Source: Polyangiales bacterium (GTDB lineage Bacteria; Myxococcota_A; Polyangia; Polyangiales; Houyiibacteriaceae). Taken from it: a stretch of 64,000 nt of DNA. Each line of letters opens with the position of its first letter. The stretch's first letter is position 1. A model generated the notes under the pieces. That model was not told the origin of the DNA. It did no database searches and worked only from the letters and a program-made list of their open reading frames with translations. Shown here in pieces: positions 1-64,000 of the stretch. Made by a program: the position numbers and the translations under genes. Where the stretch lies: the NCBI GenBank assembly GCA_045106895.1, contig JBGCFM010000172.1, positions 7,653-71,652 of the forward strand, given 5' to 3'.

Positions 1-1
1 C

Positions 2-616
2 GCGGTGTTCATCTCTGCGTCGGAGACCCACAACCTCAAGAACGTGAACAAGACCATCGCCACCACTCTGAGCGCCTTCGAAGGCGTGATCGGCCCAGCG
101 CTGGCAGCGAACAAACGTGTGCGCGCGTACGTCTCCACGGTTTGGGGCTGCCCTTACGAAGGGGACGTGGACGTGAACGCGGCCGCGGATCTCGCCGTCG
201 AGCTTATCGATCGCGGCTGCTACCAAGTGAGCCTAGGCGACACCATTGGCGTGGGAACTCCCGTTCAGACGAAGCGTATCCTCGACGTGATGTTGTCCAG
301 GCTTCCCGCCGAGAAGCTGGCGCTTCACCTTCATGACACCCGCGGAACGGCTCTCGCCAATCTCTTGGTGGGCGTGGAGAGTGGGATCCGGGACTTCGAC
401 GCCTCCGTGGGCGGACTCGGAGGCTGTCCCTACGCGCCAGGCGCAGCGGGTAACCTCGCAACCGAAGACCTGGTGTACACGCTCGCCGGAATGGGCATCG
501 ACGCGGGCGTCGACATGGAGAAGGTTTGGCACGCTGGCCAGGTTGCCGAGGCGATTTGCGGACGCTCCTTGCCGGGCAAGGTTCATCAAGCGGGCGTTCG
601 GGCCCTCGCAAACTGA
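2..616 (+). CDS. hydroxymethylglutaryl-CoA lyase (HMGL-like family), 5' end cut by window edge
   Basis: ORF is open to the window start. C-terminal half of the HMGL TIM barrel: 'LHLHDTRGTALANLLVG', 'GGLGGCPYAPGAAGNLATEDLVY'. Confidence 0.85.
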   Translation, partial: AVFISASETHNLKNVNKTIATTLSAFEGVIGPALAANKRVRAYVSTVWGCPYEGDVDVNAAADLAVELIDRGCYQVSLGDTIGVGTPVQTKRILDVMLSRLPAEKLALHLHDTRGTALANLLVGVESGIRDFDASVGGLGGCPYAPGAAGNLATEDLVYTLAGMGIDAGVDMEKVWHAGQVAEAICGRSLPGKVHQAGVRALAN

Positions 617-632
617 GGTCTGGGTCGGCGGA

Positions 633-1469
633 TCAGTTCAGCAAGAAGATCAAGCCGGCCCACGTCATGGTGGCGTAAGTCATCAGCCCGATGCCCAAGT
701 GGATGGTGCTGAGTGCCTGAAGCGTTCCGTAGTTGTTTGCGCGGTCCATGCCAAAAGACTCGGCGTTTGCGATGACGATGCCGAGGGCCATCTGCGCGAC
801 CATGCCGGCGAAGTGAACCCAACGAAGGCGTTTGTGTCGACGCAGGTTGCGCGCGTATTCGCCATCCCCGTTGTCGAGACCGATGGGGTCCGGCATCCGC
901 AAGGAGAGGGTGAAGGTCGAAGTGTAGAGGGCGGCCGTGAGAATGGATGTCGCCAAATGGGGCCAAGGCGTGTCGACACACGCGGCTTGCCCGAAGGCTG
1001 GACTTCCGCTCACACAAGGCGTGTCCGCCGCGGAGCTAAAGAAACCATACAGGTTGTTGTACTGAAGCCACCCAAGCGCGACGGTCACAGTCATCGACGC
1101 CCAGGTCGCGATACCCATCCATTTATGGAGAGGGGTGAGTCGCGCGCGGGTCTGCATCCGCTCGGCGACGCTCCCTGCCTCCGGGACGCTGGGGCTTGAC
1201 CCCTCGGCTTCGTCGGGGGTGGTTTCTTCGGGGTCCGGGTCCGCCGCCTGCATCGCGAGCTGAACGGCAGCTCCGTGCGACATTGGAGTTTGCGGCATGT
1301 ACCCCGGATCCAGGGAAAGCTGGAAACCGAAAATGGGTGTGGCGATGAGGAGCGCGGCGAGAGTGCCCATGGCGGGAGTATATGCTGAACTTGGCTGAGA
1401 TTTGCATACGTTTTGCACCTGATTTGGGTCTTGATTGAAGACGGCCCCCCCGCTTACCATCAGCGGCAT
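633..1469 (-). CDS. hypothetical integral membrane protein
   Basis: Several hydrophobic helices ('GIATWASMTVTVALGWL', 'WVHFAGMVAQMALGIVIA', 'LGIGLMTYATMTWAGLIFLL'). No recognised catalytic motif. Start uncertain (alternative Met at 1370). Confidence 0.5.
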   Translation of the reverse strand: MPLMVSGGAVFNQDPNQVQNVCKSQPSSAYTPAMGTLAALLIATPIFGFQLSLDPGYMPQTPMSHGAAVQLAMQAADPDPEETTPDEAEGSSPSVPEAGSVAERMQTRARLTPLHKWMGIATWASMTVTVALGWLQYNNLYGFFSSAADTPCVSGSPAFGQAACVDTPWPHLATSILTAALYTSTFTLSLRMPDPIGLDNGDGEYARNLRRHKRLRWVHFAGMVAQMALGIVIANAESFGMDRANNYGTLQALSTIHLGIGLMTYATMTWAGLIFLLN

Positions 1470-1558
1470 TCCGCTTGAGTGATTTACTCACGGAAATCTC
1501 TGCGTTTTTGAAGTTTTGGCCGCCGTGAGTCTCACGTCGGCAAGCAACGAGTAAGGGG

Positions 1559-4500
1559 ATGCGACACGCGCAAAACCACGCTCGGTTGAATGGAGCACCG
1601 CACTCGATGGCGTCGCTAACAGTCTCGAATTACCTGGGCATGCTCCAGGAAGATCCGGATGATGATGAGTCCTTTGAAGGGCTTGCGGAGGCGCTTTCGA
1701 GCGGCGACGCGGAACGAATGGGTGAAAGCCCACTTCGTTTGATGGAGGCGGCGAGAGCGCGTCACGAGAGGCACGGTGAGCTACGCGCCGTCGCCCGGCT
1801 CATCGCACTCGAAGCCACCATCACCGAGGACGATCCGAAGTTCCGTGCGACCTTGTTGAAAGAGGTTGGACGCCTTCGTCGCGAAGAGCTCCTCGACGAC
1901 GCCGGGGCCGCCGAAGCGTACCGGCAAGCGCTCGTCGCTGTGCCCGGTGACGAGGACGCGGAAGTCGCCCTCGAAGAGATCGAGCAGGCCGCGTCGAAGT
2001 GGCGGGAGATCGCAGACCGCTTCATCGAAGAAGCGGACGACGCGAGCGACTCGGAGCTGAAAGCGTCGATGCTCGCGAAAGCGGCGACGCTTATTTGGCA
2101 GTACCAGAAGAAGGGCAAGGTCAGCGAAGTCGACCGCCTCTTTAAGCAGGCGCTGAAGGCAGACCCTGCCAGCACACGAGCGGCGAGGCTCTTCGCGCAG
2201 GCGCTCCGTAGCCGAAACAAGTGGAAGGACATGGCGAACGTCCTTCGAAAGACCGCAAACGCCGCTCGCGTCCGCGAGGAGAAGCTCAACCTCTTCCTTG
2301 CAGCCGCGCGTACGTACGCTCGCAAGGTCGAAGACAACGACAAGGCCGCCGCTTGCTATGAGCGCGTGCTCGACTTTACGCCGGGGCATGAAGAAGCGCT
2401 TCATTACCTCGTCGAGTTCTTCACGGAACGCGAAGACTGGGATCGTCTGGTCTCGTTGTACGAAGACGCGTTGCGTTCGCGCCAGAAGCTCGAGAGCGAA
2501 CAGGGAATCCTGTTGCAGATCGGGATGGTGCATTGGCGCATCCGTGAAGCCCCAGCGGATGCCGAACCTTACTTCGCGCGGCTGCGAAAGATCGACCCGG
2601 CGCACGAAGGGATGCTCACGTTTTACCGCGACTACCTCGGCGAGCTCACAAAGGGCGATGGGGAAGAGGCGGAAGAGGCGCGCACACGTCTGGTGACAGT
2701 GCTTGGCGACGCGCAGCGTGTGGTGAAGGGCGATGACGCGAAGCTCGCGATCAGCATTGAACATGCACGGATTGCCCAAGAGACGGGCGCGACGGAACGC
2801 GCGATCGATGCGTGGAAAGCTGTCCAGCGGCTCGACGGAGCCAACGAGGAAGCCGGCGAAGCCCTACGCTCTCTCTATCGCCGCGGCGAAAAGTGGAACG
2901 CCCTCGTGGAGGTCATGCGGGCCGAACTCGATGCGCTGCCCGTCAACTCCGACGACGAGAACACCAAGGTTCGGCGGATTGAGTTGCTGCGCGAACTCGT
3001 CGAAATTTACCGCGACCGGCTGAAGCTCGACGTGATGGTGACCGGTACGCTGGCGACGCTTCTTGAGGAAGACCCGCACGACCACGAAGCCCTGGACCAG
3101 CTTGCATCGACCTACGAGTCGATGGGCCGTTGGAACGATCTGATCCCTGTTCTCGTTCGTCAGAGCGAAGCCACCGATGACCCGGTCCAAAAGGTCGAGC
3201 GCTTGATGCGGACAGCGCGACTCTGGATCGACCGTTTCGCAAACTACAACCAAGCGACAGCGCCGCTGGAGCAGGTTATCGAGATCGAGCCCGAGAACCG
3301 CGATGCGCTCTCGGAGCTGAAAACGATCTACACGAAGAAGCGCGCTTGGCAGTCGCTCTTCACGGTTCTTGAGAAGGAGTCGCTCCTCGCTTCCGATCCC
3401 AGCGCGCGCCTGACCATGAAAGTGGAGCTGGCGACGCTCGCCGGGGACAGACTGCATCACCACGCGGACGCGATCCGCCTCTGGCGCGAGGTTGTCGCTG
3501 AGGATCCCGCTACCGAAGGAGCGCTGGAGTCTCTTCTCAAGCTCACTGAGCGCGAGAAGGACTGGGCAGCCCACGCCGACGCGCTGGAACACGCGCAGGG
3601 TCTCGAAGAAGACGAGAAGAAGCGCATCAAACTCCTGCAGCGTCTCGGCGTGACCTGCGGCGAGCATTTGAAGGACCCCGCGAGAGCGTCGGCGGCCTGG
3701 CAACGCGTGCTTGAACTTGACCCCAAAAACGGGAAGGCCACGCGTACCTTGCGCGAGTCTTTCGTGGAGGGTCGTGACTGGGAGGGTCTCGAAGGCCTCT
3801 ATGCAGAAACCGAAGACTGGGACGGCCTCGTGGACGTCCTCGGAAATGCTGCCGAACGCACCGAGGACGAGCAGCTCAAGGTCGAACTGAGCTTCCGTGC
3901 CGCGGCGGTCTATGAGGACCGAATTGGAAACCCGGAGCGCGCTTTCCGCACATATGAGCGTGTTCTTTCCGTCGAACCAAAGAACAAGCGCGCCGCTGAG
4001 AAATTGATCCCGATCTACGAGACGCAGGAGAAATGGCCGCGGCTCTTGGCCCTTCACGAAGTTCTTCTCGACACCATCGAAGAAGAGGATGTGGAGGCAC
4101 GGTTGGGTGCGCTCGATAGCCTGCGCTCCTTGGCTGCAACGAAGACGCGTGATGAGCACGCAGCGTTCCGTTTTGCGTCGGAAGCTTATCGTTTGGCCCC
4201 AGAACGCGACGAAGTTCGCAAGAACGTCGAGGCGGCGGCGGAGTCGGCGGGCTCCCACGCTCGCTTGGCGGAGCTATACGAAGCGCGCATCGGCTCCGAG
4301 GATATCGAAGAGGACGAAAAGAAGGCACTTCGCCGACGTCTCGCATCGCTCTCTGGAACGGAGCTGGGCAAGCGCGACGAAGCCATCCTTCAGCTCGAGC
4401 GGATCCTCGAAAGCGACCCTCGCGACGGGGAAGCCATCGAGGCTCTCGATGATCTTTATCGTCAGGAATCGCGCACCGATGACCTGCGAAGGCTCTTTTT

Positions 4501-7500
4501 GCATCGCCTTGAGCACGCAGAGGACGACGGCACTCGGTACACGGTGCTTTCCGAGCTCGCTCCCCTCGAAGAAGATGTGCTGGGCGACGCCGAGTCGGCT
4601 GCCGAGCGTTATCGGGCCATTCTTGCCATCGAACCTTCCGACGATAGCGCGCTGCGTTCCCTCGACCGTTTGGCCACTGCGGCAGAAAATTGGAATGAGG
4701 TAGCGACAACCCTCGAGCGGCGAAGCGAGATCAGTTCCGGCGACGAAGAGCGCGAGCTTACGCTGCGGCTGGCAGACTTGCGCCGACAGAAGCTGGATGA
4801 TGCGCAGGGTGCTCTGGACGCATACTCAACGGTCCTTGGCAGTGACGAGAACAACGCGCAGGCAATCGCTGGCGTGGAGTCTCTTGCGGAAAACGAAGAG
4901 GTTCGCGCGGAAGCCGGAAGGCTCCTCGAATACGCGTACGAGAGCAGCGGCGAGCACGAAAAGCTCATGGGTGTTCTTCGCACACGTTTGTCCGCCACAG
5001 AGGAGCCCGGGGAGCGTCGATCTCTTCGGCTTCGACTCGCGGAGCTCGCCGGCGCCCTTGGCGACGTCGAAGGTGCGTTTACGGCCCTCGAGGACGCGTT
5101 TCTCGCGACCCCCAACGATATCGAGCTCTGGGAACGTCTCTCGGATACGGCCGAGGCTTCGGGCAACCATGAGCGGCTAGCTACGGCTTTCTCCACCGCC
5201 ATTGAGCACGGAGACTTGTCGGATGCAGAAGTGACGGATCTCTCCGTCCGCGTCGCTGAGATCTACGACGTTATTCTTGGTCGCCCGGCTGACGCTGAAG
5301 TTCACCATCAGCGTGTCCTCATCGACCAGCCGAACCACGAACGTGCGTTCTTGGCGCTGAAAGAGTTCTACACAGAGCGAGAGCGTTGGGACGAACTCCA
5401 GGCCCTTTACCGCTCCCGCATCGTGGAGACCGTTGACGCCGAGCTGCGCTTGGAGTTGCTACTTCAGGTGTGCTTCCTCTTTGAGGAGATCCTCGACGAC
5501 GCCGAGCAGGCGATTCGTTCCTACCAAGAAGTCTTGGAACTGGAACCTGGTCATGTCCCGAGCCGACGCTCCCTTGACCGGCTCTACCGTCGGACCGAGC
5601 GATACCGTGACCTGTCGGCATTGCTCCGTCAGGAGCACGACCGCGCCGACGAGGAGCCGCAGCGCATCGCGATCCTCTTCGAGATCGGCGAGATTCACGA
5701 ACTCAAGCTGGGAGAGCCAGGAACCGCCGTCGATGAGTACGAGCGAGTCCTGGAGCTTAGCCCGACACACATCAAGGCACAGAACGCACTCGAACGCCTG
5801 CTCTCCAGTGAGGAGCAGCGTCTGCGAATTGCGCTTCTCCTCGAGCCACTCTACGAGTCTCAGGGAGCCTGGTCAGAGCTCGCCACAGTTCTTCGTGTTC
5901 AGCTCGAAGACGTCAACGACGCCGGCGGCCGTTTAGCGCTCCTCATGCGAATCGCTGAGCTGACCGAGACGAAACTTCACGACCCGCAGAAGGCCTTCGA
6001 GACCCTTGCCGACGCAGTTCTTTCGGACCCCGCGGACACCCACGCACGAAACGAGTTCGCGCGACTTTGTTCCGTGGTGGACGGTGGGCCCCGCCGCGCC
6101 GAAGTTCTTGAGAAGGCCGCCGCAGGAGCGGAAGGCACGGGCTACGTCCAGGCCGAGATCTATCTGGAGCTCGGAGCTACCTACGACGAGATTCCTAACG
6201 ACGAGAAGGCTCAGCACACGTACGAGCGTCTCATCGAACTGGACGGACAGAACCCCGACTCAGTACTGCCCGCGGCAAGAGCCCTCGAACGCATTCACCT
6301 CGCAGCGAACAACACGGAGAAGCTGGCGGACGCGTACCGACAGCAGATTCGCTTTGGTCTCGACGAAGACCAACGCGGCCAGCTTCTTGAGAAGCTCGGC
6401 GCACTCCTCGAGCAAAATGGCGACCTCGACGGTGCCGTCAACGCCTACCGTCAGCGTCTTGATTTCGACCCGGGCGACTTGGAAGCTCTCAGCGCCCTCG
6501 AGCGCCTCTACACCAACCAAGAAGATTGGCCAAAGCTCATCGAGACGCTGCGTAGTCGTGACACCTCCGTCGACGACGAGGTGGAACAACGCGAGCTTTC
6601 TGTTCGTATTGGTGCGGTGTATCAGGAGCGATTGAACGACCCTGAAAACGCGATCGCCGCATACAACGACGCGCTTCTTCGTTTCGGACAAGACGAGCAT
6701 GTGCTTTCGTCACTAGCCGCCCTCTACGGCGGCCAGGAGAGTTGGCAGGACCTTCTCGAGGTCCGTGAGCAACAGTTCGAAGCTGCCGCAGATGCGGAGC
6801 AGGGCGCGGGCCTCCAGTTCGAGATGGCGGAGCTTATGCGTCTCCGGACCGGCGAAGAAGAACGCTCCATCGAACTCTACTCACAGGTTCTGCGTGTCCT
6901 TCCGGGCCACGAAGGGACCGTCGAGGCGCTGGACCAACTCGTTCAACACGACGAACGTCACGTGGGCATCGAAGCGGCGCGCGCGTTGGTGCCGCATTAC
7001 GAAGTCGCAGGAAACCACGGTAAGCTCATCGGGGTTCTTCAAGTTGTCGCCGACGGTGATGATCCGGAGGAGCGCCTCCGCAGCCTTCGGCGGGCTGCAG
7101 AAGTCGCAGACGTCGGACACGACAATCCGGCCCAAGCTTTCGAGCTTATGTCGCGAGCGGTTCGTGCCGGAACGGCTGAAGAAGGCTTCGAATCGATGCT
7201 CTCCGATGTGGAGCGCTTCGCCGTCGCGGCGGAGAAACACGAAGAGCACGTACAGCTTCTTGAAGAGGTCGCGCCGGAGATTCTCGACGCCGACCTGCAG
7301 ACCAGCGTCTATATGCGTGCTGCGTCTGTTGCTCGAGAACGGCTCAACGACAGCGCTCGGGCCCGCACTTTCTATCAGAGTGTTCTTGAGAACCGCCCCG
7401 ACGATGTTCGAGCGCTCGACGCACTCTTGGAACTGCAGGCTTCCGACGGCGACCACGCCGCGCTTCGCGTCACTCTCCGTCGAAAGATTGAACTGGAAGA

Positions 7501-10500
7501 GGATGTGGCGCAGCGCATCGTTCTGCTGGAGCGCCTCGCCAAGTTGCTCGAAGATGAGCTGGAGGACGTTCCGGCGGCCATCGATGCGCTTGAAGAGCTT
7601 CTCCTCGAAGACGATCAGCGTGTTGCCACTTACGAAGCGCAAGAAGCGCTGTTGACGAAGGCGGAGCGCTGGGATGACCTTGCCCAGCTCTATGAGCGTT
7701 GGCTGGATGTCGGCGTCGGCAACCCGGTTGAACTCCGACACAAGCTCGGAAGCGTCGCAGCGAAACACCTGGACGACCCGTACCGGGCCATCGACCAGTG
7801 GCGAGAAGCCTTGGCCATGGACGGCAACCATGAGCCGAGCATCAGCGCTGTTGAGCAGCTGATGATCACCGATGAGTTCCGCGGTGCTGCTGCGGAACTT
7901 CTTGAGCCTGTGTTCTTGGCGCGAATGGAATGGCCGCGTGTTGTGAGCGCGCTTGAGGCGCGTCTGACGGTCACGGACGACATGGAAGGCCGCAAGGAGA
8001 TTCATCGTCGCCTTGGACAGATCCACGAGGACTACCTTGAGGATCTCGAGGGCGCGCTGGAGCGATACGCTGCGCTCTTCCGCGAAGAACCGCGTGACCA
8101 AGATGCGTGGGATACCCTTGGTAGGCTTGGCCGCGTCCTTGAGATGTGGGAGCGCCTGGCGGATATTTACCGTGGACCCATCGATGAGTTTGGGGTCGGC
8201 GACGACGACTTTGCGCGACTGGCCAAGACGGCTGCGCGTTTGTACGACGAGCGAGTTGGGAACCTCGAACAGACGGCGTCGCTCTACGAAAAGGTTCTCG
8301 ATTTCGACGAGACTGACCGTGAGGCCTTCGACGCGTTGCGCAGCGCCTACACACGCGCGGAGCGCACGGAAGACCTGCTGAAGCTCTTGCGTCGACGCGT
8401 CGACGTCGCGGACAGCGACGACGAGCGACTCGAGTTGCTTCACAATATTGCAGAACTCCATCAAGCAGCCGGAAACACAAGCGCCGCCATCGACGTGCAT
8501 CAAGAGGCTGTTCAGCACATGCCGAGCGATGCTCGATCCGTCGAAGCGCTCGACACACTGCTCACGGAGAGTGAGCGCTTCGTCGACCTTGCGGACCATC
8601 TTCGCTTCCGCGTTGACGCTGCTGAGGGTACAGCTCGCTCGGATCTGGAGTTGCGTCTTGGTCGCCTGACCAACGACAAGCTCGAGGATGTGCGCGGCGC
8701 CGTCGATGTGTACGAAGAGACCATCCTTCGTGATCCAGGACACGTTGGGACCATCACGGCTCTCGAGGAGCTCGTAGTCAACGAAGAGCACCAAGGGCGC
8801 ATTACGGAGTTGCTTGAGCCCATCTACCGCAACGCGGACGAATGGAAAAAGCTCGTTGCCATCTTGGAGGCGCGCGCGATGCATGCGCACCGCAGCGACC
8901 AGGTGCCCCTCTTCGCCGAGATCGGCAAGATGCATGAAGAGCGTGGCAACGACAGCGCGCTCGCATTCCACGCCTGGTCGAGGGCATTCGCCGCCGACGC
9001 TGCGGATGAGACCGTTCGTGGCGAGGTGGACAGGCTCGCCAACGCCTTGGGCGCTTGGGATGAGCATGTCGCTTCGTACGAGGTAGCGATTCGCGAATGC
9101 GACGACCCGGATATCCAGAGCCAGCTCTTGATGACCGTGGCGCAGACTCACGATGCACGCCGCGGCGATCCACGCGCGGCCATCGAAACGTACGAACGCC
9201 TGGCTGCTCACGATGAGGCGGACCTTGCGGCCCTCGACGCCCTCGAAGGACTCCACACTATGGTGGGCGACTGGCGTGGTCTCGTCGACGTACTCACCCG
9301 TAAGGTCGCTCGACGCTTCGACCCCATCGAACGTGCGGAGCTCCTGCGCCGAAGCGCCTCCGTTCTTGAAGAGCTCCTCGGAGACCCAGGCGCAGCGATC
9401 AAGGAATACGAGAAGGCTCTGGAAGAAGATCCAGAGGACGTGATCGCGCTTGAGTCATTGGACCGCCTGCTCGGTGCCGCGTCACGTTCGGATGAACTTG
9501 CCGTCATCTTGCGACGCCGGTCGGAGATTGAGACAGACGAAGAGGTTCGCGTCGAGGTTGGACTTCGTCTCGGCCAGCTGACCGAGACCCAGCTCAACCA
9601 ACCCAACGACGCTATCGATGCGTTCACACGGGTCCTTGAACTTTCGCCGACGCAGCCCATCGCCATCGAGAGCCTTGGTCGGCTTTACGAGCGCCAGGCA
9701 ATGTGGCCTGAGCTGCTGGACAACCTTCAGGTGCGAGCGTCCACCGCGCAAGCTTCAGACGTACGTCTCTCGCATGTCCATCGTGCCGGGGAGGTCTACG
9801 AACGGGAGCTCGACGATGTGCATGAAGCGATCATGCAGTACCAACAGGCACTGGAACTCGATGCACGTCACGAGCCTTCCCTCGCTGCGCTGATTCGAAT
9901 CAGTCGACTCGAAGACTACCGTCACCAGGCGTCCGAGATTCTTGAGCCCCTGTTGCACGTTCAAGAGCGCTGGGATGACCTCGCCGAGCTGTACAGAACT
10001 CGCGCCGAGGGCGCGAGCGACTCCTTCGACCGAAAGGCGGACTACATTCGTCTGGCGGAAGTCGAGGAGAACGGGCGCCGCGATTTGGTCGCGTCATTTA
10101 GCGCGACGGCGGCGGCATTCGGAGAAGACCCGAACGACGAAGAGACGGCTTCGCGTCTCGAGCGTCTTGCCGGCGAGACCGGCGCATACGACAAACTCGT
10201 CGAAGAGTTTGGAACCCGAGCCGCTTCGGTCATGGACCCAGAAGTGGCGCGAAACCTCTACTGGCGCGTGGCGCGAATTGCAGAGAACCAGCTCTCTGAT
10301 GACGAGCGGGCTATCGGCGCGTACCAGCATGCGCTGGAGCAGGCCGGTGATGACCGGGAAGCCTTGGAAGCACTCGACCGACTCTTCGTGAAGGGCGAAC
10401 GGTGGTCGAGCCTCGGTGAAGTCGTAGAGCGCCGCATCACGCTCTGCGATGACCCGACAGCCCGAGCAGACCTCCTCATTCGCCTTGGCGAACTGCGGGA

Positions 10501-12832
10501 AGGGCACTTTGGCGACAAGCGTGGAGCTTTTGCTGCATATCAAGAAGTACTGGAGCGAGACCCAGGAGATGGGCGCGCGACAGAAGCACTTGAACGCCTC
10601 GGCACCGAGCCGGAGCTTGCCCTCGATGTCATCGACGTTCTGGAAGGGGCCTACCGAGACACAGGCGCCTTGGAACGCGTCGCAGGTCTCTACACACTGC
10701 GCGTGAACCTGGCGGACACGGACGGCGAACGTGTTCGCATTCTGCAGGAGGCTGCGCAGCTTTGGGAGGGCGAGCTTGGCCGCCCTGAAGACGCGTTTGC
10801 GTCGCTTCGAAAAGCTGCAGAACTCGACCCGCTCGACGACTCGATGCTCGATGAACTCGAGCGTTTGGCCCACGCTTGCGGAAAGCCGGAGCTATTGCGC
10901 GGCTTCGCAGAGAGCGTGGTTGAAGCGGGGTCCGCATCGGGCCGAGCGCTTCGCGATGTTCATGTTCGTGCCGCTCGTTGGTACACAGATGGACTTGGTG
11001 ACCAGGCAGCGGCGGAGACGCAGCTTCGGGCAGCCTTGGCCATTGATGACGAAGCCACGGACGTACACGGTCGCTTGGTCGATCTGCTTCGCGGGCCAGG
11101 GCGAGAAGCTGAGTTGGTCACGTCCCTGAAGGCGTGGGCTGCGGCAGACAGTGACGACTTCAACAAGGTCGAGCGTTTGCTGGAGGCGGCGCGCCTCAGT
11201 GAGTCGGCCGTGGGCGACAGGGATGCCGCGGCGGAATGCTACGACAGCGTCTTGGCTCTTGAGCCTGGACACGAGGCAGCGTTGCGCGCGCTCACGCAGA
11301 TTCGTGAGGACGAAGAGAAGTGGGACGAGGTCGCCAGTTTGCTGACCCGTCGCATCGACCTCGAAATGGACCCGACGAGCCGCGTAGATTTGCGCCGGCG
11401 CGTGGCGACACTCTTGGCCGGTCCTCTGGCGAATCCTGCAGAAGCCACGCGCGCTTGGGAAGGCGTCCTCGACGAAGAGCCCGCCGACATGCAGGCAATC
11501 GGCGAGCTTGAAGCGCTCTACGAAGCGGCGGAACGCTGGGAAGAGCTGCGTGAGCTCCTCGACCGGCGGTTGGACGCTGCCACGACGGACTCTGAACGAG
11601 TCTCGGCGCGCGTTCGCCTTGCACGCCTCGCAGAAAAGGCCTTTGGCCGACGCGACGATGCATTGGACCAGCTCCGTGGGGTTCTCGAGATCGATCCGCA
11701 GAACGGTGAAGCCCTCGACGAACTTGAGCGCCTTCTCACCTTGGAAGAAGACTGGGAAGAGTTGGTTTCGTTGCTCGAGCGACGGGCGGGGAACGCCAAT
11801 GGCGCGGGCGATTGGCCGGCCGAACGAGATGCTCTTGCACGGATCGCGAGCCTTCATGAGGAGCACCGCAACGACGCGCACTCCGCTCTGGAGATTCACG
11901 GGATGATCCTGACATCGGAGCCGGGGCATGTCCCTTCGCTCCAGCGAGTGGTCGCCATTCACGAAGCAGCCGGCCACACTGAATCGGCTGCGGATGCGCT
12001 TGAGAGGCTTGCGCCTCATCTTGAGGCCGCACCCGCCGCCGCCGCGTACCAGCGACTGGCGACGATTGCAGAAGACCAGCTGAGTGACGCGCCTCGGGCG
12101 CTGGCGGCGTTGCGGCGTGCGTACGAGCTACAGCCGACGGCAACGACGCGGGAGCTGCTGCGAACTCATCACGAGCACCATGAAAACTGGACGGAGTACG
12201 CCATGCTCCTCGATGCGGAGACCGCGGAGGTTGAAGAACCTGAGGCGCAAGCCGCTCTTCTGAAGCGCATCGCCGACGTCTATGTGACCAAGCTTGAAGA
12301 CCCCGGTAGCGCGGCGACATACCTCGAGCGTGCCAGCCGTCTTGCGCCGGATGACCGTGAGATCCTGCTTCCTCTCTGCGACCTCTACATCGCCGCCGGG
12401 AGACAATCCGATGCGGTGCCGGTCCTTCGTCAGATCATCGAGAGCTTCGGCGGACGCCGAAGCAAAGAGCTGGCGCAATACCATCACCGACTGGGCAAAG
12501 CGGTTCAAGGGATGGGCGACGCCCAAGGAGCCATGGAGCACTTCGACGCGGCCTTCCGCATCGACCTCACCAACGTCGCTATTCTCCGAGACCTCGGTAA
12601 GCTCGCCCTGGACATGGGTGACCTGGCGAGAGCTCAGAAGACGTTCCGCGCGCTTCTCCTGCAGAAGCTCAAGCCGGACGTCGGCATCACAAAGGCCGAC
12701 GTGTATTTCTACCTCGGCAGCATCGCGAACCAAGAAGGAGATGCCCGCAAGGCCGTCTCGATGCTTGAGCGCGCCATGAGTGAGGATTCCGAGCACGAGG
12801 CGGCAAAGGCGCTGCTCAGTACGCTCAAGTGA
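1559..12832 (+). CDS. giant (3,757 aa) acidic tetratricopeptide-repeat solenoid protein
   Basis: One uninterrupted 11.3-kb ORF. By eye it holds roughly 45-47 copies of an ~80-aa unit with the recurring signature 'A..Y..VL..(D/E)P.....AL..L..LY.....W..L'. D/E-rich, with no signal peptide or TM segment seen. Alternative start ATG 1607 (MASLTV) has GGAG upstream. Confidence 0.9.
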   Translation: MRHAQNHARLNGAPHSMASLTVSNYLGMLQEDPDDDESFEGLAEALSSGDAERMGESPLRLMEAARARHERHGELRAVARLIALEATITEDDPKFRATLLKEVGRLRREELLDDAGAAEAYRQALVAVPGDEDAEVALEEIEQAASKWREIADRFIEEADDASDSELKASMLAKAATLIWQYQKKGKVSEVDRLFKQALKADPASTRAARLFAQALRSRNKWKDMANVLRKTANAARVREEKLNLFLAAARTYARKVEDNDKAAACYERVLDFTPGHEEALHYLVEFFTEREDWDRLVSLYEDALRSRQKLESEQGILLQIGMVHWRIREAPADAEPYFARLRKIDPAHEGMLTFYRDYLGELTKGDGEEAEEARTRLVTVLGDAQRVVKGDDAKLAISIEHARIAQETGATERAIDAWKAVQRLDGANEEAGEALRSLYRRGEKWNALVEVMRAELDALPVNSDDENTKVRRIELLRELVEIYRDRLKLDVMVTGTLATLLEEDPHDHEALDQLASTYESMGRWNDLIPVLVRQSEATDDPVQKVERLMRTARLWIDRFANYNQATAPLEQVIEIEPENRDALSELKTIYTKKRAWQSLFTVLEKESLLASDPSARLTMKVELATLAGDRLHHHADAIRLWREVVAEDPATEGALESLLKLTEREKDWAAHADALEHAQGLEEDEKKRIKLLQRLGVTCGEHLKDPARASAAWQRVLELDPKNGKATRTLRESFVEGRDWEGLEGLYAETEDWDGLVDVLGNAAERTEDEQLKVELSFRAAAVYEDRIGNPERAFRTYERVLSVEPKNKRAAEKLIPIYETQEKWPRLLALHEVLLDTIEEEDVEARLGALDSLRSLAATKTRDEHAAFRFASEAYRLAPERDEVRKNVEAAAESAGSHARLAELYEARIGSEDIEEDEKKALRRRLASLSGTELGKRDEAILQLERILESDPRDGEAIEALDDLYRQESRTDDLRRLFLHRLEHAEDDGTRYTVLSELAPLEEDVLGDAESAAERYRAILAIEPSDDSALRSLDRLATAAENWNEVATTLERRSEISSGDEERELTLRLADLRRQKLDDAQGALDAYSTVLGSDENNAQAIAGVESLAENEEVRAEAGRLLEYAYESSGEHEKLMGVLRTRLSATEEPGERRSLRLRLAELAGALGDVEGAFTALEDAFLATPNDIELWERLSDTAEASGNHERLATAFSTAIEHGDLSDAEVTDLSVRVAEIYDVILGRPADAEVHHQRVLIDQPNHERAFLALKEFYTERERWDELQALYRSRIVETVDAELRLELLLQVCFLFEEILDDAEQAIRSYQEVLELEPGHVPSRRSLDRLYRRTERYRDLSALLRQEHDRADEEPQRIAILFEIGEIHELKLGEPGTAVDEYERVLELSPTHIKAQNALERLLSSEEQRLRIALLLEPLYESQGAWSELATVLRVQLEDVNDAGGRLALLMRIAELTETKLHDPQKAFETLADAVLSDPADTHARNEFARLCSVVDGGPRRAEVLEKAAAGAEGTGYVQAEIYLELGATYDEIPNDEKAQHTYERLIELDGQNPDSVLPAARALERIHLAANNTEKLADAYRQQIRFGLDEDQRGQLLEKLGALLEQNGDLDGAVNAYRQRLDFDPGDLEALSALERLYTNQEDWPKLIETLRSRDTSVDDEVEQRELSVRIGAVYQERLNDPENAIAAYNDALLRFGQDEHVLSSLAALYGGQESWQDLLEVREQQFEAAADAEQGAGLQFEMAELMRLRTGEEERSIELYSQVLRVLPGHEGTVEALDQLVQHDERHVGIEAARALVPHYEVAGNHGKLIGVLQVVADGDDPEERLRSLRRAAEVADVGHDNPAQAFELMSRAVRAGTAEEGFESMLSDVERFAVAAEKHEEHVQLLEEVAPEILDADLQTSVYMRAASVARERLNDSARARTFYQSVLENRPDDVRALDALLELQASDGDHAALRVTLRRKIELEEDVAQRIVLLERLAKLLEDELEDVPAAIDALEELLLEDDQRVATYEAQEALLTKAERWDDLAQLYERWLDVGVGNPVELRHKLGSVAAKHLDDPYRAIDQWREALAMDGNHEPSISAVEQLMITDEFRGAAAELLEPVFLARMEWPRVVSALEARLTVTDDMEGRKEIHRRLGQIHEDYLEDLEGALERYAALFREEPRDQDAWDTLGRLGRVLEMWERLADIYRGPIDEFGVGDDDFARLAKTAARLYDERVGNLEQTASLYEKVLDFDETDREAFDALRSAYTRAERTEDLLKLLRRRVDVADSDDERLELLHNIAELHQAAGNTSAAIDVHQEAVQHMPSDARSVEALDTLLTESERFVDLADHLRFRVDAAEGTARSDLELRLGRLTNDKLEDVRGAVDVYEETILRDPGHVGTITALEELVVNEEHQGRITELLEPIYRNADEWKKLVAILEARAMHAHRSDQVPLFAEIGKMHEERGNDSALAFHAWSRAFAADAADETVRGEVDRLANALGAWDEHVASYEVAIRECDDPDIQSQLLMTVAQTHDARRGDPRAAIETYERLAAHDEADLAALDALEGLHTMVGDWRGLVDVLTRKVARRFDPIERAELLRRSASVLEELLGDPGAAIKEYEKALEEDPEDVIALESLDRLLGAASRSDELAVILRRRSEIETDEEVRVEVGLRLGQLTETQLNQPNDAIDAFTRVLELSPTQPIAIESLGRLYERQAMWPELLDNLQVRASTAQASDVRLSHVHRAGEVYERELDDVHEAIMQYQQALELDARHEPSLAALIRISRLEDYRHQASEILEPLLHVQERWDDLAELYRTRAEGASDSFDRKADYIRLAEVEENGRRDLVASFSATAAAFGEDPNDEETASRLERLAGETGAYDKLVEEFGTRAASVMDPEVARNLYWRVARIAENQLSDDERAIGAYQHALEQAGDDREALEALDRLFVKGERWSSLGEVVERRITLCDDPTARADLLIRLGELREGHFGDKRGAFAAYQEVLERDPGDGRATEALERLGTEPELALDVIDVLEGAYRDTGALERVAGLYTLRVNLADTDGERVRILQEAAQLWEGELGRPEDAFASLRKAAELDPLDDSMLDELERLAHACGKPELLRGFAESVVEAGSASGRALRDVHVRAARWYTDGLGDQAAAETQLRAALAIDDEATDVHGRLVDLLRGPGREAELVTSLKAWAAADSDDFNKVERLLEAARLSESAVGDRDAAAECYDSVLALEPGHEAALRALTQIREDEEKWDEVASLLTRRIDLEMDPTSRVDLRRRVATLLAGPLANPAEATRAWEGVLDEEPADMQAIGELEALYEAAERWEELRELLDRRLDAATTDSERVSARVRLARLAEKAFGRRDDALDQLRGVLEIDPQNGEALDELERLLTLEEDWEELVSLLERRAGNANGAGDWPAERDALARIASLHEEHRNDAHSALEIHGMILTSEPGHVPSLQRVVAIHEAAGHTESAADALERLAPHLEAAPAAAAYQRLATIAEDQLSDAPRALAALRRAYELQPTATTRELLRTHHEHHENWTEYAMLLDAETAEVEEPEAQAALLKRIADVYVTKLEDPGSAATYLERASRLAPDDREILLPLCDLYIAAGRQSDAVPVLRQIIESFGGRRSKELAQYHHRLGKAVQGMGDAQGAMEHFDAAFRIDLTNVAILRDLGKLALDMGDLARAQKTFRALLLQKLKPDVGITKADVYFYLGSIANQEGDARKAVSMLERAMSEDSEHEAAKALLSTLK

Positions 12833-13842
12833 CTCCCGTCGTTGTGCTGAACGGCGAGCTTCGGCTCGCTGATGATGCGCTTGTTCCACTAAACGGCGTC
12901 TTGGCCTCTTTTGGCGAAGGCGCCCTTGAGGTCTTTCGGACGACTGCGCATGGACCTTTCCTCGCATCACGCCACCTCGCTCGGCTGCGAAGAACGTGTG
13001 AGCGTTTAGGCATTCCCGCCGAAGACGCCGAGCAAGACCTCATTCACGACCTCAATGTGCTTTCCGGAGCAGGGAAGGGGCCATGGCGCGTGCGGCTGAT
13101 TCGAAGTCGCTTTGATTCGGGAGCCATGCGCGCCCTTATCGCGGAGACGTTTACACCGAGTGAGCTTCTATCCACAGGCGCACGCCTGACGCTCCGCGAG
13201 GGAATCGTGACTCCCCTCGCGATAAAGACCACGAGCTACGTGGCAAGCCGAGTTCTCCGGCGCGAGGCGCTAGCAGCAGGCTTTGATGAGTGCCTTCTAC
13301 ACCTCGGCGGAGAACTCATGGAGGGGGCGTCGTCCAACATCGTTCTCGTCATTCAAGACGTATTGGTGTCCCCGACCTCCCCTTGGATTCTTGATGGTGT
13401 GACGCTTCAGCACGTGCTCCAGTCAGCGATGGACCTTGGTTTGGAGACCGAACATCGTCCCGTGGCTCTGACTGAGCTCGCCGGCGCCGACGAGGTGTTC
13501 ATGACCAGCGCGATTCGAGGACCGATCCCCGTAAGGGAAGTGGACGGGCAGAAGTACCGTATCGGCCGGGTTTTCGATGCTGTTCGGCAGCGCTACGAGG
13601 CCGATCTGCAAAGTGACTGGGGAGAGCTTCAGGAGGAGACGGTGGCCGGGGCCCGCGACCTTATCGAAAATCGCCTGGCGAAAATGGGCGAGGTGAAGGG
13701 TGGCGATCTACTCCTCGAGGGAGAGTCGTTCTTGCTTCGTTGGTCCGGGGAGGCCCTAAATATACGTCTCGCGACGCCCTACGCTGGCGGCGGCGGGCGG
13801 TTACGCGCGCTGGCGAAGGCGCTCCAGGACGCTCATCACTAG
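12829..13842 (+). CDS. aminotransferase class IV / aminodeoxychorismate-lyase-like (PLP fold type IV) protein with C-terminal extension
   Basis: GTG start overlaps the TGA of the giant gene (GTGA). Family-like motifs 'FGEGALEVFRT', 'EGASSNIVLV', 'EVFMTSAIRGPIPV'. About 65 extra C-terminal residues are unassigned. Confidence 0.7.
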   Translation: MTPVVVLNGELRLADDALVPLNGVLASFGEGALEVFRTTAHGPFLASRHLARLRRTCERLGIPAEDAEQDLIHDLNVLSGAGKGPWRVRLIRSRFDSGAMRALIAETFTPSELLSTGARLTLREGIVTPLAIKTTSYVASRVLRREALAAGFDECLLHLGGELMEGASSNIVLVIQDVLVSPTSPWILDGVTLQHVLQSAMDLGLETEHRPVALTELAGADEVFMTSAIRGPIPVREVDGQKYRIGRVFDAVRQRYEADLQSDWGELQEETVAGARDLIENRLAKMGEVKGGDLLLEGESFLLRWSGEALNIRLATPYAGGGGRLRALAKALQDAHH

Positions 13843-13886
13843 CTGGCGCTTGCGGCACAGGAACGACCTGCTACACCGCCGGTCCA

Positions 13887-14027
13887 ATGTCACTCACAAG
13901 CAAGACAGAGACTCGACGCAAGCGTCGTCACAAGAACTTCGGCAAAAAGCGGAAGAAGCTTCTCGCGAAGGAAGGCACCACGCCTAAATTCCCGATCCAC
14001 CCGGACGGCAAGAAGAGCTCCGACTGA
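13887..14027 (+). CDS. possible small (46 aa) highly basic protein
   Basis: ATG-initiated ORF 'MSLTSKTETRRKRRHKNFGKKRKKLLAKEG...' with GC-rich third positions, followed by a clean intrinsic terminator. No convincing Shine-Dalgarno sequence. Confidence 0.35.
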   Translation: MSLTSKTETRRKRRHKNFGKKRKKLLAKEGTTPKFPIHPDGKKSSD

Positions 14028-14072
14028 TCTTCTCGGGGGCGACAACCCCTGGGAAAACACAGAGTCTTGAGA

Positions 14073-14100
14073 GGTACAACCGTAAGGTTGTGCCTTTTTT
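14073..14100 (+). terminator. Rho-independent terminator
   Basis: GGTACAACC-GTAA-GGTTGTGCC hairpin (9 bp, one G:U pair) followed directly by TTTTTT. Confidence 0.6.
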
Positions 14101-14157
14101 GCGTGTTTTCGATAGCAAATACGTGCGTGAGACCAGTGGCGAACCCATGTTGAGGCA

Positions 14158-15267
14158 ATGAGTTCAGACCACACCCCACAGACGTCCAGTTCGAAACGCG
14201 ATGACGCTATCCAGGTCGCTCCATCGGACGATGGCTGGAACCAGCTCATGAAGGTGTTGGACAAGGTCCCCTTCGTGGCGGGCGTCAAACGTGACGTTGG
14301 CTCCCTGCGGCGGCTGGTGGTGGGTCGACGCGCGCCCCGAATCGCGATCATGGGGTTCGCCGGAAGTGGGCGCTCCCGGCTCGTGAACGGGCTCATCGGT
14401 ACGCCCGTGCTTCGGGAGAGCGACCGCAGCCACCGGGGCTCTTGGGTCTTCGTGAACGCAGACGGCCGAAGCATGGAGTGGCTGGAGCTGGAACCCTCGG
14501 TCCCGGCTGCTGCGTGGCCTCAGAGTCAGACCCCGGATGTGATCATCCTCGTAGCGACCCCCGACGAAGTCGCGGCAGGTCTTGGCGACCACCTTGAGGC
14601 CTTGGTCTCCGCTGCGGGGAGCGCGTTCAAGACAGACCCGAAGTTCGTGGCAGTGCTCACAAAGAGTGACTCCCTCGACGACGAGGGACCCAGCGTGGAA
14701 ATGGTCCGACAACGCTACGCTCGACAGATTCTCGATGCAGGCTTGGGCGAGGCGAAGGTCTACGCCATCTCGGTCCCCTCGGCGAACGAGCAAAGGAACG
14801 GGGCAGCGCCCGTCGGAACCGAAGCGTTGGCTGAGGCCGTCGCGAAGCTCGTTCCAGACGAAGCGCTGGTCGAGACGGCGCGGGCCTTCGTTGCACCTCA
14901 AGCGCAGAGTCGCGTGGCGGACAACATTATCCAGTCGAGCTCCACGCTTGCGCTCACCGTAGCTCTCGCGCCTGTTCCGCTCTCGGACATCGCTCTCATC
15001 GCACCCCTTCAAGGGCTGATGGTGTCGACCATCGCACACCTTGGCGGACGCAGCCTCGATGGAGGCGGCGCCTCGGAGTGGATTGCGAGCATTGGCGTAG
15101 CGGGCGGAATCGGAGTTGGCTTTCGCACATTGGCACGCCAAGTGGTGAAGGTGGTCCCAGGAGCCGGCAGCCTTGTCGCGGCAGGCATCGCCGGAGCAGG
15201 GACCCTGGCGATGGGTCGTAGTGCGAAGCGCTATTTCCTAGGCCCGGCGACGCCTAACGAGAGTTGA
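14158..15267 (+). CDS. GTPase-like domain fused to a DUF697-type membrane-associated C-terminal domain
   Basis: P-loop-like 'IMGFAGSGRSRLVNGLIG' (Arg where the Walker A Lys is expected) and 'LTKSD' (NKxD-like). C-terminal 'ALTVALAPVPLSDIALIAPLQGLMVSTIAHLGG' plus Gly-rich hydrophobic helices typical of DUF697/YcjF-like proteins. Confidence 0.65.
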   Translation: MSSDHTPQTSSSKRDDAIQVAPSDDGWNQLMKVLDKVPFVAGVKRDVGSLRRLVVGRRAPRIAIMGFAGSGRSRLVNGLIGTPVLRESDRSHRGSWVFVNADGRSMEWLELEPSVPAAAWPQSQTPDVIILVATPDEVAAGLGDHLEALVSAAGSAFKTDPKFVAVLTKSDSLDDEGPSVEMVRQRYARQILDAGLGEAKVYAISVPSANEQRNGAAPVGTEALAEAVAKLVPDEALVETARAFVAPQAQSRVADNIIQSSSTLALTVALAPVPLSDIALIAPLQGLMVSTIAHLGGRSLDGGGASEWIASIGVAGGIGVGFRTLARQVVKVVPGAGSLVAAGIAGAGTLAMGRSAKRYFLGPATPNES

Positions 15268-15283
15268 GCCCCGTCCGCCAGCC

Positions 15284-16843
15284 TTGTACGGTCTCGGCGT
15301 GACGTTTGACCCGCCCCAGTTCCCGGAACGCTTCAACCTGGCCTCCTACTTCCTCGATGAACGAGTAAGCGAGGGACGCGGTGACCGACGAGCCCTCGTC
15401 GTTGGCGAGAAGTCGTTCTCCTACGCAGAGGTTCAGCGCCGGGCGAATCGTGCCTGTGACGTGCTCCGGACAGCGGGGGTTCGAAAGGAAGAGCGGGTGT
15501 TGATGCTGCTCTTCGATGGGCTCCCTTTCGTGGAGACCTGGTTCGGGATACTGAAAACCGGCGCCGTGTTTTGTATGGCGAATCCTCTCGGCACCACCGA
15601 GGACCTCCGTTACTTGCTGGACTATACGGGCTGCACCGCCGTCGTCGCGGATGCCTCCCTTACCACCAAGCTCGACTCCGTGATGCCTGCCTCGTGTCGA
15701 GCGCGCTTTTGTGTGGGTGGCAGCGCAGCTGGCTGGACGACCTGGGAGACGGCGCTGGAGGCGGCGAGTGACGTGGTCACGAATGCAGACACTTCCCGCG
15801 ATGACATCGCAGGGTGGCTTTTTACAAGTGGGACCACGGGCAAGCCGAAGGGCGCGGTTCACTTCCACCGTCACTTTGCCTACAGCACCGAGTGCTACGC
15901 AAAGAACGTCCTTGGGCTGAACGAAGACGACGTCTTTGTGAGCGTGTCTCGTCTCTTTTTCGGGTATGGCACGGGGACAAACCTCATGTTCCCGTTTGCT
16001 GTGGGAGGCACGGCGGTTCTCTTCCCTGAGAAGCCAACGCCGGACCGGCTCATCGAACACATCGAGGCGCACAAAGTGAGCGTCCTAACCAACGTTCCTG
16101 CGATGATCCGGCAGATGGTCGACAGCGAACGCGACGCGGACTTGTCGAGCGTTCGCATTTGCCTCAGCGCAGGCGAGGCCCTGCCGGCAGAGCTCTACAA
16201 ACGATGGAAGGCTCGTTTCCCGAGCGCTGAGGTCCTCGACGGGATCGGTTCGGCGGAAATGTTTCACATCTACATCACGAACCGTCTCGGGGATGTTCGC
16301 TTGGGGTCCCTCGGCCGAATCGTTGCCGGGTACGAAGTTGAAATCGTGGACGGTGATGGGCAGGTTGTGCCGGTTGGCGAACGTGGCCGCCTCCGCGTGC
16401 GAGGGGACTCGACGGCGCTCTGCTACTGGGGAGATCAAGACAAGTCGCGAGCGACGTTCCAGGGTGAGTGGTGCACCACCGCCGACGTGTTCTCATGCGA
16501 CGCCAACGGCTACTACTATTACGCCGGCCGGGCGGATGACATGATGAAGGTTCGCGGGCAGTTCGTTAGTCCCCTGGAGATCGAAGACTGTTTGGCCACC
16601 CACGAGGCGATTCGGGAGTGCGCGATTATCGGTACCTTGGACGAAGACGGCCTGACGCTGCCCAAGGCGTTTATTGTGTTGCGTGACGGATTTGAAGCAT
16701 CCGAGACGCTCGAGAAGGAGTTCAAGGCGCACTGCCAGAGCCACCTTACGCGCTACAAATTCCCGCGGGCGTTTTCGTATGCTGACGCGCTTCCGAGAAA
16801 CGACCGCGGCAAAGTGCAACGCCGCGAGCTGGAGGTTCTATGA
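15284..16843 (+). CDS. benzoate/aryl-CoA ligase family AMP-dependent synthetase
   Basis: AMP-binding signature 'FTSGTTGKPKGAVHFH', plus 'GEALP', 'YYYAGRADDMMKVRG' and the C-terminal 'PRNDRGKVQRREL'. Confidence 0.8.
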   Translation: MYGLGVTFDPPQFPERFNLASYFLDERVSEGRGDRRALVVGEKSFSYAEVQRRANRACDVLRTAGVRKEERVLMLLFDGLPFVETWFGILKTGAVFCMANPLGTTEDLRYLLDYTGCTAVVADASLTTKLDSVMPASCRARFCVGGSAAGWTTWETALEAASDVVTNADTSRDDIAGWLFTSGTTGKPKGAVHFHRHFAYSTECYAKNVLGLNEDDVFVSVSRLFFGYGTGTNLMFPFAVGGTAVLFPEKPTPDRLIEHIEAHKVSVLTNVPAMIRQMVDSERDADLSSVRICLSAGEALPAELYKRWKARFPSAEVLDGIGSAEMFHIYITNRLGDVRLGSLGRIVAGYEVEIVDGDGQVVPVGERGRLRVRGDSTALCYWGDQDKSRATFQGEWCTTADVFSCDANGYYYYAGRADDMMKVRGQFVSPLEIEDCLATHEAIRECAIIGTLDEDGLTLPKAFIVLRDGFEASETLEKEFKAHCQSHLTRYKFPRAFSYADALPRNDRGKVQRRELEVL

Positions 16844-17580
16844 GTGTTTTCCTTGAGGAGATGACGTTTGAAGACGCCGTGTCCCATGCCGGCGCTGTCG
16901 CCTTTCTTCCCACGGGCGCGACAGAAGCCCACGGGCCCCACCTGCCGCTCAACACGGATGTCGTGATCTCACGGGAAGGCGCGCTACGCGCAGCCCTTGC
17001 GCTCCGAGAAGAGGGCATCGACGCGGTCGTCTTGCCGCCGCTTGCCTACGCGGTGACGGAGTTCGCGGCAACGTTTGGAGGCACCATATCTCTGCCCTTC
17101 GACACGGCTAAGGCCATGATTCGCGACGTGATCCTCGGTGCCGTTCGCGCCGGTTTTCCTGCTGTGGTGTTGTGCAACGCGCATCTGGAACCGGACAACA
17201 TCCGTGCGCTGAAAACAGCCATGGACGAGGCGAAGGCCAAAGGCGCGAAGGTGGCGTTTCCTGACGTCACACGAAAGCCTCATGCGCTTCGGCTTGGCGA
17301 AGAATTTCGTTCCGGCGCGTGCCACGCGGGTCGCTACGAGTCGAGCTTGGTTCTAGCGAGCCGACCGGAGTTGGTGCGTGAGAAGCGAACAGAACTCGCG
17401 CCGAACCCGTCGTCGCTCTCCGTAGCGATTCGTGACGGGAAGAAGAACTTCGTGGAGGCGGGAGGGCCGGACGCGTACTTTGGGTGGCCTGCTGATGCGA
17501 GCGTCGCTGAAGGCGAAGAGCTCTACGCCACGATGGCGGACATCTTCATGAGCGGAGCCAAAGAGCTCCTCGCGAACTAG
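16840..17580 (+). CDS. creatininase (creatinine amidohydrolase) family protein
   Basis: ATGA overlap with the upstream ligase gene. Family motif 'LPTGATEAHGPHLPLNTD' and 'CNAHLEP'. Confidence 0.8.
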   Translation: MSVFLEEMTFEDAVSHAGAVAFLPTGATEAHGPHLPLNTDVVISREGALRAALALREEGIDAVVLPPLAYAVTEFAATFGGTISLPFDTAKAMIRDVILGAVRAGFPAVVLCNAHLEPDNIRALKTAMDEAKAKGAKVAFPDVTRKPHALRLGEEFRSGACHAGRYESSLVLASRPELVREKRTELAPNPSSLSVAIRDGKKNFVEAGGPDAYFGWPADASVAEGEELYATMADIFMSGAKELLAN

Positions 17581-18284
17581 TCTTGGTCCTCTGAGCCGAG
17601 AACGCTCGGACGCCCGTCGTGCCAGGTGCTCTCGGCGTCGTGCACTTTCGCGAAGTGCTCGCCGGCTCGCTGCGTCACTTCGCTCATGTCAGGCGCCTCG
17701 TCGCACTCAAGTCCAAGACTCGTAACGCCTTTTCCTTGAATGCCGCACGGAACGATGACTTGGAAGTGCGCCATGTTGGGAGCTACGTTCAGCGCGAAGC
17801 CGTGCATGGTCACCCAGCGGCTGATGCGCACGCCGACGGCGCCGATCTTTCGGGGGCGTAGGCCTTGGGGCTCGACCCAGGTTCCGTTGAACTTATCGAG
17901 ACGCGTGGCGGCGACTTCATAGTCCGCACAGACGCGGATCATGGTCTCCTCCAACGAAGCGACATACTTACGAACGTCCATCCGGTCGGGGTTTAGGTCA
18001 ATGATGGGGTAGGCAACGACCTGACCCGGCCCATGATAGGTAACGTCGCCGCCGCGCCCGACCTCATGCACCTCGATGCCCGCTTCGGCGAAGTCTGCCT
18101 CTGACAGCAGGAGGTTCTCAGGTTTGGCACCACGCCCCAACGTCACCGTTGGGGGGTGCTCCAAGAGAAGAAGGGTGTCTCCTATTTTTTCGTTTTGCCG
18201 AGCCTCGACAAGCTGGCGCTGGAGGGCGTGGGCTTCACCGTATCCAATGCGCCCGACGCGCCAGATGTCGAGATGACGGCTCAC
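17577..18284 (-). CDS. lipB: lipoyl(octanoyl) transferase
   Basis: 'LLLLEHPPTVTLGRGAK', 'RGGDVTYHGPGQVVAYPI', 'KIGAVGVRISRWVTMHGFALNV'. 4-nt overlap with lpdA. Its stop overlaps the convergent creatininase stop (CTAG). Confidence 0.9.
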   Translation of the reverse strand: MSRHLDIWRVGRIGYGEAHALQRQLVEARQNEKIGDTLLLLEHPPTVTLGRGAKPENLLLSEADFAEAGIEVHEVGRGGDVTYHGPGQVVAYPIIDLNPDRMDVRKYVASLEETMIRVCADYEVAATRLDKFNGTWVEPQGLRPRKIGAVGVRISRWVTMHGFALNVAPNMAHFQVIVPCGIQGKGVTSLGLECDEAPDMSEVTQRAGEHFAKVHDAESTWHDGRPSVLGSEDQD

Positions 18285-19705
18285 CTCTTGCGGTTGCCGA
18301 TGTGGACAGCTTCACCGAGCGCGTGCTTGAAAGCCTCCATGACGCCTTCGCTGAGCGTTGGGTGTGGGTGCACTGTCAACGCGACGTCTTCGGCATAGGC
18401 ATGCATTTCGATGGCGAGAGCAGACTCTCCGATGAGGTCCGACGCTTCTGGACCGACGATTCCGACGCCGAGGACTTTGTTGTCGTTGCCGGGGTCCGTG
18501 ATGACCTTGATGAAGCCATCTGTCTCGTCGATGGCCATGGCCCGGCCGGACACGGCGAGGGGGAACTTGCCGATGTTGATCTTCTTGCCCACGGCTTTCG
18601 CTTGGGTCTCGGTGACGCCGACGGTGGCGATCTCCGGATCGGTGAAGATAGCGGCGGGCATCGCGCGCACGTCGAGCATCGCGCCCTTGTGTCCAGCGAT
18701 GACCTCCGCGGCAATCTCTCCTTCCTTGGAGGCTTTGTGCGCGAGGTATGGACCGCCGGTGACGTCGCCGATGGCGTAAATGCCGGGAACGTTTGTCTGG
18801 AGTCGCTCGTCGACGACGACGTGACCACGGTCGTCGAGGAGTACGCCTGCTTCTTCAAGCCCGAGCCCCTTGGAGTTGGGCTTGAATCCGACAGCCATGA
18901 GGACCTTGTCGGCCTTGAAGGTCTTCTCTTCGCCGCCGTGTTCGACCACGACGGTGGCTGTTCCCTTCGACACCTTGCAGCTCTTGGCTCGGGCCTTGAG
19001 GAGAACCTCTGCGGGATTGTCGCTCTTCTTGAGCTTCTTCTCGACGACCTTCACAAGGTCCTTGTCGGTTCCTGGGAGGAGCTGGTCCATCATCTCCACG
19101 ACGACGACCTTCGAGCCGAGCTTCTGGTAGACCATGCCGAGCTCGAGACCGATGACCCCACCGCCGACGATGAGGAGCGTCTTGGGCACTTCCTGAAGGG
19201 AGACGGCCTCGCGAGCAGTGATGATCGTCTTTCCGTCGGGGGTGAACCCTGGAATCTGGATGACGTTCGTGCCCGTCGCAACGACGATGCCCTTGGACGC
19301 CTTGAACGTCTGCTTGCCTTCCTTGCCATCGACCTCGATGGTGTTCTTTGAAGTGAGTCGTGCGGTCCCGAGCACAAGATCCGCGCCGTTGCTCTTCACG
19401 AGGGTCTGGACGCCGCCGGTGAGCTTCTTGACGATGCCGTCTTTCCAAGCCTGCATCTTGGGAACGTCGACCTCCACTTTGCCAACGTTCACGCCGATGT
19501 GGGAGGCGTGCTGTGCCTTGTGCGCCAGTCCCGACGCCGCGATGAGCGCTTTGCTTGGGATGCAGCCCCAGTTGAGGCAAACGCCGCCCCATGACTCCTT
19601 TTCAACGCACAGGGTTTTGAGCCCGAGCTGGCCAAGTCGAATCGCCGCAACGTAGCCGCCGGGGCCACTTCCAATGACGATCGCATCGTAGGTTTTGTCT
19701 GCCAT
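18281..19705 (-). CDS. lpdA: dihydrolipoyl dehydrogenase (E3)
   Basis: 'YDAIVIGSGPGGYVAA', redox disulfide 'GGVCLNWGCIPSK' and C-terminal 'HPHPTLSE'. Confidence 0.95.
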   Translation of the reverse strand: MADKTYDAIVIGSGPGGYVAAIRLGQLGLKTLCVEKESWGGVCLNWGCIPSKALIAASGLAHKAQHASHIGVNVGKVEVDVPKMQAWKDGIVKKLTGGVQTLVKSNGADLVLGTARLTSKNTIEVDGKEGKQTFKASKGIVVATGTNVIQIPGFTPDGKTIITAREAVSLQEVPKTLLIVGGGVIGLELGMVYQKLGSKVVVVEMMDQLLPGTDKDLVKVVEKKLKKSDNPAEVLLKARAKSCKVSKGTATVVVEHGGEEKTFKADKVLMAVGFKPNSKGLGLEEAGVLLDDRGHVVVDERLQTNVPGIYAIGDVTGGPYLAHKASKEGEIAAEVIAGHKGAMLDVRAMPAAIFTDPEIATVGVTETQAKAVGKKINIGKFPLAVSGRAMAIDETDGFIKVITDPGNDNKVLGVGIVGPEASDLIGESALAIEMHAYAEDVALTVHPHPTLSEGVMEAFKHALGEAVHIGNRKR

Positions 19706-19788
19706 GTGTTCTCTCTAAGTCGTTTTCGAAAAGGGGCGAGGTTTTTTGCGGACGCCGAAGCGCTTGCGGTGATTCGGAATGAGCGATT

Positions 19789-20907
19789 TCAGTGCGAAGG
19801 AGCGGGCGGGTTCGAGAGCATCTCGGCCCGTTGCTCCTCGAGGTGCCAATGTTTGCCTTCGTACACATCGTCGAAGAGCGTGTCGCGGGCTGGCGGGCCT
19901 GCTTTTTCTACGCGCCTGACCGCGGCGAGGATCTCGGCATCGATCTGTTCGCTCAGTTCTGCCTTGAGCGTGTCGGTGAGGAGCTCGTGCTTTCGGAGGT
20001 AGCGCTCGAATCGGACGAGCGGGTCCTTCTTTCGCCAACGCTCGACCTCATCCTCGCTGCGATAAACACTGGGGTCGTCGCTCGAACTGTGAGCGCCAAT
20101 TCGGTAGGTCAGGGATTCGATGAAGGTCGGACCGCCACCGTTGCGCGCTCGGTTAAGGGCGTCGCCGATGACTTTGTAGAGCGCCAGTACGTCGTTGCCA
20201 TCCACACGGATGCCAGGGACGCCGTAGGCGTGTGCTTTTACGGCGAAGGTCTCGCTCTTCGTTTGTTTGTGCGAAGGAACGCTGATGGCCCAGTGGTTGT
20301 TCTGGCAGACCATCACGCACGGTGGCTTGTAGACGCCGGCGAAGTTCATGGCGCAGTGGAAGTCAGGCTCGCTCGTGGCGCCGTCGCCGATGAACCCAAG
20401 CGTCGCGATGTCTTTGTGGCCTTTGATCTTCGAGGCCCAAGCGGCACCAACGGCTTGGGGAAGCTGCGGGCCAAGGCATGAAGACCAAGCGACCTGGTTG
20501 ACCTCGCGCCCCGACATATGGCTTGGCATTTGACGGCCTTTGAGGACATCAAGCTCGTTTCCATAAACTTGCGCCAGCCACTTCTCGAGGGGGAAGCCAC
20601 GAACCAACATGATCGCATTCTCGCGAAGCGCCGGAAATACCCAGTCCTGCGGCTTGAGACAAAAGCCCGCGGCGATGGGGGTGGCTTCCTGGCCCGTGAT
20701 GGCGCCGAAGAATCCAATCTTCCCCTGGCGCTGTCGCTTCATCATGCGCTCATCGAGAATCCGCACACGGAGCATGTGCTCGTACATCGAGCGGAGAACG
20801 CCGCTATCTAGCAGCGGGTCGTTCTTCGGGTCGGCGGAGCCGTCCTCGCGCAATACCTGGAATAGTCCCAGTGTCGGGTCGTCGTCAGCGAGCTGCATCG
20901 CGCGCAT
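19789..20907 (-). CDS. 2-oxoacid dehydrogenase E1 component, alpha subunit (branched-chain/pyruvate type, TPP-dependent)
   Basis: 'GFIGDGATSEPDFHCAMNFAGVYKPPCVMVCQNNHWAIS' TPP-binding region and 'YRIGAHSSSDDPSVYR'. Start set at MRAMQL because the longer ORF (to 21006) overlaps the divergent lipoprotein gene. Start uncertain. Confidence 0.85.
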   Translation of the reverse strand: MRAMQLADDDPTLGLFQVLREDGSADPKNDPLLDSGVLRSMYEHMLRVRILDERMMKRQRQGKIGFFGAITGQEATPIAAGFCLKPQDWVFPALRENAIMLVRGFPLEKWLAQVYGNELDVLKGRQMPSHMSGREVNQVAWSSCLGPQLPQAVGAAWASKIKGHKDIATLGFIGDGATSEPDFHCAMNFAGVYKPPCVMVCQNNHWAISVPSHKQTKSETFAVKAHAYGVPGIRVDGNDVLALYKVIGDALNRARNGGGPTFIESLTYRIGAHSSSDDPSVYRSEDEVERWRKKDPLVRFERYLRKHELLTDTLKAELSEQIDAEILAAVRRVEKAGPPARDTLFDDVYEGKHWHLEEQRAEMLSNPPAPSH

Positions 20908-20975
20908 CTTATCGTTGTCAGTGGGGGGGTCAACGGGCGTGTGACGCGTGGAGTAATCGGTGGTAAGTCTCCCGA

Positions 20976-21428
20976 GTGAAGGGCGTTTTTGTAGTGTTTT
21001 TTGCACTGGTGGTCGGACTCGCCTGTGCCCCTCAAACGCCTGGGGATTCGCCCGAGAGTGCCGTTCGAGGATTTCTCGAGGCGATGGACCGAAGTGCCTG
21101 GGACGCGCAGGCTCGGCGCGACGCGTTTCTACTCATCGATGAGGCGAGCCAAGACGAACTTCGGGGGCGAGCGCGGCGGGTAGAATCGTTGGGCCGTGGG
21201 GGGATCGAGCCTTGGGAGTTCTTCGCCCAAGGGACGTTTCGCGTTCGCTGGGCGGTTGGCGGTCTCCACGCCGACGGGGATGTGGTGACGGTGGTCGGGC
21301 CCGACGGGTCCCAGACGACGATTCCCGTGGTTGAAGAAGAGGGACAATGGCGCGTGGTACTTTTCGAACCCGAGGCGCTCCCAGCGCCAGCGGGCGGAGC
21401 CGTGACGCCCATTCCCGTCGAGGGCTGA
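20976..21428 (+). CDS. hypothetical lipoprotein
   Basis: Signal peptide with lipobox 'MKGVFVVFFALVVGLAC'. No other motif. Confidence 0.55.
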   Translation: MKGVFVVFFALVVGLACAPQTPGDSPESAVRGFLEAMDRSAWDAQARRDAFLLIDEASQDELRGRARRVESLGRGGIEPWEFFAQGTFRVRWAVGGLHADGDVVTVVGPDGSQTTIPVVEEEGQWRVVLFEPEALPAPAGGAVTPIPVEG

Positions 21429-21476
21429 AACAAGAGGGCTTCCCCGTGGGGATGACTCTGTGTCAGCATTGAGGCT

Positions 21477-22289
21477 GTGGCTCGCATCGGACTCGTACCA
21501 GGTCGAATAAGTCGAAGCTCTCGACTCGCGGCGACTCTCGTCGCAGACGCAATCTCCAAGGCAACGGGTCTCGCAGGCGATGCGTTTGTCGCACGGGAGC
21601 CGCGAGAGCTCGTCGAAAGATTCGCTGCGGGCTACATCGACATCGTTTGGGCGTCGCCGACGCTCTTTCTTCAGTCACCTCAGCTGGAGGTCGCTGCACC
21701 CATCGCCGTGTCGGTTCGCAACGGCTCTCCGCACTACCATAGCGTCTTCTTTGTTCGCCGAGACTCTGCGTTCCGAAGCCCCCTCGACCTCCGCGGGAAG
21801 TCCGTGGCGTGGGTCGCGAGCACGAGCGCGTCTGGGTACATCTTACCGCGCATGGCGCTCGCGGACATGGGCGTGCACGCCGATGAGCTGTTCAAGAAGC
21901 AGGTCTTCGTCGGCACTCATGGGAACGTCGCTCATATGGTGCGAGAGGGTGAGGTCGCTTGCGGCGCCGGTTACGCGCACTTCATCGACGGCGACCTGAC
22001 GCAAGGGGTGCGCGCAGCGAGCTACTCAGAGAGCGGCGATGGCGCGGACATGCGAGTCCTCCTCGCTTCACCCCCGATACCATCGGACCTCTTCTTGGCG
22101 CACCCGTCGGCGGCAGAGAAGTGCGACCTTTTCGAAGCGATCGAAGAGGCGCGTCTTGCTTCGCCTGAGCCGTTTGAACAGCTCTTCGGCATCGATGGAT
22201 TCGCGCGGCCTGATGCAGGTGCGCTCGCCCAGCTTCGACGTAGCCTTGACGCGGCCCGTAGCTTCGGCGTGTTGGGTCTTCCGAGCTAG
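21477..22289 (+). CDS. PhnD-like (phosphate/phosphonate-type) substrate-binding-fold protein, orphan
   Basis: 'IDIVWASPTLFL', 'YHSVFFVRRDS', 'GKSVAWVASTSASGYILP'. No signal peptide seen and no ABC permease or ATPase adjacent. Confidence 0.6.
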   Translation: MARIGLVPGRISRSSRLAATLVADAISKATGLAGDAFVAREPRELVERFAAGYIDIVWASPTLFLQSPQLEVAAPIAVSVRNGSPHYHSVFFVRRDSAFRSPLDLRGKSVAWVASTSASGYILPRMALADMGVHADELFKKQVFVGTHGNVAHMVREGEVACGAGYAHFIDGDLTQGVRAASYSESGDGADMRVLLASPPIPSDLFLAHPSAAEKCDLFEAIEEARLASPEPFEQLFGIDGFARPDAGALAQLRRSLDAARSFGVLGLPS

Positions 22290-22350
22290 TACCAATCATC
22301 CACCCTGAACCGGTCAGAACTTCTGAGATGAAGTACTAGCCGCTTAAACG

Positions 22351-22379
22351 AAAACGCCCCGGCGAAGCCGAGGCGTTTT
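22351..22379. terminator. bidirectional intrinsic terminator between convergent genes
   Basis: AAAACGCCCCGGC-GAA-GCCGAGGCGTTTT: GC-rich stem (one mismatch) with an A-tract 5' and a T-tract 3'. Confidence 0.55.
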
Positions 22380-22395
22380 GCGTGCGTGTTGTGCG

Positions 22396-23559
22396 TTAGA
22401 AGCGTTCGAAGAGACCCGCGGCGCCCATGCCGCCACCGATGCACATCGTCACGATGGCGCGCTTACCACCACGTCGCTTCAGTTCATGGAGTGCCGTCGC
22501 CGTGAGCTTCGCGCCGGTGCATCCAAGTGGATGGCCAAGAGCGATAGCGCCGCCGTGAACGTTCAACTTCTCGTCGGGGATGTTCAGCGTTCGCTTCACG
22601 TAGAGGGACTGACTTGCGAAGGCCTCGTTGAGCTCGATGACATCGATGTCATCGATGGTCAGGCCTGTCTTTGCAAAGAGCTTCTGAACGGCGGGAACCG
22701 GACCGATGCCCATGATGGACGGGTCCACACCCGCGGTGACGAAGTGCGTCATCCAGCCAAGAGGCTTGAGACCAAGTTCGTTGACCTTGGCTTCGCTCAT
22801 GACGAGCGCAGCCGCGGCGCCATCGCTCAGAGGAGATGAGGAGCCAGCCGTTACTGAACCCTTGGCAGCGAATGCCGGGCGGAGCTTGCCGAGGCCTTCA
22901 AGAGTCGTCTGGGGACGAGGAAGCTCGTCCTTCGTGAACTCGAAGAGAATTCGCTCGGAGCCTTCGTATCGAACGCCGTGAACGGGGACGATTTCGTCCG
23001 CGAAGGCGTTGTTCTCCAGGGCGACCTTGGCCTTCATCTGGCTGGCGTACGCGAACGCATCCTGGTCCTCGCGGGAGATTTCGAAGCGATTGGCCACGTT
23101 CTCCGCTGTGATGCCCATCGGAGTGTACGCCGCAGGCATGCGCTCCATGGCTTCTGGCGACATGCTGGGCTTGTTGCCCGTCATGGGGACCATCGACATG
23201 GACTCGACGCCGCCGGCGACGATGACGTCACTCCAGCCCGCGGCGATCTGTCCCGCTGCAAGAGCGATAGCCTGAAGGCCGCTCGAGCAGAAACGGTTGA
23301 TGGTCATGGCGGAGCTTTCCTCCGGCAGACCACCGAGGAGGCCCGCGATGCGGGCGACGTTCAAGCCCTGCTCACCTTCTGGCATGGCGCAGCCAAGGAC
23401 GAAGTCCTCGACAAGCTCAGGGCTCACATCTGGAACACGACCCATGAGGCCGCGAAGGACCTCGGCGGTAAGTTCGTCAGGACGTCGCTCACGAAGGGAA
23501 CCCTTGTGAGCTCGGCCGACGGCGGAGCGGACTGCATCTACGATTGCTACTTTGGTCAT
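22396..23559 (-). CDS. fadA: acetyl-CoA C-acyltransferase (thiolase)
   Basis: Active-site Cys region '[15 protein letters not shown]' and C-terminal '[18 protein letters not shown]', 'CIGGGMG'. Confidence 0.95.
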
Positions 23560-23573
23560 CTTGATACTCCCGC

Positions 23574-25940
23574 TTAGTTCCGGAGGGGCTTGTTGTGCTG
23601 CAGCATGTGCTGCATACGGGCCTGGCTCAGTTCCTCACCACAGAGACTGAGGAATGCCTCAAGCTCAAGGTCGAGGAGGTCTTGTTCAGTGTTCTGACGC
23701 GCGTGACCGCCGACGCCGCCGCAGAGAACCGTGGCGACCTTTCGGGCGATGAGTGCGTCGTGTGGGCTGGCGTAACCACCCGCGACCATGGTGTCGACAA
23801 CGCTCGAGAGTGTCGCGATACCGCTCTCGCCGGGCAGCTTGTAGGTGCGAGGCGCCATTGGCTTGTAGCCCTGAGCGGCCATGCCGATGACGCGCTGCTT
23901 GGCTTCGTGGAGATGGCGCGCGCGGTCAAAGCTGATGCCGTCGCCCCGTCGGAAGTAGCCGAAGTACTGCGCTTCAACGCCGCTGGTGGCGACGCGCGCC
24001 ATCGCGATGTTCTCGAAGGTTCGCGCCACGTAGGTCTGCGAGTCGAAGTTCGTCCCGTCGGGGATGTTCTCCATTGCGCGCCAGAGCATGTTGACGTTGC
24101 CGGCGCCGCCGGGGAGGAGGCCAACGCCCGGCTCCACCAGACCAGCGTAGGTCTCCGCTGCCGCCTGAACGCCGTCCGACGCGAGGCAGATTTCAAGGCC
24201 GCCGCCGAGAGTCATGCCGAAGGGCGCCGCGACGACGGGCACCTTCGAGTACTTCATCTTTTGCGTGGCGGACTGGAGACTCGAGATCATCGCTCGAAGC
24301 TGGTCCCACTGTCCGCCCTTGGCGGCCATGAGGACTCCGAAGAGGTTCGCGCCTACGCAGAAGTGCTCGCCTTCGTTGTAGATGAGCATTCCGCGGAACT
24401 CAGATTCGGCCTTCTCAAGAGCAAGCGGCAGCATCTCGATGATGCCATCGTCGATGCTGTTCGCCTTCGTCTTGAAGGTCAGTCCGAGGATCCCGTCGCC
24501 AAGGTCCCAAGCTTCGGCGGCGCCGTTCTTGAGAACAGGAGCGTCACCCTTGCGGATGTTCGCAAGAGGAGCTTCGCGCACGTCGAGCTCTTGGCCGACG
24601 TACTCGTTCTTGTTGAGGTCCCAGATCTTGCCGTCGTTGTAGAAGGCGGTGGTCCCAGCGTCGTACATCGCCGTCACGTTGGCGGGGATGTCGATGCCGT
24701 CGGCCTTCATCCGGTCGTAGGTCTCGCGGAACCCAAGGGCGTCCCAGGTCTCGAAAGGACCGAGGTCCCAGTTGTAACCCCACTTCATGGCGTTATCGAT
24801 GGCGACGATGTCGTCAGCGATTTCAGGAATGCGACGGGCCGTGTAGGCGAGGGCGCGGGATAGAACCTTCCACGCGAACTGTCCGCCCTTGCCCTCGTCG
24901 GCGCAGAGCTTCTTCACGCGCTGAGCGGGTGAGCCCTTGATGCCCTTCATGGCTTTCTTGAGGTCTTGGTCGCCGCCCTTGGGACGGTACTCAAGGGTCT
25001 CAAGGTCAAGCACCTCGATACCCTTGGCGCGGGACTTCTTGTAGAAGCCGCCCTTGGTCTTATTTCCAAGCATCTTCTTCTCGACCATCGCGTCGAGGAA
25101 AGCAGGTGGCTTGAAGACGTCGCGCTCTTCGTCGCCTTCGAGGGCGGCGAAGCAGTTTGAGGTCACGTGGTGGAACGTGTCGAGACCCACCATGTCCGCC
25201 GTGCGGAAGGAGGCGCTCTTGGGGTGTCCCATGGGAGGACCGGTGATGGCGTCGACGTCTTCAACGCTGAGGCCCATCTCCAGCATCGTGTGCATGGTGA
25301 GCATCATGGAGTGGCAGCCAATGCGGTTGCCGATGAAGTTCGGCGTGTCCTTGCCGACGACGACACCTTTGCCGAGCTGCTCCGTGGAACAGGTGGAGAT
25401 GCGCTCGAGTGCTTCAGCGCTCGTGTCGGGACCAGTGACGATCTCGAGGAGCTTCATGTAGCGGACGGGGTTGAAGAAATGCATCACGAGGAAGTTCTTC
25501 TTGAACCCCTCTCCGCGCCCTTCGACCATGTCGGAGATTCGAAGGCCAGAAGTGTTCGAGGCGACGATGACGTCGTCCTTACAGACCTTCTCGAGCTTCT
25601 CGAAGAGCGAGCGCTTGATGTTGAGGTTCTCGATGATGGCTTCGACAACGAGGTCGACGTCCGCGAGCTCATCGATGTCATCTTCAAGGTTTCCTGTGCT
25701 GACGAGGGACGCGTTGTTCTTGTGAAAGAAGAGCGCGGGCTTCGCCTTGATGGTCTTCTTCAGACCGCCCTCGGCGAAAGCGTTTCGTTTGCTGGGAATC
25801 TTCTTGTCGGCATCGCTTAGCCCAGGGGGCACGATGTCGAGCAGCACCACTTGCACGCCGGCGTTAGCGAAATGCGCGGCGATGCCGCTGCCCATTACGC
25901 CGGCGCCGATGACGCCCACTCGGCGAATCGGTTGAGTCAT
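23574..25940 (-). CDS. fused 3-hydroxyacyl-CoA dehydrogenase (N-terminal) / enoyl-CoA hydratase (C-terminal) protein
   Basis: 'VGVIGAGVMGSGIAAHFA' Rossmann motif and a C-terminal crotonase fold 'EGEHFCVGANL'. Start moved to MTQPI (25940) because AGGAGAG lies 8 nt upstream of it. Confidence 0.9.
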   Translation of the reverse strand: MTQPIRRVGVIGAGVMGSGIAAHFANAGVQVVLLDIVPPGLSDADKKIPSKRNAFAEGGLKKTIKAKPALFFHKNNASLVSTGNLEDDIDELADVDLVVEAIIENLNIKRSLFEKLEKVCKDDVIVASNTSGLRISDMVEGRGEGFKKNFLVMHFFNPVRYMKLLEIVTGPDTSAEALERISTCSTEQLGKGVVVGKDTPNFIGNRIGCHSMMLTMHTMLEMGLSVEDVDAITGPPMGHPKSASFRTADMVGLDTFHHVTSNCFAALEGDEERDVFKPPAFLDAMVEKKMLGNKTKGGFYKKSRAKGIEVLDLETLEYRPKGGDQDLKKAMKGIKGSPAQRVKKLCADEGKGGQFAWKVLSRALAYTARRIPEIADDIVAIDNAMKWGYNWDLGPFETWDALGFRETYDRMKADGIDIPANVTAMYDAGTTAFYNDGKIWDLNKNEYVGQELDVREAPLANIRKGDAPVLKNGAAEAWDLGDGILGLTFKTKANSIDDGIIEMLPLALEKAESEFRGMLIYNEGEHFCVGANLFGVLMAAKGGQWDQLRAMISSLQSATQKMKYSKVPVVAAPFGMTLGGGLEICLASDGVQAAAETYAGLVEPGVGLLPGGAGNVNMLWRAMENIPDGTNFDSQTYVARTFENIAMARVATSGVEAQYFGYFRRGDGISFDRARHLHEAKQRVIGMAAQGYKPMAPRTYKLPGESGIATLSSVVDTMVAGGYASPHDALIARKVATVLCGGVGGHARQNTEQDLLDLELEAFLSLCGEELSQARMQHMLQHNKPLRN

Positions 25941-25962
25941 CTTCTTACTCTCCTGCATTGAG

Positions 25963-25980
25963 TGAGCGCATTCGCGCTCA
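25963..25980. promoter_or_regulatory. inverted repeat just upstream of the fad operon RBS (candidate operator)
   Basis: TGAGCGC-ATTC-GCGCTCA, 7-bp perfect arms, no T-tract on the coding (minus) side. Confidence 0.25.
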
Positions 25981-26094
25981 GGTTTTGGGGCGCCGCATGT
26001 GCGACACGAAAAGCACGGACTCGCAGAACCGAGCTGCGAAACACTGGGAGGTTCGACGTGGTGTCGAAGGGCGCTTGAGCTTCGGTCCGTCCGC

Positions 26095-26337
26095 TCACGC
26101 GGGGTCGGCTTCCGGCGCGGGGGCAGCTTCCTGCGTCGTCTCCTGGGCCGCTGCGTCCGCCGCAGCCTGCTCGGACCAGATACCGGAGAAGATCATCCAG
26201 AGCGTCGCAATGAGGAAAATCCCAAGTCCAACAGCGGGAACCCACATCGGCGTGCTGGAAGCTTCGTCACGAATTTCCGGAAGCCCTGGGGGCTTGGCTT
26301 CGGCGCTCGGAGGAGTGGAAGATTCGGTTTGGGCCAT
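26095..26337 (-). CDS. small single-pass membrane protein, hypothetical
   Basis: One clear TM helix 'VPAVGLGIFLIATLWMIFSGIW' flanked by Ala/Glu/Pro-rich tails. Confidence 0.4.
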   Translation of the reverse strand: MAQTESSTPPSAEAKPPGLPEIRDEASSTPMWVPAVGLGIFLIATLWMIFSGIWSEQAAADAAAQETTQEAAPAPEADPA

Positions 26338-26395
26338 GGGCGCTAGAACCTAGTCAGCTGGGGCCCTCTGCGCAATCGATCAAATGAAGGACGGT

Positions 26396-27040
26396 TCAGT
26401 CTGCGGTGTCGGCGGCGTCCCGAATAGCCTCGCGGGGGAGGTGAAGCGCCTTGAGCCACGACAATCGGCCGCTCATCCAGAAAGTGAGAAGAAACACGGG
26501 GAGGGAGCAAGGCGCGAGGAGGAGGGCGCGCAGGCGAAGGGCACGCGATCGCGGCAAAGCGCCACCCGTGAGCGTGAGGCCCAGGCTTCGTCCCGCGAAC
26601 AGGGGCGCGTATGGGACGAAAAAGAGCGCCAAAGCCGCGTTCGAGAGCGCTGCCGCCGCGGCGCTCTCGCGGGTGTCCCACCAACCAAGGCTCTCGCCCC
26701 AGCCTGCGGCCAAGAGAAGCCCCCACGCGAGCACGCCATCAATGAGGGTGATGCGCCAGCGACGTTCGGGAACAGCTCCCTCGTCTCGCGGGGTCCAGCC
26801 CGCGAGTAGAAAGAGCCACCCGATCGTTACGCTCAGCCCGGCCCATTCGGCGTCTCGGCGGGTCTCCTCGCTCGCCTGGTAGAGCGAATCGCTGAGAGCG
26901 GCGTCGTATCCACCGATCTCCACGTTGGCGCTCACATCGCGCCACGCGCCTCGCTCACCTGCGTAGTTCGTGAGAGCGGGCAGTCCGAGGGCGACGCCGG
27001 CCGCGAGACACAGGCCGCCCAAGAGAAGTAGCCCCCTCAC
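26396..27040 (-). CDS. hypothetical integral membrane protein
   Basis: N-terminal signal/TM 'MRGLLLLGGLCLAAGVALG' and at least three further hydrophobic helices. No catalytic motif. Confidence 0.5.
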   Translation of the reverse strand: MRGLLLLGGLCLAAGVALGLPALTNYAGERGAWRDVSANVEIGGYDAALSDSLYQASEETRRDAEWAGLSVTIGWLFLLAGWTPRDEGAVPERRWRITLIDGVLAWGLLLAAGWGESLGWWDTRESAAAAALSNAALALFFVPYAPLFAGRSLGLTLTGGALPRSRALRLRALLLAPCSLPVFLLTFWMSGRLSWLKALHLPREAIRDAADTAD

Positions 27041-27094
27041 AATTTAGGCTCCCAAAGGAAGACCCTGAGAGCGAGCCGCGTATACTCCGGAACC

Positions 27095-27754
27095 ATGGGG
27101 TATTGGATATACTATGTGCTGATGGGAGTCGCCTGGTACGCCCTCGAACACCCCATCGTATTGGTCCCGATCGTCGCATTTTTCCTCTTTCGGCGCTTCA
27201 TCCCGGACCCGTGGGTCTTGACGCGTACGTTTGCGCGCTCGCGACGGCTTCGGGACCAGATTCGGGCCAACCCCGCGAACGTCACGGCTCGGCGTGATCT
27301 CGCGATGGTCTATCTCGAACGTCTGCGGTCAAAGAAAGCCCTGGAAGTGTTGGCTCCGGCGGTTGAGCGCGACCCCGAGAATGCTGAAATTCGCTACCTT
27401 CTCGGACTGGCTCTGTTGCGCTCCGGAAAATACGAGGAAGCCCTCGCTTCGTTGATTTACGCCGCGGATATCGACCCACGTGTGCGCTTTGGCGACTCGT
27501 ACCGCGCCGCCGGCGATGCACTGATGCGCCTCAAGCGCTATGAGGATGCGACGGACGCGTACGAGCGTTTTGTCGAGCTCAACACATCGTCCGTCGAAGG
27601 GTGGACGAAGTTGAGTCGAGCGCACCGTGAGCACGGCGCGAGCGACGAGTCGAGCAAAGCGCTCCGCGAAGCAAAAAAGACCTGGTCCGTTCTGCCCGGC
27701 TACAAACGCCGGCAGGAGTGGCGTTGGTATCTTCGCTGCCAGCTAGGAATCTAG
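27095..27754 (+). CDS. membrane-anchored TPR protein
   Basis: N-terminal TM 'YWIYYVLMGVAWYALEHPIVLVPIVAFFLF' followed by TPR-like helices ('ARRDLAMVYLERLRSKKALEVLAPAVERDPENAEIRYLLGLALL'). Confidence 0.65.
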   Translation: MGYWIYYVLMGVAWYALEHPIVLVPIVAFFLFRRFIPDPWVLTRTFARSRRLRDQIRANPANVTARRDLAMVYLERLRSKKALEVLAPAVERDPENAEIRYLLGLALLRSGKYEEALASLIYAADIDPRVRFGDSYRAAGDALMRLKRYEDATDAYERFVELNTSSVEGWTKLSRAHREHGASDESSKALREAKKTWSVLPGYKRRQEWRWYLRCQLGI

Positions 27755-27767
27755 AGCTCCTCGATTC

Positions 27768-28550
27768 CTACTTGAGGGTCTCGAGAAGGCCTTCGTGGAT
27801 CTTGCCGTTGCTCGCCACAAACCCACCGTAGTGAAGGTCACGACCGCCCTCGAGGTCCGTCCAGTGACCACCAGCTTCACTGACCAGAAGGGCAGCTGGA
27901 GCAATATCCCAGCACTTGATGCCAGGGTCCACCACGCCGTCCATCCGGCCTTGAAGAAGGGCACGGTAGTTGGCGAAGTCAGCGAAGGAGCGTGTCGAGT
28001 ACGCGGTCTCGGCAATCTTCAAGAGCGCCGAGCCTCGCCCCGAGTCGGTGAACTGTCCAGCGCCTCCGACGCCTACGAGAGCGTCCTTCATGGAGTCCAC
28101 ATTGGAAACGTGGCATGGCCGCCCGTTCATCGTTGCGCCACCCCCTGCGCGCGCGACGAAGAGGTCGCCGTCCGTAGGCATCAGGGCGATGGCCAGGGCG
28201 AGCTCGCCCTCCCACTCCATTGCGAGGAGAACAGACCAGGTTGGGAGACCACGAATGAACGCTCGCGTTCCGTCGATGGGATCGAGAATGAAACGCATTT
28301 TCGTGCCCGATTTCTCGCCGCCCTCTTCACCGAGAATCGCCGCTTCCGGCCAGCTCGCGTCGATGTGCGCGCGAAGTCGCCTCTCGACTTCTTGGTCGGC
28401 GGCGGTGACGGGGCTCTCGTCGTCCTTCTTCAGCACGCCGATGCCACGTTGAAGGCGAAGCGCTTCTTCGCCCGCGTCGGTCACGACGTCGATGAGGGTA
28501 GATAGGGCGCGTGCTCCGCCCAAAAGATCGAGGTCGAACTCCGTAGACAT
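27768..28550 (-). CDS. inositol monophosphatase family protein (IMPase / histidinol-phosphatase-like)
   Basis: 'ILGEEGG', 'ILDPIDGTRAF', 'WDIAPAALLVSEAGG'. Start set at MSTEFD; the longer ORF (to 28691) would overlap the upstream M23 gene. Confidence 0.85.
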   Translation of the reverse strand: MSTEFDLDLLGGARALSTLIDVVTDAGEEALRLQRGIGVLKKDDESPVTAADQEVERRLRAHIDASWPEAAILGEEGGEKSGTKMRFILDPIDGTRAFIRGLPTWSVLLAMEWEGELALAIALMPTDGDLFVARAGGGATMNGRPCHVSNVDSMKDALVGVGGAGQFTDSGRGSALLKIAETAYSTRSFADFANYRALLQGRMDGVVDPGIKCWDIAPAALLVSEAGGHWTDLEGGRDLHYGGFVASNGKIHEGLLETLK

Positions 28551-28579
28551 GCGCTTCGATAGCACGGCGCCGGTTATTT

Positions 28580-29899
28580 TTAGGGCGCGCCGACGAAAAG
28601 AGGGTCCGGGCGCAGGGCTCGACCTTCGTGGCGAAGCTGAAAATGTAAGTGTGGCGCGCCGCCTGCGGAGGTCCCGACGCGTCCTATCCACTCCCCGCGC
28701 TGAACGTTCTGACCGGCCTGAACGTGAATCGATTTGGCCGACCCGTAGAGCGTCACCCAGCCGTTCTTGTGAAGGACGACGATGGCGTTCCCCACACCCC
28801 GAAGGCCCACGCCTGCGTAGATCACGCGGCCATCCGCGACGACTCGGATTGGCGCGTCCGAGTCCGCCTCGATGTTCACCCCGCGTGGTTGGTTGTAGTC
28901 GTCACCGCGTCGACCTCCACGGACGGGCCAGAGAGCGTTAGAAAAACGCCCACCCTCGACGTTGTCCAGGTCCACCGGCGATGCACCTCCCGAGAGAAGG
29001 CGACGTGCATGTGCGAGTCCTTCTCGGTCGTCACCGCGCACCGTCGCCTGTGGGGCGCGTGGTGCCACGACTCCTGTCGGACCATCAGAGGGGAGGCTGC
29101 GACTCAGGTAACCTTCAGGTTCGTGGTAGCGTCCAGCGCGCTTCAGGCGCGTCCATTCACGGTAGGCCGCGATCCACGGACGACCGTCAAAACGGTCGAG
29201 TGGGTTGACGGCGTGGCCTCGCCGATGAAGCTCAAAGTGCAGATGGGGGCCCCGAGAGATTCCCGTGTTCCCCACAAACCCGATGCGCTCCCCTTGGCGG
29301 ACCCGCCAGCCAGCTTGAACGGTGGTTCGAACGCAGTGCGCGTAGATGCTCACTTCGCCGCTTGGGTGAACGATGATGATCGTGTTGCCGAAGCCTCGGA
29401 CGCCATTGTCTGAATAGGCGACGATTCCGGGTGCGACGGCGCGAATGACGGAGCCTTCGTCGGCGACGATGTCCACGCCGCGATGCGGGAGGTCGGGACG
29501 ACGGCGACGAACCAGCCCAAAGCCGCGCCCAAAACGACCGAGCTCCACCGGCCAGCGTAGGTGTTCCGGCATGGATTCACCGGCAGCTTCAACCCAGCGG
29601 GCCAACGGACGTGAGCGCATGAGTCGGCTCGCAGCGTTGCGGGTCCCAAGCCCAAGACGCTCGGCGCGTGCCGCGGAGGCTCCCCTCGCCCTTGGAACGT
29701 TCCGCGGGCCGTCCGAAAAACGCGAGTAGTCGAATCGCCGCCTTGGAGCGTCTTCCTCCGCGTCAGCTCGCGCCTCGGAAACGCTTACGGCCTCTTCTTG
29801 GGCTTCTCCTTCGCCTCGCTCATCGTCGGCCATCGCGGGGGTCGCGAAGATGAGAACGAAGCAGCAGAGCCAGAAGTGAGCGTTCAATCGCGAATCCAT
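28580..29899 (-). CDS. secreted peptidoglycan metalloendopeptidase with two M23/LytM domains
   Basis: Signal peptide 'FWLCCFVLIFATPAMA'. Two copies of the M23 motifs ('HRGVDIVA'...'GPHLHFELH' and 'GVNIEA'...'GAPHLHFQLRH'). Confidence 0.85.
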   Translation of the reverse strand: MDSRLNAHFWLCCFVLIFATPAMADDERGEGEAQEEAVSVSEARADAEEDAPRRRFDYSRFSDGPRNVPRARGASAARAERLGLGTRNAASRLMRSRPLARWVEAAGESMPEHLRWPVELGRFGRGFGLVRRRRPDLPHRGVDIVADEGSVIRAVAPGIVAYSDNGVRGFGNTIIIVHPSGEVSIYAHCVRTTVQAGWRVRQGERIGFVGNTGISRGPHLHFELHRRGHAVNPLDRFDGRPWIAAYREWTRLKRAGRYHEPEGYLSRSLPSDGPTGVVAPRAPQATVRGDDREGLAHARRLLSGGASPVDLDNVEGGRFSNALWPVRGGRRGDDYNQPRGVNIEADSDAPIRVVADGRVIYAGVGLRGVGNAIVVLHKNGWVTLYGSAKSIHVQAGQNVQRGEWIGRVGTSAGGAPHLHFQLRHEGRALRPDPLFVGAP

Positions 29900-30036
29900 C
29901 TCTCAACGCGTCGGCAATTGGCGGCCTTCGGTCAAGAAAGCCGCAGGTGGGGGCTCTGACCAGAATCAGGTAAGTGGGCAAAAACCGGTCAATACCTAAG
30001 CGCTTTTGGCTACGTCGGCTTGACTGTGTGGCTTGA

Positions 30037-31050
30037 TTGCGCTGCGCTGCGCCCACTATGCGCTCCATGCTCCTTGTTTCGCTTGTCCTGTCCCTTGCTG
30101 CTTGTGGTTCTGCCCCGGAAACGCGCACGCTCGTGGATGAAAGCAACGACAACAACATCATCGCGGAGGTGTCCTCCCGGCACCTCGCGGGCACGCAGCC
30201 AGCTGGACCCGATCTCGTTGGCACCCAGTGGGCGTGGCGGGAAGCGCATTGCACCGAAGGCCCCCTCGATTTGGCGGGTCGTGAGTTCACTCGAACCACG
30301 AGAGTAAAGTCCACGGGCGAGGGCTTGCTCCTCATTCATGACGACACGTTCGGTGACAGCTGCCGAATGACGGTTGTGCAACACGCGAAGGCGGGCTCCG
30401 ACGCCGACTCCCAGTGGCAGATGGAAGAGCAAGCGGCGGTGAGCGTCGGTGAGTGCGAAGACCTTGCTGAAGCTGACCGGCCTGGCGATGTGCGCCGTCG
30501 CGGAACGGACCTCGAGGTCTACGTTCAGCGCAGCGTGTGGTGCAACGGTTTGGAGCTGCGTATGGTCTACACCTCTGTTGCGCCGACGCCCATCGATGAC
30601 CTCAATATTGGGCTTCACTACGCCGCCCACTTCAACCGGCGTGATGCGCAGAAGCTAACGGAACTCTTCGCGTCCACGGGTTCCCTTGTGGACCCGTTCA
30701 CTCGAACTCCTTTGGACCAGGCGACTCGTTACGATGGTCAGGCCGCGGTCTATGGGTGGTTCCAAGAAGCGTTCACGGCGACCAACTGGTTGGCGATGCG
30801 CGTTGTAGGCCTCGAAGCGGGTTCAACGCCCGGCAGCGTGGTTCTCGACTGGCACTACATGGACCCACGCCTCGACGCGCCCTTTGCGGGTCGAAACCGT
30901 TTCACCGTCGCTGGTGGCGAGATCTTCGAGACGAGCATCGAGATCACGGCGCAAGAGGTGACTGAGCCCGCGCCCACGCAGGAAGCCGTGGTGCAGCCTG
31001 CGCCCGTGGAAGCGGACACCAACACCGACCCTGAAGCCGGCGACGAGTAG
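30037..31050 (+). CDS. lipoprotein with C-terminal SnoaL/NTF2-like domain
   Basis: Lipobox 'LVLSLAAC'. The C-terminal region 'HYAAHFNRRDAQKLTELFASTGSLVDPF...GRNRFTVAGGEIFETSIE' resembles NTF2-like folds. Confidence 0.55.
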   Translation: MRCAAPTMRSMLLVSLVLSLAACGSAPETRTLVDESNDNNIIAEVSSRHLAGTQPAGPDLVGTQWAWREAHCTEGPLDLAGREFTRTTRVKSTGEGLLLIHDDTFGDSCRMTVVQHAKAGSDADSQWQMEEQAAVSVGECEDLAEADRPGDVRRRGTDLEVYVQRSVWCNGLELRMVYTSVAPTPIDDLNIGLHYAAHFNRRDAQKLTELFASTGSLVDPFTRTPLDQATRYDGQAAVYGWFQEAFTATNWLAMRVVGLEAGSTPGSVVLDWHYMDPRLDAPFAGRNRFTVAGGEIFETSIEITAQEVTEPAPTQEAVVQPAPVEADTNTDPEAGDE

Positions 31051-31124
31051 CGGGAGCGGGAGAGGGCGCCGCCAATAGCGCGGCGTAGCGACCGAGCGAC
31101 CGGGACCTGACCGCCTTCGCTTCG

Positions 31125-32117
31125 TTAGTAGGTTGCGCCGAGGCCCACCGCAAAGTCCCACTGGCGAGGCAAGTCGTCGGGAACGTCGGCGTCAATGTCC
31201 CCGGGCGCCTTCAAGTCCCAGTGAATAGCGGCGTTGAGCGTGAACACGCGGTAGCGGAGTTCTGCGCCGATGGACATACGCGCACGAAAAGCGCGAACGT
31301 CATTGAACACGGCGTTGTTGTTGAGGTCCTGTTCGGAGCCTGGCCCATTTGTGCAGAGAATGTTGGAGTTCGCCATTTGCGGAGGCTGTCCAGGAGACAC
31401 GCCACATTCCGCAAAGGCGTTGCGGTCCGGCGTGAGGTCGACGAGTTCGGAGTCCGCCACGATCCACATCAGCTGCGCCGCGATGATGGGCGTGAACACG
31501 ACGGCCCCGCCCAGCACGATAGGCTTGGAGGCGATGAAATCGAGGGAGGGCACAGTGATGTGCATCTCGGATTCGCCGGTCAGCGTACGAACAGCACCGC
31601 GAACGGCGAGGTCAGGGATGAATCCCATGGCCCCTTCGCGAAATCCTTCGAGAAGCGCGATTCGAAGCTCGCCGCCCCAAATCCAGGAGTCCGTGTTGTA
31701 GAAGCGGCCGAGGCTCACTCCAACCTCCAGGCCATACGGGAGACCTTTGCGAAGCGCGAGGCGTGAGGAAGTCAACGTTGACGCGACGAAGCGGTTTCGC
31801 CCGGTGCTCATGGCGTCACCCTCGGTCCCAAGGGCCCAGTAGTCAGCGCCGTTGTCGATGCCCGCCACGCTGGTCTCGAAGCCGATGTAGAAGCCTCGGT
31901 ACCCAGTGGTACGCGCCGGCGCCAGGTTTGGGGCGGCGAGGGCAAAGCCCAGTTGAGATACAAGCCGAACGAACGCGTCATTGTCCGCTCGGTATGAACC
32001 CGGCGTGGCTCCTTCGATGCGCAAACGCGAGAGCGCGATGCTCATATCATCCGCCTGGACCGATTGAGGCGACATTAGAGCCGTCGCGAGGAGTAGGGCG
32101 GCGGAGGCGCGAAGCAT
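31125..32117 (-). CDS. putative outer-membrane beta-barrel protein
   Basis: Signal peptide 'MLRASAALLLATALMSPQSVQA', alternating amphipathic strands, and an aromatic C-terminus '...AVGLGATY'. Confidence 0.5.
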   Translation of the reverse strand: MLRASAALLLATALMSPQSVQADDMSIALSRLRIEGATPGSYRADNDAFVRLVSQLGFALAAPNLAPARTTGYRGFYIGFETSVAGIDNGADYWALGTEGDAMSTGRNRFVASTLTSSRLALRKGLPYGLEVGVSLGRFYNTDSWIWGGELRIALLEGFREGAMGFIPDLAVRGAVRTLTGESEMHITVPSLDFIASKPIVLGGAVVFTPIIAAQLMWIVADSELVDLTPDRNAFAECGVSPGQPPQMANSNILCTNGPGSEQDLNNNAVFNDVRAFRARMSIGAELRYRVFTLNAAIHWDLKAPGDIDADVPDDLPRQWDFAVGLGATY

Positions 32118-32184
32118 GGTCGCACGCTATCGGCCCACAGATGACTCCGTCAACACACGCATGCGATCTGCTACCGTCACCGAG

Positions 32185-32730
32185 ATGCCTGTGGGACCGA
32201 AACTCCGCGCCAAGCCGCTTGAACACCCCTTCGAGATCGCCCTCGTTGAACCCGAAATTCCCCCAAACACCGGCGCCATCGCTCGGACGGCGGCGGCCAC
32301 CGCCAGTCGCCTCCACCTTATCGGAAAGCTTGGGTTTCGCATCGACGAGCAATCCGTGCGGCGTGCGGGGCTTGATTACTGGCCCCTCGTCGATCTCGCG
32401 ACCCATGCTTCCTTCGACGCATTTCTCGATGGGCGCGACACGAAACGGTTCCATTTCCTCACCGCTGGAGCAGGCCGGAGCATATACGAGGCTGATTTCC
32501 AGCCCGGCGATACGCTCGTGTTCGGCAAAGAATCGGTCGGACTGGACCCCACGATTCTGGAGCGATTCGATGGCCAGGCGGTGGCCATTCCTACGTTGGG
32601 GCCCGTTCGTTCGCTCAACTTGGCGACGGCCGTGAGCATCACTGTCTATGAGGCGCTGCGGCAGGCGGGAGGGGTTGCGACCACATTCTTGGCTTCCGAC
32701 GCCGTCGGAGCAGGTAAAGCGAACGTGTGA
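32185..32730 (+). CDS. trmL: tRNA (cytidine/uridine-2'-O-)-methyltransferase TrmL (SpoU/TrmH family)
   Basis: 'IALVEPEIPPNTGAIARTAAA', 'RAGLDYW', 'LVFGKESVGL', 'RSLNLATAVSITVYEALRQ'. Start set at MPVGPK; the longer ORF begins back-to-back with the divergent gene. Confidence 0.85.
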   Translation: MPVGPKLRAKPLEHPFEIALVEPEIPPNTGAIARTAAATASRLHLIGKLGFRIDEQSVRRAGLDYWPLVDLATHASFDAFLDGRDTKRFHFLTAGAGRSIYEADFQPGDTLVFGKESVGLDPTILERFDGQAVAIPTLGPVRSLNLATAVSITVYEALRQAGGVATTFLASDAVGAGKANV

Positions 32731-32904
32731 ACGGGCGTGAACGGCTGTTGACGGTGCCAGTGGCGATCGCGACCAAATGGCCTGTTATGTTGTCGTGAGC
32801 TTCTGTTGTAGACCGAAAATGCCCTGGTTTTGTGGTATCTTAGCGCCTGGCACGAACGTCGCATAACATCGGGGCCGTACCCCCCTAACCCCCGGAGTCG
32901 CCCG

Positions 32905-33867
32905 ATGCGAGCTCGCTTGTCCACTGCTTCCCATTTCGCCTTTCTCTTCGCTCCCGCCATGCTCTTGCTGACGGGTTGCCCAATCTGGGGCGATGGTGGC
33001 GACCCCTACTGCAACACGGACCGCGATTGCCCTTCCGGAAGGTGCGACTTCGCCGGTCGCTGCGTGTTCGACCGCGATGCCAGCTTCCCGGATTCGAGCC
33101 GGCCGGACGTCGGAACCGATGACGCGGGCCCAACGAGCTGCCGCACGAATGGTGACTGCGCGACGGCGTTCTACTGCGACTCGGTCTTGAACACGTGCAC
33201 CGACTCCAACACGTGCACCGACGACAACAGCTGCACCGGTGGGTTCATTTGTGACTTCCGCGACACCTGCGTGCCGCCGGTTGACGGCGCCTGCCGCGAC
33301 ACAAACGACTGCACGGGCGGTGACCTCTGCATAGAGGGCTTCTGCCGAGAGCAGGACACGCTCTGCCAGTTCGGGTACGACTGCAGCGCGGGCCAGTCCT
33401 GTGTGAACGGCGCCTGCACCAACGTGTGCGGCACGGAAGCTCAGTGCGGTTCGGGCAGCTCCTGCAACAACGGCTTCTGTACTCCGACCACCGAGTGTAG
33501 CTCCACTTCCCAGTGTGGCGGCGGAGAGCACTGCGTCGAAGGACGCTGTCTCCCGGATTGCCAGAGCACGAGCTCCTGCTCCGGCAGCGCTGACTACTGC
33601 GGCGATGACATGTTCTGCCGACCCGACTGGCGTGAACGACCATTCTGTACTCTCGACACCGACTGCACCTCTGGAAGTGTCTGCCGTGACGGCGCCTGCC
33701 GCACGCCGTGCCCAACCGGAACTGACGCGGAGTGTCGCGCCACGGACCCTAGTCTCTCCTGCGGCGCCATGGACCTCTGTGTCTCCACGGAGACTCCAGA
33801 GTGTGCGCTCTCGAGCGAATGCACGGCGCCTGAGGCCTGCGTCAACGCTCTGTGTCGAGGCATCTAG
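32905..33867 (+). CDS. Cys-rich repeat lipoprotein (about 11 four-Cys modules)
   Basis: Lipobox 'MLLLTGC'. Repeated 'C-x5-C-x4-5-C-x5-C' modules, e.g. 'CRDTNDCTGGDLCIEGFC', 'CGTEAQCGSGSSCNNGFC', 'CTLDTDCTSGSVCRDGAC'. Confidence 0.7.
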   Translation: MRARLSTASHFAFLFAPAMLLLTGCPIWGDGGDPYCNTDRDCPSGRCDFAGRCVFDRDASFPDSSRPDVGTDDAGPTSCRTNGDCATAFYCDSVLNTCTDSNTCTDDNSCTGGFICDFRDTCVPPVDGACRDTNDCTGGDLCIEGFCREQDTLCQFGYDCSAGQSCVNGACTNVCGTEAQCGSGSSCNNGFCTPTTECSSTSQCGGGEHCVEGRCLPDCQSTSSCSGSADYCGDDMFCRPDWRERPFCTLDTDCTSGSVCRDGACRTPCPTGTDAECRATDPSLSCGAMDLCVSTETPECALSSECTAPEACVNALCRGI

Positions 33868-33947
33868 ACGAAGACGGGGACGACTTGAGCTGAAGCAGGC
33901 TCACTTGGCGGCGCTCACCATTCGGTGGGCGCCGTTTCGCTTTAACC

Positions 33948-35042
33948 GTGCAGGGGGAGAAGCGTTTGCTAGAGAAGAACGTGCTCCGACTCTCTGCTCT
34001 TCTTGTGATGCTCCTTGCTTGCGGTCCCTCCGAGGAGCCAGGGGCGCCGCGGGAGACGACCATCGAGCAAGCCATCGACGGTCGCGGCCGCATCGCATTG
34101 GTCGGGATCACCGCCGAGGACGTTCAAGAGGCGGCCGGTGAGTTCGTTCAGCCCACGGAGGCTATCCGAGCTGCGCTCGATTCAGACGATCCTGTGGCTC
34201 TTCTGAGCGCCCTGGATGAGGACGATATTCAGGGCGTTGCGCTGGCGACGACACTTGGATCAGACCCGGAGGCAACCGGTCTCGCAGCGCGCATCGCACG
34301 GTTCGAGCACATTGATGGATTGCGAGGCGCCTTTCTGCACCCTGGCGCCGTTCTCTACATGCAAAGCGTAGTCGCGTCCCTTGGCCGCGACGTCGAGCTA
34401 GCGGCGCCCATCGCGCGTCGACTTCTGGAGGGCGCGTCACGTCCTCGGATGAGCTCGTTTCCGGCCTCCTATCGTGCCGACCAGAGCGTTGAAGTCATGG
34501 TGCTCTTACGGGATCGGGGCCGAGCTCGCTTATGGCGTTCGGCTCGCGGCTCGTCCATCGCTGCCGCGCTTGTCACCGCAGCCACTGTCGCGCGGCGACG
34601 TTGGCGTGAACGCGAGCAGGCGCTCGGAGGGCCGCTTGAAGAACGCTTGATCGACTTGGACGTGGAAGTCTCTCTACTCGAAGAAGATGGCACGCTTGCT
34701 TTGACGACGGACGCATTCGTGGAGCGCGTCTTTGGCGAAAACCATGGCGTTGCATTCGAATCCACGAGCAACTGGCGCTACCTTCTCCCGGAGGCCACCG
34801 CCGACAAGGGTCACGGCTCTGCCGTTGCCGCCTACCACGAGCTTTTTCGCGAAGACTCGCTGCCAGAAGATTCGCTGGAGAACCCTGGGCTGCGTTTCTA
34901 TCGCCTCGTCGTGACGGTCCTTGGAGTAGATGCCGGTGGCGCGGATGGCTTGTCCGGCGAAGATGTGCTCGAAGCGATCGATTCCGCATCCCCTGATTCG
35001 ACGGCGGGCTCTAACGCTGCATCGGACTCCGACGCGGACTGA
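33948..35042 (+). CDS. hypothetical lipoprotein
   Basis: Lipobox 'LLVMLLAC'. No recognised catalytic motif. Acidic low-complexity tail. Confidence 0.5.
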   Translation: MQGEKRLLEKNVLRLSALLVMLLACGPSEEPGAPRETTIEQAIDGRGRIALVGITAEDVQEAAGEFVQPTEAIRAALDSDDPVALLSALDEDDIQGVALATTLGSDPEATGLAARIARFEHIDGLRGAFLHPGAVLYMQSVVASLGRDVELAAPIARRLLEGASRPRMSSFPASYRADQSVEVMVLLRDRGRARLWRSARGSSIAAALVTAATVARRRWREREQALGGPLEERLIDLDVEVSLLEEDGTLALTTDAFVERVFGENHGVAFESTSNWRYLLPEATADKGHGSAVAAYHELFREDSLPEDSLENPGLRFYRLVVTVLGVDAGGADGLSGEDVLEAIDSASPDSTAGSNAASDSDAD

Positions 35043-37057
35043 ACCACGGGCAGGGTGAGGAGGAAGGTCGCCCCTTTTCCTGGTTGCGAACGCACCTGCA
35101 ACCGGCCTCCCGCGGCGTTTGCGATGCGCTGAGAGATGGCGAGGCCGAGGCCTGTTCCGCGGTCCTTTGTGGTGACGAAGGGGACAAAAAGATGAGGCAC
35201 GACCTCTGCGGAGATGCCGGGACCGTTGTCCTCCACGGAGATGACGACGTTCTGAACACGTCGGGTCGTGACCGTTGTGGTCTTGAGACGAATGGTCCCC
35301 TCGCCCCCCTCAAACGCCTGAATTGCGTTGTGCACGAGGTTCAGCAAGACCTGGCGAAGCTGTTCCGCATCGATTCGCACCAAAGGCAGCTCTTCGTCGA
35401 GGGCCAAGTCCAGGACGACCTCCGCGACTTGGCACTCTGGACGGAGTAGCTGCGCGGTGCGTTCGACGACGGCGTTGATGTCGACGGAGGCCGGGTTGCC
35501 GCTGGAGGGACGTGCGTAGTCGAGGAACGAGCTGACGACGCGGTTCAAACGGTCCACCTCCTCGACGATAATGCCGAGGAACTCTTCGCCTTCCTGTTCT
35601 TGCCCTTCGGTCAAGTACTGCGCCGATGCTTTGATCGCGCCGAGCGGGTTACGAATCTCATGGGCGAGGCCCGCCGCCATCTCACCGAGTGAGGCCAGGC
35701 GGTCACGCTCTTTGAGGCGAAGGTAGAGCCGCGAGTTTTCGATGGTCGTAGCGGTCTGTGCAGCGAGTCCGATGAGCAGCTGGATTTCCTCCGGCGAGTA
35801 CGCATCTCGCATCCGCTCGTCACGAAGTGCGAGGACGCCGTAGAGGCTGCCGTCCTCGGCCCGAATAGCCAGGCACACGCTGGCGTTCATGGCAGCCAGG
35901 GTCTGAGTAATCTCAAAAAGCGTCTCCGCTTCCCGGTCTTCTCCGGCAGCGCGATGCTCTTCTAGTTGGCGCTCCAGGTTCTCGAGTACCACGGAGTCAT
36001 CGTCCACCAGGCGGTCGAGGAGCGGGCGCGCTGGAGCGATTTCGATGCGGGCGAGGGGGGCAGGGCCAACGTGACCCGCGAGGTCGTAACCGTGTTGGGC
36101 GTCATCGGCGAGGTAGACGCCAGCGTGGGTCACACGACGCGTTTGCTCGAGGCCTTCGATGAGCACGTGGGCCAGTTCGTGTCCTTCGAGAACATGCGCG
36201 AGTTCCGCGCGAAGCGAGGTGATCACTCGCTCGAATGCGTATCGCTCTCGGAAGAGCAGTTGGGCGATTTTTTGACTGACCTTCGAGCGCACGGGGTCGA
36301 AGAGCACAAGAACAACGAGGGATGCGACGACGGCCTGGAGGAAATAGCGACCTCCGGCGAAGAAAACGAGCACCCACAGAATCCCGGCCAGGAAGAACGA
36401 GAGTGTGGTGAGAACGGCGAGGCGGCCGGCGAGCTCATAGAGGTCGATGAGGCGATGCCGGACGACGCTTTGCGACAGCATGTAGAGGAAGATGAGCGTG
36501 AGCAGCGTCCCTACAGGTGGCAAGTGGACGCCGAGGTATGGAGGGTACTCAAATAGCGTGAAGAACGCGGCGAGACCTCCGACGAGGGCGAGGAACGAGC
36601 GACGACCTTCCTCGAAGCGGCTCGTCGTCTCTTGGGTGCGGAGGTAGAGCATGGTCAGCGCGGCGCCGACAAAGATCACGACGTAGGTGAACACCGCCGT
36701 GCGCACGACGATGTGCTCGTAGAGCGGCGTCGCTGTCGCGACGAGAATCGCTGCAGCGGCGACCCAAGAGGCACGCTGGAGTCGCTGGGTTCCTTTGGCG
36801 CCTTCCGCCATGAATGTGCGGAAGAACTCCACCGTCGAGAGCGGTAGGAGGACACCAAAAGCTAGGTTTGCGCGTGCCCACACAGAGCTCGACAGGACCT
36901 TCGCCAGGAAGGTGGTGAGATACCAGAGGCTCATGTTCAGCCCGAACACGGCGAATAGCCATTGGTCCCGACGTTTCCGGGAGCGCAGAGCGACGCTTGC
37001 CGCGAGGGCGAGGCACACCAGTGAGGCGAAAAGCGATGTCTGTACCCGAAGGTCCAC
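34898..37057 (-). CDS. multi-TM sensor histidine kinase with GAF-like linker
   Basis: About 6-7 N-terminal TM helices. H-box 'LAHEIRNPL', N-box 'LLNLVHNAIQA', G1 'VEDNGPGI', G2 'GTGLGLAI'. About 47-aa Ser/Pro-rich run-on tail. Confidence 0.9.
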   Translation of the reverse strand: MDLRVQTSLFASLVCLALAASVALRSRKRRDQWLFAVFGLNMSLWYLTTFLAKVLSSSVWARANLAFGVLLPLSTVEFFRTFMAEGAKGTQRLQRASWVAAAAILVATATPLYEHIVVRTAVFTYVVIFVGAALTMLYLRTQETTSRFEEGRRSFLALVGGLAAFFTLFEYPPYLGVHLPPVGTLLTLIFLYMLSQSVVRHRLIDLYELAGRLAVLTTLSFFLAGILWVLVFFAGGRYFLQAVVASLVVLVLFDPVRSKVSQKIAQLLFRERYAFERVITSLRAELAHVLEGHELAHVLIEGLEQTRRVTHAGVYLADDAQHGYDLAGHVGPAPLARIEIAPARPLLDRLVDDDSVVLENLERQLEEHRAAGEDREAETLFEITQTLAAMNASVCLAIRAEDGSLYGVLALRDERMRDAYSPEEIQLLIGLAAQTATTIENSRLYLRLKERDRLASLGEMAAGLAHEIRNPLGAIKASAQYLTEGQEQEGEEFLGIIVEEVDRLNRVVSSFLDYARPSSGNPASVDINAVVERTAQLLRPECQVAEVVLDLALDEELPLVRIDAEQLRQVLLNLVHNAIQAFEGGEGTIRLKTTTVTTRRVQNVVISVEDNGPGISAEVVPHLFVPFVTTKDRGTGLGLAISQRIANAAGGRLQVRSQPGKGATFLLTLPVVQSASESDAALEPAVESGDAESIASSTSSPDKPSAPPASTPRTVTTRR

Positions 37058-37185
37058 GCGACAAGCCTAGCGCTTTGCCTGGACAGCCGGCTGCGTAAAC
37101 TTTTTCGCGCAAAATAAACCAGTAAATACGGGTGTTTAGAGTAATCGTGGGCATGTCTTCCTTGCGAGCATCCAAATGCTCGACT

Positions 37186-37216
37186 ACTGGTATTACCAGT
37201 GACTGGTAATACCACT
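37186..37216. promoter_or_regulatory. two tandem GntR/FadR-type operator palindromes overlapping the GntR gene start codon
   Basis: ACTGGTA-T-TACCAGT (perfect, 37186-37200) and ACTGGTA-A-TACCACT (one mismatch, 37202-37216). Both contain TGGTAnTACCA. The GTG start lies at 37199. Confidence 0.5.
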
Positions 37217-37984
37217 TCGAAGAAGAACGCCTCCGACGAAGCGATGGACGCGCTTCGGCGCCGCATCCTTAGCGGAGAGCTTGAAGACGGGAGCATGCTT
37301 CCGGGCGAGCGTGAGCTGTCGGAGCAGCTCGGCGTGAGCCGACTGACGCTTCGCTCAGCGCTGGCGAGCCTCAAGGCCGAGGGGCTCATCGAGAAGGTGC
37401 ATGGTTCGGGCAACCGGGTCCTGCCGTTTCGCGAAACCGGCGGTATCGAGACCGTCGCACACCTCGCCCGATACGCGATTCAACGAGGGGACGTTCCCCT
37501 CGCTCTCCTCAATGACATTATGGAGTTTCGTCGGTTCGTCGCCGTACAGGTTCTAGGGACCGTCGCGGAGCGCGGAACGCCGGCGGAGCTTCGAGGGCTT
37601 CGCCTTCAGCTGGAGGTCTTGCATGAGGTCGTCGACGATGCGCCGCGTTTTATGGAGGAGGATCTCCAGTTCGCCCGCTTGATGGTTCGTGCCACGCACA
37701 ACCTCGCGATGGAGCTGCTTTACAACACGGCGCTTCGCGTTCTCCGAGCGAGTCCAGGATTCGAAGCGGTGTTTTCGGTGAACGCACGCGAGACACTTCG
37801 GGTGTATGGGCGCCTGCTCGAGATGATCGCGGATCGCGATCCGGAACGTGTTCAGGCACTCGCGCGACGGGTCCTTGAGCCCCTCGACCGCAAGACGACG
37901 GACCGTCTGGCAGAGCTCGCCGACGTTCTCGGCTCAACAAGTTCGTCGACAGTGAAGGCTGTCGACAAGAAGGAGACAGTTTGA
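37199..37984 (+). CDS. GntR family transcriptional regulator (FadR/FCD-type C-terminal domain)
   Basis: Winged-helix motif 'LPGERELSEQLGVSRLTLRSALASLKAEGLI' and an all-helical C-terminal domain. Confidence 0.85.
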   Translation: MTGNTTSKKNASDEAMDALRRRILSGELEDGSMLPGERELSEQLGVSRLTLRSALASLKAEGLIEKVHGSGNRVLPFRETGGIETVAHLARYAIQRGDVPLALLNDIMEFRRFVAVQVLGTVAERGTPAELRGLRLQLEVLHEVVDDAPRFMEEDLQFARLMVRATHNLAMELLYNTALRVLRASPGFEAVFSVNARETLRVYGRLLEMIADRDPERVQALARRVLEPLDRKTTDRLAELADVLGSTSSSTVKAVDKKETV

Positions 37985-38436
37985 TGAAGGTGACGACCCG
38001 CGAAGCAGCATGGCTTGAGGCACTTGGAAGTGCATTTGCACCGGAAGGTGAGTACCGGGATGGCCATCTTGTTCCGAAGCCTGGGGAAGTCGACTACGTC
38101 GGCACCTTCTGTACGTTGAACGCTCCGGCTGGACCCAAGGTTCGCTATGGGATTCGCGCGGCGGTTGCGCTAATGGCGCTCTCTCCCGTCTGGCACAAGC
38201 GACGCTTGGCGACCATTGATGCGCTTAGTCCAGAGGAGCGCACGGGGCTCATCGACGAGCTCTCGCGTCACCCTCTCCAGCTTGTACGCGAGCTGACGCT
38301 TTTGATGAAGGTACAGACATCGATGGCGCTCTTAGGGACATCCTCATTGCGCTCGCGGTCTGGCTACGATTCCGCCCGCAGTGAGGGCACGCCGATTCGA
38401 CTTCGGCGCAAGGTCAACGTGAAGGAGGTGGCGTGA
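37981..38436 (+). CDS. hypothetical small protein co-transcribed with the GMC oxidoreductase (possible accessory subunit)
   Basis: Start/stop overlaps on both sides. No motif recognised. Confidence 0.5.
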   Translation: MMKVTTREAAWLEALGSAFAPEGEYRDGHLVPKPGEVDYVGTFCTLNAPAGPKVRYGIRAAVALMALSPVWHKRRLATIDALSPEERTGLIDELSRHPLQLVRELTLLMKVQTSMALLGTSSLRSRSGYDSARSEGTPIRLRRKVNVKEVA

Positions 38437-39971
38437 TGGGTGTGCTGCGAAAAGTTCGAGAGGCGGCGGAGGCCCGTCTTCCGCTCGTCTGGAACGACCA
38501 GGCATCGGTCGTGGTGGTTGGAACAGGCGCGGGCGGTGCGACGGCGGCCCGTGTGCTCGCTGCCCGCGGAGTAGATGTGTTGATGCTCGAAGAGGGGGCG
38601 CGTCTGCGAACGAAGGACCGGCCACGCGAAGTGGCGCGTTCCCTTGCTCAGGCGATGCGGGAAGGGGGGACTCAAACGACTTCCGGCGCCACGCCCATTG
38701 TGGTGCTTCAAGCGAAATGCGTGGGCGGGAGTACGGCGGTGAACTCAGGCATCATCTGGCGACTGCCAGAAGACGTTCGGGAGCAGTGGACGCGAGAGCG
38801 AGGCCTCGGTGAGCTGGTTGATCCCGACGAGCTTGCTCGCATCTACGACGCCATCGAAAAGGACCTCGAGGTGACGGAAACGGGGGACAGCGTTCTCGGC
38901 GGGAACGCTTCGTTGCTGTCTCGCGGAAGCGCCGCGATTGGGCTTAAGGGCAAGCCCATGACCCGCAACGCCGGTCGTTGCGAAGGACGCGGAGAGTGCT
39001 TGCAAGGGTGCCCCGGCGAGAAGCGCCAGAGCATGGACGTTTCGTACGTTCCTGCCGCGATGCGAGACGGCGCACGGCTACGCACTCACTCGCGGGTGAC
39101 GCGCGTTTTATTCAGAAACGGTCGCGCCGTCGGCGTCGCCGGCGTTGCGCTCCATGCCGTCACTCACAAGCCCGTGGGCCGTTTTGAGGTTCATGCCCAG
39201 CGCGTCGTTGTCGCGGCAGGTGTCGTTCATTCTCCGCTGATCCTCCAGCAGAGCGGTTTGGGCGGACTTGTCGGAGAGCGTTTCCAGGCACACCCGGGCG
39301 CTGCCGTTGTGGGCCGATTTCCGCACCCCGTTCGTATGTCGTATGGCGCGACGCAGGGCTTCGAAGTGCCGCAGCGCGAGCGTGGTTTCAAGGTCGAGAG
39401 CCTCTCACTACCGCCGGAGATGTTGGCGGCCCGATTGCCTGGAACGGGCGCCGCCTGGCAGGAACGACTCGCAAACCTGGATCACTACGCTCAGTGGTGC
39501 GCACAGATTCGGATGGAGGCTCACGGGAGCATCCGCGAGGGACTCTTGGGTCCGAACATTCGTTTCTCACCGACGGCAAATGACCTTCGCAAGACACAGA
39601 CAGGCCTTCTCGAGATTTGCCGCATGATGTTCGCAGCCGGCGCCGAAGAGGTCTACCCAGGGATCAACGGTGTTCCAGAGGTGCTGCGGAGCGCGGCTGA
39701 GGTTGAAGCTCTGGAACAAAGAGCTTGGAAGCACTCGGACGTTCACCTGGTGGCTTCTCATCTCTTCGGCACAGCGGTCGCCGGACGCGACGCGCGCACG
39801 AGCGTCGTCAACGAACAGCTTGAGTGTCACGCGCACCCCGGTCTCTTCGTGATGGACGCGAGCATCTTTCCGACCAACCTGGGAGTGAACCCGCAGCATT
39901 CCATCATGGCGCTGGTGTACCGAGCGGCGGAGCAGCTTGCGCAGCGTCTACCGAACCGACAGGCAGCCTAG
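38433..39971 (+). CDS. GMC family FAD-dependent oxidoreductase
   Basis: 'VVVVGTGAGGATAARVLAARGVDVLMLEEG' dinucleotide-binding motif, 'GGSTAVNSG', and C-terminal 'GLFVMDASIFPTNLGVNPQ'. Confidence 0.85.
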   Translation: MMGVLRKVREAAEARLPLVWNDQASVVVVGTGAGGATAARVLAARGVDVLMLEEGARLRTKDRPREVARSLAQAMREGGTQTTSGATPIVVLQAKCVGGSTAVNSGIIWRLPEDVREQWTRERGLGELVDPDELARIYDAIEKDLEVTETGDSVLGGNASLLSRGSAAIGLKGKPMTRNAGRCEGRGECLQGCPGEKRQSMDVSYVPAAMRDGARLRTHSRVTRVLFRNGRAVGVAGVALHAVTHKPVGRFEVHAQRVVVAAGVVHSPLILQQSGLGGLVGERFQAHPGAAVVGRFPHPVRMSYGATQGFEVPQRERGFKVESLSLPPEMLAARLPGTGAAWQERLANLDHYAQWCAQIRMEAHGSIREGLLGPNIRFSPTANDLRKTQTGLLEICRMMFAAGAEEVYPGINGVPEVLRSAAEVEALEQRAWKHSDVHLVASHLFGTAVAGRDARTSVVNEQLECHAHPGLFVMDASIFPTNLGVNPQHSIMALVYRAAEQLAQRLPNRQAA

Positions 39972-40019
39972 GCTGCATCACATCTCGACGTTGTTTGGCT
40001 GCCCACGTAGTGTGCGGCT

Positions 40020-40838
40020 GTGATTCTTCTCGACGGTCCAATGGGTACGGAGCTGGCGTTTCGCTCCGTACCTACGTCACTCCCTCGTTGGAGCGCGGGC
40101 GCGTTGATGTCTCACCCAGAGGTGGTGTCGGCAATTCACGGAGAGTACGCGGACGCAGGCGCTGACGTCCTGACGACCAACACGTTTCGCACCGCGGAGG
40201 CGACGTTGGGTGACGAGTGGCGCCTCTATACTCGTCGTGCGGTGGAACTTGCCCGCGAAGCGGCGAAGGCGAAGTGTCGTGTGGCCGGGAGTATTGCGCC
40301 GCTGGACGATTGCTACAGGCCGGACCTGAGCCCCGCATTGTCGAGCCCCGACGAGACCTTTCGAGCACACACGCAGATGGCGGAGGCTTTGGCCGAGGGG
40401 GTGGACCTTCTTCTGTGCGAGACGTTCCCCTTCGTCGAAGAGGCGATTCTGGCGGCGCGGGCGGCGGTGGCAACAGGAAAGGAGACCTGGGTCGCACTCA
40501 CGGCGGGACCGGAGGAACCTCTGTTGAGCACCGAAGAAATGCGTGAAGCTGGCCGACGACTCCGGGATGAAGGGGTAGGCGCGTTGCTTGTGAGTTGTAC
40601 CCCCGCGGCGGACTGCGAACGCTACGTGGAAGCCTTGGTTAGCGCGGGCCTGCCAACGGGGGTCTATGCGAACGCTGGAGTAGCCGATGATGAGTCCGGG
40701 TTTCGGTCCGACCCAAAGTCGAGCCCTGAGCACTATTCACACCTTGCGAAGAGATGGCAGGAGGCCGGCGCAGTCATCATTGGCGGCTGCTGTGGAACGC
40801 GCCCTAGACACATCAAAGCCCTCAACGAAAATCGATGA
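40020..40838 (+). CDS. homocysteine S-methyltransferase family protein
   Basis: 'LLDGPMGTEL', 'GADVLTTNTFR', 'ETF', and the Zn-ligand pair 'IGGCCGTRPRHI'. Confidence 0.85.
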   Translation: MILLDGPMGTELAFRSVPTSLPRWSAGALMSHPEVVSAIHGEYADAGADVLTTNTFRTAEATLGDEWRLYTRRAVELAREAAKAKCRVAGSIAPLDDCYRPDLSPALSSPDETFRAHTQMAEALAEGVDLLLCETFPFVEEAILAARAAVATGKETWVALTAGPEEPLLSTEEMREAGRRLRDEGVGALLVSCTPAADCERYVEALVSAGLPTGVYANAGVADDESGFRSDPKSSPEHYSHLAKRWQEAGAVIIGGCCGTRPRHIKALNENR

Positions 40839-40891
40839 GGGCTCTCTGTCTTCTGATACCGGCGAACGGTAGAGGCTAGGACGCTTCTACT

Positions 40892-41521
40892 TTACTGCGA
40901 GTCGTCCGCCGTCAACTCGCCAACCACGATGGGAGGAAGGTTGGGCTGCGGATCAGGGTCGCCGGCAACGAAGTCAAGATCGAGGTCGAGGACAGGAGCT
41001 ACAATGGGAGCTTCCTCAACGCAGTTTTCCTCGCCACCATCGTCGTTGGTCTGAGGCTCAGGTTCTTCGCTGTCGTTGGATGGTGGGTTGCCGGGGGCAT
41101 TGGTCTGAGGATCCATTCCCGTGTGATCGGCTTCGAGCGTCTGGAGCGTGGCAACGTAGCCAAGCCATAGGGCGTCCACATCATCACCAGAACTCATGCC
41201 GAGTTCGTTCTCAACACTCGCGTAGGTGTCGACGCAAACGATGTGGCGGTCAACGTCGATGCCCACCACTAGCTCAGGCTGGCCTTCGGCGACCCCATAT
41301 GACTCGACCGTGTCGAGGAGTCCTTCGCAACCGGCGAACGCTGTCTCCCAGCGCTCGACTTCGATGGTCTCAAGAGGTGCAACATCTTCCAGGAGGAGGT
41401 TGTACGAATCCTGGCCAAGTGCATCGACGGTGAAGCCCACTTCGTCGCCGGCACAGCCGACAAGGAATGCGAATGCGCTGATGCACAACGGTCCTAGGTA
41501 CTGTCTCGTTTGCTTCTTCAT
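40892..41521 (-). CDS. very acidic hypothetical lipoprotein
   Basis: Lipobox 'FAFLVGC'. D/E/P-rich C-terminal half. Its ATG overlaps the TGA of the upstream regulator (ATGA). Confidence 0.6.
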   Translation of the reverse strand: MKKQTRQYLGPLCISAFAFLVGCAGDEVGFTVDALGQDSYNLLLEDVAPLETIEVERWETAFAGCEGLLDTVESYGVAEGQPELVVGIDVDRHIVCVDTYASVENELGMSSGDDVDALWLGYVATLQTLEADHTGMDPQTNAPGNPPSNDSEEPEPQTNDDGGEENCVEEAPIVAPVLDLDLDFVAGDPDPQPNLPPIVVGELTADDSQ

Positions 41522-44500
41522 GACTGTACCTTCTTATACGACTCCAAACCGTATTGCTTCACTAGCTGAGAGAGACGAGGTCTCTTCATGCCCAAAAGTT
41601 CGGCCGCTTTGGTAATATTACCCTCCGCATCGGACAATGCACGAATAATGCACTCTCTCTCGAGAAGTTTCTTCATCTCGAACAGCGAGTTTTCCCCACT
41701 ACGGATACGAGCGTAGAGTTCGTCCTCCATCATCGCGGGCGGGGCGACGCTTGCGCGGGAGGCGCGGTTCGGGCCATTTACGCCAAAAGACCCCGAAAAA
41801 GCCTCGAAATCCGCCACTCGAAGCTGATCGCCCTCAGAGAAGAGTGCGGCGCTGCGGAGCACGTTCTCCAGTTCCCGAATGTTCCCTGGCCAACCGTGAC
41901 GTTGGAGCATACTGAGAACGGGGGCTCCCACTCGTTTGGGGGATTCCCCCCGTTCGTCCGCGATGCGGCCGAGAAGGGTGTGGCAGAGTTCGCCCATGTC
42001 GCCGAGGCGATCGCGAAGGGCTGGCATTTCGACGGTTACGCCGCGAAGCCGGTAGTAGAGGTCCTCTCGGAATGTGCCCGCCGCGACCATGCCTTCAAGA
42101 TCTCGGTGCGTCGCTGCAACGATTCGAACGTTGACCTTAATGGACTGAGTGCCGCCCACTCGTTCGAACTCTCGCTCCTGGAGCACACGGAGCAGAGCGA
42201 CCTGCGTTCCAGGAGAAATGTCGCCAATCTCGTCGAGGAAGAGGGTGCCTCCGTCGGCGAGCTCAAAGCGTCCCTTCTTGCGAGCGCTCGCGCCGGTGAA
42301 AGCGCCTCGTTCGTGACCGAAGAGCTCACTCAGCAAAAGCGTTTCAACGAGTGCAGCGCAGTTCACCTTCACGAGTGGCTGGCTTGACCGCTCGGAGTGG
42401 CGATGAAGTGCGTCTGCGACGAGCTCCTTGCCCGTACCACTCTCACCTCGAATCAGTACGGTGGCATCGCTGGGCGCGACCTTGTCGATGACGTCCAGAA
42501 TCCGAAGGATCGGCGCCGAGCTCCCACCGATATCTGGGTAGCGTCGTTGGTGCTCGCTGCTGCGTTGTGGCGCAGGCAAGTGCGAGGGGCGCCTCATGTT
42601 TGGTGATATTGCGTTGACCGCCGCTTCCACGGAAGCGAGTTCCACGCGCAAGGGCCGCGTCGCCCAAGTGGTCCGGTTGGATTCCGGCACGTTCTTGGTC
42701 AGCGTGAGCTCAACCTCGTTGGCTTCCTGGAGAAGCGTTGCGGCGGAGGAGACGTTCAGTTCGTCCGCGTGGTAACGAGCCGCGCGGAGGAGGGCCTCGA
42801 GGAGAAGTTCGGCGTCACCAGAGGAGCGCGCGAGCTCGACGGCTCGACGGGCCGCGTTCCCGACGTCCCCGCCGGCAGCGCGTTCAAAGTCGGCACCAAC
42901 TGCGGCGAGCTCCGCTGCGACTTTTGGGGTTGGCGCAGTGGGTGCGGTGGAGAGCAGCGCGCGTGCGCCGTCGACGTCCCCGTCGTGGAGGCGAAGGCGT
43001 ACAAGTTCGACGACCGGGTCGATCCGTCGCGTGGAGCCCAGTGATTCGAAGAGTTCGCTGGACGCGTGGAAGAGCGCCGCTGCTTTGTCGTGCAGCCCCG
43101 CTACGGCTTCGACCCGTCCGCGTAGAAGAAGGCACACGCCGAGGAGGTATGTCGGTAGGTTGGCGCCACCCATGTGCTGAGCGAACTCGCACAAGGATCG
43201 GGCGCGGCTTACGTCGCCGAGGCTGAGATAAAGCTCGCCGAGGTTGATACCCACGCGAGTAAGCATCGGGCGGTTACCGAGTCGCTTTAGCTGTGCGACG
43301 GCGTGGTGGTAGTACTCGAGCGCTGCGCTGTAATCGCGGCTGAGGTGAGCAAGAACGGCGAGGTTTTCCGTCGCGATGGCCAAGTCGCGGGAGTCGCCGG
43401 CCGCGCTCGCTTCTCGAATCGCGTCTTCAAAGTAGGACTTCGCCTCGTCGAGACGCTGAAGACGCAGCATCGCGACGCCATGATTTGTGAGTGCCTGCGC
43501 TCGTTGGTGGCCAAGGTTTTTTTCGTCCGCGCGTTCATGATTGTATCGGAAGAACTCGGCGGCGGCGCCCGCTTCCTTTCTTGCGAGGGCGACCTTGCCA
43601 AGCGTGTTTCGCGCATGAATTTCAAGCGCGCGGGCATTGATGGAGAGGGCCGCTTCAAGGGCACGTTCTCCCCAAATCTCCGCGTCGTCGTACTCGGCCC
43701 GCTCGCAGTAGAGTTCAGCGAGGAGCGTCTGGACGGTGGTGCGTGTTTGTGCCTCGCCCGTCTTTTCTGCGCGTTGCTGAGCGGCTTTGAGAACGACTTC
43801 GGCTTCCCCATGTTCGCCGTAGAGAGTTAAGAGTCGACCCAGCCGATGTGCTGCCACCGCGCTCTCCGGAGCACGGTCGGCGAGTGTGCGAGCGTGGATG
43901 ATTGCGCGTCTGTAATCGCCGACGATGCGGTGTAGGTCGGCGAGGCTCTCGAGGAGATGACTCGGGACATCGTCGAGTTCCCCAACAGAGCGCGCCGTTC
44001 GTTCGAGAAGCGCTGCGGCCTCGGCGTGGGCGTGGCGCGCGGAGAGTCCCTGTGCCTCGGCGAGGGCGAGCGGAATCGCGGCTTCGATGTCGCCCGCGAG
44101 GAGCGCGTGGTGTGCAGCCATCGCCACACCCGGGCGCGCCGCAAAAACAGCGGCGCAGCGACGGTGAATACGAATGCGTGTCTCAGAATCGAGTCCGGCA
44201 TAGAGCAGCTCGCGGTGCCGAGCGCGCGCGAATGTGTAGCGGATGTTTCCGTCGAGTCGTGTCTCCAACACAAAGGGCGACTGACTGAGCGGGTGAACAT
44301 CGCTACTCGTCCGACCCACGATCTCATCCACGAGATCGAGCTCCGAGGGGTGACCGAGAACTGCGAGGGTTTCGAGGAGTGAGCGGACTTCGTCGCCGGC
44401 TTCTGTTAGACGTCGCTGAAGCTGAGCGGCTGGCGAGAGCGGGTCCGCCGCGAGGAGGAGCTCGATGGCTTCTGGGACTCCCCCAGTGCGCTCAAGAACT

Positions 44501-45336
44501 AGCTCCACGATTTGGTCGCTCTGGAGGTAGGCCCGGATCCCCGTGCGATCGAAGGGCGCCAGGCTCAGGACCGTGGCGGCGTCGTGGTTGTAGAGTGCGC
44601 TGAGGCGGTCCTTGGAGAGCGTCGTCGCGTTTTCGTCGGTACGAACCGATGACACGAAGAGCGCTTTGAGCGAACGCTCCGGCGAAACGCCTTCGGTCCA
44701 AGGTCCGCTGCCTTCGAAGAGGAAGCGGAGCAGCTGGAGTGTCCCGGCATCTGCTCGCTCGAGATCATGCAGCAATATCACCGGCGGCCGGAAGCGGGCG
44801 ACGTCCTGAAGCAGTGTGCGAAGCGCGTCGAAGAAGCGCAGTCGGCGTTCTCTCGCGCCATGGGAGTCGGCGTCATCATCGAGTTGCGAATGATGCGGGT
44901 GCTGATGCCAGAGAGGATGACAGCCCGAGAAACAGCCTAGATCTGCAACGTTTGACGACGGCGATGCGCCCATCTCGGACAGAAAGCTGAGGGCGTTTTC
45001 AACCACGGCAGCGAAGGGACCGAAGGCGGTTCCTGACTCGCATCGGCCTTCGAGAACGATGCCCCCTGTAAGGCGAATCTGGGTTCGAAATGCCTGAAGA
45101 AGGTAGCTTTTACCCGATCCGCTTGGGCCTTCCACGATAACGAGTTGCTCACCGTGACGTGCCGCCTCCATACGAAGCAGCAGTTCGTCCATTTCGTGCT
45201 CGCGGCCGATGCATCGGGTCGGAGCGGGCGGCATCGATGAATCACGTCTTGGAAGTCGTGTGAAATCTCGCACAGAAGAAGAATAGGTTCCTGCAGCAGG
45301 GGCATCAAGCGGCTGGGCATGGACGAGGCGGAGCAT
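41518..45336 (-). CDS. STAND-type P-loop NTPase (AAA_16-like) + TPR array + sigma-54 interaction AAA+ domain + Fis-type HTH
   Basis: N-terminus: 'IGREHEMDELL...VIVEGPSGSGKSYLL', 'VILLHDLERAD'. Middle: about 500 aa of TPR-like helices. C-terminus: 'LIRGESGTGKELVA', 'GAFTGA', 'GGTLFLDEIGD', 'NITKAAELLGMKRPRLSQLVKQYGL'. Confidence 0.85.
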   Translation of the reverse strand: MLRLVHAQPLDAPAAGTYSSSVRDFTRLPRRDSSMPPAPTRCIGREHEMDELLLRMEAARHGEQLVIVEGPSGSGKSYLLQAFRTQIRLTGGIVLEGRCESGTAFGPFAAVVENALSFLSEMGASPSSNVADLGCFSGCHPLWHQHPHHSQLDDDADSHGARERRLRFFDALRTLLQDVARFRPPVILLHDLERADAGTLQLLRFLFEGSGPWTEGVSPERSLKALFVSSVRTDENATTLSKDRLSALYNHDAATVLSLAPFDRTGIRAYLQSDQIVELVLERTGGVPEAIELLLAADPLSPAAQLQRRLTEAGDEVRSLLETLAVLGHPSELDLVDEIVGRTSSDVHPLSQSPFVLETRLDGNIRYTFARARHRELLYAGLDSETRIRIHRRCAAVFAARPGVAMAAHHALLAGDIEAAIPLALAEAQGLSARHAHAEAAALLERTARSVGELDDVPSHLLESLADLHRIVGDYRRAIIHARTLADRAPESAVAAHRLGRLLTLYGEHGEAEVVLKAAQQRAEKTGEAQTRTTVQTLLAELYCERAEYDDAEIWGERALEAALSINARALEIHARNTLGKVALARKEAGAAAEFFRYNHERADEKNLGHQRAQALTNHGVAMLRLQRLDEAKSYFEDAIREASAAGDSRDLAIATENLAVLAHLSRDYSAALEYYHHAVAQLKRLGNRPMLTRVGINLGELYLSLGDVSRARSLCEFAQHMGGANLPTYLLGVCLLLRGRVEAVAGLHDKAAALFHASSELFESLGSTRRIDPVVELVRLRLHDGDVDGARALLSTAPTAPTPKVAAELAAVGADFERAAGGDVGNAARRAVELARSSGDAELLLEALLRAARYHADELNVSSAATLLQEANEVELTLTKNVPESNRTTWATRPLRVELASVEAAVNAISPNMRRPSHLPAPQRSSEHQRRYPDIGGSSAPILRILDVIDKVAPSDATVLIRGESGTGKELVADALHRHSERSSQPLVKVNCAALVETLLLSELFGHERGAFTGASARKKGRFELADGGTLFLDEIGDISPGTQVALLRVLQEREFERVGGTQSIKVNVRIVAATHRDLEGMVAAGTFREDLYYRLRGVTVEMPALRDRLGDMGELCHTLLGRIADERGESPKRVGAPVLSMLQRHGWPGNIRELENVLRSAALFSEGDQLRVADFEAFSGSFGVNGPNRASRASVAPPAMMEDELYARIRSGENSLFEMKKLLERECIIRALSDAEGNITKAAELLGMKRPRLSQLVKQYGLESYKKVQS

Positions 45337-45348
45337 AGGCCCTCTAAA

Positions 45349-45364
45349 AGCAAGAGCTGTACCG
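45349..45364 (-). promoter_or_regulatory. sigma-54 (-24/-12)-like promoter element upstream of the STAND-EBP gene
   Basis: Minus strand reads CGGTACAGCTCTTGCT against the consensus TGGCAC-N5-TTGCW. The GG and GC are correctly spaced and TTGC is intact. The -12 C lies only 13 nt from the annotated ATG. Confidence 0.3.
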
Positions 45365-45423
45365 AGCTGTTTGCTAGTATTTAGGGGGTTAATCGCCGCT
45401 TCGGCGTCAATTTTCTTACGGCG

Positions 45424-46812
45424 CTAGGTGGAACGAAATTCGTCGAGATTTATCCCGAAACGTTTCGCCCACCGATGAATCTGCATTCGTTCTTTGCCCA
45501 GTTCGCGCCCTGCGGCGGCGACGTTGCCTTGGTGACGGGTCAAAAGCGCCCGAAGTTCTGCCTCCGTCGGGACCGTCGACGTCACAGGCATAGAGTTTCG
45601 AGGGGCTTGCGCGAGGTCGCCATGTGTTTCGAGGACGTCCTGCACGTTGCGGGGCAAAACGCGGGCCTCCAGGTCGCCGCTCTCGTGGAGCGCTAAGGAA
45701 ACGCGCACGGCGCTCTCGAGTTCACGCACATTGTAGGGCCACGGGTAGTGCGCGACGCACAGCATGAAAGGCAGCGAGACGCTCATATTGGATGCGCCGG
45801 CGTTGTTCAAAAAGTACCTGACGAGGGGGTAGAGGTCTTCCAGTCGCTGGGAGAGCGCGGGAAGACGAATCTCGACTTCTCGCAGTCTCGCGAGGAGGTC
45901 ACCACGGAACTCTCCATTGGCCACGCGCTGGTCCAGGTCTCGGTGTGTTGCACAGACGACTCGCACGTCGACAGGCTCCGGAACCGTGGCACCGATCGGG
46001 AGCACCATTCTCTCCTGAAGAACGCGAAGGAGCTTCGCCTGAGCCTCCACCGGCATGTCGCCGATCTCGTCTAGAAAAAGCGTCCCCCCATTGGCGGTTT
46101 GAATCAGGCCTGCTTTGTCGGTGTTCGCGCCGGTGAAGGCTCCCTTGCGGTAACCGAATAGTTCACTCTCGAGCAGGGTGGCTGGTAACGCTGCGCAGTT
46201 GATGGCCTGAAACGGACCCGCGCGACCACTGCGGCCGTGGAGCTCGCGCGCGATGAGTTCTTTGCCCGTGCCACTCTCTCCATAGACGACGGCGGACAGA
46301 GACGTCGCTGCGACTTTGTCGACGAGACCCACGACTCGGTCGATTTGGTAGCCGCCGACCAAGAGCTCGCTCTTCGCGTGCCCAAGGCCCCGCGCGAGTT
46401 TCACTATGCTGCCGTCGATTCGATATGCACCGTAGGCGTAGGCGTTGGCTCCGGTGAAGCGGAAGATGGTGTCGCCGACACGGACGACATCGTGCTCTTT
46501 GAGCACGCACGTTTGAATTCGTTTGCCGTTGACCATCGTCCCGTTGGTGGAGCCCAGGTCTTCGAGGAGCGCGCCTTCTTTGCCAATGGTCACGCGCGCG
46601 TGGTGCCGCGACACAGCGGACTCGGCGATGGCCAAGTCGTTGGCGGCTTCGCGTCCGAGGGTTGTCACCGCCGTCGCGAAGGGGAGCACCGACGGCAGAT
46701 GCGCGTGCAAGCGTGAGTAGACGAGGACAAATCCCGAGGTGGAGTCCTCGGCGATGGTGCCAGCCATCGTCGAGATCGACGCGGTCGTTGAGCCATGGTC
46801 AGGAGAAGTCAC
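45424..46812 (-). CDS. FHA-domain sigma-54-dependent transcriptional activator
   Basis: FHA: 'TLGREAANDLAI..SAVSRHHARV...LEDLGSTNGTMVNGKRI'. AAA+: 'VYGESGTGKELIA', 'GAFTGA', 'GGTLFLDEIGD'. HTH: 'GNVAAAGRELGKERMQIHRWAKRFGI'. Confidence 0.9.
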   Translation of the reverse strand: MTSPDHGSTTASISTMAGTIAEDSTSGFVLVYSRLHAHLPSVLPFATAVTTLGREAANDLAIAESAVSRHHARVTIGKEGALLEDLGSTNGTMVNGKRIQTCVLKEHDVVRVGDTIFRFTGANAYAYGAYRIDGSIVKLARGLGHAKSELLVGGYQIDRVVGLVDKVAATSLSAVVYGESGTGKELIARELHGRSGRAGPFQAINCAALPATLLESELFGYRKGAFTGANTDKAGLIQTANGGTLFLDEIGDMPVEAQAKLLRVLQERMVLPIGATVPEPVDVRVVCATHRDLDQRVANGEFRGDLLARLREVEIRLPALSQRLEDLYPLVRYFLNNAGASNMSVSLPFMLCVAHYPWPYNVRELESAVRVSLALHESGDLEARVLPRNVQDVLETHGDLAQAPRNSMPVTSTVPTEAELRALLTRHQGNVAAAGRELGKERMQIHRWAKRFGINLDEFRST

Positions 46813-46858
46813 CCAGGCACTTACCTAGACGCTTCGGGACAGCGACGTCAACACGGCG

Positions 46859-48187
46859 TCAGCCCGTGGCGGAGTTCGGGTCACCGCGCGAGTCCCTAAG
46901 TACGGCGAAGAGATCATGAATATCAAAGGGTTTTGGCAGCCAAGCGTCAGGCGGACCTGCGAGCGTCCCTGGGTCGAGCTGTCCGCTCGTGACGACGGTT
47001 CGTTTGACCAAACCCCTGGCTCGAAGCTCCTGCAGGAGAACATCACCACGTCCGTCGGGGAGAGTGAGGTCCGCGAGAGCCACGTCGAAGGGTCCGGTGG
47101 CGTCCCTCGCTTCGATCATGTTGGTGACGGCGGTGACGTTGATACCTCGAAGCCCAAGGGTGGTTTCAATGAGCTCACGGACACCATCATCGTCTTCAAC
47201 GACCAGCAAACGTTTGGGGAGGCGGCCAACAACCACTCCGCTGACGCGTTCCGCTTCTCCGCTTTCATCGACGAGCACCGCCCGCGGCAGCGTCACTTCA
47301 AACTGTGAACCTTCACCAAGCGTGCTGTTCAGCTGAACGCCGCCGTTCACTTGCTCCAGAGTTCGCCACACCGTCGCAAGACCAAGGCCGGTTCCGCCCG
47401 GGCGACGTGAGTAGCTCGAATCATAAATTTTGTTTTGCGCCTCGCGCGATATTCCCGGGCCCTCGTCGGAGACCCGGATTCGCACGAACTCTTCCTCGCG
47501 CTCGCAGCGAATGCGCACGACGCCACCCTCAGGCTGGATTTGCACAGCATTGAGGGCAAGGTTCCAGACGACGCGGAATACCGCCGCTCGGTGGGCAACG
47601 GTCCAGCCCAGCGTCGGTGTGTCCGTGTGAATTCGGACGTTGTGACGAAGCGCGATGGGATGGAGCAAACCGGCCACGTCACGGCACACAGCGGCGGCGT
47701 CGCAAGAGTCGTGATCGGTAGCGTGATGAAAGGACAGCACGTCGCGAGCGATTCGTTGCGCGGAGGCGGCAGCGCTCTCGACGGTCAGGAGCGCCTCGCG
47801 CATCTTGGATGTTTCGTCGAGCCCGAGCTGTGCCCAGCCACTGATGGCGCTCAGCGCGTTGGCGAGCTCATGCGCCGCGCTGAGGGCCAGTTCTTCGGAT
47901 TCACTCCGTTTTGGCGCTGGTTTGATGACGAGGATTCGGCAGTCCTCTTCGCACACGAAGTAGCCAGTTTCGCCGGAGGAGGCGACGACGGTCGAATGAG
48001 CGCTGCCCACGCCGGGGGCGGCCTGACCCAATATTGCGACCGTCGCGGCGTCGAAGGTAATCCCCAAAACACTTCTCTGAAGGTCTTCGCTCGCCTGGAG
48101 GGGCTGTCCTTTCGAAGCGAAAACCCAGGACCAGCCGTTTTCGGCGGCCAGGAAGAGTATCGGGTTTGTTTTGGGAATTGTGGGCAT
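46859..48187 (-). CDS. soluble hybrid histidine kinase (unknown N-terminal domain, HisKA, HATPase, receiver)
   Basis: H-box 'AAHELANALSAISGW', 'WNLALNAVQ', 'VSDEGPGI', 'GTGLGLAT'. Receiver: 'LLVVEDDDGVRELI', 'DLTLPDG', 'LPKPF'. No TM segment. Confidence 0.85.
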   Translation of the reverse strand: MPTIPKTNPILFLAAENGWSWVFASKGQPLQASEDLQRSVLGITFDAATVAILGQAAPGVGSAHSTVVASSGETGYFVCEEDCRILVIKPAPKRSESEELALSAAHELANALSAISGWAQLGLDETSKMREALLTVESAAASAQRIARDVLSFHHATDHDSCDAAAVCRDVAGLLHPIALRHNVRIHTDTPTLGWTVAHRAAVFRVVWNLALNAVQIQPEGGVVRIRCEREEEFVRIRVSDEGPGISREAQNKIYDSSYSRRPGGTGLGLATVWRTLEQVNGGVQLNSTLGEGSQFEVTLPRAVLVDESGEAERVSGVVVGRLPKRLLVVEDDDGVRELIETTLGLRGINVTAVTNMIEARDATGPFDVALADLTLPDGRGDVLLQELRARGLVKRTVVTSGQLDPGTLAGPPDAWLPKPFDIHDLFAVLRDSRGDPNSATG

Positions 48188-48296
48188 CGTCGTCGTATTG
48201 CCCCCGCTATAGTTACGTCCGGGGGCTGAGGTTTGTCAAACGGTTCTATCAAGTGATTTGTAGACCCCACTTGAAGGATGCAATGATTCCGGCAGG

Positions 48297-49340
48297 ATGT
48301 TGAGACTCATGATTCGCGCTAATCTAATGGTTTGCCTCGTTGTTCTCTTCTCAGCTTGCGCTCAAGGAGGGACAGGACGAATGGACTCGGGGACACCCGC
48401 AGTGGATGTTCCGGAGGTCGACGCAGGAAATCCGTGTGTGCCTGCGTGCGAAGGGGGCGAAACCTGCGTGTCGGGTGAGTGCATGCCGATGTCGATGTGT
48501 GGCCTGGATGGGATGTGTCCCGTTGGACAGAGCTGCTGTCCCACGGGCTGCTCGGCGCTGCCCACGGACCCCGCCAATTGCGGCAGCTGCGGTCGTGACT
48601 GTGGCGATACCGGTGATGCCTGTGTGTCTGGGCAGTGTCGCTGTCATGGTGCGTCCAGCTGCATTGATGGCGACGCATGCTGCGATGATGGCTGCGCCAA
48701 CTTGCTTGAATCACCGACCAACTGCGGAGCCTGTGGAATGGTGTGTGGGGATGGCCAAATTTGCGAAGGAGGATCTTGCGTGACTCCGCCCTGCGATCCT
48801 GCCTGCACCAACGATGAAGTCTGCGACGCCGAAACCAGCCTGTGCATGTGTGGCGGCGGGCCGGCGTGTGCGTCGGGTCAAGCATGTTGTGGCGCCGCGT
48901 GCATCGACACGCAGGTGGATCGCAACAACTGCGGTGCGTGCGGGATGGTGTGCACAGGAGCGCAGGTCTGCCTCGACGGAAGCTGCACCACGGATATTCC
49001 TTGTGACCCCACATGTGCGGCGGGAGAGACTTGCAATGCTGGCGTTTGCCAGTGCGGCGCTGGCGCCGCGTGTGGGCCTGGAAGCGCGTGCTGTGGCGGT
49101 TCCTGCGCGGCAACACAGACAGACAACCTGAACTGCGGGCGTTGTGGAAACTCCTGCGGCGCTGGTTCTTGTTGCGCCGGCTCCTGCGCGAGCACCTCTA
49201 CGGATACGAATAACTGCGGAGGGTGTGGCCGTTCCTGCGGGGATGACGCGGACAGCTGCAACGGAGGCAGCTGCCAGTGTGGATCGGGCCCTTCGTGTCT
49301 CCTGGGACTACCTTGTATTTTGGGCGTCTGCATCATCTGA
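48297..49340 (+). CDS. secreted Cys-rich protein with five Stig1-like 'CC..C......NCG.CG..C' repeats
   Basis: Signal/lipobox-like 'LMVCLVVLFSAC'. Five motifs: 'NCGSCGRDC', 'NCGACGMVC' (twice), 'NCGRCGNSC', 'NCGGCGRSC', each preceded by 'CC..(G)C'. Confidence 0.75.
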   Translation: MLRLMIRANLMVCLVVLFSACAQGGTGRMDSGTPAVDVPEVDAGNPCVPACEGGETCVSGECMPMSMCGLDGMCPVGQSCCPTGCSALPTDPANCGSCGRDCGDTGDACVSGQCRCHGASSCIDGDACCDDGCANLLESPTNCGACGMVCGDGQICEGGSCVTPPCDPACTNDEVCDAETSLCMCGGGPACASGQACCGAACIDTQVDRNNCGACGMVCTGAQVCLDGSCTTDIPCDPTCAAGETCNAGVCQCGAGAACGPGSACCGGSCAATQTDNLNCGRCGNSCGAGSCCAGSCASTSTDTNNCGGCGRSCGDDADSCNGGSCQCGSGPSCLLGLPCILGVCII

Positions 49341-49379
49341 GCACAGGCCCGAATGCGCGGCGGCGGATGGAGGCAAGTC

Positions 49380-50849
49380 TCACTTGCCTTGCATGACTTG
49401 GTTTCGTCCAGCCGCCTTCGCTCGATACAGCGCCTCATCCGCGGAGCGCACCATGTTCTCAAGGTCAATGCCGATGCTGTATTGGGTGACGCCCGCGCTT
49501 AGAGTCACTTTCTCTGGGCCGTCGACGAATGGTCCGAGTGCCTCGACTGCCGCCCTAAATCGCTCAGCAACAACTGTTGCCCCAGCGAGTTCGGTTTCTG
49601 GAAGTACCGCCAAGAACTCCTCGCCTCCCCAACGTCCGATGAGGTCGACCTCTCGCACGGCGGTTTCAAGGGCGCGGCTGACCGCACGCAGGACTTCGTC
49701 ACCACGGTTGTGACCAAAGGTGTCGTTGACGGCTTTGAAGTGGTCGATGTCGCAGAGAATCACCGAAACCGGCGTGCCGTATCGTGCACCACGTGCGGTC
49801 TCTTCGCGCATTCGGTTTGTGATCGTACGGCGGTTCCGCAGGCCTGTCAGGCCATCGGTGGTCGCAAGGTGGCGAGTTTCCTCCACGAGGAGCATCGACT
49901 TGATCACCGGTCCAAGAGCGGCTGCGAGCCAGGATGCGGTGTCCTTGTCGTCCCGCCCGATTCCCCGGCGCCCTCCATAGAGCCTGAGCTGTCCGATGAG
50001 TTCACGGCCCGCGAGGATGGGCTCTGTTGCCACCTCTCCGGGTTCCGGCGAGCCGAGAGTCGATAGCTCCGAGCGACGAATATGAGAGGGGGGGGCGGTG
50101 GGCGCGAGGCCTAAGCTCAAGAGGTCGCGCCGGTCTGGTGTTTCTGGCCAAGCGCCACGACAGAGAAGTCCCGAGCTGTTTGTGGGTCTCCCTCCGTTTC
50201 CGTCGATGCGCAAGATGGCGTAGGGACACGCGAGAACGTCGTCGAACAAGCGCAGGGCGCCTTCCATCAACGCGCTCCTGTCTTCGACATGAGTCATCAG
50301 CGAGCGCGCTTCGCGGTCGATGACGGCTTGGAGCAGGTGATCGTCAAGAACACGTGCAAGACGCTCAAGCGGGTCGACGTTGCGGCGAGGGCCGCGAACA
50401 GGTTTTGAGCCGGGCCTCGCGGCGAGGGCGCGGGAGACCGCTCCCGGGAGGGCTTCGGGTTCACGCTTTGAGACGTACGCATCGCATCCTGCGTGCGTTC
50501 CCCAAAACCGAGAGCGAGGACCGTCGTCGGCGGTCAGAAGAACGATGGGCAGGTTGGCCGTGCAAGGCTCGGCGCGGAGCATTCGGCACAGGTGCACTCC
50601 GCTGACGGCGCCCATCGTCACGTCGGACACGACGAGGTCGAATGGGTGGTCCATGCACAACGCGAAGGCTTCTTCGCCAGAGGCGGCGAGGGTGACGTCG
50701 TGACCCATGAGTGTCAGATGGGACTTGATGGCTCGGCGAGTGCTCGCGCTATCGTCCACGACCAAGACGCGCTGGCCCGACGGTAGCCTGCGCATTTTCT
50801 GAGTGTCCCGCAGAGCGGCGCTCTCAAGCTGATCTTGTGGAGATCCCAT
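49380..50849 (-). CDS. response regulator receiver + central domain + GGDEF diguanylate cyclase
   Basis: REC: 'VLVVDDSASTRRAI', 'DLVVSDVTM'. GGDEF: 'GRWGGEEFLAVL' with an RxxD I-site ('REVD') 5 residues upstream. Start uncertain (ORF is open to 51068). Confidence 0.85.
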   Translation of the reverse strand: MGSPQDQLESAALRDTQKMRRLPSGQRVLVVDDSASTRRAIKSHLTLMGHDVTLAASGEEAFALCMDHPFDLVVSDVTMGAVSGVHLCRMLRAEPCTANLPIVLLTADDGPRSRFWGTHAGCDAYVSKREPEALPGAVSRALAARPGSKPVRGPRRNVDPLERLARVLDDHLLQAVIDREARSLMTHVEDRSALMEGALRLFDDVLACPYAILRIDGNGGRPTNSSGLLCRGAWPETPDRRDLLSLGLAPTAPPSHIRRSELSTLGSPEPGEVATEPILAGRELIGQLRLYGGRRGIGRDDKDTASWLAAALGPVIKSMLLVEETRHLATTDGLTGLRNRRTITNRMREETARGARYGTPVSVILCDIDHFKAVNDTFGHNRGDEVLRAVSRALETAVREVDLIGRWGGEEFLAVLPETELAGATVVAERFRAAVEALGPFVDGPEKVTLSAGVTQYSIGIDLENMVRSADEALYRAKAAGRNQVMQGK

Positions 50850-50929
50850 AGGTCGAACGAACGGCGTCAGACGCCGCCCTTGTAGACTAGGAATGCAGAT
50901 TTTTGGGTCACGCACCAGGGGTGCGCCGA

Positions 50930-50945
50930 AAAACAGGCCTGTTTT
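50930..50945. promoter_or_regulatory. perfect 16-bp palindrome in a divergent intergenic region
   Basis: AAAACAGGCCTGTTTT, preceded by the hairpin CGCACC-AGG-GGTGCG (50911-50925). Lies between the REC-GGDEF gene and mtnA. Confidence 0.25.
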
Positions 50946-51040
50946 CTCGATTATTGCGAGTTCTGGCGGCGGCTCGGGTCGGCAGAGGCGCGATCCGGCC
51001 TCTTGGCGTGGGAGGCTCGGGCGTCCATGCTGCGCGACAA

Positions 51041-52156
51041 ATGACCTTTCACGTCTCCGCGCCCCCATCCTTATCCCGGCCGCCCCTTACCGGCGCAGAC
51101 TGCGCTTTCTTCGCCGTAGAATATGAGCCTGCCACGGGCGAAGTTCTCATGCTGGACCAGCGACGCTTGCCAGGAGAAGTGCTTTATCATCGACTCAAGA
51201 CCCCTGATGAGGTCGCGGATGGAATCCGAGACATGGTGGTTCGCGGCGCGCCGGCCATCGGCATCAGCGCCGGCTACGCTCTCGCGATGGTCGCTCGTGC
51301 AGAAGAGGGCGACGCGGCGAGTTTCTTGATGGCCATCGGAGGTGCGAGTCGAGTCCTCGGCGCCACACGACCGACCGCCATCAACTTGGCCTGGGCCATC
51401 GCGCGTATCAGTCGGCGCGCGGCGGATGTTGCCCGGCTTGATCCGAAAACGCGCGCGGCGGAGATCGAACGCGAGGCGGATCTGATTCACTCCGAAGACG
51501 TGGCCTCGTGCGAAAAAATGGGACAGGCGGGGGCCGTGGACGTTCCTGAGGGGGCGACGATTCTCACGCACTGCAACGCGGGAGCTTTGGCGACGGGCGG
51601 GTACGGAACAGCCCTCGGCGTTATTCGTGCCGCGCACGCAAAGCAAGTCGCCGCAGGCGGGAAGGGCGTTCGTGTACTTGCCGATGAGACACGTCCGTAC
51701 CTTCAGGGCGCGCGACTTACGAGCTGGGAGCTTCATGCGGATGGTATTCCGGTAGAAGTGATCACCGACGGTATGCCGGGTCACTTCTTCCAGCGCGGCG
51801 AAATCGATTTCGTGGTGGTCGGCTCGGACCGAATCGCCGCGAACGGCGATGTCGCGAATAAGATTGGAACCTACGGTCTCGCGGTGCTCGCGGAAGCCCA
51901 CGACGTCCCATTTACTGTGGCGGCGCCTTGGAGCACCGTCGATATGGCGACGGCGACGGGCGAGGGAATCCCCATCGAAGAACGTTCCCGCGAAGAGGTC
52001 GCGACCATCGGGGAGCGAACTATGGTCGCTGAGGGGATCCCCTGTCGGCACCCTGCCTTCGATGTGACGCCAGCCCGTTTGGTGCGCGCGGTCTATACTG
52101 AACGCGGCACGTTTCGGCCCGCGCAGGGTGGAGTCCCGGCGGATCTGAACTCGTGA
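51041..52156 (+). CDS. mtnA: S-methyl-5-thioribose-1-phosphate isomerase
   Basis: '[10 protein letters not shown]', '[16 protein letters not shown]', '[10 protein letters not shown]', '[20 protein letters not shown]'. Start set at MTFHVS. Confidence 0.9.
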
Positions 52157-53430
52157 GGTGTGGGCTGCTTTTCTGTGTGGCGCTCTTAGCGGCATGCGAA
52201 GACGAACCCTCGGTCGAAGAAGCACCCACGCCAGCAGCGCCGTCTGTGGCCATCGCGCCTGAGGAACCGGCCACCGCGCCTGAGGAACCGGCCACCGTGG
52301 AGGCGGAACCGGGGGCGGAAGTCGAGTTGCCGATGCTCGCGCTAGACACGCACGTCGACACACCACAGCGAATGCTTGACGACGGTGATGATCCCATCGA
52401 GCGACTTACCGGCGGCCACCTGGATATTCCACGGATGCGCGAAGGCGGCCTCACGGGCGCGTTCTTTAGCGTGTACGTTTCGCCACGAAAGTTCGAAGGG
52501 GAAGCCGCGTGGGAAAGGGCGCTGGCTCTCACGCGCGCCATTCGCGAGTTCACGGAGCGCCACCCCGACGAGACGATTCTGTGCCTGTCTGGAGACGACG
52601 TGCGTCGGGCACAACGCGAAGGAAAAATCGCTGTCCTCATGGGCGTTGAAGGCGCGCAAGCGCTGGGGACGGACCAGCCCCGACTTGCGCTCTCTCGAAT
52701 TCGTGAGCTGTACGACCTTGGCAATCGCTACATGACGATCACTTGGTCGGTGGACAACCCACTCGGGCACTCCTCGCTGGGAGAGAACCCCGAAGGGGGT
52801 CTGACGCCTCTTGGTCGGCGCGCGGTTCGACTGATGAACAGGCTTGGGATGATCGTCGACATCAGCCATGTCAGCGATCAGACGTTCTGGGACACCATGG
52901 ACGTCGCGACGAAACCAGTGCTCGCGAGTCACTCATCGGCGCGTGCTCTAGCGGATATTCCCCGCAACATGAGTGACGCCATGATCCGCCGCGTTGGCGC
53001 TCAAGGCGGCGCGGTGTGTTTGAACTTCTTTACCCAGTTCATCGACCGTGAGTATCGACTACGCCGCCGCCGCCTCGAATGGCGAAACCGCGATGCCTTT
53101 GGTGCTCTAGGCGAGTTCGAGAGCTGGGTTGAGCGCGGTCGCGCTGAGTTTGCGTTGGCCCGGGAACTGGACGACGAACTGAATGCGCCGACTCTCGGAA
53201 CGCTCGCCGACCACATTGAGCATGTTGTGGAAATTGCTGGCCACGGCGCGGCCTGCCTCGGCTCGGACTACGACGGCGTTCCTGAGCTTCCGGTGGGCAT
53301 GGAGGATGTCAGCGACCTTCCTGCTCTGCGAAGTGTGTTGGAAGAAAGAGGGCTGCCCGTAGCGGAGGTTTTCGGTTTGAATGTACTGCGCGTCCTCGAC
53401 GCAAATACGCCCGATCCAGCCGATGAATAG
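52153..53430 (+). CDS. membrane dipeptidase (peptidase family M19), lipoprotein
   Basis: GTGA overlap with mtnA. Lipobox 'VALLAAC'. 'LDTHVDTP', '[10 protein letters not shown]', '[13 protein letters not shown]', 'ASHSSARAL', 'LGSDYDG'. Confidence 0.9.
52255..52296 (+). repeat. perfect 2 x 21-nt tandem duplication inside the dipeptidase linker
   Basis: GCGCCTGAGGAACCGGCCACC occurs twice and encodes [14 protein letters not shown]. Confidence 0.9.
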
Positions 53431-53460
53431 GACAATTGCTCAGCACAGGAGACGCCGTCC

Positions 53461-54684
53461 GTGGCACAGTCCGAGCGTGGGGGATGCCCTGGGCTCATGA
53501 GCGCAACGAAACCAATTGTCATAGGGCGTTCCCGCCAGAGTGATCTTCGCATCGATGATCCCACGGTGTCGTCGAGTCACGCGCGGCTCAGTTGGAGTGG
53601 CCTCGAAATCATCGTCGAGGACCTCGGGAGCGCAAACGGCACCTTTGTCGATGAGCGCCGGATCGAGAAGGTCTCGGTTCGCCCCGGTGCGACGATTCGC
53701 CTTGGCGAAGCAGAGTTGCCTTGGAGCGCGCCGGCGCTTCGAAAGTTCTTGCGCCAGGGCGCGACGGGCACGCTGGTCGCGAAGGCTATCCCCGGAAAAC
53801 GTTTCGTCTGCGGGCAATGCAACACCCGGGGGGTCATGCCTCCCGGTTTTCAAGGGGGGCTCCTGCGGTGCGGCGCGTGCGGCGAAAAGCTCGTTGCCGG
53901 AAAGCCCAAGCCGAAGCGGTCATGGCTTGGGACCGCGGTGCTTCTCCTTCTTGTGTCCGGGGGCGTCGCGGCCTTCTGGTACGTCATGGAGACACGCGGG
54001 GATGAACTGCGAGAAGCCGCGGGCCGCTTGCGCATTCCGGAGATGCCAGGTCAGTCGTCGAGCACAGAAGAGGCGTCGATACGCGCTCACTCTCGGGCTG
54101 AGGTCGTCGCCGCCATCGACTCGCATGATCCGATCACCCGAAACTACGCCGCTCGGGTTGCTTCCGACACGGACGGCCCATTTAGCGTCGAGCAAGTTGC
54201 CCGCATCTGGAGTCACGTTCGCGGCAAATGGCGATACGTCAACGACCCACGCGGCAGCGAGTATTTTGCGAGCGCCGCAGAGACCATCGAGAACGAGTTT
54301 ATCGGTGACTGTGATGACTTCGCCATCGTCGTGGCGTCGATGGTGGAGGCCATCGGCGGCGAAGCGCGCATTGTTATGATGGGCAGCCTCGAGGGCGGGC
54401 ACGCCTACCCTGAAGTGTGCCTGCCGATGGAGGCGGAAGAAGGAAGGACTCGCCTGACTCGACATTACCAACGAGTTCGTGACCCGAACCTTGGGCGTCA
54501 GAGGGTCCGGGAGTTCAACTACCGACACGACGAGACCTGCCCAGTCTGGCTAAACCTGGATTGGAACGCTGGGGTTCCAGGGGGGCCCTACGAGAGCGAA
54601 CAGTGGGCCGTGGCTATCTATCCGGATGGCCGAACGCAGACCCTCGCGCCGGCCGGCGCTCCCCCCGCTGCCCCCGCAGAGTAG
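53461..54684 (+). CDS. FHA domain + zinc ribbon + TM helix + transglutaminase-like (Cys-His-Asp) domain protein
   Basis: AGGAGA lies 8 nt upstream of GTG 53461. FHA: 'IGRSRQSDLRIDDPTVSSSHARL...VEDLGSANGTFVDERRI'. Zinc ribbon: 'CGQCN...CGACG'. TM: 'WLGTAVLLLLVSGGVAAFWYV'. Transglutaminase-like: 'FIGDCDDFAIVVASMVEAIG', 'GGHAYPEV'. Confidence 0.8.
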   Translation: MAQSERGGCPGLMSATKPIVIGRSRQSDLRIDDPTVSSSHARLSWSGLEIIVEDLGSANGTFVDERRIEKVSVRPGATIRLGEAELPWSAPALRKFLRQGATGTLVAKAIPGKRFVCGQCNTRGVMPPGFQGGLLRCGACGEKLVAGKPKPKRSWLGTAVLLLLVSGGVAAFWYVMETRGDELREAAGRLRIPEMPGQSSSTEEASIRAHSRAEVVAAIDSHDPITRNYAARVASDTDGPFSVEQVARIWSHVRGKWRYVNDPRGSEYFASAAETIENEFIGDCDDFAIVVASMVEAIGGEARIVMMGSLEGGHAYPEVCLPMEAEEGRTRLTRHYQRVRDPNLGRQRVREFNYRHDETCPVWLNLDWNAGVPGGPYESEQWAVAIYPDGRTQTLAPAGAPPAAPAE

Positions 54685-54731
54685 CGAGGTTTTAGCTTTG
54701 CCTGGGCGAAGGGCCCCGGCATGATGCGCCC

Positions 54732-55193
54732 ATGGCACGCGACTTACTCGACCGCCTCTACGAAAGAATGGAAGAAGATGTGGACGGCCTGGCACGTCTG
54801 CCCGAAGGCCTGCGCGCCGTGGTGGATGCTCGCTACGATGAGGTCACCGTGAGCATCGACCACGACCCCGTCGCCGAGATGATCCGGGTCAGCGTCGCCG
54901 TCACCGCCCCTGCAGGTTCCGGTCGCTCGTTCTTGGTCTGGTGTCTCGCCGCGAACGCGATGTACTGGGACGTGAAGCTTGGACTCGATGGTGGAGGCCG
55001 GCTCCTCGTTCACTCCGACCTCGACGCACACCGAGGCCTGGATATCGACGAGCTCTGCGCTTCGGTACTCGAGCGCGCAGACACCGTCGTGGACCTCCTC
55101 GACGATGACTTCGTCGAATGGATGCTGGAGCACCGCCTAGGAACTCCGTCACAACATGAGCGTTGGCTATCGCGTCCCACGGACGACGATTGA
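54732..55193 (+). CDS. small acidic cytoplasmic protein, secretion-chaperone-like (CesT/YbjN-type) by composition
   Basis: 153 aa, acidic, no TM. The pattern '...VSVAVTAP....FLVWCLAANAMYWDVKLGLD..GRLLVHSDLD' resembles chaperone-like folds. Weak assignment. Confidence 0.4.
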   Translation: MARDLLDRLYERMEEDVDGLARLPEGLRAVVDARYDEVTVSIDHDPVAEMIRVSVAVTAPAGSGRSFLVWCLAANAMYWDVKLGLDGGGRLLVHSDLDAHRGLDIDELCASVLERADTVVDLLDDDFVEWMLEHRLGTPSQHERWLSRPTDDD

Positions 55194-55209
55194 CGCGAGG
55201 GAGCAACCG

Positions 55210-55734
55210 ATGACGCATCGAATCGCTATGGTGTCCACGGGTGGGACGATCGAAAAGACCTACGACGAGTTCGACGGGATGCTCGTCAACGCGCTGTCCA
55301 ACCTCGACTTTATTCTGGCCCAGCTTGTCTTGACCGGCGTGGAGATCGTTCGTGTGCCGTTGATGAACAAAGACAGCACGGAGATGAGCGACGCGGACCA
55401 TGAGCTGATCGCGAAGACTGTGGAGCTGTACACGGCGCAGCACGATGGAGTTGTCGTCGTTCATGGCACCGACCGACTCGCCGACACCGGCGAGCGCATC
55501 GAGCAGCGGCTCGGAGTGCCGCGGGTGCCGGTCGTCCTCACCGGCGCGATGAGGCCGTTTCAGCTTCGGAATACAGATGCCATTCAAAACGTTACGGAGG
55601 CATTGCTGGCTGTACAGATCGCGCCGCCGGGCGTCTACGTCGCGATGCACAATCGGCTGCTTCCGTTTCCTGGGGCGGTGAAAGACCGTCGAAATGGAAC
55701 GTTTGTGATGGCTTCGGAGTTGGAACAGGCATGA
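55210..55734 (+). CDS. stand-alone L-asparaginase N-terminal-domain protein
   Basis: GAGGGA RBS 7 nt upstream. Catalytic motifs 'MVSTGGTIEKTY' and 'VVVVHGTDRLADTG', plus 'VVLTGAMRP'. No asparaginase C-terminal domain. Confidence 0.75.
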   Translation: MTHRIAMVSTGGTIEKTYDEFDGMLVNALSNLDFILAQLVLTGVEIVRVPLMNKDSTEMSDADHELIAKTVELYTAQHDGVVVVHGTDRLADTGERIEQRLGVPRVPVVLTGAMRPFQLRNTDAIQNVTEALLAVQIAPPGVYVAMHNRLLPFPGAVKDRRNGTFVMASELEQA

Positions 55735-55804
55735 ACGCCCTTACGCCACCCGGTATTGCAGGGACCCAGATGAGCCTTAGGTTCCCCTGCATGGGTGGGC
55801 TTCA

Positions 55805-56716
55805 ATGAGCGATTTCAATTTCCGAGAATACGTCGAATCACGCGCCGAGGGACGAATTGGAGGGACCGAAGAGTCGCGCCGCTACGCCTACAAGGGCGAC
55901 CTGGCGATGTTGCGGACGTTCAAGAAGCTTCGCTACGTGGAGCTCGTCGTCGCGGCGGTCGTACGCTCGCAGAAGTCCATCGTGACGCATGGGTTCATGG
56001 GTCGTTCGGTGCGTGTGTCACCGCGTCAGGTGCCGCGAATCTACAACATCGCCAAAGACTGCGCCGAGCGCCTCGATGTTCCGGTGCCAACTATCTACAT
56101 CGCGAACCACCCACAGATGAACGCCTACACGTTTGGGACGGATGAAGACTCATTCATCGTCGTCCACTCGAAACTCGTGGACGACTTCAGCGATGACGAG
56201 CTTCGGTTCGTGATCGGCCATGAGATGGGGCACATCCAGAATAAGCACGTCGTCTACGGGACAGCGCTGCAGCTGTTGAAATCGAACGCGACTCTGTTCT
56301 TGCGTTGGCTTGTGCCACCCGCGGAGGTCGCGCTCGCGACTTGGGCTCGCCGCGCGGAGGTCACTTGCGACCGCGCGGGGCTCCTTTGCGCGGGTGAGCT
56401 GGCCGTAGCCGAGCGCGCGTTTCTCAAGATGGCTTGTGGCTCCTCAAAGCTCTACGAAGAGCTGGATATCGAGGCGTTTCTTGAGCAGCTTGAGGCCGGG
56501 CAGTCCAAGCTCGGGCGCCTGACGGAGATGACGGCGACGCACCCGTACCTCCCGAAACGCATTCGTTCTCTTCAGCTTTTTGCGGAGAGTCAGATGTATC
56601 GAAGCGCGACCGGCCTCGGAGACGATGGCTTGGCACTTCAAGAGGTCGATGAACGCGTCGACGAGATAATCAGAATCATTGGCTCGAAGAAGACGAGCGC
56701 AGAGGGAGAAGCATGA
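55805..56716 (+). CDS. soluble M48-family zinc metallopeptidase
   Basis: 'FVIGHEMGHIQNKH' (HExxH) and a downstream 'THPYLPKRI'-type motif. No TM helices seen. Confidence 0.85.
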   Translation: MSDFNFREYVESRAEGRIGGTEESRRYAYKGDLAMLRTFKKLRYVELVVAAVVRSQKSIVTHGFMGRSVRVSPRQVPRIYNIAKDCAERLDVPVPTIYIANHPQMNAYTFGTDEDSFIVVHSKLVDDFSDDELRFVIGHEMGHIQNKHVVYGTALQLLKSNATLFLRWLVPPAEVALATWARRAEVTCDRAGLLCAGELAVAERAFLKMACGSSKLYEELDIEAFLEQLEAGQSKLGRLTEMTATHPYLPKRIRSLQLFAESQMYRSATGLGDDGLALQEVDERVDEIIRIIGSKKTSAEGEA

Positions 56717-58467
56717 CTGAGTTTTCGCAGTTGAAGAAAGACGCCCTTGCCGGGCTGCGCCAGGTAGCAGCCCTTGCGGAGGAGTCGGGGGCCAGCACTC
56801 TGGCCAAGAGTCTCCGAGAAGACCGGATTCCGCGCCTCGAGGAAGAGAAATTCCACCTCGTCGTGCTCGGCGAGTTCAATCACGGCAAGACCACGTTCGT
56901 GAACGCGCTCCTCGGAGCGCCGGTGCTTCCGATGGGCGTCACGCCTACGACGGCGGTGATCCACTGCATCTCCCACGGCAACGAGAGTCGCGCGCAAGCC
57001 TTCAGCGGCGAGGGCCCTGGCAAGGACGTCCCGTGGGATGGACTCGCACGTTACGAAGTCGATGGCGGTGCGGCGGCGGACGACGTCAAACACCTCGACC
57101 TCACGTACCCGTCGGAGTTTCTCGAGGGGGGGATTGTCCTCGTCGACACACCCGGCGTGAACGATCTCAACCAAGCTCGCGCAGAGATCACCTATGACTA
57201 CATTCCGCGCTCGGATGCTGTGCTCTTCCTCCTCGATGCCGGACAGATTCTGAAAGAGTCCGAGCGGCGATTCGTGGCGACGAAACTCCTTGCTCAGTCG
57301 CGAGACAAGGTGATCTTTGTTGTGAACAAGATGGACCTTCTCGACGAGGATGAATGCCAAGAGGCGCTCGCGTACGCCCGACTAAACCTCGGGAAGATCC
57401 TCGAAGACCCGAAGGTGTATGGCATTAGCGCGGAGAAGGCCCTCGCCGGTGACTACGCGGGGAGCGGCATGAAAGAACTCGCCGCTGATCTGAAAGTCTT
57501 TCTGCGCGATGAGCGAGGTCGCGTCCTTGTGGACAACGCCCTCGAGAGCGGTCTTCGTACGGCGAACACTCTTCGTACGGGAATCGAAGTTCAGAAACGG
57601 GCGCTCTCCATGGAGCACGCGGAGCTCGAACGACGGCTTGAGACCCTGGACGCTGACCTAGAGGGGTCCGAACAGCGAATGGCTGAGCGCACGGCTCGTA
57701 TCCGCGAGGCCGTGAGCGCGGTCAAAGCGGTGGTTCGTTCCGATGTCGAAGGCTTCGCCGAGCGCTTTGCGGTGCAGCTGCCCGCGGAGATCGAACAGAG
57801 CAACGCCAAAGACCTGCGCCAGTATCTTCAGGGCTTCGTGGAAGAGCGCTTCCGAAAGTTCGCAGAGGACGAAGCCGAAGAGGTCGCGCGGCGCCTCGAG
57901 AAGGTTGCCGAAGAAGCCATTGCTTTCGTCACCGACGAGGCGTCAGCTCAAGCAGAACGGCTTGGGGCAGCGCTCGGAGAAGATGCGCCGGAGCTTGATT
58001 TGGACGTCAACACGTTCGCATACGACGTGGGTGTATTCGCCGTCGGTGCGTTTGGGGTCACGCTGATGATGCTGAGCAACGTCGTCGTCGGTGGGGCGCT
58101 TACGCTCGCTGCGCCGGTTTTGGCGATGCTCTTTCGGGGCCGCGCCGACAAACAGGTCAAAGCGCGTGCGGCTGAGGAGGCTCCCAAGGTGGTTCACGAC
58201 GCCGCCGGCAAGATGGCGGACGCCTTCGATGCCCGAATCGATGCGTTCGGAGACAAACTTGTGGAGTTCGTGACCGAAGCGAACACGGAGATGACGCGAA
58301 GCATCGCCGAACTTGTCCGTGCTGCTCGCGACGCAAAGGCCACGGGAGAACAGACTCAGTCGGCTCTCGAGAGCGACACCGGGGAGCAGCTGGCCCGTTT
58401 GGCGGACGTGTCCACGCGCATGAGCAAGCTTCGCAAGGGCCTTTGGACCAACGGGCACGCCAAGTAG
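56713..58467 (+). CDS. bacterial dynamin-like GTPase
   Basis: ATGA overlap with the M48 gene. G1 'LGEFNHGKTTFVNALLG', G3 'VDTPGVND', G4 'VVNKMD'. Long coiled stalk. C-terminal hydrophobic hairpin 'VGVFAVGAFGVTLMMLSNVVVGGALTLAAPVLAMLF'. Confidence 0.9.
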   Translation: MTEFSQLKKDALAGLRQVAALAEESGASTLAKSLREDRIPRLEEEKFHLVVLGEFNHGKTTFVNALLGAPVLPMGVTPTTAVIHCISHGNESRAQAFSGEGPGKDVPWDGLARYEVDGGAAADDVKHLDLTYPSEFLEGGIVLVDTPGVNDLNQARAEITYDYIPRSDAVLFLLDAGQILKESERRFVATKLLAQSRDKVIFVVNKMDLLDEDECQEALAYARLNLGKILEDPKVYGISAEKALAGDYAGSGMKELAADLKVFLRDERGRVLVDNALESGLRTANTLRTGIEVQKRALSMEHAELERRLETLDADLEGSEQRMAERTARIREAVSAVKAVVRSDVEGFAERFAVQLPAEIEQSNAKDLRQYLQGFVEERFRKFAEDEAEEVARRLEKVAEEAIAFVTDEASAQAERLGAALGEDAPELDLDVNTFAYDVGVFAVGAFGVTLMMLSNVVVGGALTLAAPVLAMLFRGRADKQVKARAAEEAPKVVHDAAGKMADAFDARIDAFGDKLVEFVTEANTEMTRSIAELVRAARDAKATGEQTQSALESDTGEQLARLADVSTRMSKLRKGLWTNGHAK

Positions 58468-58591
58468 CGCGTTCTTGTCGTGTGAGGGGCCAAAAAGCCC
58501 TTCATTCGCCGGCTTAAAGGGTTGCATTGGGGTGAGGGCGGCCGGACAATGGCGGCCAGCGGCTCGTGCCGCGGTGAGGAATACGAGCGAT

Positions 58592-59932
58592 ATGTCTGAA
58601 CTCCCCGAAGCATCTGAGACGATTCGGTTTTGGCCCGCGACGGATGTGGGGCGGGTGCGAAAGGCCAACGAGGATTCATTCCTCGTCGACAAGAAGCTAA
58701 GCCTCTTCATCGTTGCCGACGGCATGGGGGGTCACGCCGCCGGTGAGGTTGCCAGCTCGATGACCTGCCGGGTTATCCGTGACGCGCTCGCGGCGGAGCG
58801 AGACGCCCTCACGACTTTTGCCCAAGGCGACAGCAGCGGTGTGGACCGTAAGGACATCCTGCGGCTCATCGAAGCGAGCATTCAAGAGGCGTGCTCCAAG
58901 GTTCACCAAGAAGGCATCATCGACGAGTCCAAGCGAGGGATGGGCACCACCGTCGATGCGCTGCTCATCGTGGGCACTCGCGGGTTCATCGGACATGTCG
59001 GGGACTCGCGAATCTACTTGTACAGGCAGGGGTCCGTTCATCAGCTCACGGAGGACCACTCCCTCGTCAACGAGCTCTTGCGTCGTGGAAAGCTGACGCG
59101 AGAGCAAATCGATAAGAGCGCTGTTCAGTACAAGAACGCTGTCACCCGCGCGGTGGGCGTGTACGCAAGCGTGGAGGTGGATGTCTTCGACTTTGATGTC
59201 CTCGCTGGAGATCGTTTCTTGCTCTGCTCCGACGGGCTGTCTGGGTATCTCGAAGAGTCCGAGCTTCCGAAGTTCTTCGAGGAGATCCCCGAGGACGACT
59301 TGGCGAAGTACCTCATCGACCTGGCCAATGAACGTGGCGGCAAGGACAACATCACCGCCGTCATCGTCAAGACGCCGGAAGACGAGGCGGGTCTCGACAA
59401 GCTCACACGTGAGGTGAATCTCAAGCTCGAGATTCTCCACCAGATGCCCTTGTTCCGCTTTGTGACGTACCAAGAGCTCGTTCGTATCTTGAACATCACG
59501 CAAGTTCGTACCTACGCCGCCCACGAGAAGGTGGTGTCCGAAGGCGAAGAGGGCGACGAACTTTTCGTTGTGCTCACAGGCGGTGTCAAAGTGCATTCCG
59601 GCGACACAACCATCGTCGAACTTGGGCCCGGACAGCACTTCGGCGAGATGGCGCTCGTCGATAAGGCGCCCCGATCCGCGAGCGTAACGGCGAAGGAAGC
59701 AACCCAGCTTATTGGCATTCGCCGCCGAGATTTCTTCGACCTTGTACGAAAAGACCACGACGTGGCCGTGAAGCTTCTGTGGAGCTTTCTGGGCTCACTC
59801 GCTCAGCGCCTGCGCACGACGTCCCGAGACTTGGGGCTCGCGAAGGAACAAATTGAGTCCGGCATCGACACACTGTTGGGCGCACCCTCACCTCACGACA
59901 TGATGGACGAAGTCACGTCCGAGTTCGAATGA
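58592..59932 (+). CDS. PP2C Ser/Thr phosphatase fused to a cyclic-nucleotide-binding domain
   Basis: PP2C: 'RKANEDSF', 'ADGMGGHAAGEVAS', 'CSDGLSG', 'GGKDNITAVIV'. cNMP: 'FGEMALVDKAPRSASVTA'. Start set at MSELPE. Confidence 0.9.
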   Translation: MSELPEASETIRFWPATDVGRVRKANEDSFLVDKKLSLFIVADGMGGHAAGEVASSMTCRVIRDALAAERDALTTFAQGDSSGVDRKDILRLIEASIQEACSKVHQEGIIDESKRGMGTTVDALLIVGTRGFIGHVGDSRIYLYRQGSVHQLTEDHSLVNELLRRGKLTREQIDKSAVQYKNAVTRAVGVYASVEVDVFDFDVLAGDRFLLCSDGLSGYLEESELPKFFEEIPEDDLAKYLIDLANERGGKDNITAVIVKTPEDEAGLDKLTREVNLKLEILHQMPLFRFVTYQELVRILNITQVRTYAAHEKVVSEGEEGDELFVVLTGGVKVHSGDTTIVELGPGQHFGEMALVDKAPRSASVTAKEATQLIGIRRRDFFDLVRKDHDVAVKLLWSFLGSLAQRLRTTSRDLGLAKEQIESGIDTLLGAPSPHDMMDEVTSEFE

Positions 59933-60927
59933 AGCGCGCCCGACGTGTGCTCTTGGCGTGCGTTGTAGGGCTGTGCCTCGGAGTGGGTTGCGGGGGCGAC
60001 GGAGACGCTTCCGAGCAAGCTGAGAGCTCGTCATCCGAAAGCTCGCCGGAGAGCTTGGAGCCTTCGCGAAGGCACCAACCAGGCACGGCCAATCCGCATG
60101 AGGCTGCGCCTCGGCGAGATGCGCTGGCTCGCGTCGCACTGGGGGGTGAACGAGGCCGAGCTTTTGATTCGGGCGCTGTTATCGTCGCTGGGTCGAGTGC
60201 CATCGCTTTGGACCTTCGAGAAGGAGCTCGGGTCAGTGTTGAGCCAGGCGCGCACGTCCGGCTCTTGGATGAAACCCCCGCACAGATAGCCGTCGCTCAG
60301 GGGCTGGTGCACGTGGTGCTTCCGCCCATGGGGAGTTCACCCCGGCCTCCGCTTCGTGTCGGGACGCCGAGCGGCACGCTCCGTGTCAATGGATCAGGAG
60401 ACGCTTGGGCGCTTGTGCTCCCTGACGGACGCGCCTGGTTTGCGGTGACCGGCGGGATGGCGGAAGTTCTCGTGCAGCGCGAAGAAGGCACCGAGTCGGT
60501 TGGACTGCATGCGGGCCAGGCCCTCGTGGCCGGGGCTGCGGAGCCGACGGCCGGGCCTGTCGGTGAGGAGGCCGCGCGCGCCGCCGCCACGCTCCTCTCC
60601 AATGGTGCGGCGGATGAAATGCCGAGCCAAGCGACGCTGGACGCTGTCGTCGTCCAGCTGGATGAGGCGGTTCGTTCGACGAGTGAGGACTACGCCCGAA
60701 GCGAAGTGCTACAACGAGCCCACCGTGAAGCGACGGAGTCCGGAGACGGCCATGAGGCGCTTCAGGCCATCGTACGCTTCAGCCAAGAGACGCAGGTGAG
60801 GCGCGACTCGCTGCTCCTTGTGTACGAGCGAGTTCGCTCCCTCGCGCTGCGACGCGGAGTGACGCCGGACCCGGGGTCCGTTCGTAGACTTGCTGTTCGA
60901 GCGGCTCTGCGGCGCTCCGACGACTAA
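59929..60927 (+). CDS. FecR-domain-like lipoprotein
   Basis: ATGA overlap with the PP2C gene. Lipobox 'LCLGVGC'. Beta-rich region 'REGARVSVEPGAHVRLL...GTLRVNGSGDAW'. Confidence 0.55.
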   Translation: MKRARRVLLACVVGLCLGVGCGGDGDASEQAESSSSESSPESLEPSRRHQPGTANPHEAAPRRDALARVALGGERGRAFDSGAVIVAGSSAIALDLREGARVSVEPGAHVRLLDETPAQIAVAQGLVHVVLPPMGSSPRPPLRVGTPSGTLRVNGSGDAWALVLPDGRAWFAVTGGMAEVLVQREEGTESVGLHAGQALVAGAAEPTAGPVGEEAARAAATLLSNGAADEMPSQATLDAVVVQLDEAVRSTSEDYARSEVLQRAHREATESGDGHEALQAIVRFSQETQVRRDSLLLVYERVRSLALRRGVTPDPGSVRRLAVRAALRRSDD

Positions 60928-60954
60928 CGAACGAAGTCGTGTAGCGCGAGCGGT

Positions 60955-62310
60955 CTAGAACTGAGCTGTGGCTTCGATGAAGATGCGTGTTCGAAGGCTG
61001 CCGGACTGCTGGAAGCGGTTTCCGGGGAGGTCGAGGACCGGCCGATGATGGCTGTTGATGATGCCCTCGGTGCAGCCGCCGATTCGGGAGTCCGTGGCGC
61101 TGCTCGGGGTGACACGTGGGTTGCACGCGTCTGTGACGGTAATGAGGTGAGATGTGATGTAGTCGAAGTCCGCGCCGAAGCGAAAACGCACATAGCGTGC
61201 CGCTTGCAACTCAAGGGCGAGGGTGCCGCCGAACTCGCCGTGATCCTGGACGTCCGTAAGGCCGTTGAAAGGCGTGTCGCGGAGCGCCGTCGAGCCTGGA
61301 ATACCTTCGAGGCTGGGAATCGTGAGGTAGGGGTTTGAGGAGGTGCCGAAGGCGTCATAGAGGGGAGAATAGTCTCGGCCCTCCGACACGTAGGTGGCGC
61401 GTGCTCGCACATCGACGCTGAAACGCTGCCAGCTTCCTCGGTGCTCCCACGGGATGAACGCGGCGCCCGCCGTGAAAGAGCCTCTCATGGGGGGGCGACG
61501 GTTTTGGTAACCAGACAGCCGTCCATTGGGTGAAAACTGTTCTTCGGCGCGGCCTGCCCAAGCGAACTCGTATCCAATGCCGGAGAAGAGCTCGGCGAAA
61601 CGGAAACGTTTCGAGAGACGCGACTCAAAACGAATCGCGTGCGTGCCTGTGGAAACGCCGCTGTCGCACGGCTGATCGGCTTCACATGCGCTGAGCAGTG
61701 TGCCGATGCCAAAGCGTCCTTCGAGGAGCATGGTCCAGGTTGGCAGGTCGCGGCGCCGGTGTTGGTTCATGAGGCTGAATGCAAACCCAGCGGACACCGT
61801 GTCTACGCCCGAGCGGGTCGGAGACTCAAAGGGCAAACCGAAGACAGGTTGGTCGGCCTCGCCGGGGACCTGCGTAAGAAGACGGGCATCCACTTCCGCG
61901 GGAGCGGGGGTTCCGGGGTACGCGACGTTCCGTGTGTCGCTCAACACCAGAGGAAGCCGGGCGAAGAACATGACGTCGTGATAGAGGCCGATGTCGAGAC
62001 CAAGCTCAAGTTCGTTGCGTGTGTGCGTGAACTCGCCGATGTCGACAAGGTTCTGGCTGGCGCGTCCGTCCGCTGGGCCGACGCCGGGCTCTCTGCTTAG
62101 AGTTCCCGTCGTTTGAGTTCGACGAAAGGCCACGTGCACATTGAGGTCGAAGGGGTCCCCTTCGTCCGCCGCGTCAGCCACATCGGTGAAGGAGAACGGC
62201 TCTGCGAAGAGTCGCAAGTCGTCGTCTTGCGCACGGGCATTCGACGATGCGGTGGCAATGAGCCCGATGAGGACGGCGCCGATCACACGGAAGTAAGAGG
62301 AAGGCGGCAT
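60955..62310 (-). CDS. putative outer-membrane beta-barrel protein
   Basis: Signal peptide 'VIGAVLIGLIATASSNARA', alternating strand pattern, and C-terminal '...FIEATAQF' (terminal Phe). Confidence 0.5.
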   Translation of the reverse strand: MPPSSYFRVIGAVLIGLIATASSNARAQDDDLRLFAEPFSFTDVADAADEGDPFDLNVHVAFRRTQTTGTLSREPGVGPADGRASQNLVDIGEFTHTRNELELGLDIGLYHDVMFFARLPLVLSDTRNVAYPGTPAPAEVDARLLTQVPGEADQPVFGLPFESPTRSGVDTVSAGFAFSLMNQHRRRDLPTWTMLLEGRFGIGTLLSACEADQPCDSGVSTGTHAIRFESRLSKRFRFAELFSGIGYEFAWAGRAEEQFSPNGRLSGYQNRRPPMRGSFTAGAAFIPWEHRGSWQRFSVDVRARATYVSEGRDYSPLYDAFGTSSNPYLTIPSLEGIPGSTALRDTPFNGLTDVQDHGEFGGTLALELQAARYVRFRFGADFDYITSHLITVTDACNPRVTPSSATDSRIGGCTEGIINSHHRPVLDLPGNRFQQSGSLRTRIFIEATAQF

Positions 62311-62329
62311 CCTGGGCAGACTACGAAAG

Positions 62330-62347
62330 TTGACCCGCAGGGGTCAA
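62330..62347 (-). terminator. hairpin immediately after the stop of the Kelch-like gene (weak terminator candidate)
   Basis: TTGACCC-GCAG-GGGTCAA (7-bp perfect stem). On the minus strand it is followed by CTTTCG only. Confidence 0.35.
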
Positions 62348-62349
62348 TC

Positions 62350-64000
62350 TCAGAGGCAACTGATGGATGGGAGGTCCCCATCCGCGGTGAGAGACATCAT
62401 CTCGGCGGCTGGTGCGGTGAGAATCAGGGCACCGGTCCCGAGCACCTTGCGGAGACCGCCGGTCGTTAGAATATGGTTGCCCGGGACCATGGTGGACGTG
62501 TGCAGCGCTCTCTGGGACCGGAGACAGGAGGTGCCGAGGGGAGCCTGCGTCTCGAAGACGTAACCGACGGCGGCGGAACGAGTCTCTAGGTTTCGCCTCA
62601 GCCCGCCGAAGACGACGACGCTGTCCGAGTTGTCGAGGCGCACTGCGGACGCGAAGGCCTGGTTCTGGTTCGACGATGGCTGGAAGACGTCAACGGCGCC
62701 GTCCGAGACGAAGAAGTTGCGACCGGGGGTGCCATCCACAATCGTGCCCGCGGGTTCTGTACAGCGGAAAAGGTCGAGACCGGTGTAGGTTGGAAGCTCG
62801 GGGGTGTCGGCAAGCGCGTCGCACTGGGGGCCAAACCAGCCGCTCACCAGGGCCTTGTCGCCCTCGGCGTTGGTCATCACCTGTGGGCGGAAGAGCGCCA
62901 GCTCCGGATGTGGATCGTCGCTGAGGGCGAAGCCTTCGTCTGTCGCGACCGCCGTCGTGCCGACGGGCGAGCCGCCGTCCCAGACCTCCGCCAAGTCTGC
63001 GTCTTCCGTGGCCTCGGCGCCTCCGTAGATCCACACGGCGTCGTCGAGCACGAAGGCTGAGGGCATCTCTCGCCTCGCCTGAAGCGTGCCGCTCTCACTG
63101 CTGACACCTTCGCCGCCGGGGCGAAGAAGGTCGAAGACCTCGAAGGTAGTGGATGGCGCGCCGTTTCCGGTGCCACCAGCGAGGACTACATGTAGGTCGT
63201 CCGTCGTCGCCGCGGCGTGGAGGAAACGTTCATGATTGAGTGGGCCAGGTTCCGCGGTGTTCGCCGCTGGGCCTTCGAAAAAGCCTCGACCCGGGAAGCC
63301 CAGGCCTTCGGGGTCATCTGAGGGGTTCTCGAGGCCCCGGCTGAAGAACTCGAAGCTCGCGTGAGCCCGAAGAACGCCACCGTCGATGGGCAGAATGCGA
63401 AAGACAGGCTGTTCCCCGTCGCTCACCGCGAGGAGGGCCGTCGAAGCGCCGCCGGCGATGAAGACACGTCCGTCGTTCATGAGCGTCGCTGTATGGCCAC
63501 CGCGGGCCTCTAGCATCCCACCGGCGACGGGAAGGAACTCACCAGTCGGCGTGTCGAAGATATAAGCGTCGCTTGAAGCGGAGGCTTCGTAGCAGCTGTC
63601 TGCCACGATTTCCGTGGGGCAGGTGGTGGACTCAAGAGAGTCGAATCCTCCGCTGATCAACACGCGGCCATCCCCAAGAGCGGTGGAGGTGTGGAGGAAT
63701 CGCGGAGGGAGACTCTCGCCCCGTTCAAGAGGCTCCGTGGCGCCGACCTCGTAGAGGGCGATCTTGAGGACTCGTCGTTCCCCTGCGCTCAAGGTGATGG
63801 AGCCGGTGGAACCGGTATAGCTCGTGGTCCCGTCGACCTGGCCGCAGCCACCGTCGATGGCGGTACGCGCGAGAATACGAATCTCAAACGGCGTTCCGTA
63901 GTCGGGCAGTTCGTCCGATCCAATGATGCTCTCGGCTCGCCCGTTTTCGTCCGTGTCCATGAGACCGTTCACGGTAAGACGCCGGGAGTTGACCTCGCCG
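62350..64000 (-). CDS. Kelch-type beta-propeller repeat protein, 5' end beyond the window
   Basis: Frame stays open to position 64000. Repeated 'H(T/A)..L..DGRV.I.GG' blades ('HTATLMNDGRVFIAGG', 'HTSTALGDGRVLISGG', 'LHAAATTDDLHVVLAGG'). Confidence 0.65.
   Translation of the reverse strand, partial: GEVNSRRLTVNGLMDTDENGRAESIIGSDELPDYGTPFEIRILARTAIDGGCGQVDGTTSYTGSTGSITLSAGERRVLKIALYEVGATEPLERGESLPPRFLHTSTALGDGRVLISGGFDSLESTTCPTEIVADSCYEASASSDAYIFDTPTGEFLPVAGGMLEARGGHTATLMNDGRVFIAGGASTALLAVSDGEQPVFRILPIDGGVLRAHASFEFFSRGLENPSDDPEGLGFPGRGFFEGPAANTAEPGPLNHERFLHAAATTDDLHVVLAGGTGNGAPSTTFEVFDLLRPGGEGVSSESGTLQARREMPSAFVLDDAVWIYGGAEATEDADLAEVWDGGSPVGTTAVATDEGFALSDDPHPELALFRPQVMTNAEGDKALVSGWFGPQCDALADTPELPTYTGLDLFRCTEPAGTIVDGTPGRNFFVSDGAVDVFQPSSNQNQAFASAVRLDNSDSVVVFGGLRRNLETRSAAVGYVFETQAPLGTSCLRSQRALHTSTMVPGNHILTTGGLRKVLGTGALILTAPAAEMMSLTADGDLPSISCL

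Follow-up and report, generated by a model that had tools for sequence, protein, structure and literature searches.

Sigma-54-dependent activators (bEBPs) are the standard example of transcription activators that are controlled through the assembly of an ATPase ring, and STAND proteins, such as MalT, the apoptosomes and the NLRs, are the standard example of oligomeric hubs whose formation is triggered by a ligand. MalT, the activator of the maltose regulon of E. coli, forms open rings of varying sizes. Like PH0952 (PDB 6MFV), it begins with an NOD made up of nucleotide-binding (NBD), helical (HD) and winged-helix (WHD) domains, which carries a P-loop, a GxP motif and a WHD histidine and is followed by an arm and a TPR-type sensor. 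In MalT, a small DNA-binding domain of LuxR type, acting together with sigma-70 RNA polymerase, forms the C-terminal transcription-effector module. In PH0952, the Walker A, the GxP motif and the winged-helix His contact ADP, with the His placed at the beta-phosphate (PMC6468293).

An AAA_16-type NOD with TPRs is also part of the transcription activators of the AfsR/SARP-LAL group, the large regulators of actinomycetes (PDB 8K60, 8JKE), and of GutR; their SARP/BTAD effector is N-terminal and sigma-70-dependent, and they have no AAA+ sigma-54 module. The same AAA_16-TPR cassette is joined to an output domain in PknK-like Ser/Thr kinases of myxobacteria and actinobacteria, in AAA_16-TPR adenylate cyclases and in LuxR regulators. 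Ring assembly or ATP hydrolysis at RNA polymerase is required by none of these outputs, whether kinase, cyclase or simple HTH.

Canonical bEBPs consist of a central Sigma54_activat core with the GAFTGA loop, a lid and a C-terminal HTH_8 domain. Their input is a REC domain in NtrC and NtrC1, GAF in NorR, V4R in XylR and DmpR, CARF in RtcR and FHA in the myxobacterial FHA-bEBPs, and PspF receives it in trans from PspA. According to PMC3791423, most bEBPs are regulated by the N-terminal domain via hexamer formation. Francke et al. (2011) class as type Ib those EBPs in which the activator core and HTH_8 are preceded by a different N-terminal signal domain, and TPR is absent from the text of their inventory of EBP domain organisations.

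The regulator described here, which fits type Ib, belongs to Polyangia, a poorly studied, signalling-rich group. It resembles MalT in its NOD, arm, TPR-type sensor and C-terminal effector, but here a sigma-54 AAA+ core, a second ATPase that oligomerises, serves as the effector together with a Fis-type HTH; unlike in MalT and PH0952, the N-terminal Walker B of the regulator is degenerate, and a profile search detects no similarity to solved STANDs. In contrast to canonical bEBPs, the input comprises about 900 aa and appears to be a P-loop oligomerisation switch itself. A natural STAND/bEBP fusion would show how one assembly switch is wired to another, and sigma-54 regulation would gain a new class of input module.

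Results

The window, the whole stretch of DNA that was analysed, comprises 64,000 nt from Polyangiales bacterium GCA_045106895.1 (contig JBGCFM010000172.1, positions 7,653-71,652 of the forward strand). ORF calling and translation gave a 1,272-codon ORF on the minus strand at 41518..45336, in which we found all of the motifs quoted in an earlier note on this DNA (IGREHEMDELL, VEGPSGSGKSYLL, VILLHDLERAD, GESGTGKE, GAFTGA and LFLDEIGD). The Pfam search suggested in that note placed AAA_16, MalT-like TPR, Sigma54_activat, an AAA lid and HTH_8 in this order within the one ORF, all of them above the curated cut-offs, and the base composition is even along the whole regulator gene.

Although the ORF reported earlier exists, Met1 is not its likeliest start. 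In an alignment, 69 of 81 homologues begin at the column of Met35, the closest relatives are called as proteins of 1,237-1,238 aa, and the end of a predicted sigma-54 promoter lies about 14 nt ahead of the first ATG. For these reasons, the true start is probably Met35 (ATG at 45234) instead of Met1, and the coding sequence would then occupy 41518..45234 of the minus strand (1,238 aa from Met35, plus the stop codon). The first 34 codons of the 1,272-codon ORF (45235..45336, minus strand), given the homologue starts and the position of the promoter, are probably a 5' untranslated leader and not coding sequence. At one related locus, L003, the upstream ATG is out of frame.

The STAND-TPR-bEBP fusion is in frame in about 60 Myxococcota (Polyangia) genomes, at 44 of 46 core-clade loci and 13 of 14 distant-clade loci, and full-length homologues are 42-97% identical. 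The architecture, carried by 87 of the 150 nearest cluster representatives at 50% identity, is not rare; the family comprises at least 87 such clusters in about 60 species-level genomes. Judging from these sequences, it is a large, conserved and unstudied family that is confined to Polyangia. In public records it goes only by the name "sigma 54-interacting transcriptional regulator", and the cluster entries of ten distant representatives carry hardly any names or taxonomy. The earlier note knew of no characterised example, and its own proviso was that the architecture might turn out to be common and already characterised. It is common in Polyangia, yet literature searches on sigma-54 activators and bEBPs, on STAND, MalT, AAA_16 and TPR proteins, and on myxobacteria and Sandaracinus, made in a library that is not exhaustive, found no description of it.

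The assignment of the N-terminal part to a STAND-type NOD with a MalT-like TPR sensor was borne out by AAA_16 and TPR_MalT matches above cut-off and by a best PDB fold match to PH0952 (6MFV). The nucleotide-binding domain (aa 41-260; 44557..45216, minus strand) is defined by the AAA_16 match (aa 41-209; E 6.9e-24; 85.7 bits against a cut-off of 32.6), by an invariant Walker A and by the expected beta-alpha-beta order in an AlphaFold2 model. Walker A (G70-x2-G73-x-G75-K76; 45106..45129, minus strand) reads GPSGSGKS at aa 70-77, which fits the STAND pattern GxxGxGK[ST], and G70, G73, G75 and K76 are invariant in the 81 homologues. The helical and winged-helix domains (aa 261-402; 44131..44556, minus strand) contain the GxP motif G286-V-P288 and His391; G286, P288 and His391 are likewise invariant in the 81 sequences, and the region was modelled as helices, a beta-hairpin and then the helix bearing His391, as expected for a WHD. 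By analogy with PH0952, GxP and His391 may take part in ADP binding.

The motif that the earlier note called Walker-B-like (V186-ILLHDLERA-D196; 44749..44781, minus strand) is present but not canonical. Other AAA_16 proteins have DD or ED in the pattern hhhhD[DE], whereas the sequence here is VILL-H190-D191, with His190 replacing the first Asp/Glu. Positions 190/191 are HD in 34 of the 81 sequences, DH in 15, HH in 11, HQ in 6 and HG in 4, with other pairs in the remainder; the pair contains no acidic residue in 23 of the 81 family members, and D196 is the only position named for this motif that is invariant. Furthermore, the P-loop lysine is missing in 28 of 88 representatives of the wider superfamily. 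The degenerate Walker B and the loss of the lysine indicate that nucleotide-driven switching is not universal and may be weak here. Two P-loops are thus present as claimed, but to speak of two P-loop engines overstates the N-terminal one, which looks like a nucleotide-binding switch or scaffold. Nucleotide binding at this site is likely, and hydrolysis is doubtful.

When the NOD-only sequence profile was compared with the PDB, it retrieved generic P-loop matches alone and did not reach MalT, AfsR or PH0952, so that the case for STAND membership is made by the Pfam AAA_16 match, the fold match and the motifs. Outside the bEBPs, the N-terminal module is closest to SARP-AAA_16 proteins; PknK-like, cyclase and LuxR proteins with AAA_16-TPR are distant matches of the N-terminal query (P0090, P0095, P0096 and P0102). 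An insert in the nucleotide-binding domain carries a clade-specific Cys/His motif, C135-x3-C139-H140-x2-W143-x2-H146 (44899..44934, minus strand), which is found in 78 of the 81 family members, is kept in distant representatives with a decayed P-loop, and was modelled with a pLDDT of just 64-84. We regard it as a candidate metal or redox site.

The arm and TPR sensor (aa 403-910; 42607..44130, minus strand) consist of about 25 paired helices, which the AlphaFold2 model places at aa ~405-910, in agreement with the approximately 500 aa of TPR-type helices reported earlier. Five stretches scored above the TPR_12 cut-off, and TPR_MalT matched aa 611-855 with 46.2 bits against a cut-off of 45. The model of aa 35-935 has a pLDDT of 91.4 (>90 in the sensor region) and a pTM of 0.85, and shows the order NBD, HD, WHD and helical repeats. 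Its top Foldseek match was 6mfv_A (PH0952, a STAND with a TPR sensor), with E 3.2e-11 over 733 columns and TM-scores of only 0.33 and 0.41; LGN-type TPR proteins were further fold matches of the sensor, and the TPR region of AfsR matched the family profile with E 1e-18 in the comparison with the PDB. The middle of the TPR region (aa 561-730) is the most conserved N-terminal segment, above the nucleotide-binding domain, which argues for a single conserved ligand or partner. Between the sensor and the AAA+ core lies a variable tether (aa 911-932; 42541..42606, minus strand), where the model has its lowest pLDDT (block means 50 and 49; <50 at aa 917-919; low confidence around aa 915-925), homologues have insertions of up to 39 columns, and conservation is low (mean of 0.53 for aa 881-932).

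The C-terminal part is a complete bEBP, as had been proposed. The AAA+ core and lid (aa 933-1182; 41791..42540, minus strand) are covered by Sigma54_activat (PF00158; aa 938-1102; E 2.6e-73) and AAA_lid_14 (aa 1108-1179; above cut-off). Walker A is GESGTGKE (K970), Walker B is FLDEIGD (D1035, E1036), and the sigma-54 contact loop (aa 1011-1016; 42289..42306, minus strand) is an intact GAFTGA, which is found in 74 of 81 homologues, with GSFTGA in 6. These three core motifs are conserved in 74-81 of the 81 sequences, and GESGTGKE, FLDEIGD, RVLQEREFERVGG and WPGNIRELEN in at least 68, so that Walker A and B, the arginine fingers and sensor II are all represented. The Fis-type HTH (aa 1225-1255; 41572..41664, minus strand; HTH_8 E 2.2e-08) has a mean conservation of 0.86, equal to that of the AAA+ core. 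In the PDB, profile matches of the core were NifA, ZraR, FleQ and NtrC1 (E 1e-113 to 1e-84). Among the NCBIfam equivalogs (NifA, NtrC, NorR, RtcR, PspF and others), none reached its cut-off, the best being NifA with 377 bits against 529, and all of these matches covered only aa ~922-1265; the core is therefore assigned to no specific family.

Comparison of the related loci showed that the regulator gene has its own conserved, predicted sigma-54-type promoter (-24 GG / -12 GC; cGGTACagctcTTGCt; 45350..45365, minus strand), 129 nt upstream of the Met35 ATG. As the -12 element ends at 45350, the first ATG would fall at about positions +3 to +5 of the predicted transcript. In 1.93 Mb of strand sequence there are 29 matches to the strict pattern GG[CT]A[CT]N5TTGC, and about 20 of them lie 125-300 nt upstream of the regulator in related loci. 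When a consensus score of 10 or more was required, 17 of the 57 upstream regions matched, against about 0.8 expected, and the enrichment extends to loci such as L007 and L023, which lack the FHA-bEBP gene described below. In the distant clade the promoter is absent, and in about one third of the core-clade loci it was undetected. It was recognised only by comparing loci and not by a consensus scan of the window, in which the exact consensus TGGCAC-N5-TTGC had no match in the 64 kb and two-mismatch matches occurred at chance (55 versus 59 expected). A search for enhancers (UAS) as 8-mers shared upstream of the promoters gave neither an enhancer motif nor a target regulon, the signal coming mostly from the stretch that encodes the C-terminus of the FHA-bEBP. 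Scans of the window for Rfam families and tRNAs had no match, and hence no known riboswitch is found in the ~105-nt leader. No rpoN was present among the scanned ORFs of the window.

The neighbours of the regulator gene in the window are signalling and metabolic genes. Upstream is the gene for a 462-aa bEBP that has an FHA domain, a Fis-like C-terminus and a GAFTGA loop of its own (45424..46812, minus strand; FHA E 2.6e-17, Sigma54_activat E 6.5e-62), which has this position in 27 of 34 core-clade loci, and beyond it is the gene for a soluble hybrid histidine kinase of 442 aa (HisKA-HATPase_c-REC by Pfam; 46859..48187, minus strand), found upstream in 25 of the 34. The regulator is kept without the FHA-bEBP and kinase genes at L007, L019-L023 and L036. 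Downstream, the ATG of an orphan lipoprotein gene (209 aa; 40892..41521, minus strand) overlaps the TGA of the regulator, and the ATGA coupling suggests that the two genes are co-transcribed; this order is seen in 30 of 38 core-clade loci. The lipoprotein has a VGC lipobox, conserved AGCEG and CVDTY motifs and two or three GDPxPQPN repeats. It had no Pfam or PADLOC match and no PDB fold match with E < 0.1, its homologues form only 17 clusters, without names, and its AlphaFold2 model is confident only at aa ~45-135.

Discussion

The reading that we favour, with slightly better than even confidence, is that the regulator is a sigma-54-dependent activator with a MalT/PH0952-type STAND input that controls ring assembly. 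At rest, the NOD would be closed on bound nucleotide through the P-loop, GxP and His391 and held by contacts of the arm and TPRs, and the regulator would be monomeric, with an AAA+ core that forms no ring on its flexible tether. Binding of a conserved ligand or partner to the TPR sensor would open the NOD and lead to head-to-tail self-association, by which the tethered AAA+ cores would be brought together into an active ring on enhancer DNA that remodels the sigma-54 holoenzyme. Because the N-terminal Walker B is degenerate, hydrolysis and reset of the NOD would probably be slow. Given the predicted promoter, the regulator gene might be auto-activated, in positive feedback, or be switched on by the neighbouring FHA-bEBP as a step in a cascade. 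Such gating of the activator ring by the STAND module is plausible; the size of STAND assemblies is not fixed, which counts against simple templating of a six-membered bEBP ring.

One could also envision that the NOD is a pseudo-ATPase without a nucleotide switch, and that the STAND-like fold and the TPRs form a rigid docking platform on which regulation is exerted by partner binding. The partner might be the FHA-bEBP, the hybrid kinase or an anti-activator, by analogy with NifL-NifA and PspA-PspF. The replaced acidic pair of Walker B, the persistence of the fusion where the P-loop lysine has been lost, the conservation of the TPR middle above that of the nucleotide-binding domain and the conserved position of the gene beside the FHA-bEBP and kinase genes are all consistent with this idea. 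However, the P-loop Gly and Lys, the GxP and the WHD His are invariant in the whole clade, which is hard to explain without nucleotide binding, and the regulator is retained at loci lacking the FHA-bEBP and the kinase. We think that such a platform is unlikely.

Intramolecular repression alone, in which the STAND-TPR part binds to the AAA+ core, or to the surface with which the core contacts sigma-54, and blocks it until released by a ligand, and in which oligomerisation of the NOD plays no part, seems to us more improbable still. It has precedents, since N-terminal domains commonly exert negative control on bEBPs (in NorR, the GAF domain represses the AAA+ domain) and several autoinhibitory intramolecular contacts have been described in TPR-sensor STANDs. 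On the other hand, the oligomerisation signatures of the NOD are conserved, and the length and variability of the tether, and the low confidence with which it was modelled, do not favour docking in a fixed state.

If ring assembly is indeed controlled by a STAND input, the observations could be combined into a broader reading, to which we attach a lesser and frankly tentative probability. The family would be a large, unrecognised class of sigma-54 activators of Polyangia in which one oligomerising P-loop module controls another and ligand-triggered STAND assembly nucleates the AAA+ ring. Since the regulator gene itself appears to be sigma-54-dependent, the result could be a self-reinforcing and, being poor in hydrolysis, slowly resetting commitment switch, which would also drive the co-transcribed envelope lipoprotein and to which the Cys/His cluster would add a metal or redox input. 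The mode of switching implied for sigma-54 activators has not been described before. The degenerate N-terminal ATP site offers a natural test of whether hydrolysis by a STAND is required for signalling or just for reset, and concrete experimental handles are provided by the conserved promoter of the regulator's own gene, by the lipoprotein gene coupled to it and by the kinase and FHA-bEBP genes nearby.

Many bacterial STAND NTPases are defence proteins, and weak, sub-threshold nSTAND1, nSTAND6 and NACHT matches, limited to the P-loop region, might be taken to suggest an Avs/NLR-like immune sensor with a sigma-54 activator as its effector. This is very improbable: PADLOC gave no Avs- or NLR-type match, only RtcR-type matches to the bEBP core and one generic TPR match, the sensor is highly conserved and not diversifying, no defence genes lie near the regulator in the window, and synteny with housekeeping and signalling genes is stable on the chromosomes of the genomes compared. 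The earlier concern that adjacent STAND-TPR and bEBP genes had been joined by a sequencing or assembly frameshift finds nothing in its favour in the window, only frame changes in related contigs (the HTH split off in L006; N-terminal part and core in different frames in L038 and L045), and can be set aside with near certainty, as the in-frame counts of both clades exclude it, neither half stands alone among close relatives except in fragments at contig ends, and the fusion is uninterrupted in independent assemblies, one of them the complete Sandaracinus amylolyticus genome (CP011125).

The regulator is a genuine fusion and belongs to a large family

The regulator gene (41518..45336 (-)) translates from the window as an uninterrupted open reading frame (ORF) of 1,272 codons with even base composition along its length, and it contains all of the peptides quoted from it in the earlier note. 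That note had described a STAND switch and TPR array fused to a sigma-54 activator (bacterial enhancer-binding protein, bEBP), and the architecture was right. Pfam identified AAA_16 (aa 41–209, numbered from the first Met of the ORF; E 6.9e-24, 85.7 bits against a cut-off of 32.6), TPR_12 in five stretches, TPR_MalT (aa 611–855; 46.2 bits against a cut-off of 45), Sigma54_activat (aa 938–1102; E 2.6e-73), AAA_lid_14 (aa 1108–1179) and HTH_8 (aa 1225–1255), each above its curated cut-off. We placed the translation start at Met35 (45234), because this column holds the first residue in 69 of 81 aligned homologues, the nearest relatives are annotated at 1,237–1,238 aa, about 14 nt separate the end of the conserved sigma-54 promoter from the first ATG of the ORF, and the corresponding upstream ATG in the related locus L003 is out of frame. 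Codons 1–34 are most likely part of a leader of about 105 nt.

One possible explanation for the fusion is an assembly artefact that merged two genes into one ORF. This is excluded, as the in-frame fusion recurs across homologues, one of which, with the full architecture, is encoded in the complete genome of Sandaracinus amylolyticus. When the N-terminal 874 aa alone served as the query, about 85 clusters (90% identity) with the full architecture were returned, 1,213–1,435 aa long and 42–97% identical. A scan of species-representative genomes yielded 57 loci, all in Myxococcota (Polyangiales, Sandaracinaceae, Nannocystaceae and unclassified MAGs), the closest being a Polyangiales MAG at 95% identity; the few matches from other phyla were TPR-only. 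In the core clade, the bEBP core follows STAND-TPR in 46 of 48 loci, the remaining two contigs stopping early, and the two parts share a frame in 44 loci. The distant clade (30–34% identity) carries the fusion in 13 of 14 loci. When 1.84 billion cluster representatives were searched exhaustively with HMMER, 95 matches fell below 1e-30, and 87 of the best 150 representatives combine a bEBP core with an N-terminus resembling the nucleotide-binding, helical and winged-helix domains (NOD) of the STAND module, with NOD identity down to about 21%. Judged from these searches, the architecture is that of a large family confined to one phylum, and the rarity implied by the earlier note was overstated. 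Public records, where they give a name, use "sigma 54-interacting transcriptional regulator", "AAA family ATPase" or an NtrC/TPR composite label. The fusion is broken in three related loci, by annotation of HTH_8 as a separate 66-aa ORF (L006, 13693..13893) or by a change of frame between the N-terminal part and the core (L038 and L045); either misassembly or occasional pseudogenes would explain this.

The C-terminal activator core is intact

The GAFTGA motif is present in 74 of the 81 homologues and GSFTGA in 6. Conservation in the alignment extends to GESGTGKE, FLDEIGD, sensor II and the segment with the arginine finger. By these motifs, the C-terminal part is complete as a bEBP. Its profile matches the structures of NifA, ZraR, FleQ and NtrC1 with E values of 1e-113 to 1e-84. 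Because the NCBIfam matches of the C-terminal ~340 aa (NifA, NtrC, NorR, RtcR and PspF) are all sub-threshold, we classify it as a generic bEBP core outside every named equivalog. The AAA+ core and HTH are the best-conserved parts of the protein (mean majority frequency 0.86), which implies that the family shares a conserved DNA target. The segment joining sensor to core (aa ~881–932) has a conservation of 0.53 and insertions of up to 39 columns, and the lowest-confidence stretch of the AlphaFold2 model (~aa 915–925) falls within it.

The N-terminal STAND module has a degenerate ATP site

The AlphaFold2 model of aa 35–935 (pLDDT 91.4, pTM 0.85) places a P-loop alpha/beta domain, a helical domain, a winged helix (a small helix, a beta-hairpin and a helix) and about 25 paired helices in that order. 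In a fold search with the model, the STAND protein PH0952 (PDB 6MFV) outranked pure TPR proteins, with modest TM-scores (0.33 and 0.41) that are expected if repeat number or domain orientation differs. The TPR region also matches AfsR in a profile search; a NOD-only profile reached no solved STAND by sequence. In PH0952, ADP is contacted by the P-loop, by GxP in the helical domain and by a His of the winged-helix domain (PMC6468293). The counterparts of these residues (G70, G73, G75, K76, G286-x-P288 and H391) are invariant in the 81 homologues.

The Walker B motif of the window protein is VILL-H190-D191, whereas in related AAA_16 proteins, which are fused to SARP, LuxR, kinase or cyclase modules, it reads hhhhDD or hhhhED. 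The pair is HD in 34 of the 81 homologues, DH in 15, HH in 11, HQ in 6, HG in 4 and another combination in 11; neither position is acidic in 23, and D196 is invariant. The "two P-loop engines" of the earlier note therefore claimed too much for the N-terminal site. The P-loop lysine is lost in 28 of 88 representatives of the wider superfamily while GxP and the winged-helix His are mostly retained, and the members without it (roughly a third; cluster representatives in the series P0138–P0283) keep the whole bEBP, which suggests that the STAND ATP site has decayed repeatedly. The window protein itself probably binds nucleotide and hydrolyses it poorly at this site. ATP hydrolysis by MalT is reportedly linked to the way in which positive and negative regulatory inputs are combined, and we infer on this basis that a hydrolysis-poor NOD would reset slowly, acting as a slow-reset switch.

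An insert in the nucleotide-binding domain carries the motif C135-x3-C139-H140-x2-W-x2-H146 (44899..44934 (-), aa 135–146). It is found in 78 of the 81 family members and is kept in distant representatives with decayed P-loops; it may form a metal or redox site.

The regulator probably lies in a sigma-54 circuit

The Met35 ATG is preceded, at a distance of 129 nt, by a sigma-54-type element, GGTACagctcTTGC (45363..45350 (-)). In the 1.93 Mb of strand sequence available from 77 loci, there are only 29 occurrences of the pattern GG[CT]A[CT]N5TTGC, about 20 of them 125–300 nt upstream of the orthologous regulator gene. With the consensus score set at 10 or more, matches appear in 17 of 57 distinct upstream regions, where about 0.8 would be expected. 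The element is absent upstream of the regulator in the distant clade. The ~105-nt leader (45235..45349 (-)) contains short blocks shared among loci (L001–L004 and L007), such as CGCCT..TTGA(A/T) and CCTAYYCTTC; an Rfam scan of the leader gave no match.

The TGA of the regulator overlaps the ATG of a gene for a 209-aa lipoprotein (ATGA; 40892..41521 (-)), which we describe as translationally coupled to it and which lies downstream of it at 30 of 38 core-clade loci. Members of the orphan lipoprotein family share a lipobox and the conserved motifs AGCEG and CVDTY, and GDPxPQPN is repeated two or three times; the lipoprotein is modelled with a small confident alpha/beta core (aa ~45–135) and an acidic disordered tail, and has no Pfam, PADLOC or PDB fold relative. 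Two genes lie upstream on the same strand. One, encoding an FHA-domain bEBP, is there in 27 of 34 loci; the other, for a soluble hybrid histidine kinase, in 25 of 34. Given the promoter, the coupled lipoprotein gene and these upstream genes, the regulator is predicted to be part of a sigma-54 circuit, in which it would either activate its own operon or be switched on by the FHA-bEBP. The sigma-54 element is also present in L007 and L023, where the FHA-bEBP neighbour is missing. Multi-step EBP cascades of this kind are typical of myxobacteria.

A proposed mechanism and its alternatives

MalT is monomeric and ADP-bound at rest, oligomeric and ATP-bound when active, and is switched by a ligand of its sensor; bEBPs are described as controlled, as a general rule, through ring assembly. 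To the observed architecture, motifs, conservation, promoter and operon structure we add, by analogy with both, a model of STAND-gated ring assembly. The TPR sensor would bind a conserved ligand or partner, the NOD would then open and self-associate, and the tethered AAA+ cores, thus concentrated, would form an active ring on enhancer DNA. Alternatively, the STAND module might serve as a scaffold that works independently of nucleotide and is controlled by a partner protein, or it might simply repress the activator intramolecularly, as in NorR. A defence STAND is very unlikely: PADLOC gave no Avs match, and both the conserved sensor and the stable synteny speak against it.

As a STAND, the regulator resembles MalT and PH0952, and more remotely AfsR and GutR, transcription-factor STANDs named in recent surveys. 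Its effector, by contrast, is a second oligomerising ATPase, acting on sigma-54 holoenzyme. It fits the "type Ib" bEBPs of Francke et al. 2011 (another N-terminal signal domain, activator core and HTH_8); nothing in the text of their inventory mentions TPR. A non-exhaustive literature search found no paper on the STAND-TPR and bEBP combination, which agrees with the earlier note on the absence of a characterised precedent. The parts are familiar and the wiring is not previously characterised. So far this is a domain-architecture finding with a mechanism inferred from it, and the regulator is notable and experimentally tractable for specialists in sigma-54 or STAND signalling.

Other features of the window

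A giant ORF of 3,757 aa (1559..12832 (+)) matches, over its full length, only TPR-type repeat families (TPR_7, TPR_8, TPR_14 and others). Two ORFs encode Cys-rich secreted proteins or lipoproteins (32830..33867 (+) and 48297..49340 (+)); the latter has a match (E 7.7e-17) to the Pfam family Stig1, whose name comes from plant stigma proteins. The former, a lipoprotein, is preceded by a near-consensus sigma-54 element, TGGCACGAACGTCGCA (32848..32863 (+)), about 42 nt 5′ of its likely ATG (32905). The element is identical in the syntenic locus L001 (~20540–20555, reverse strand), which is too close a relative for this to count as independent support. The window also holds a dense signalling neighbourhood (49380..51068 (-), 53461..54684 (+) and 56713..59932 (+)) that includes a REC-GGDEF diguanylate cyclase, an FHA and transglutaminase-core protein, a dynamin-like GTPase and a fusion of a PP2C phosphatase with a cNMP-binding domain.
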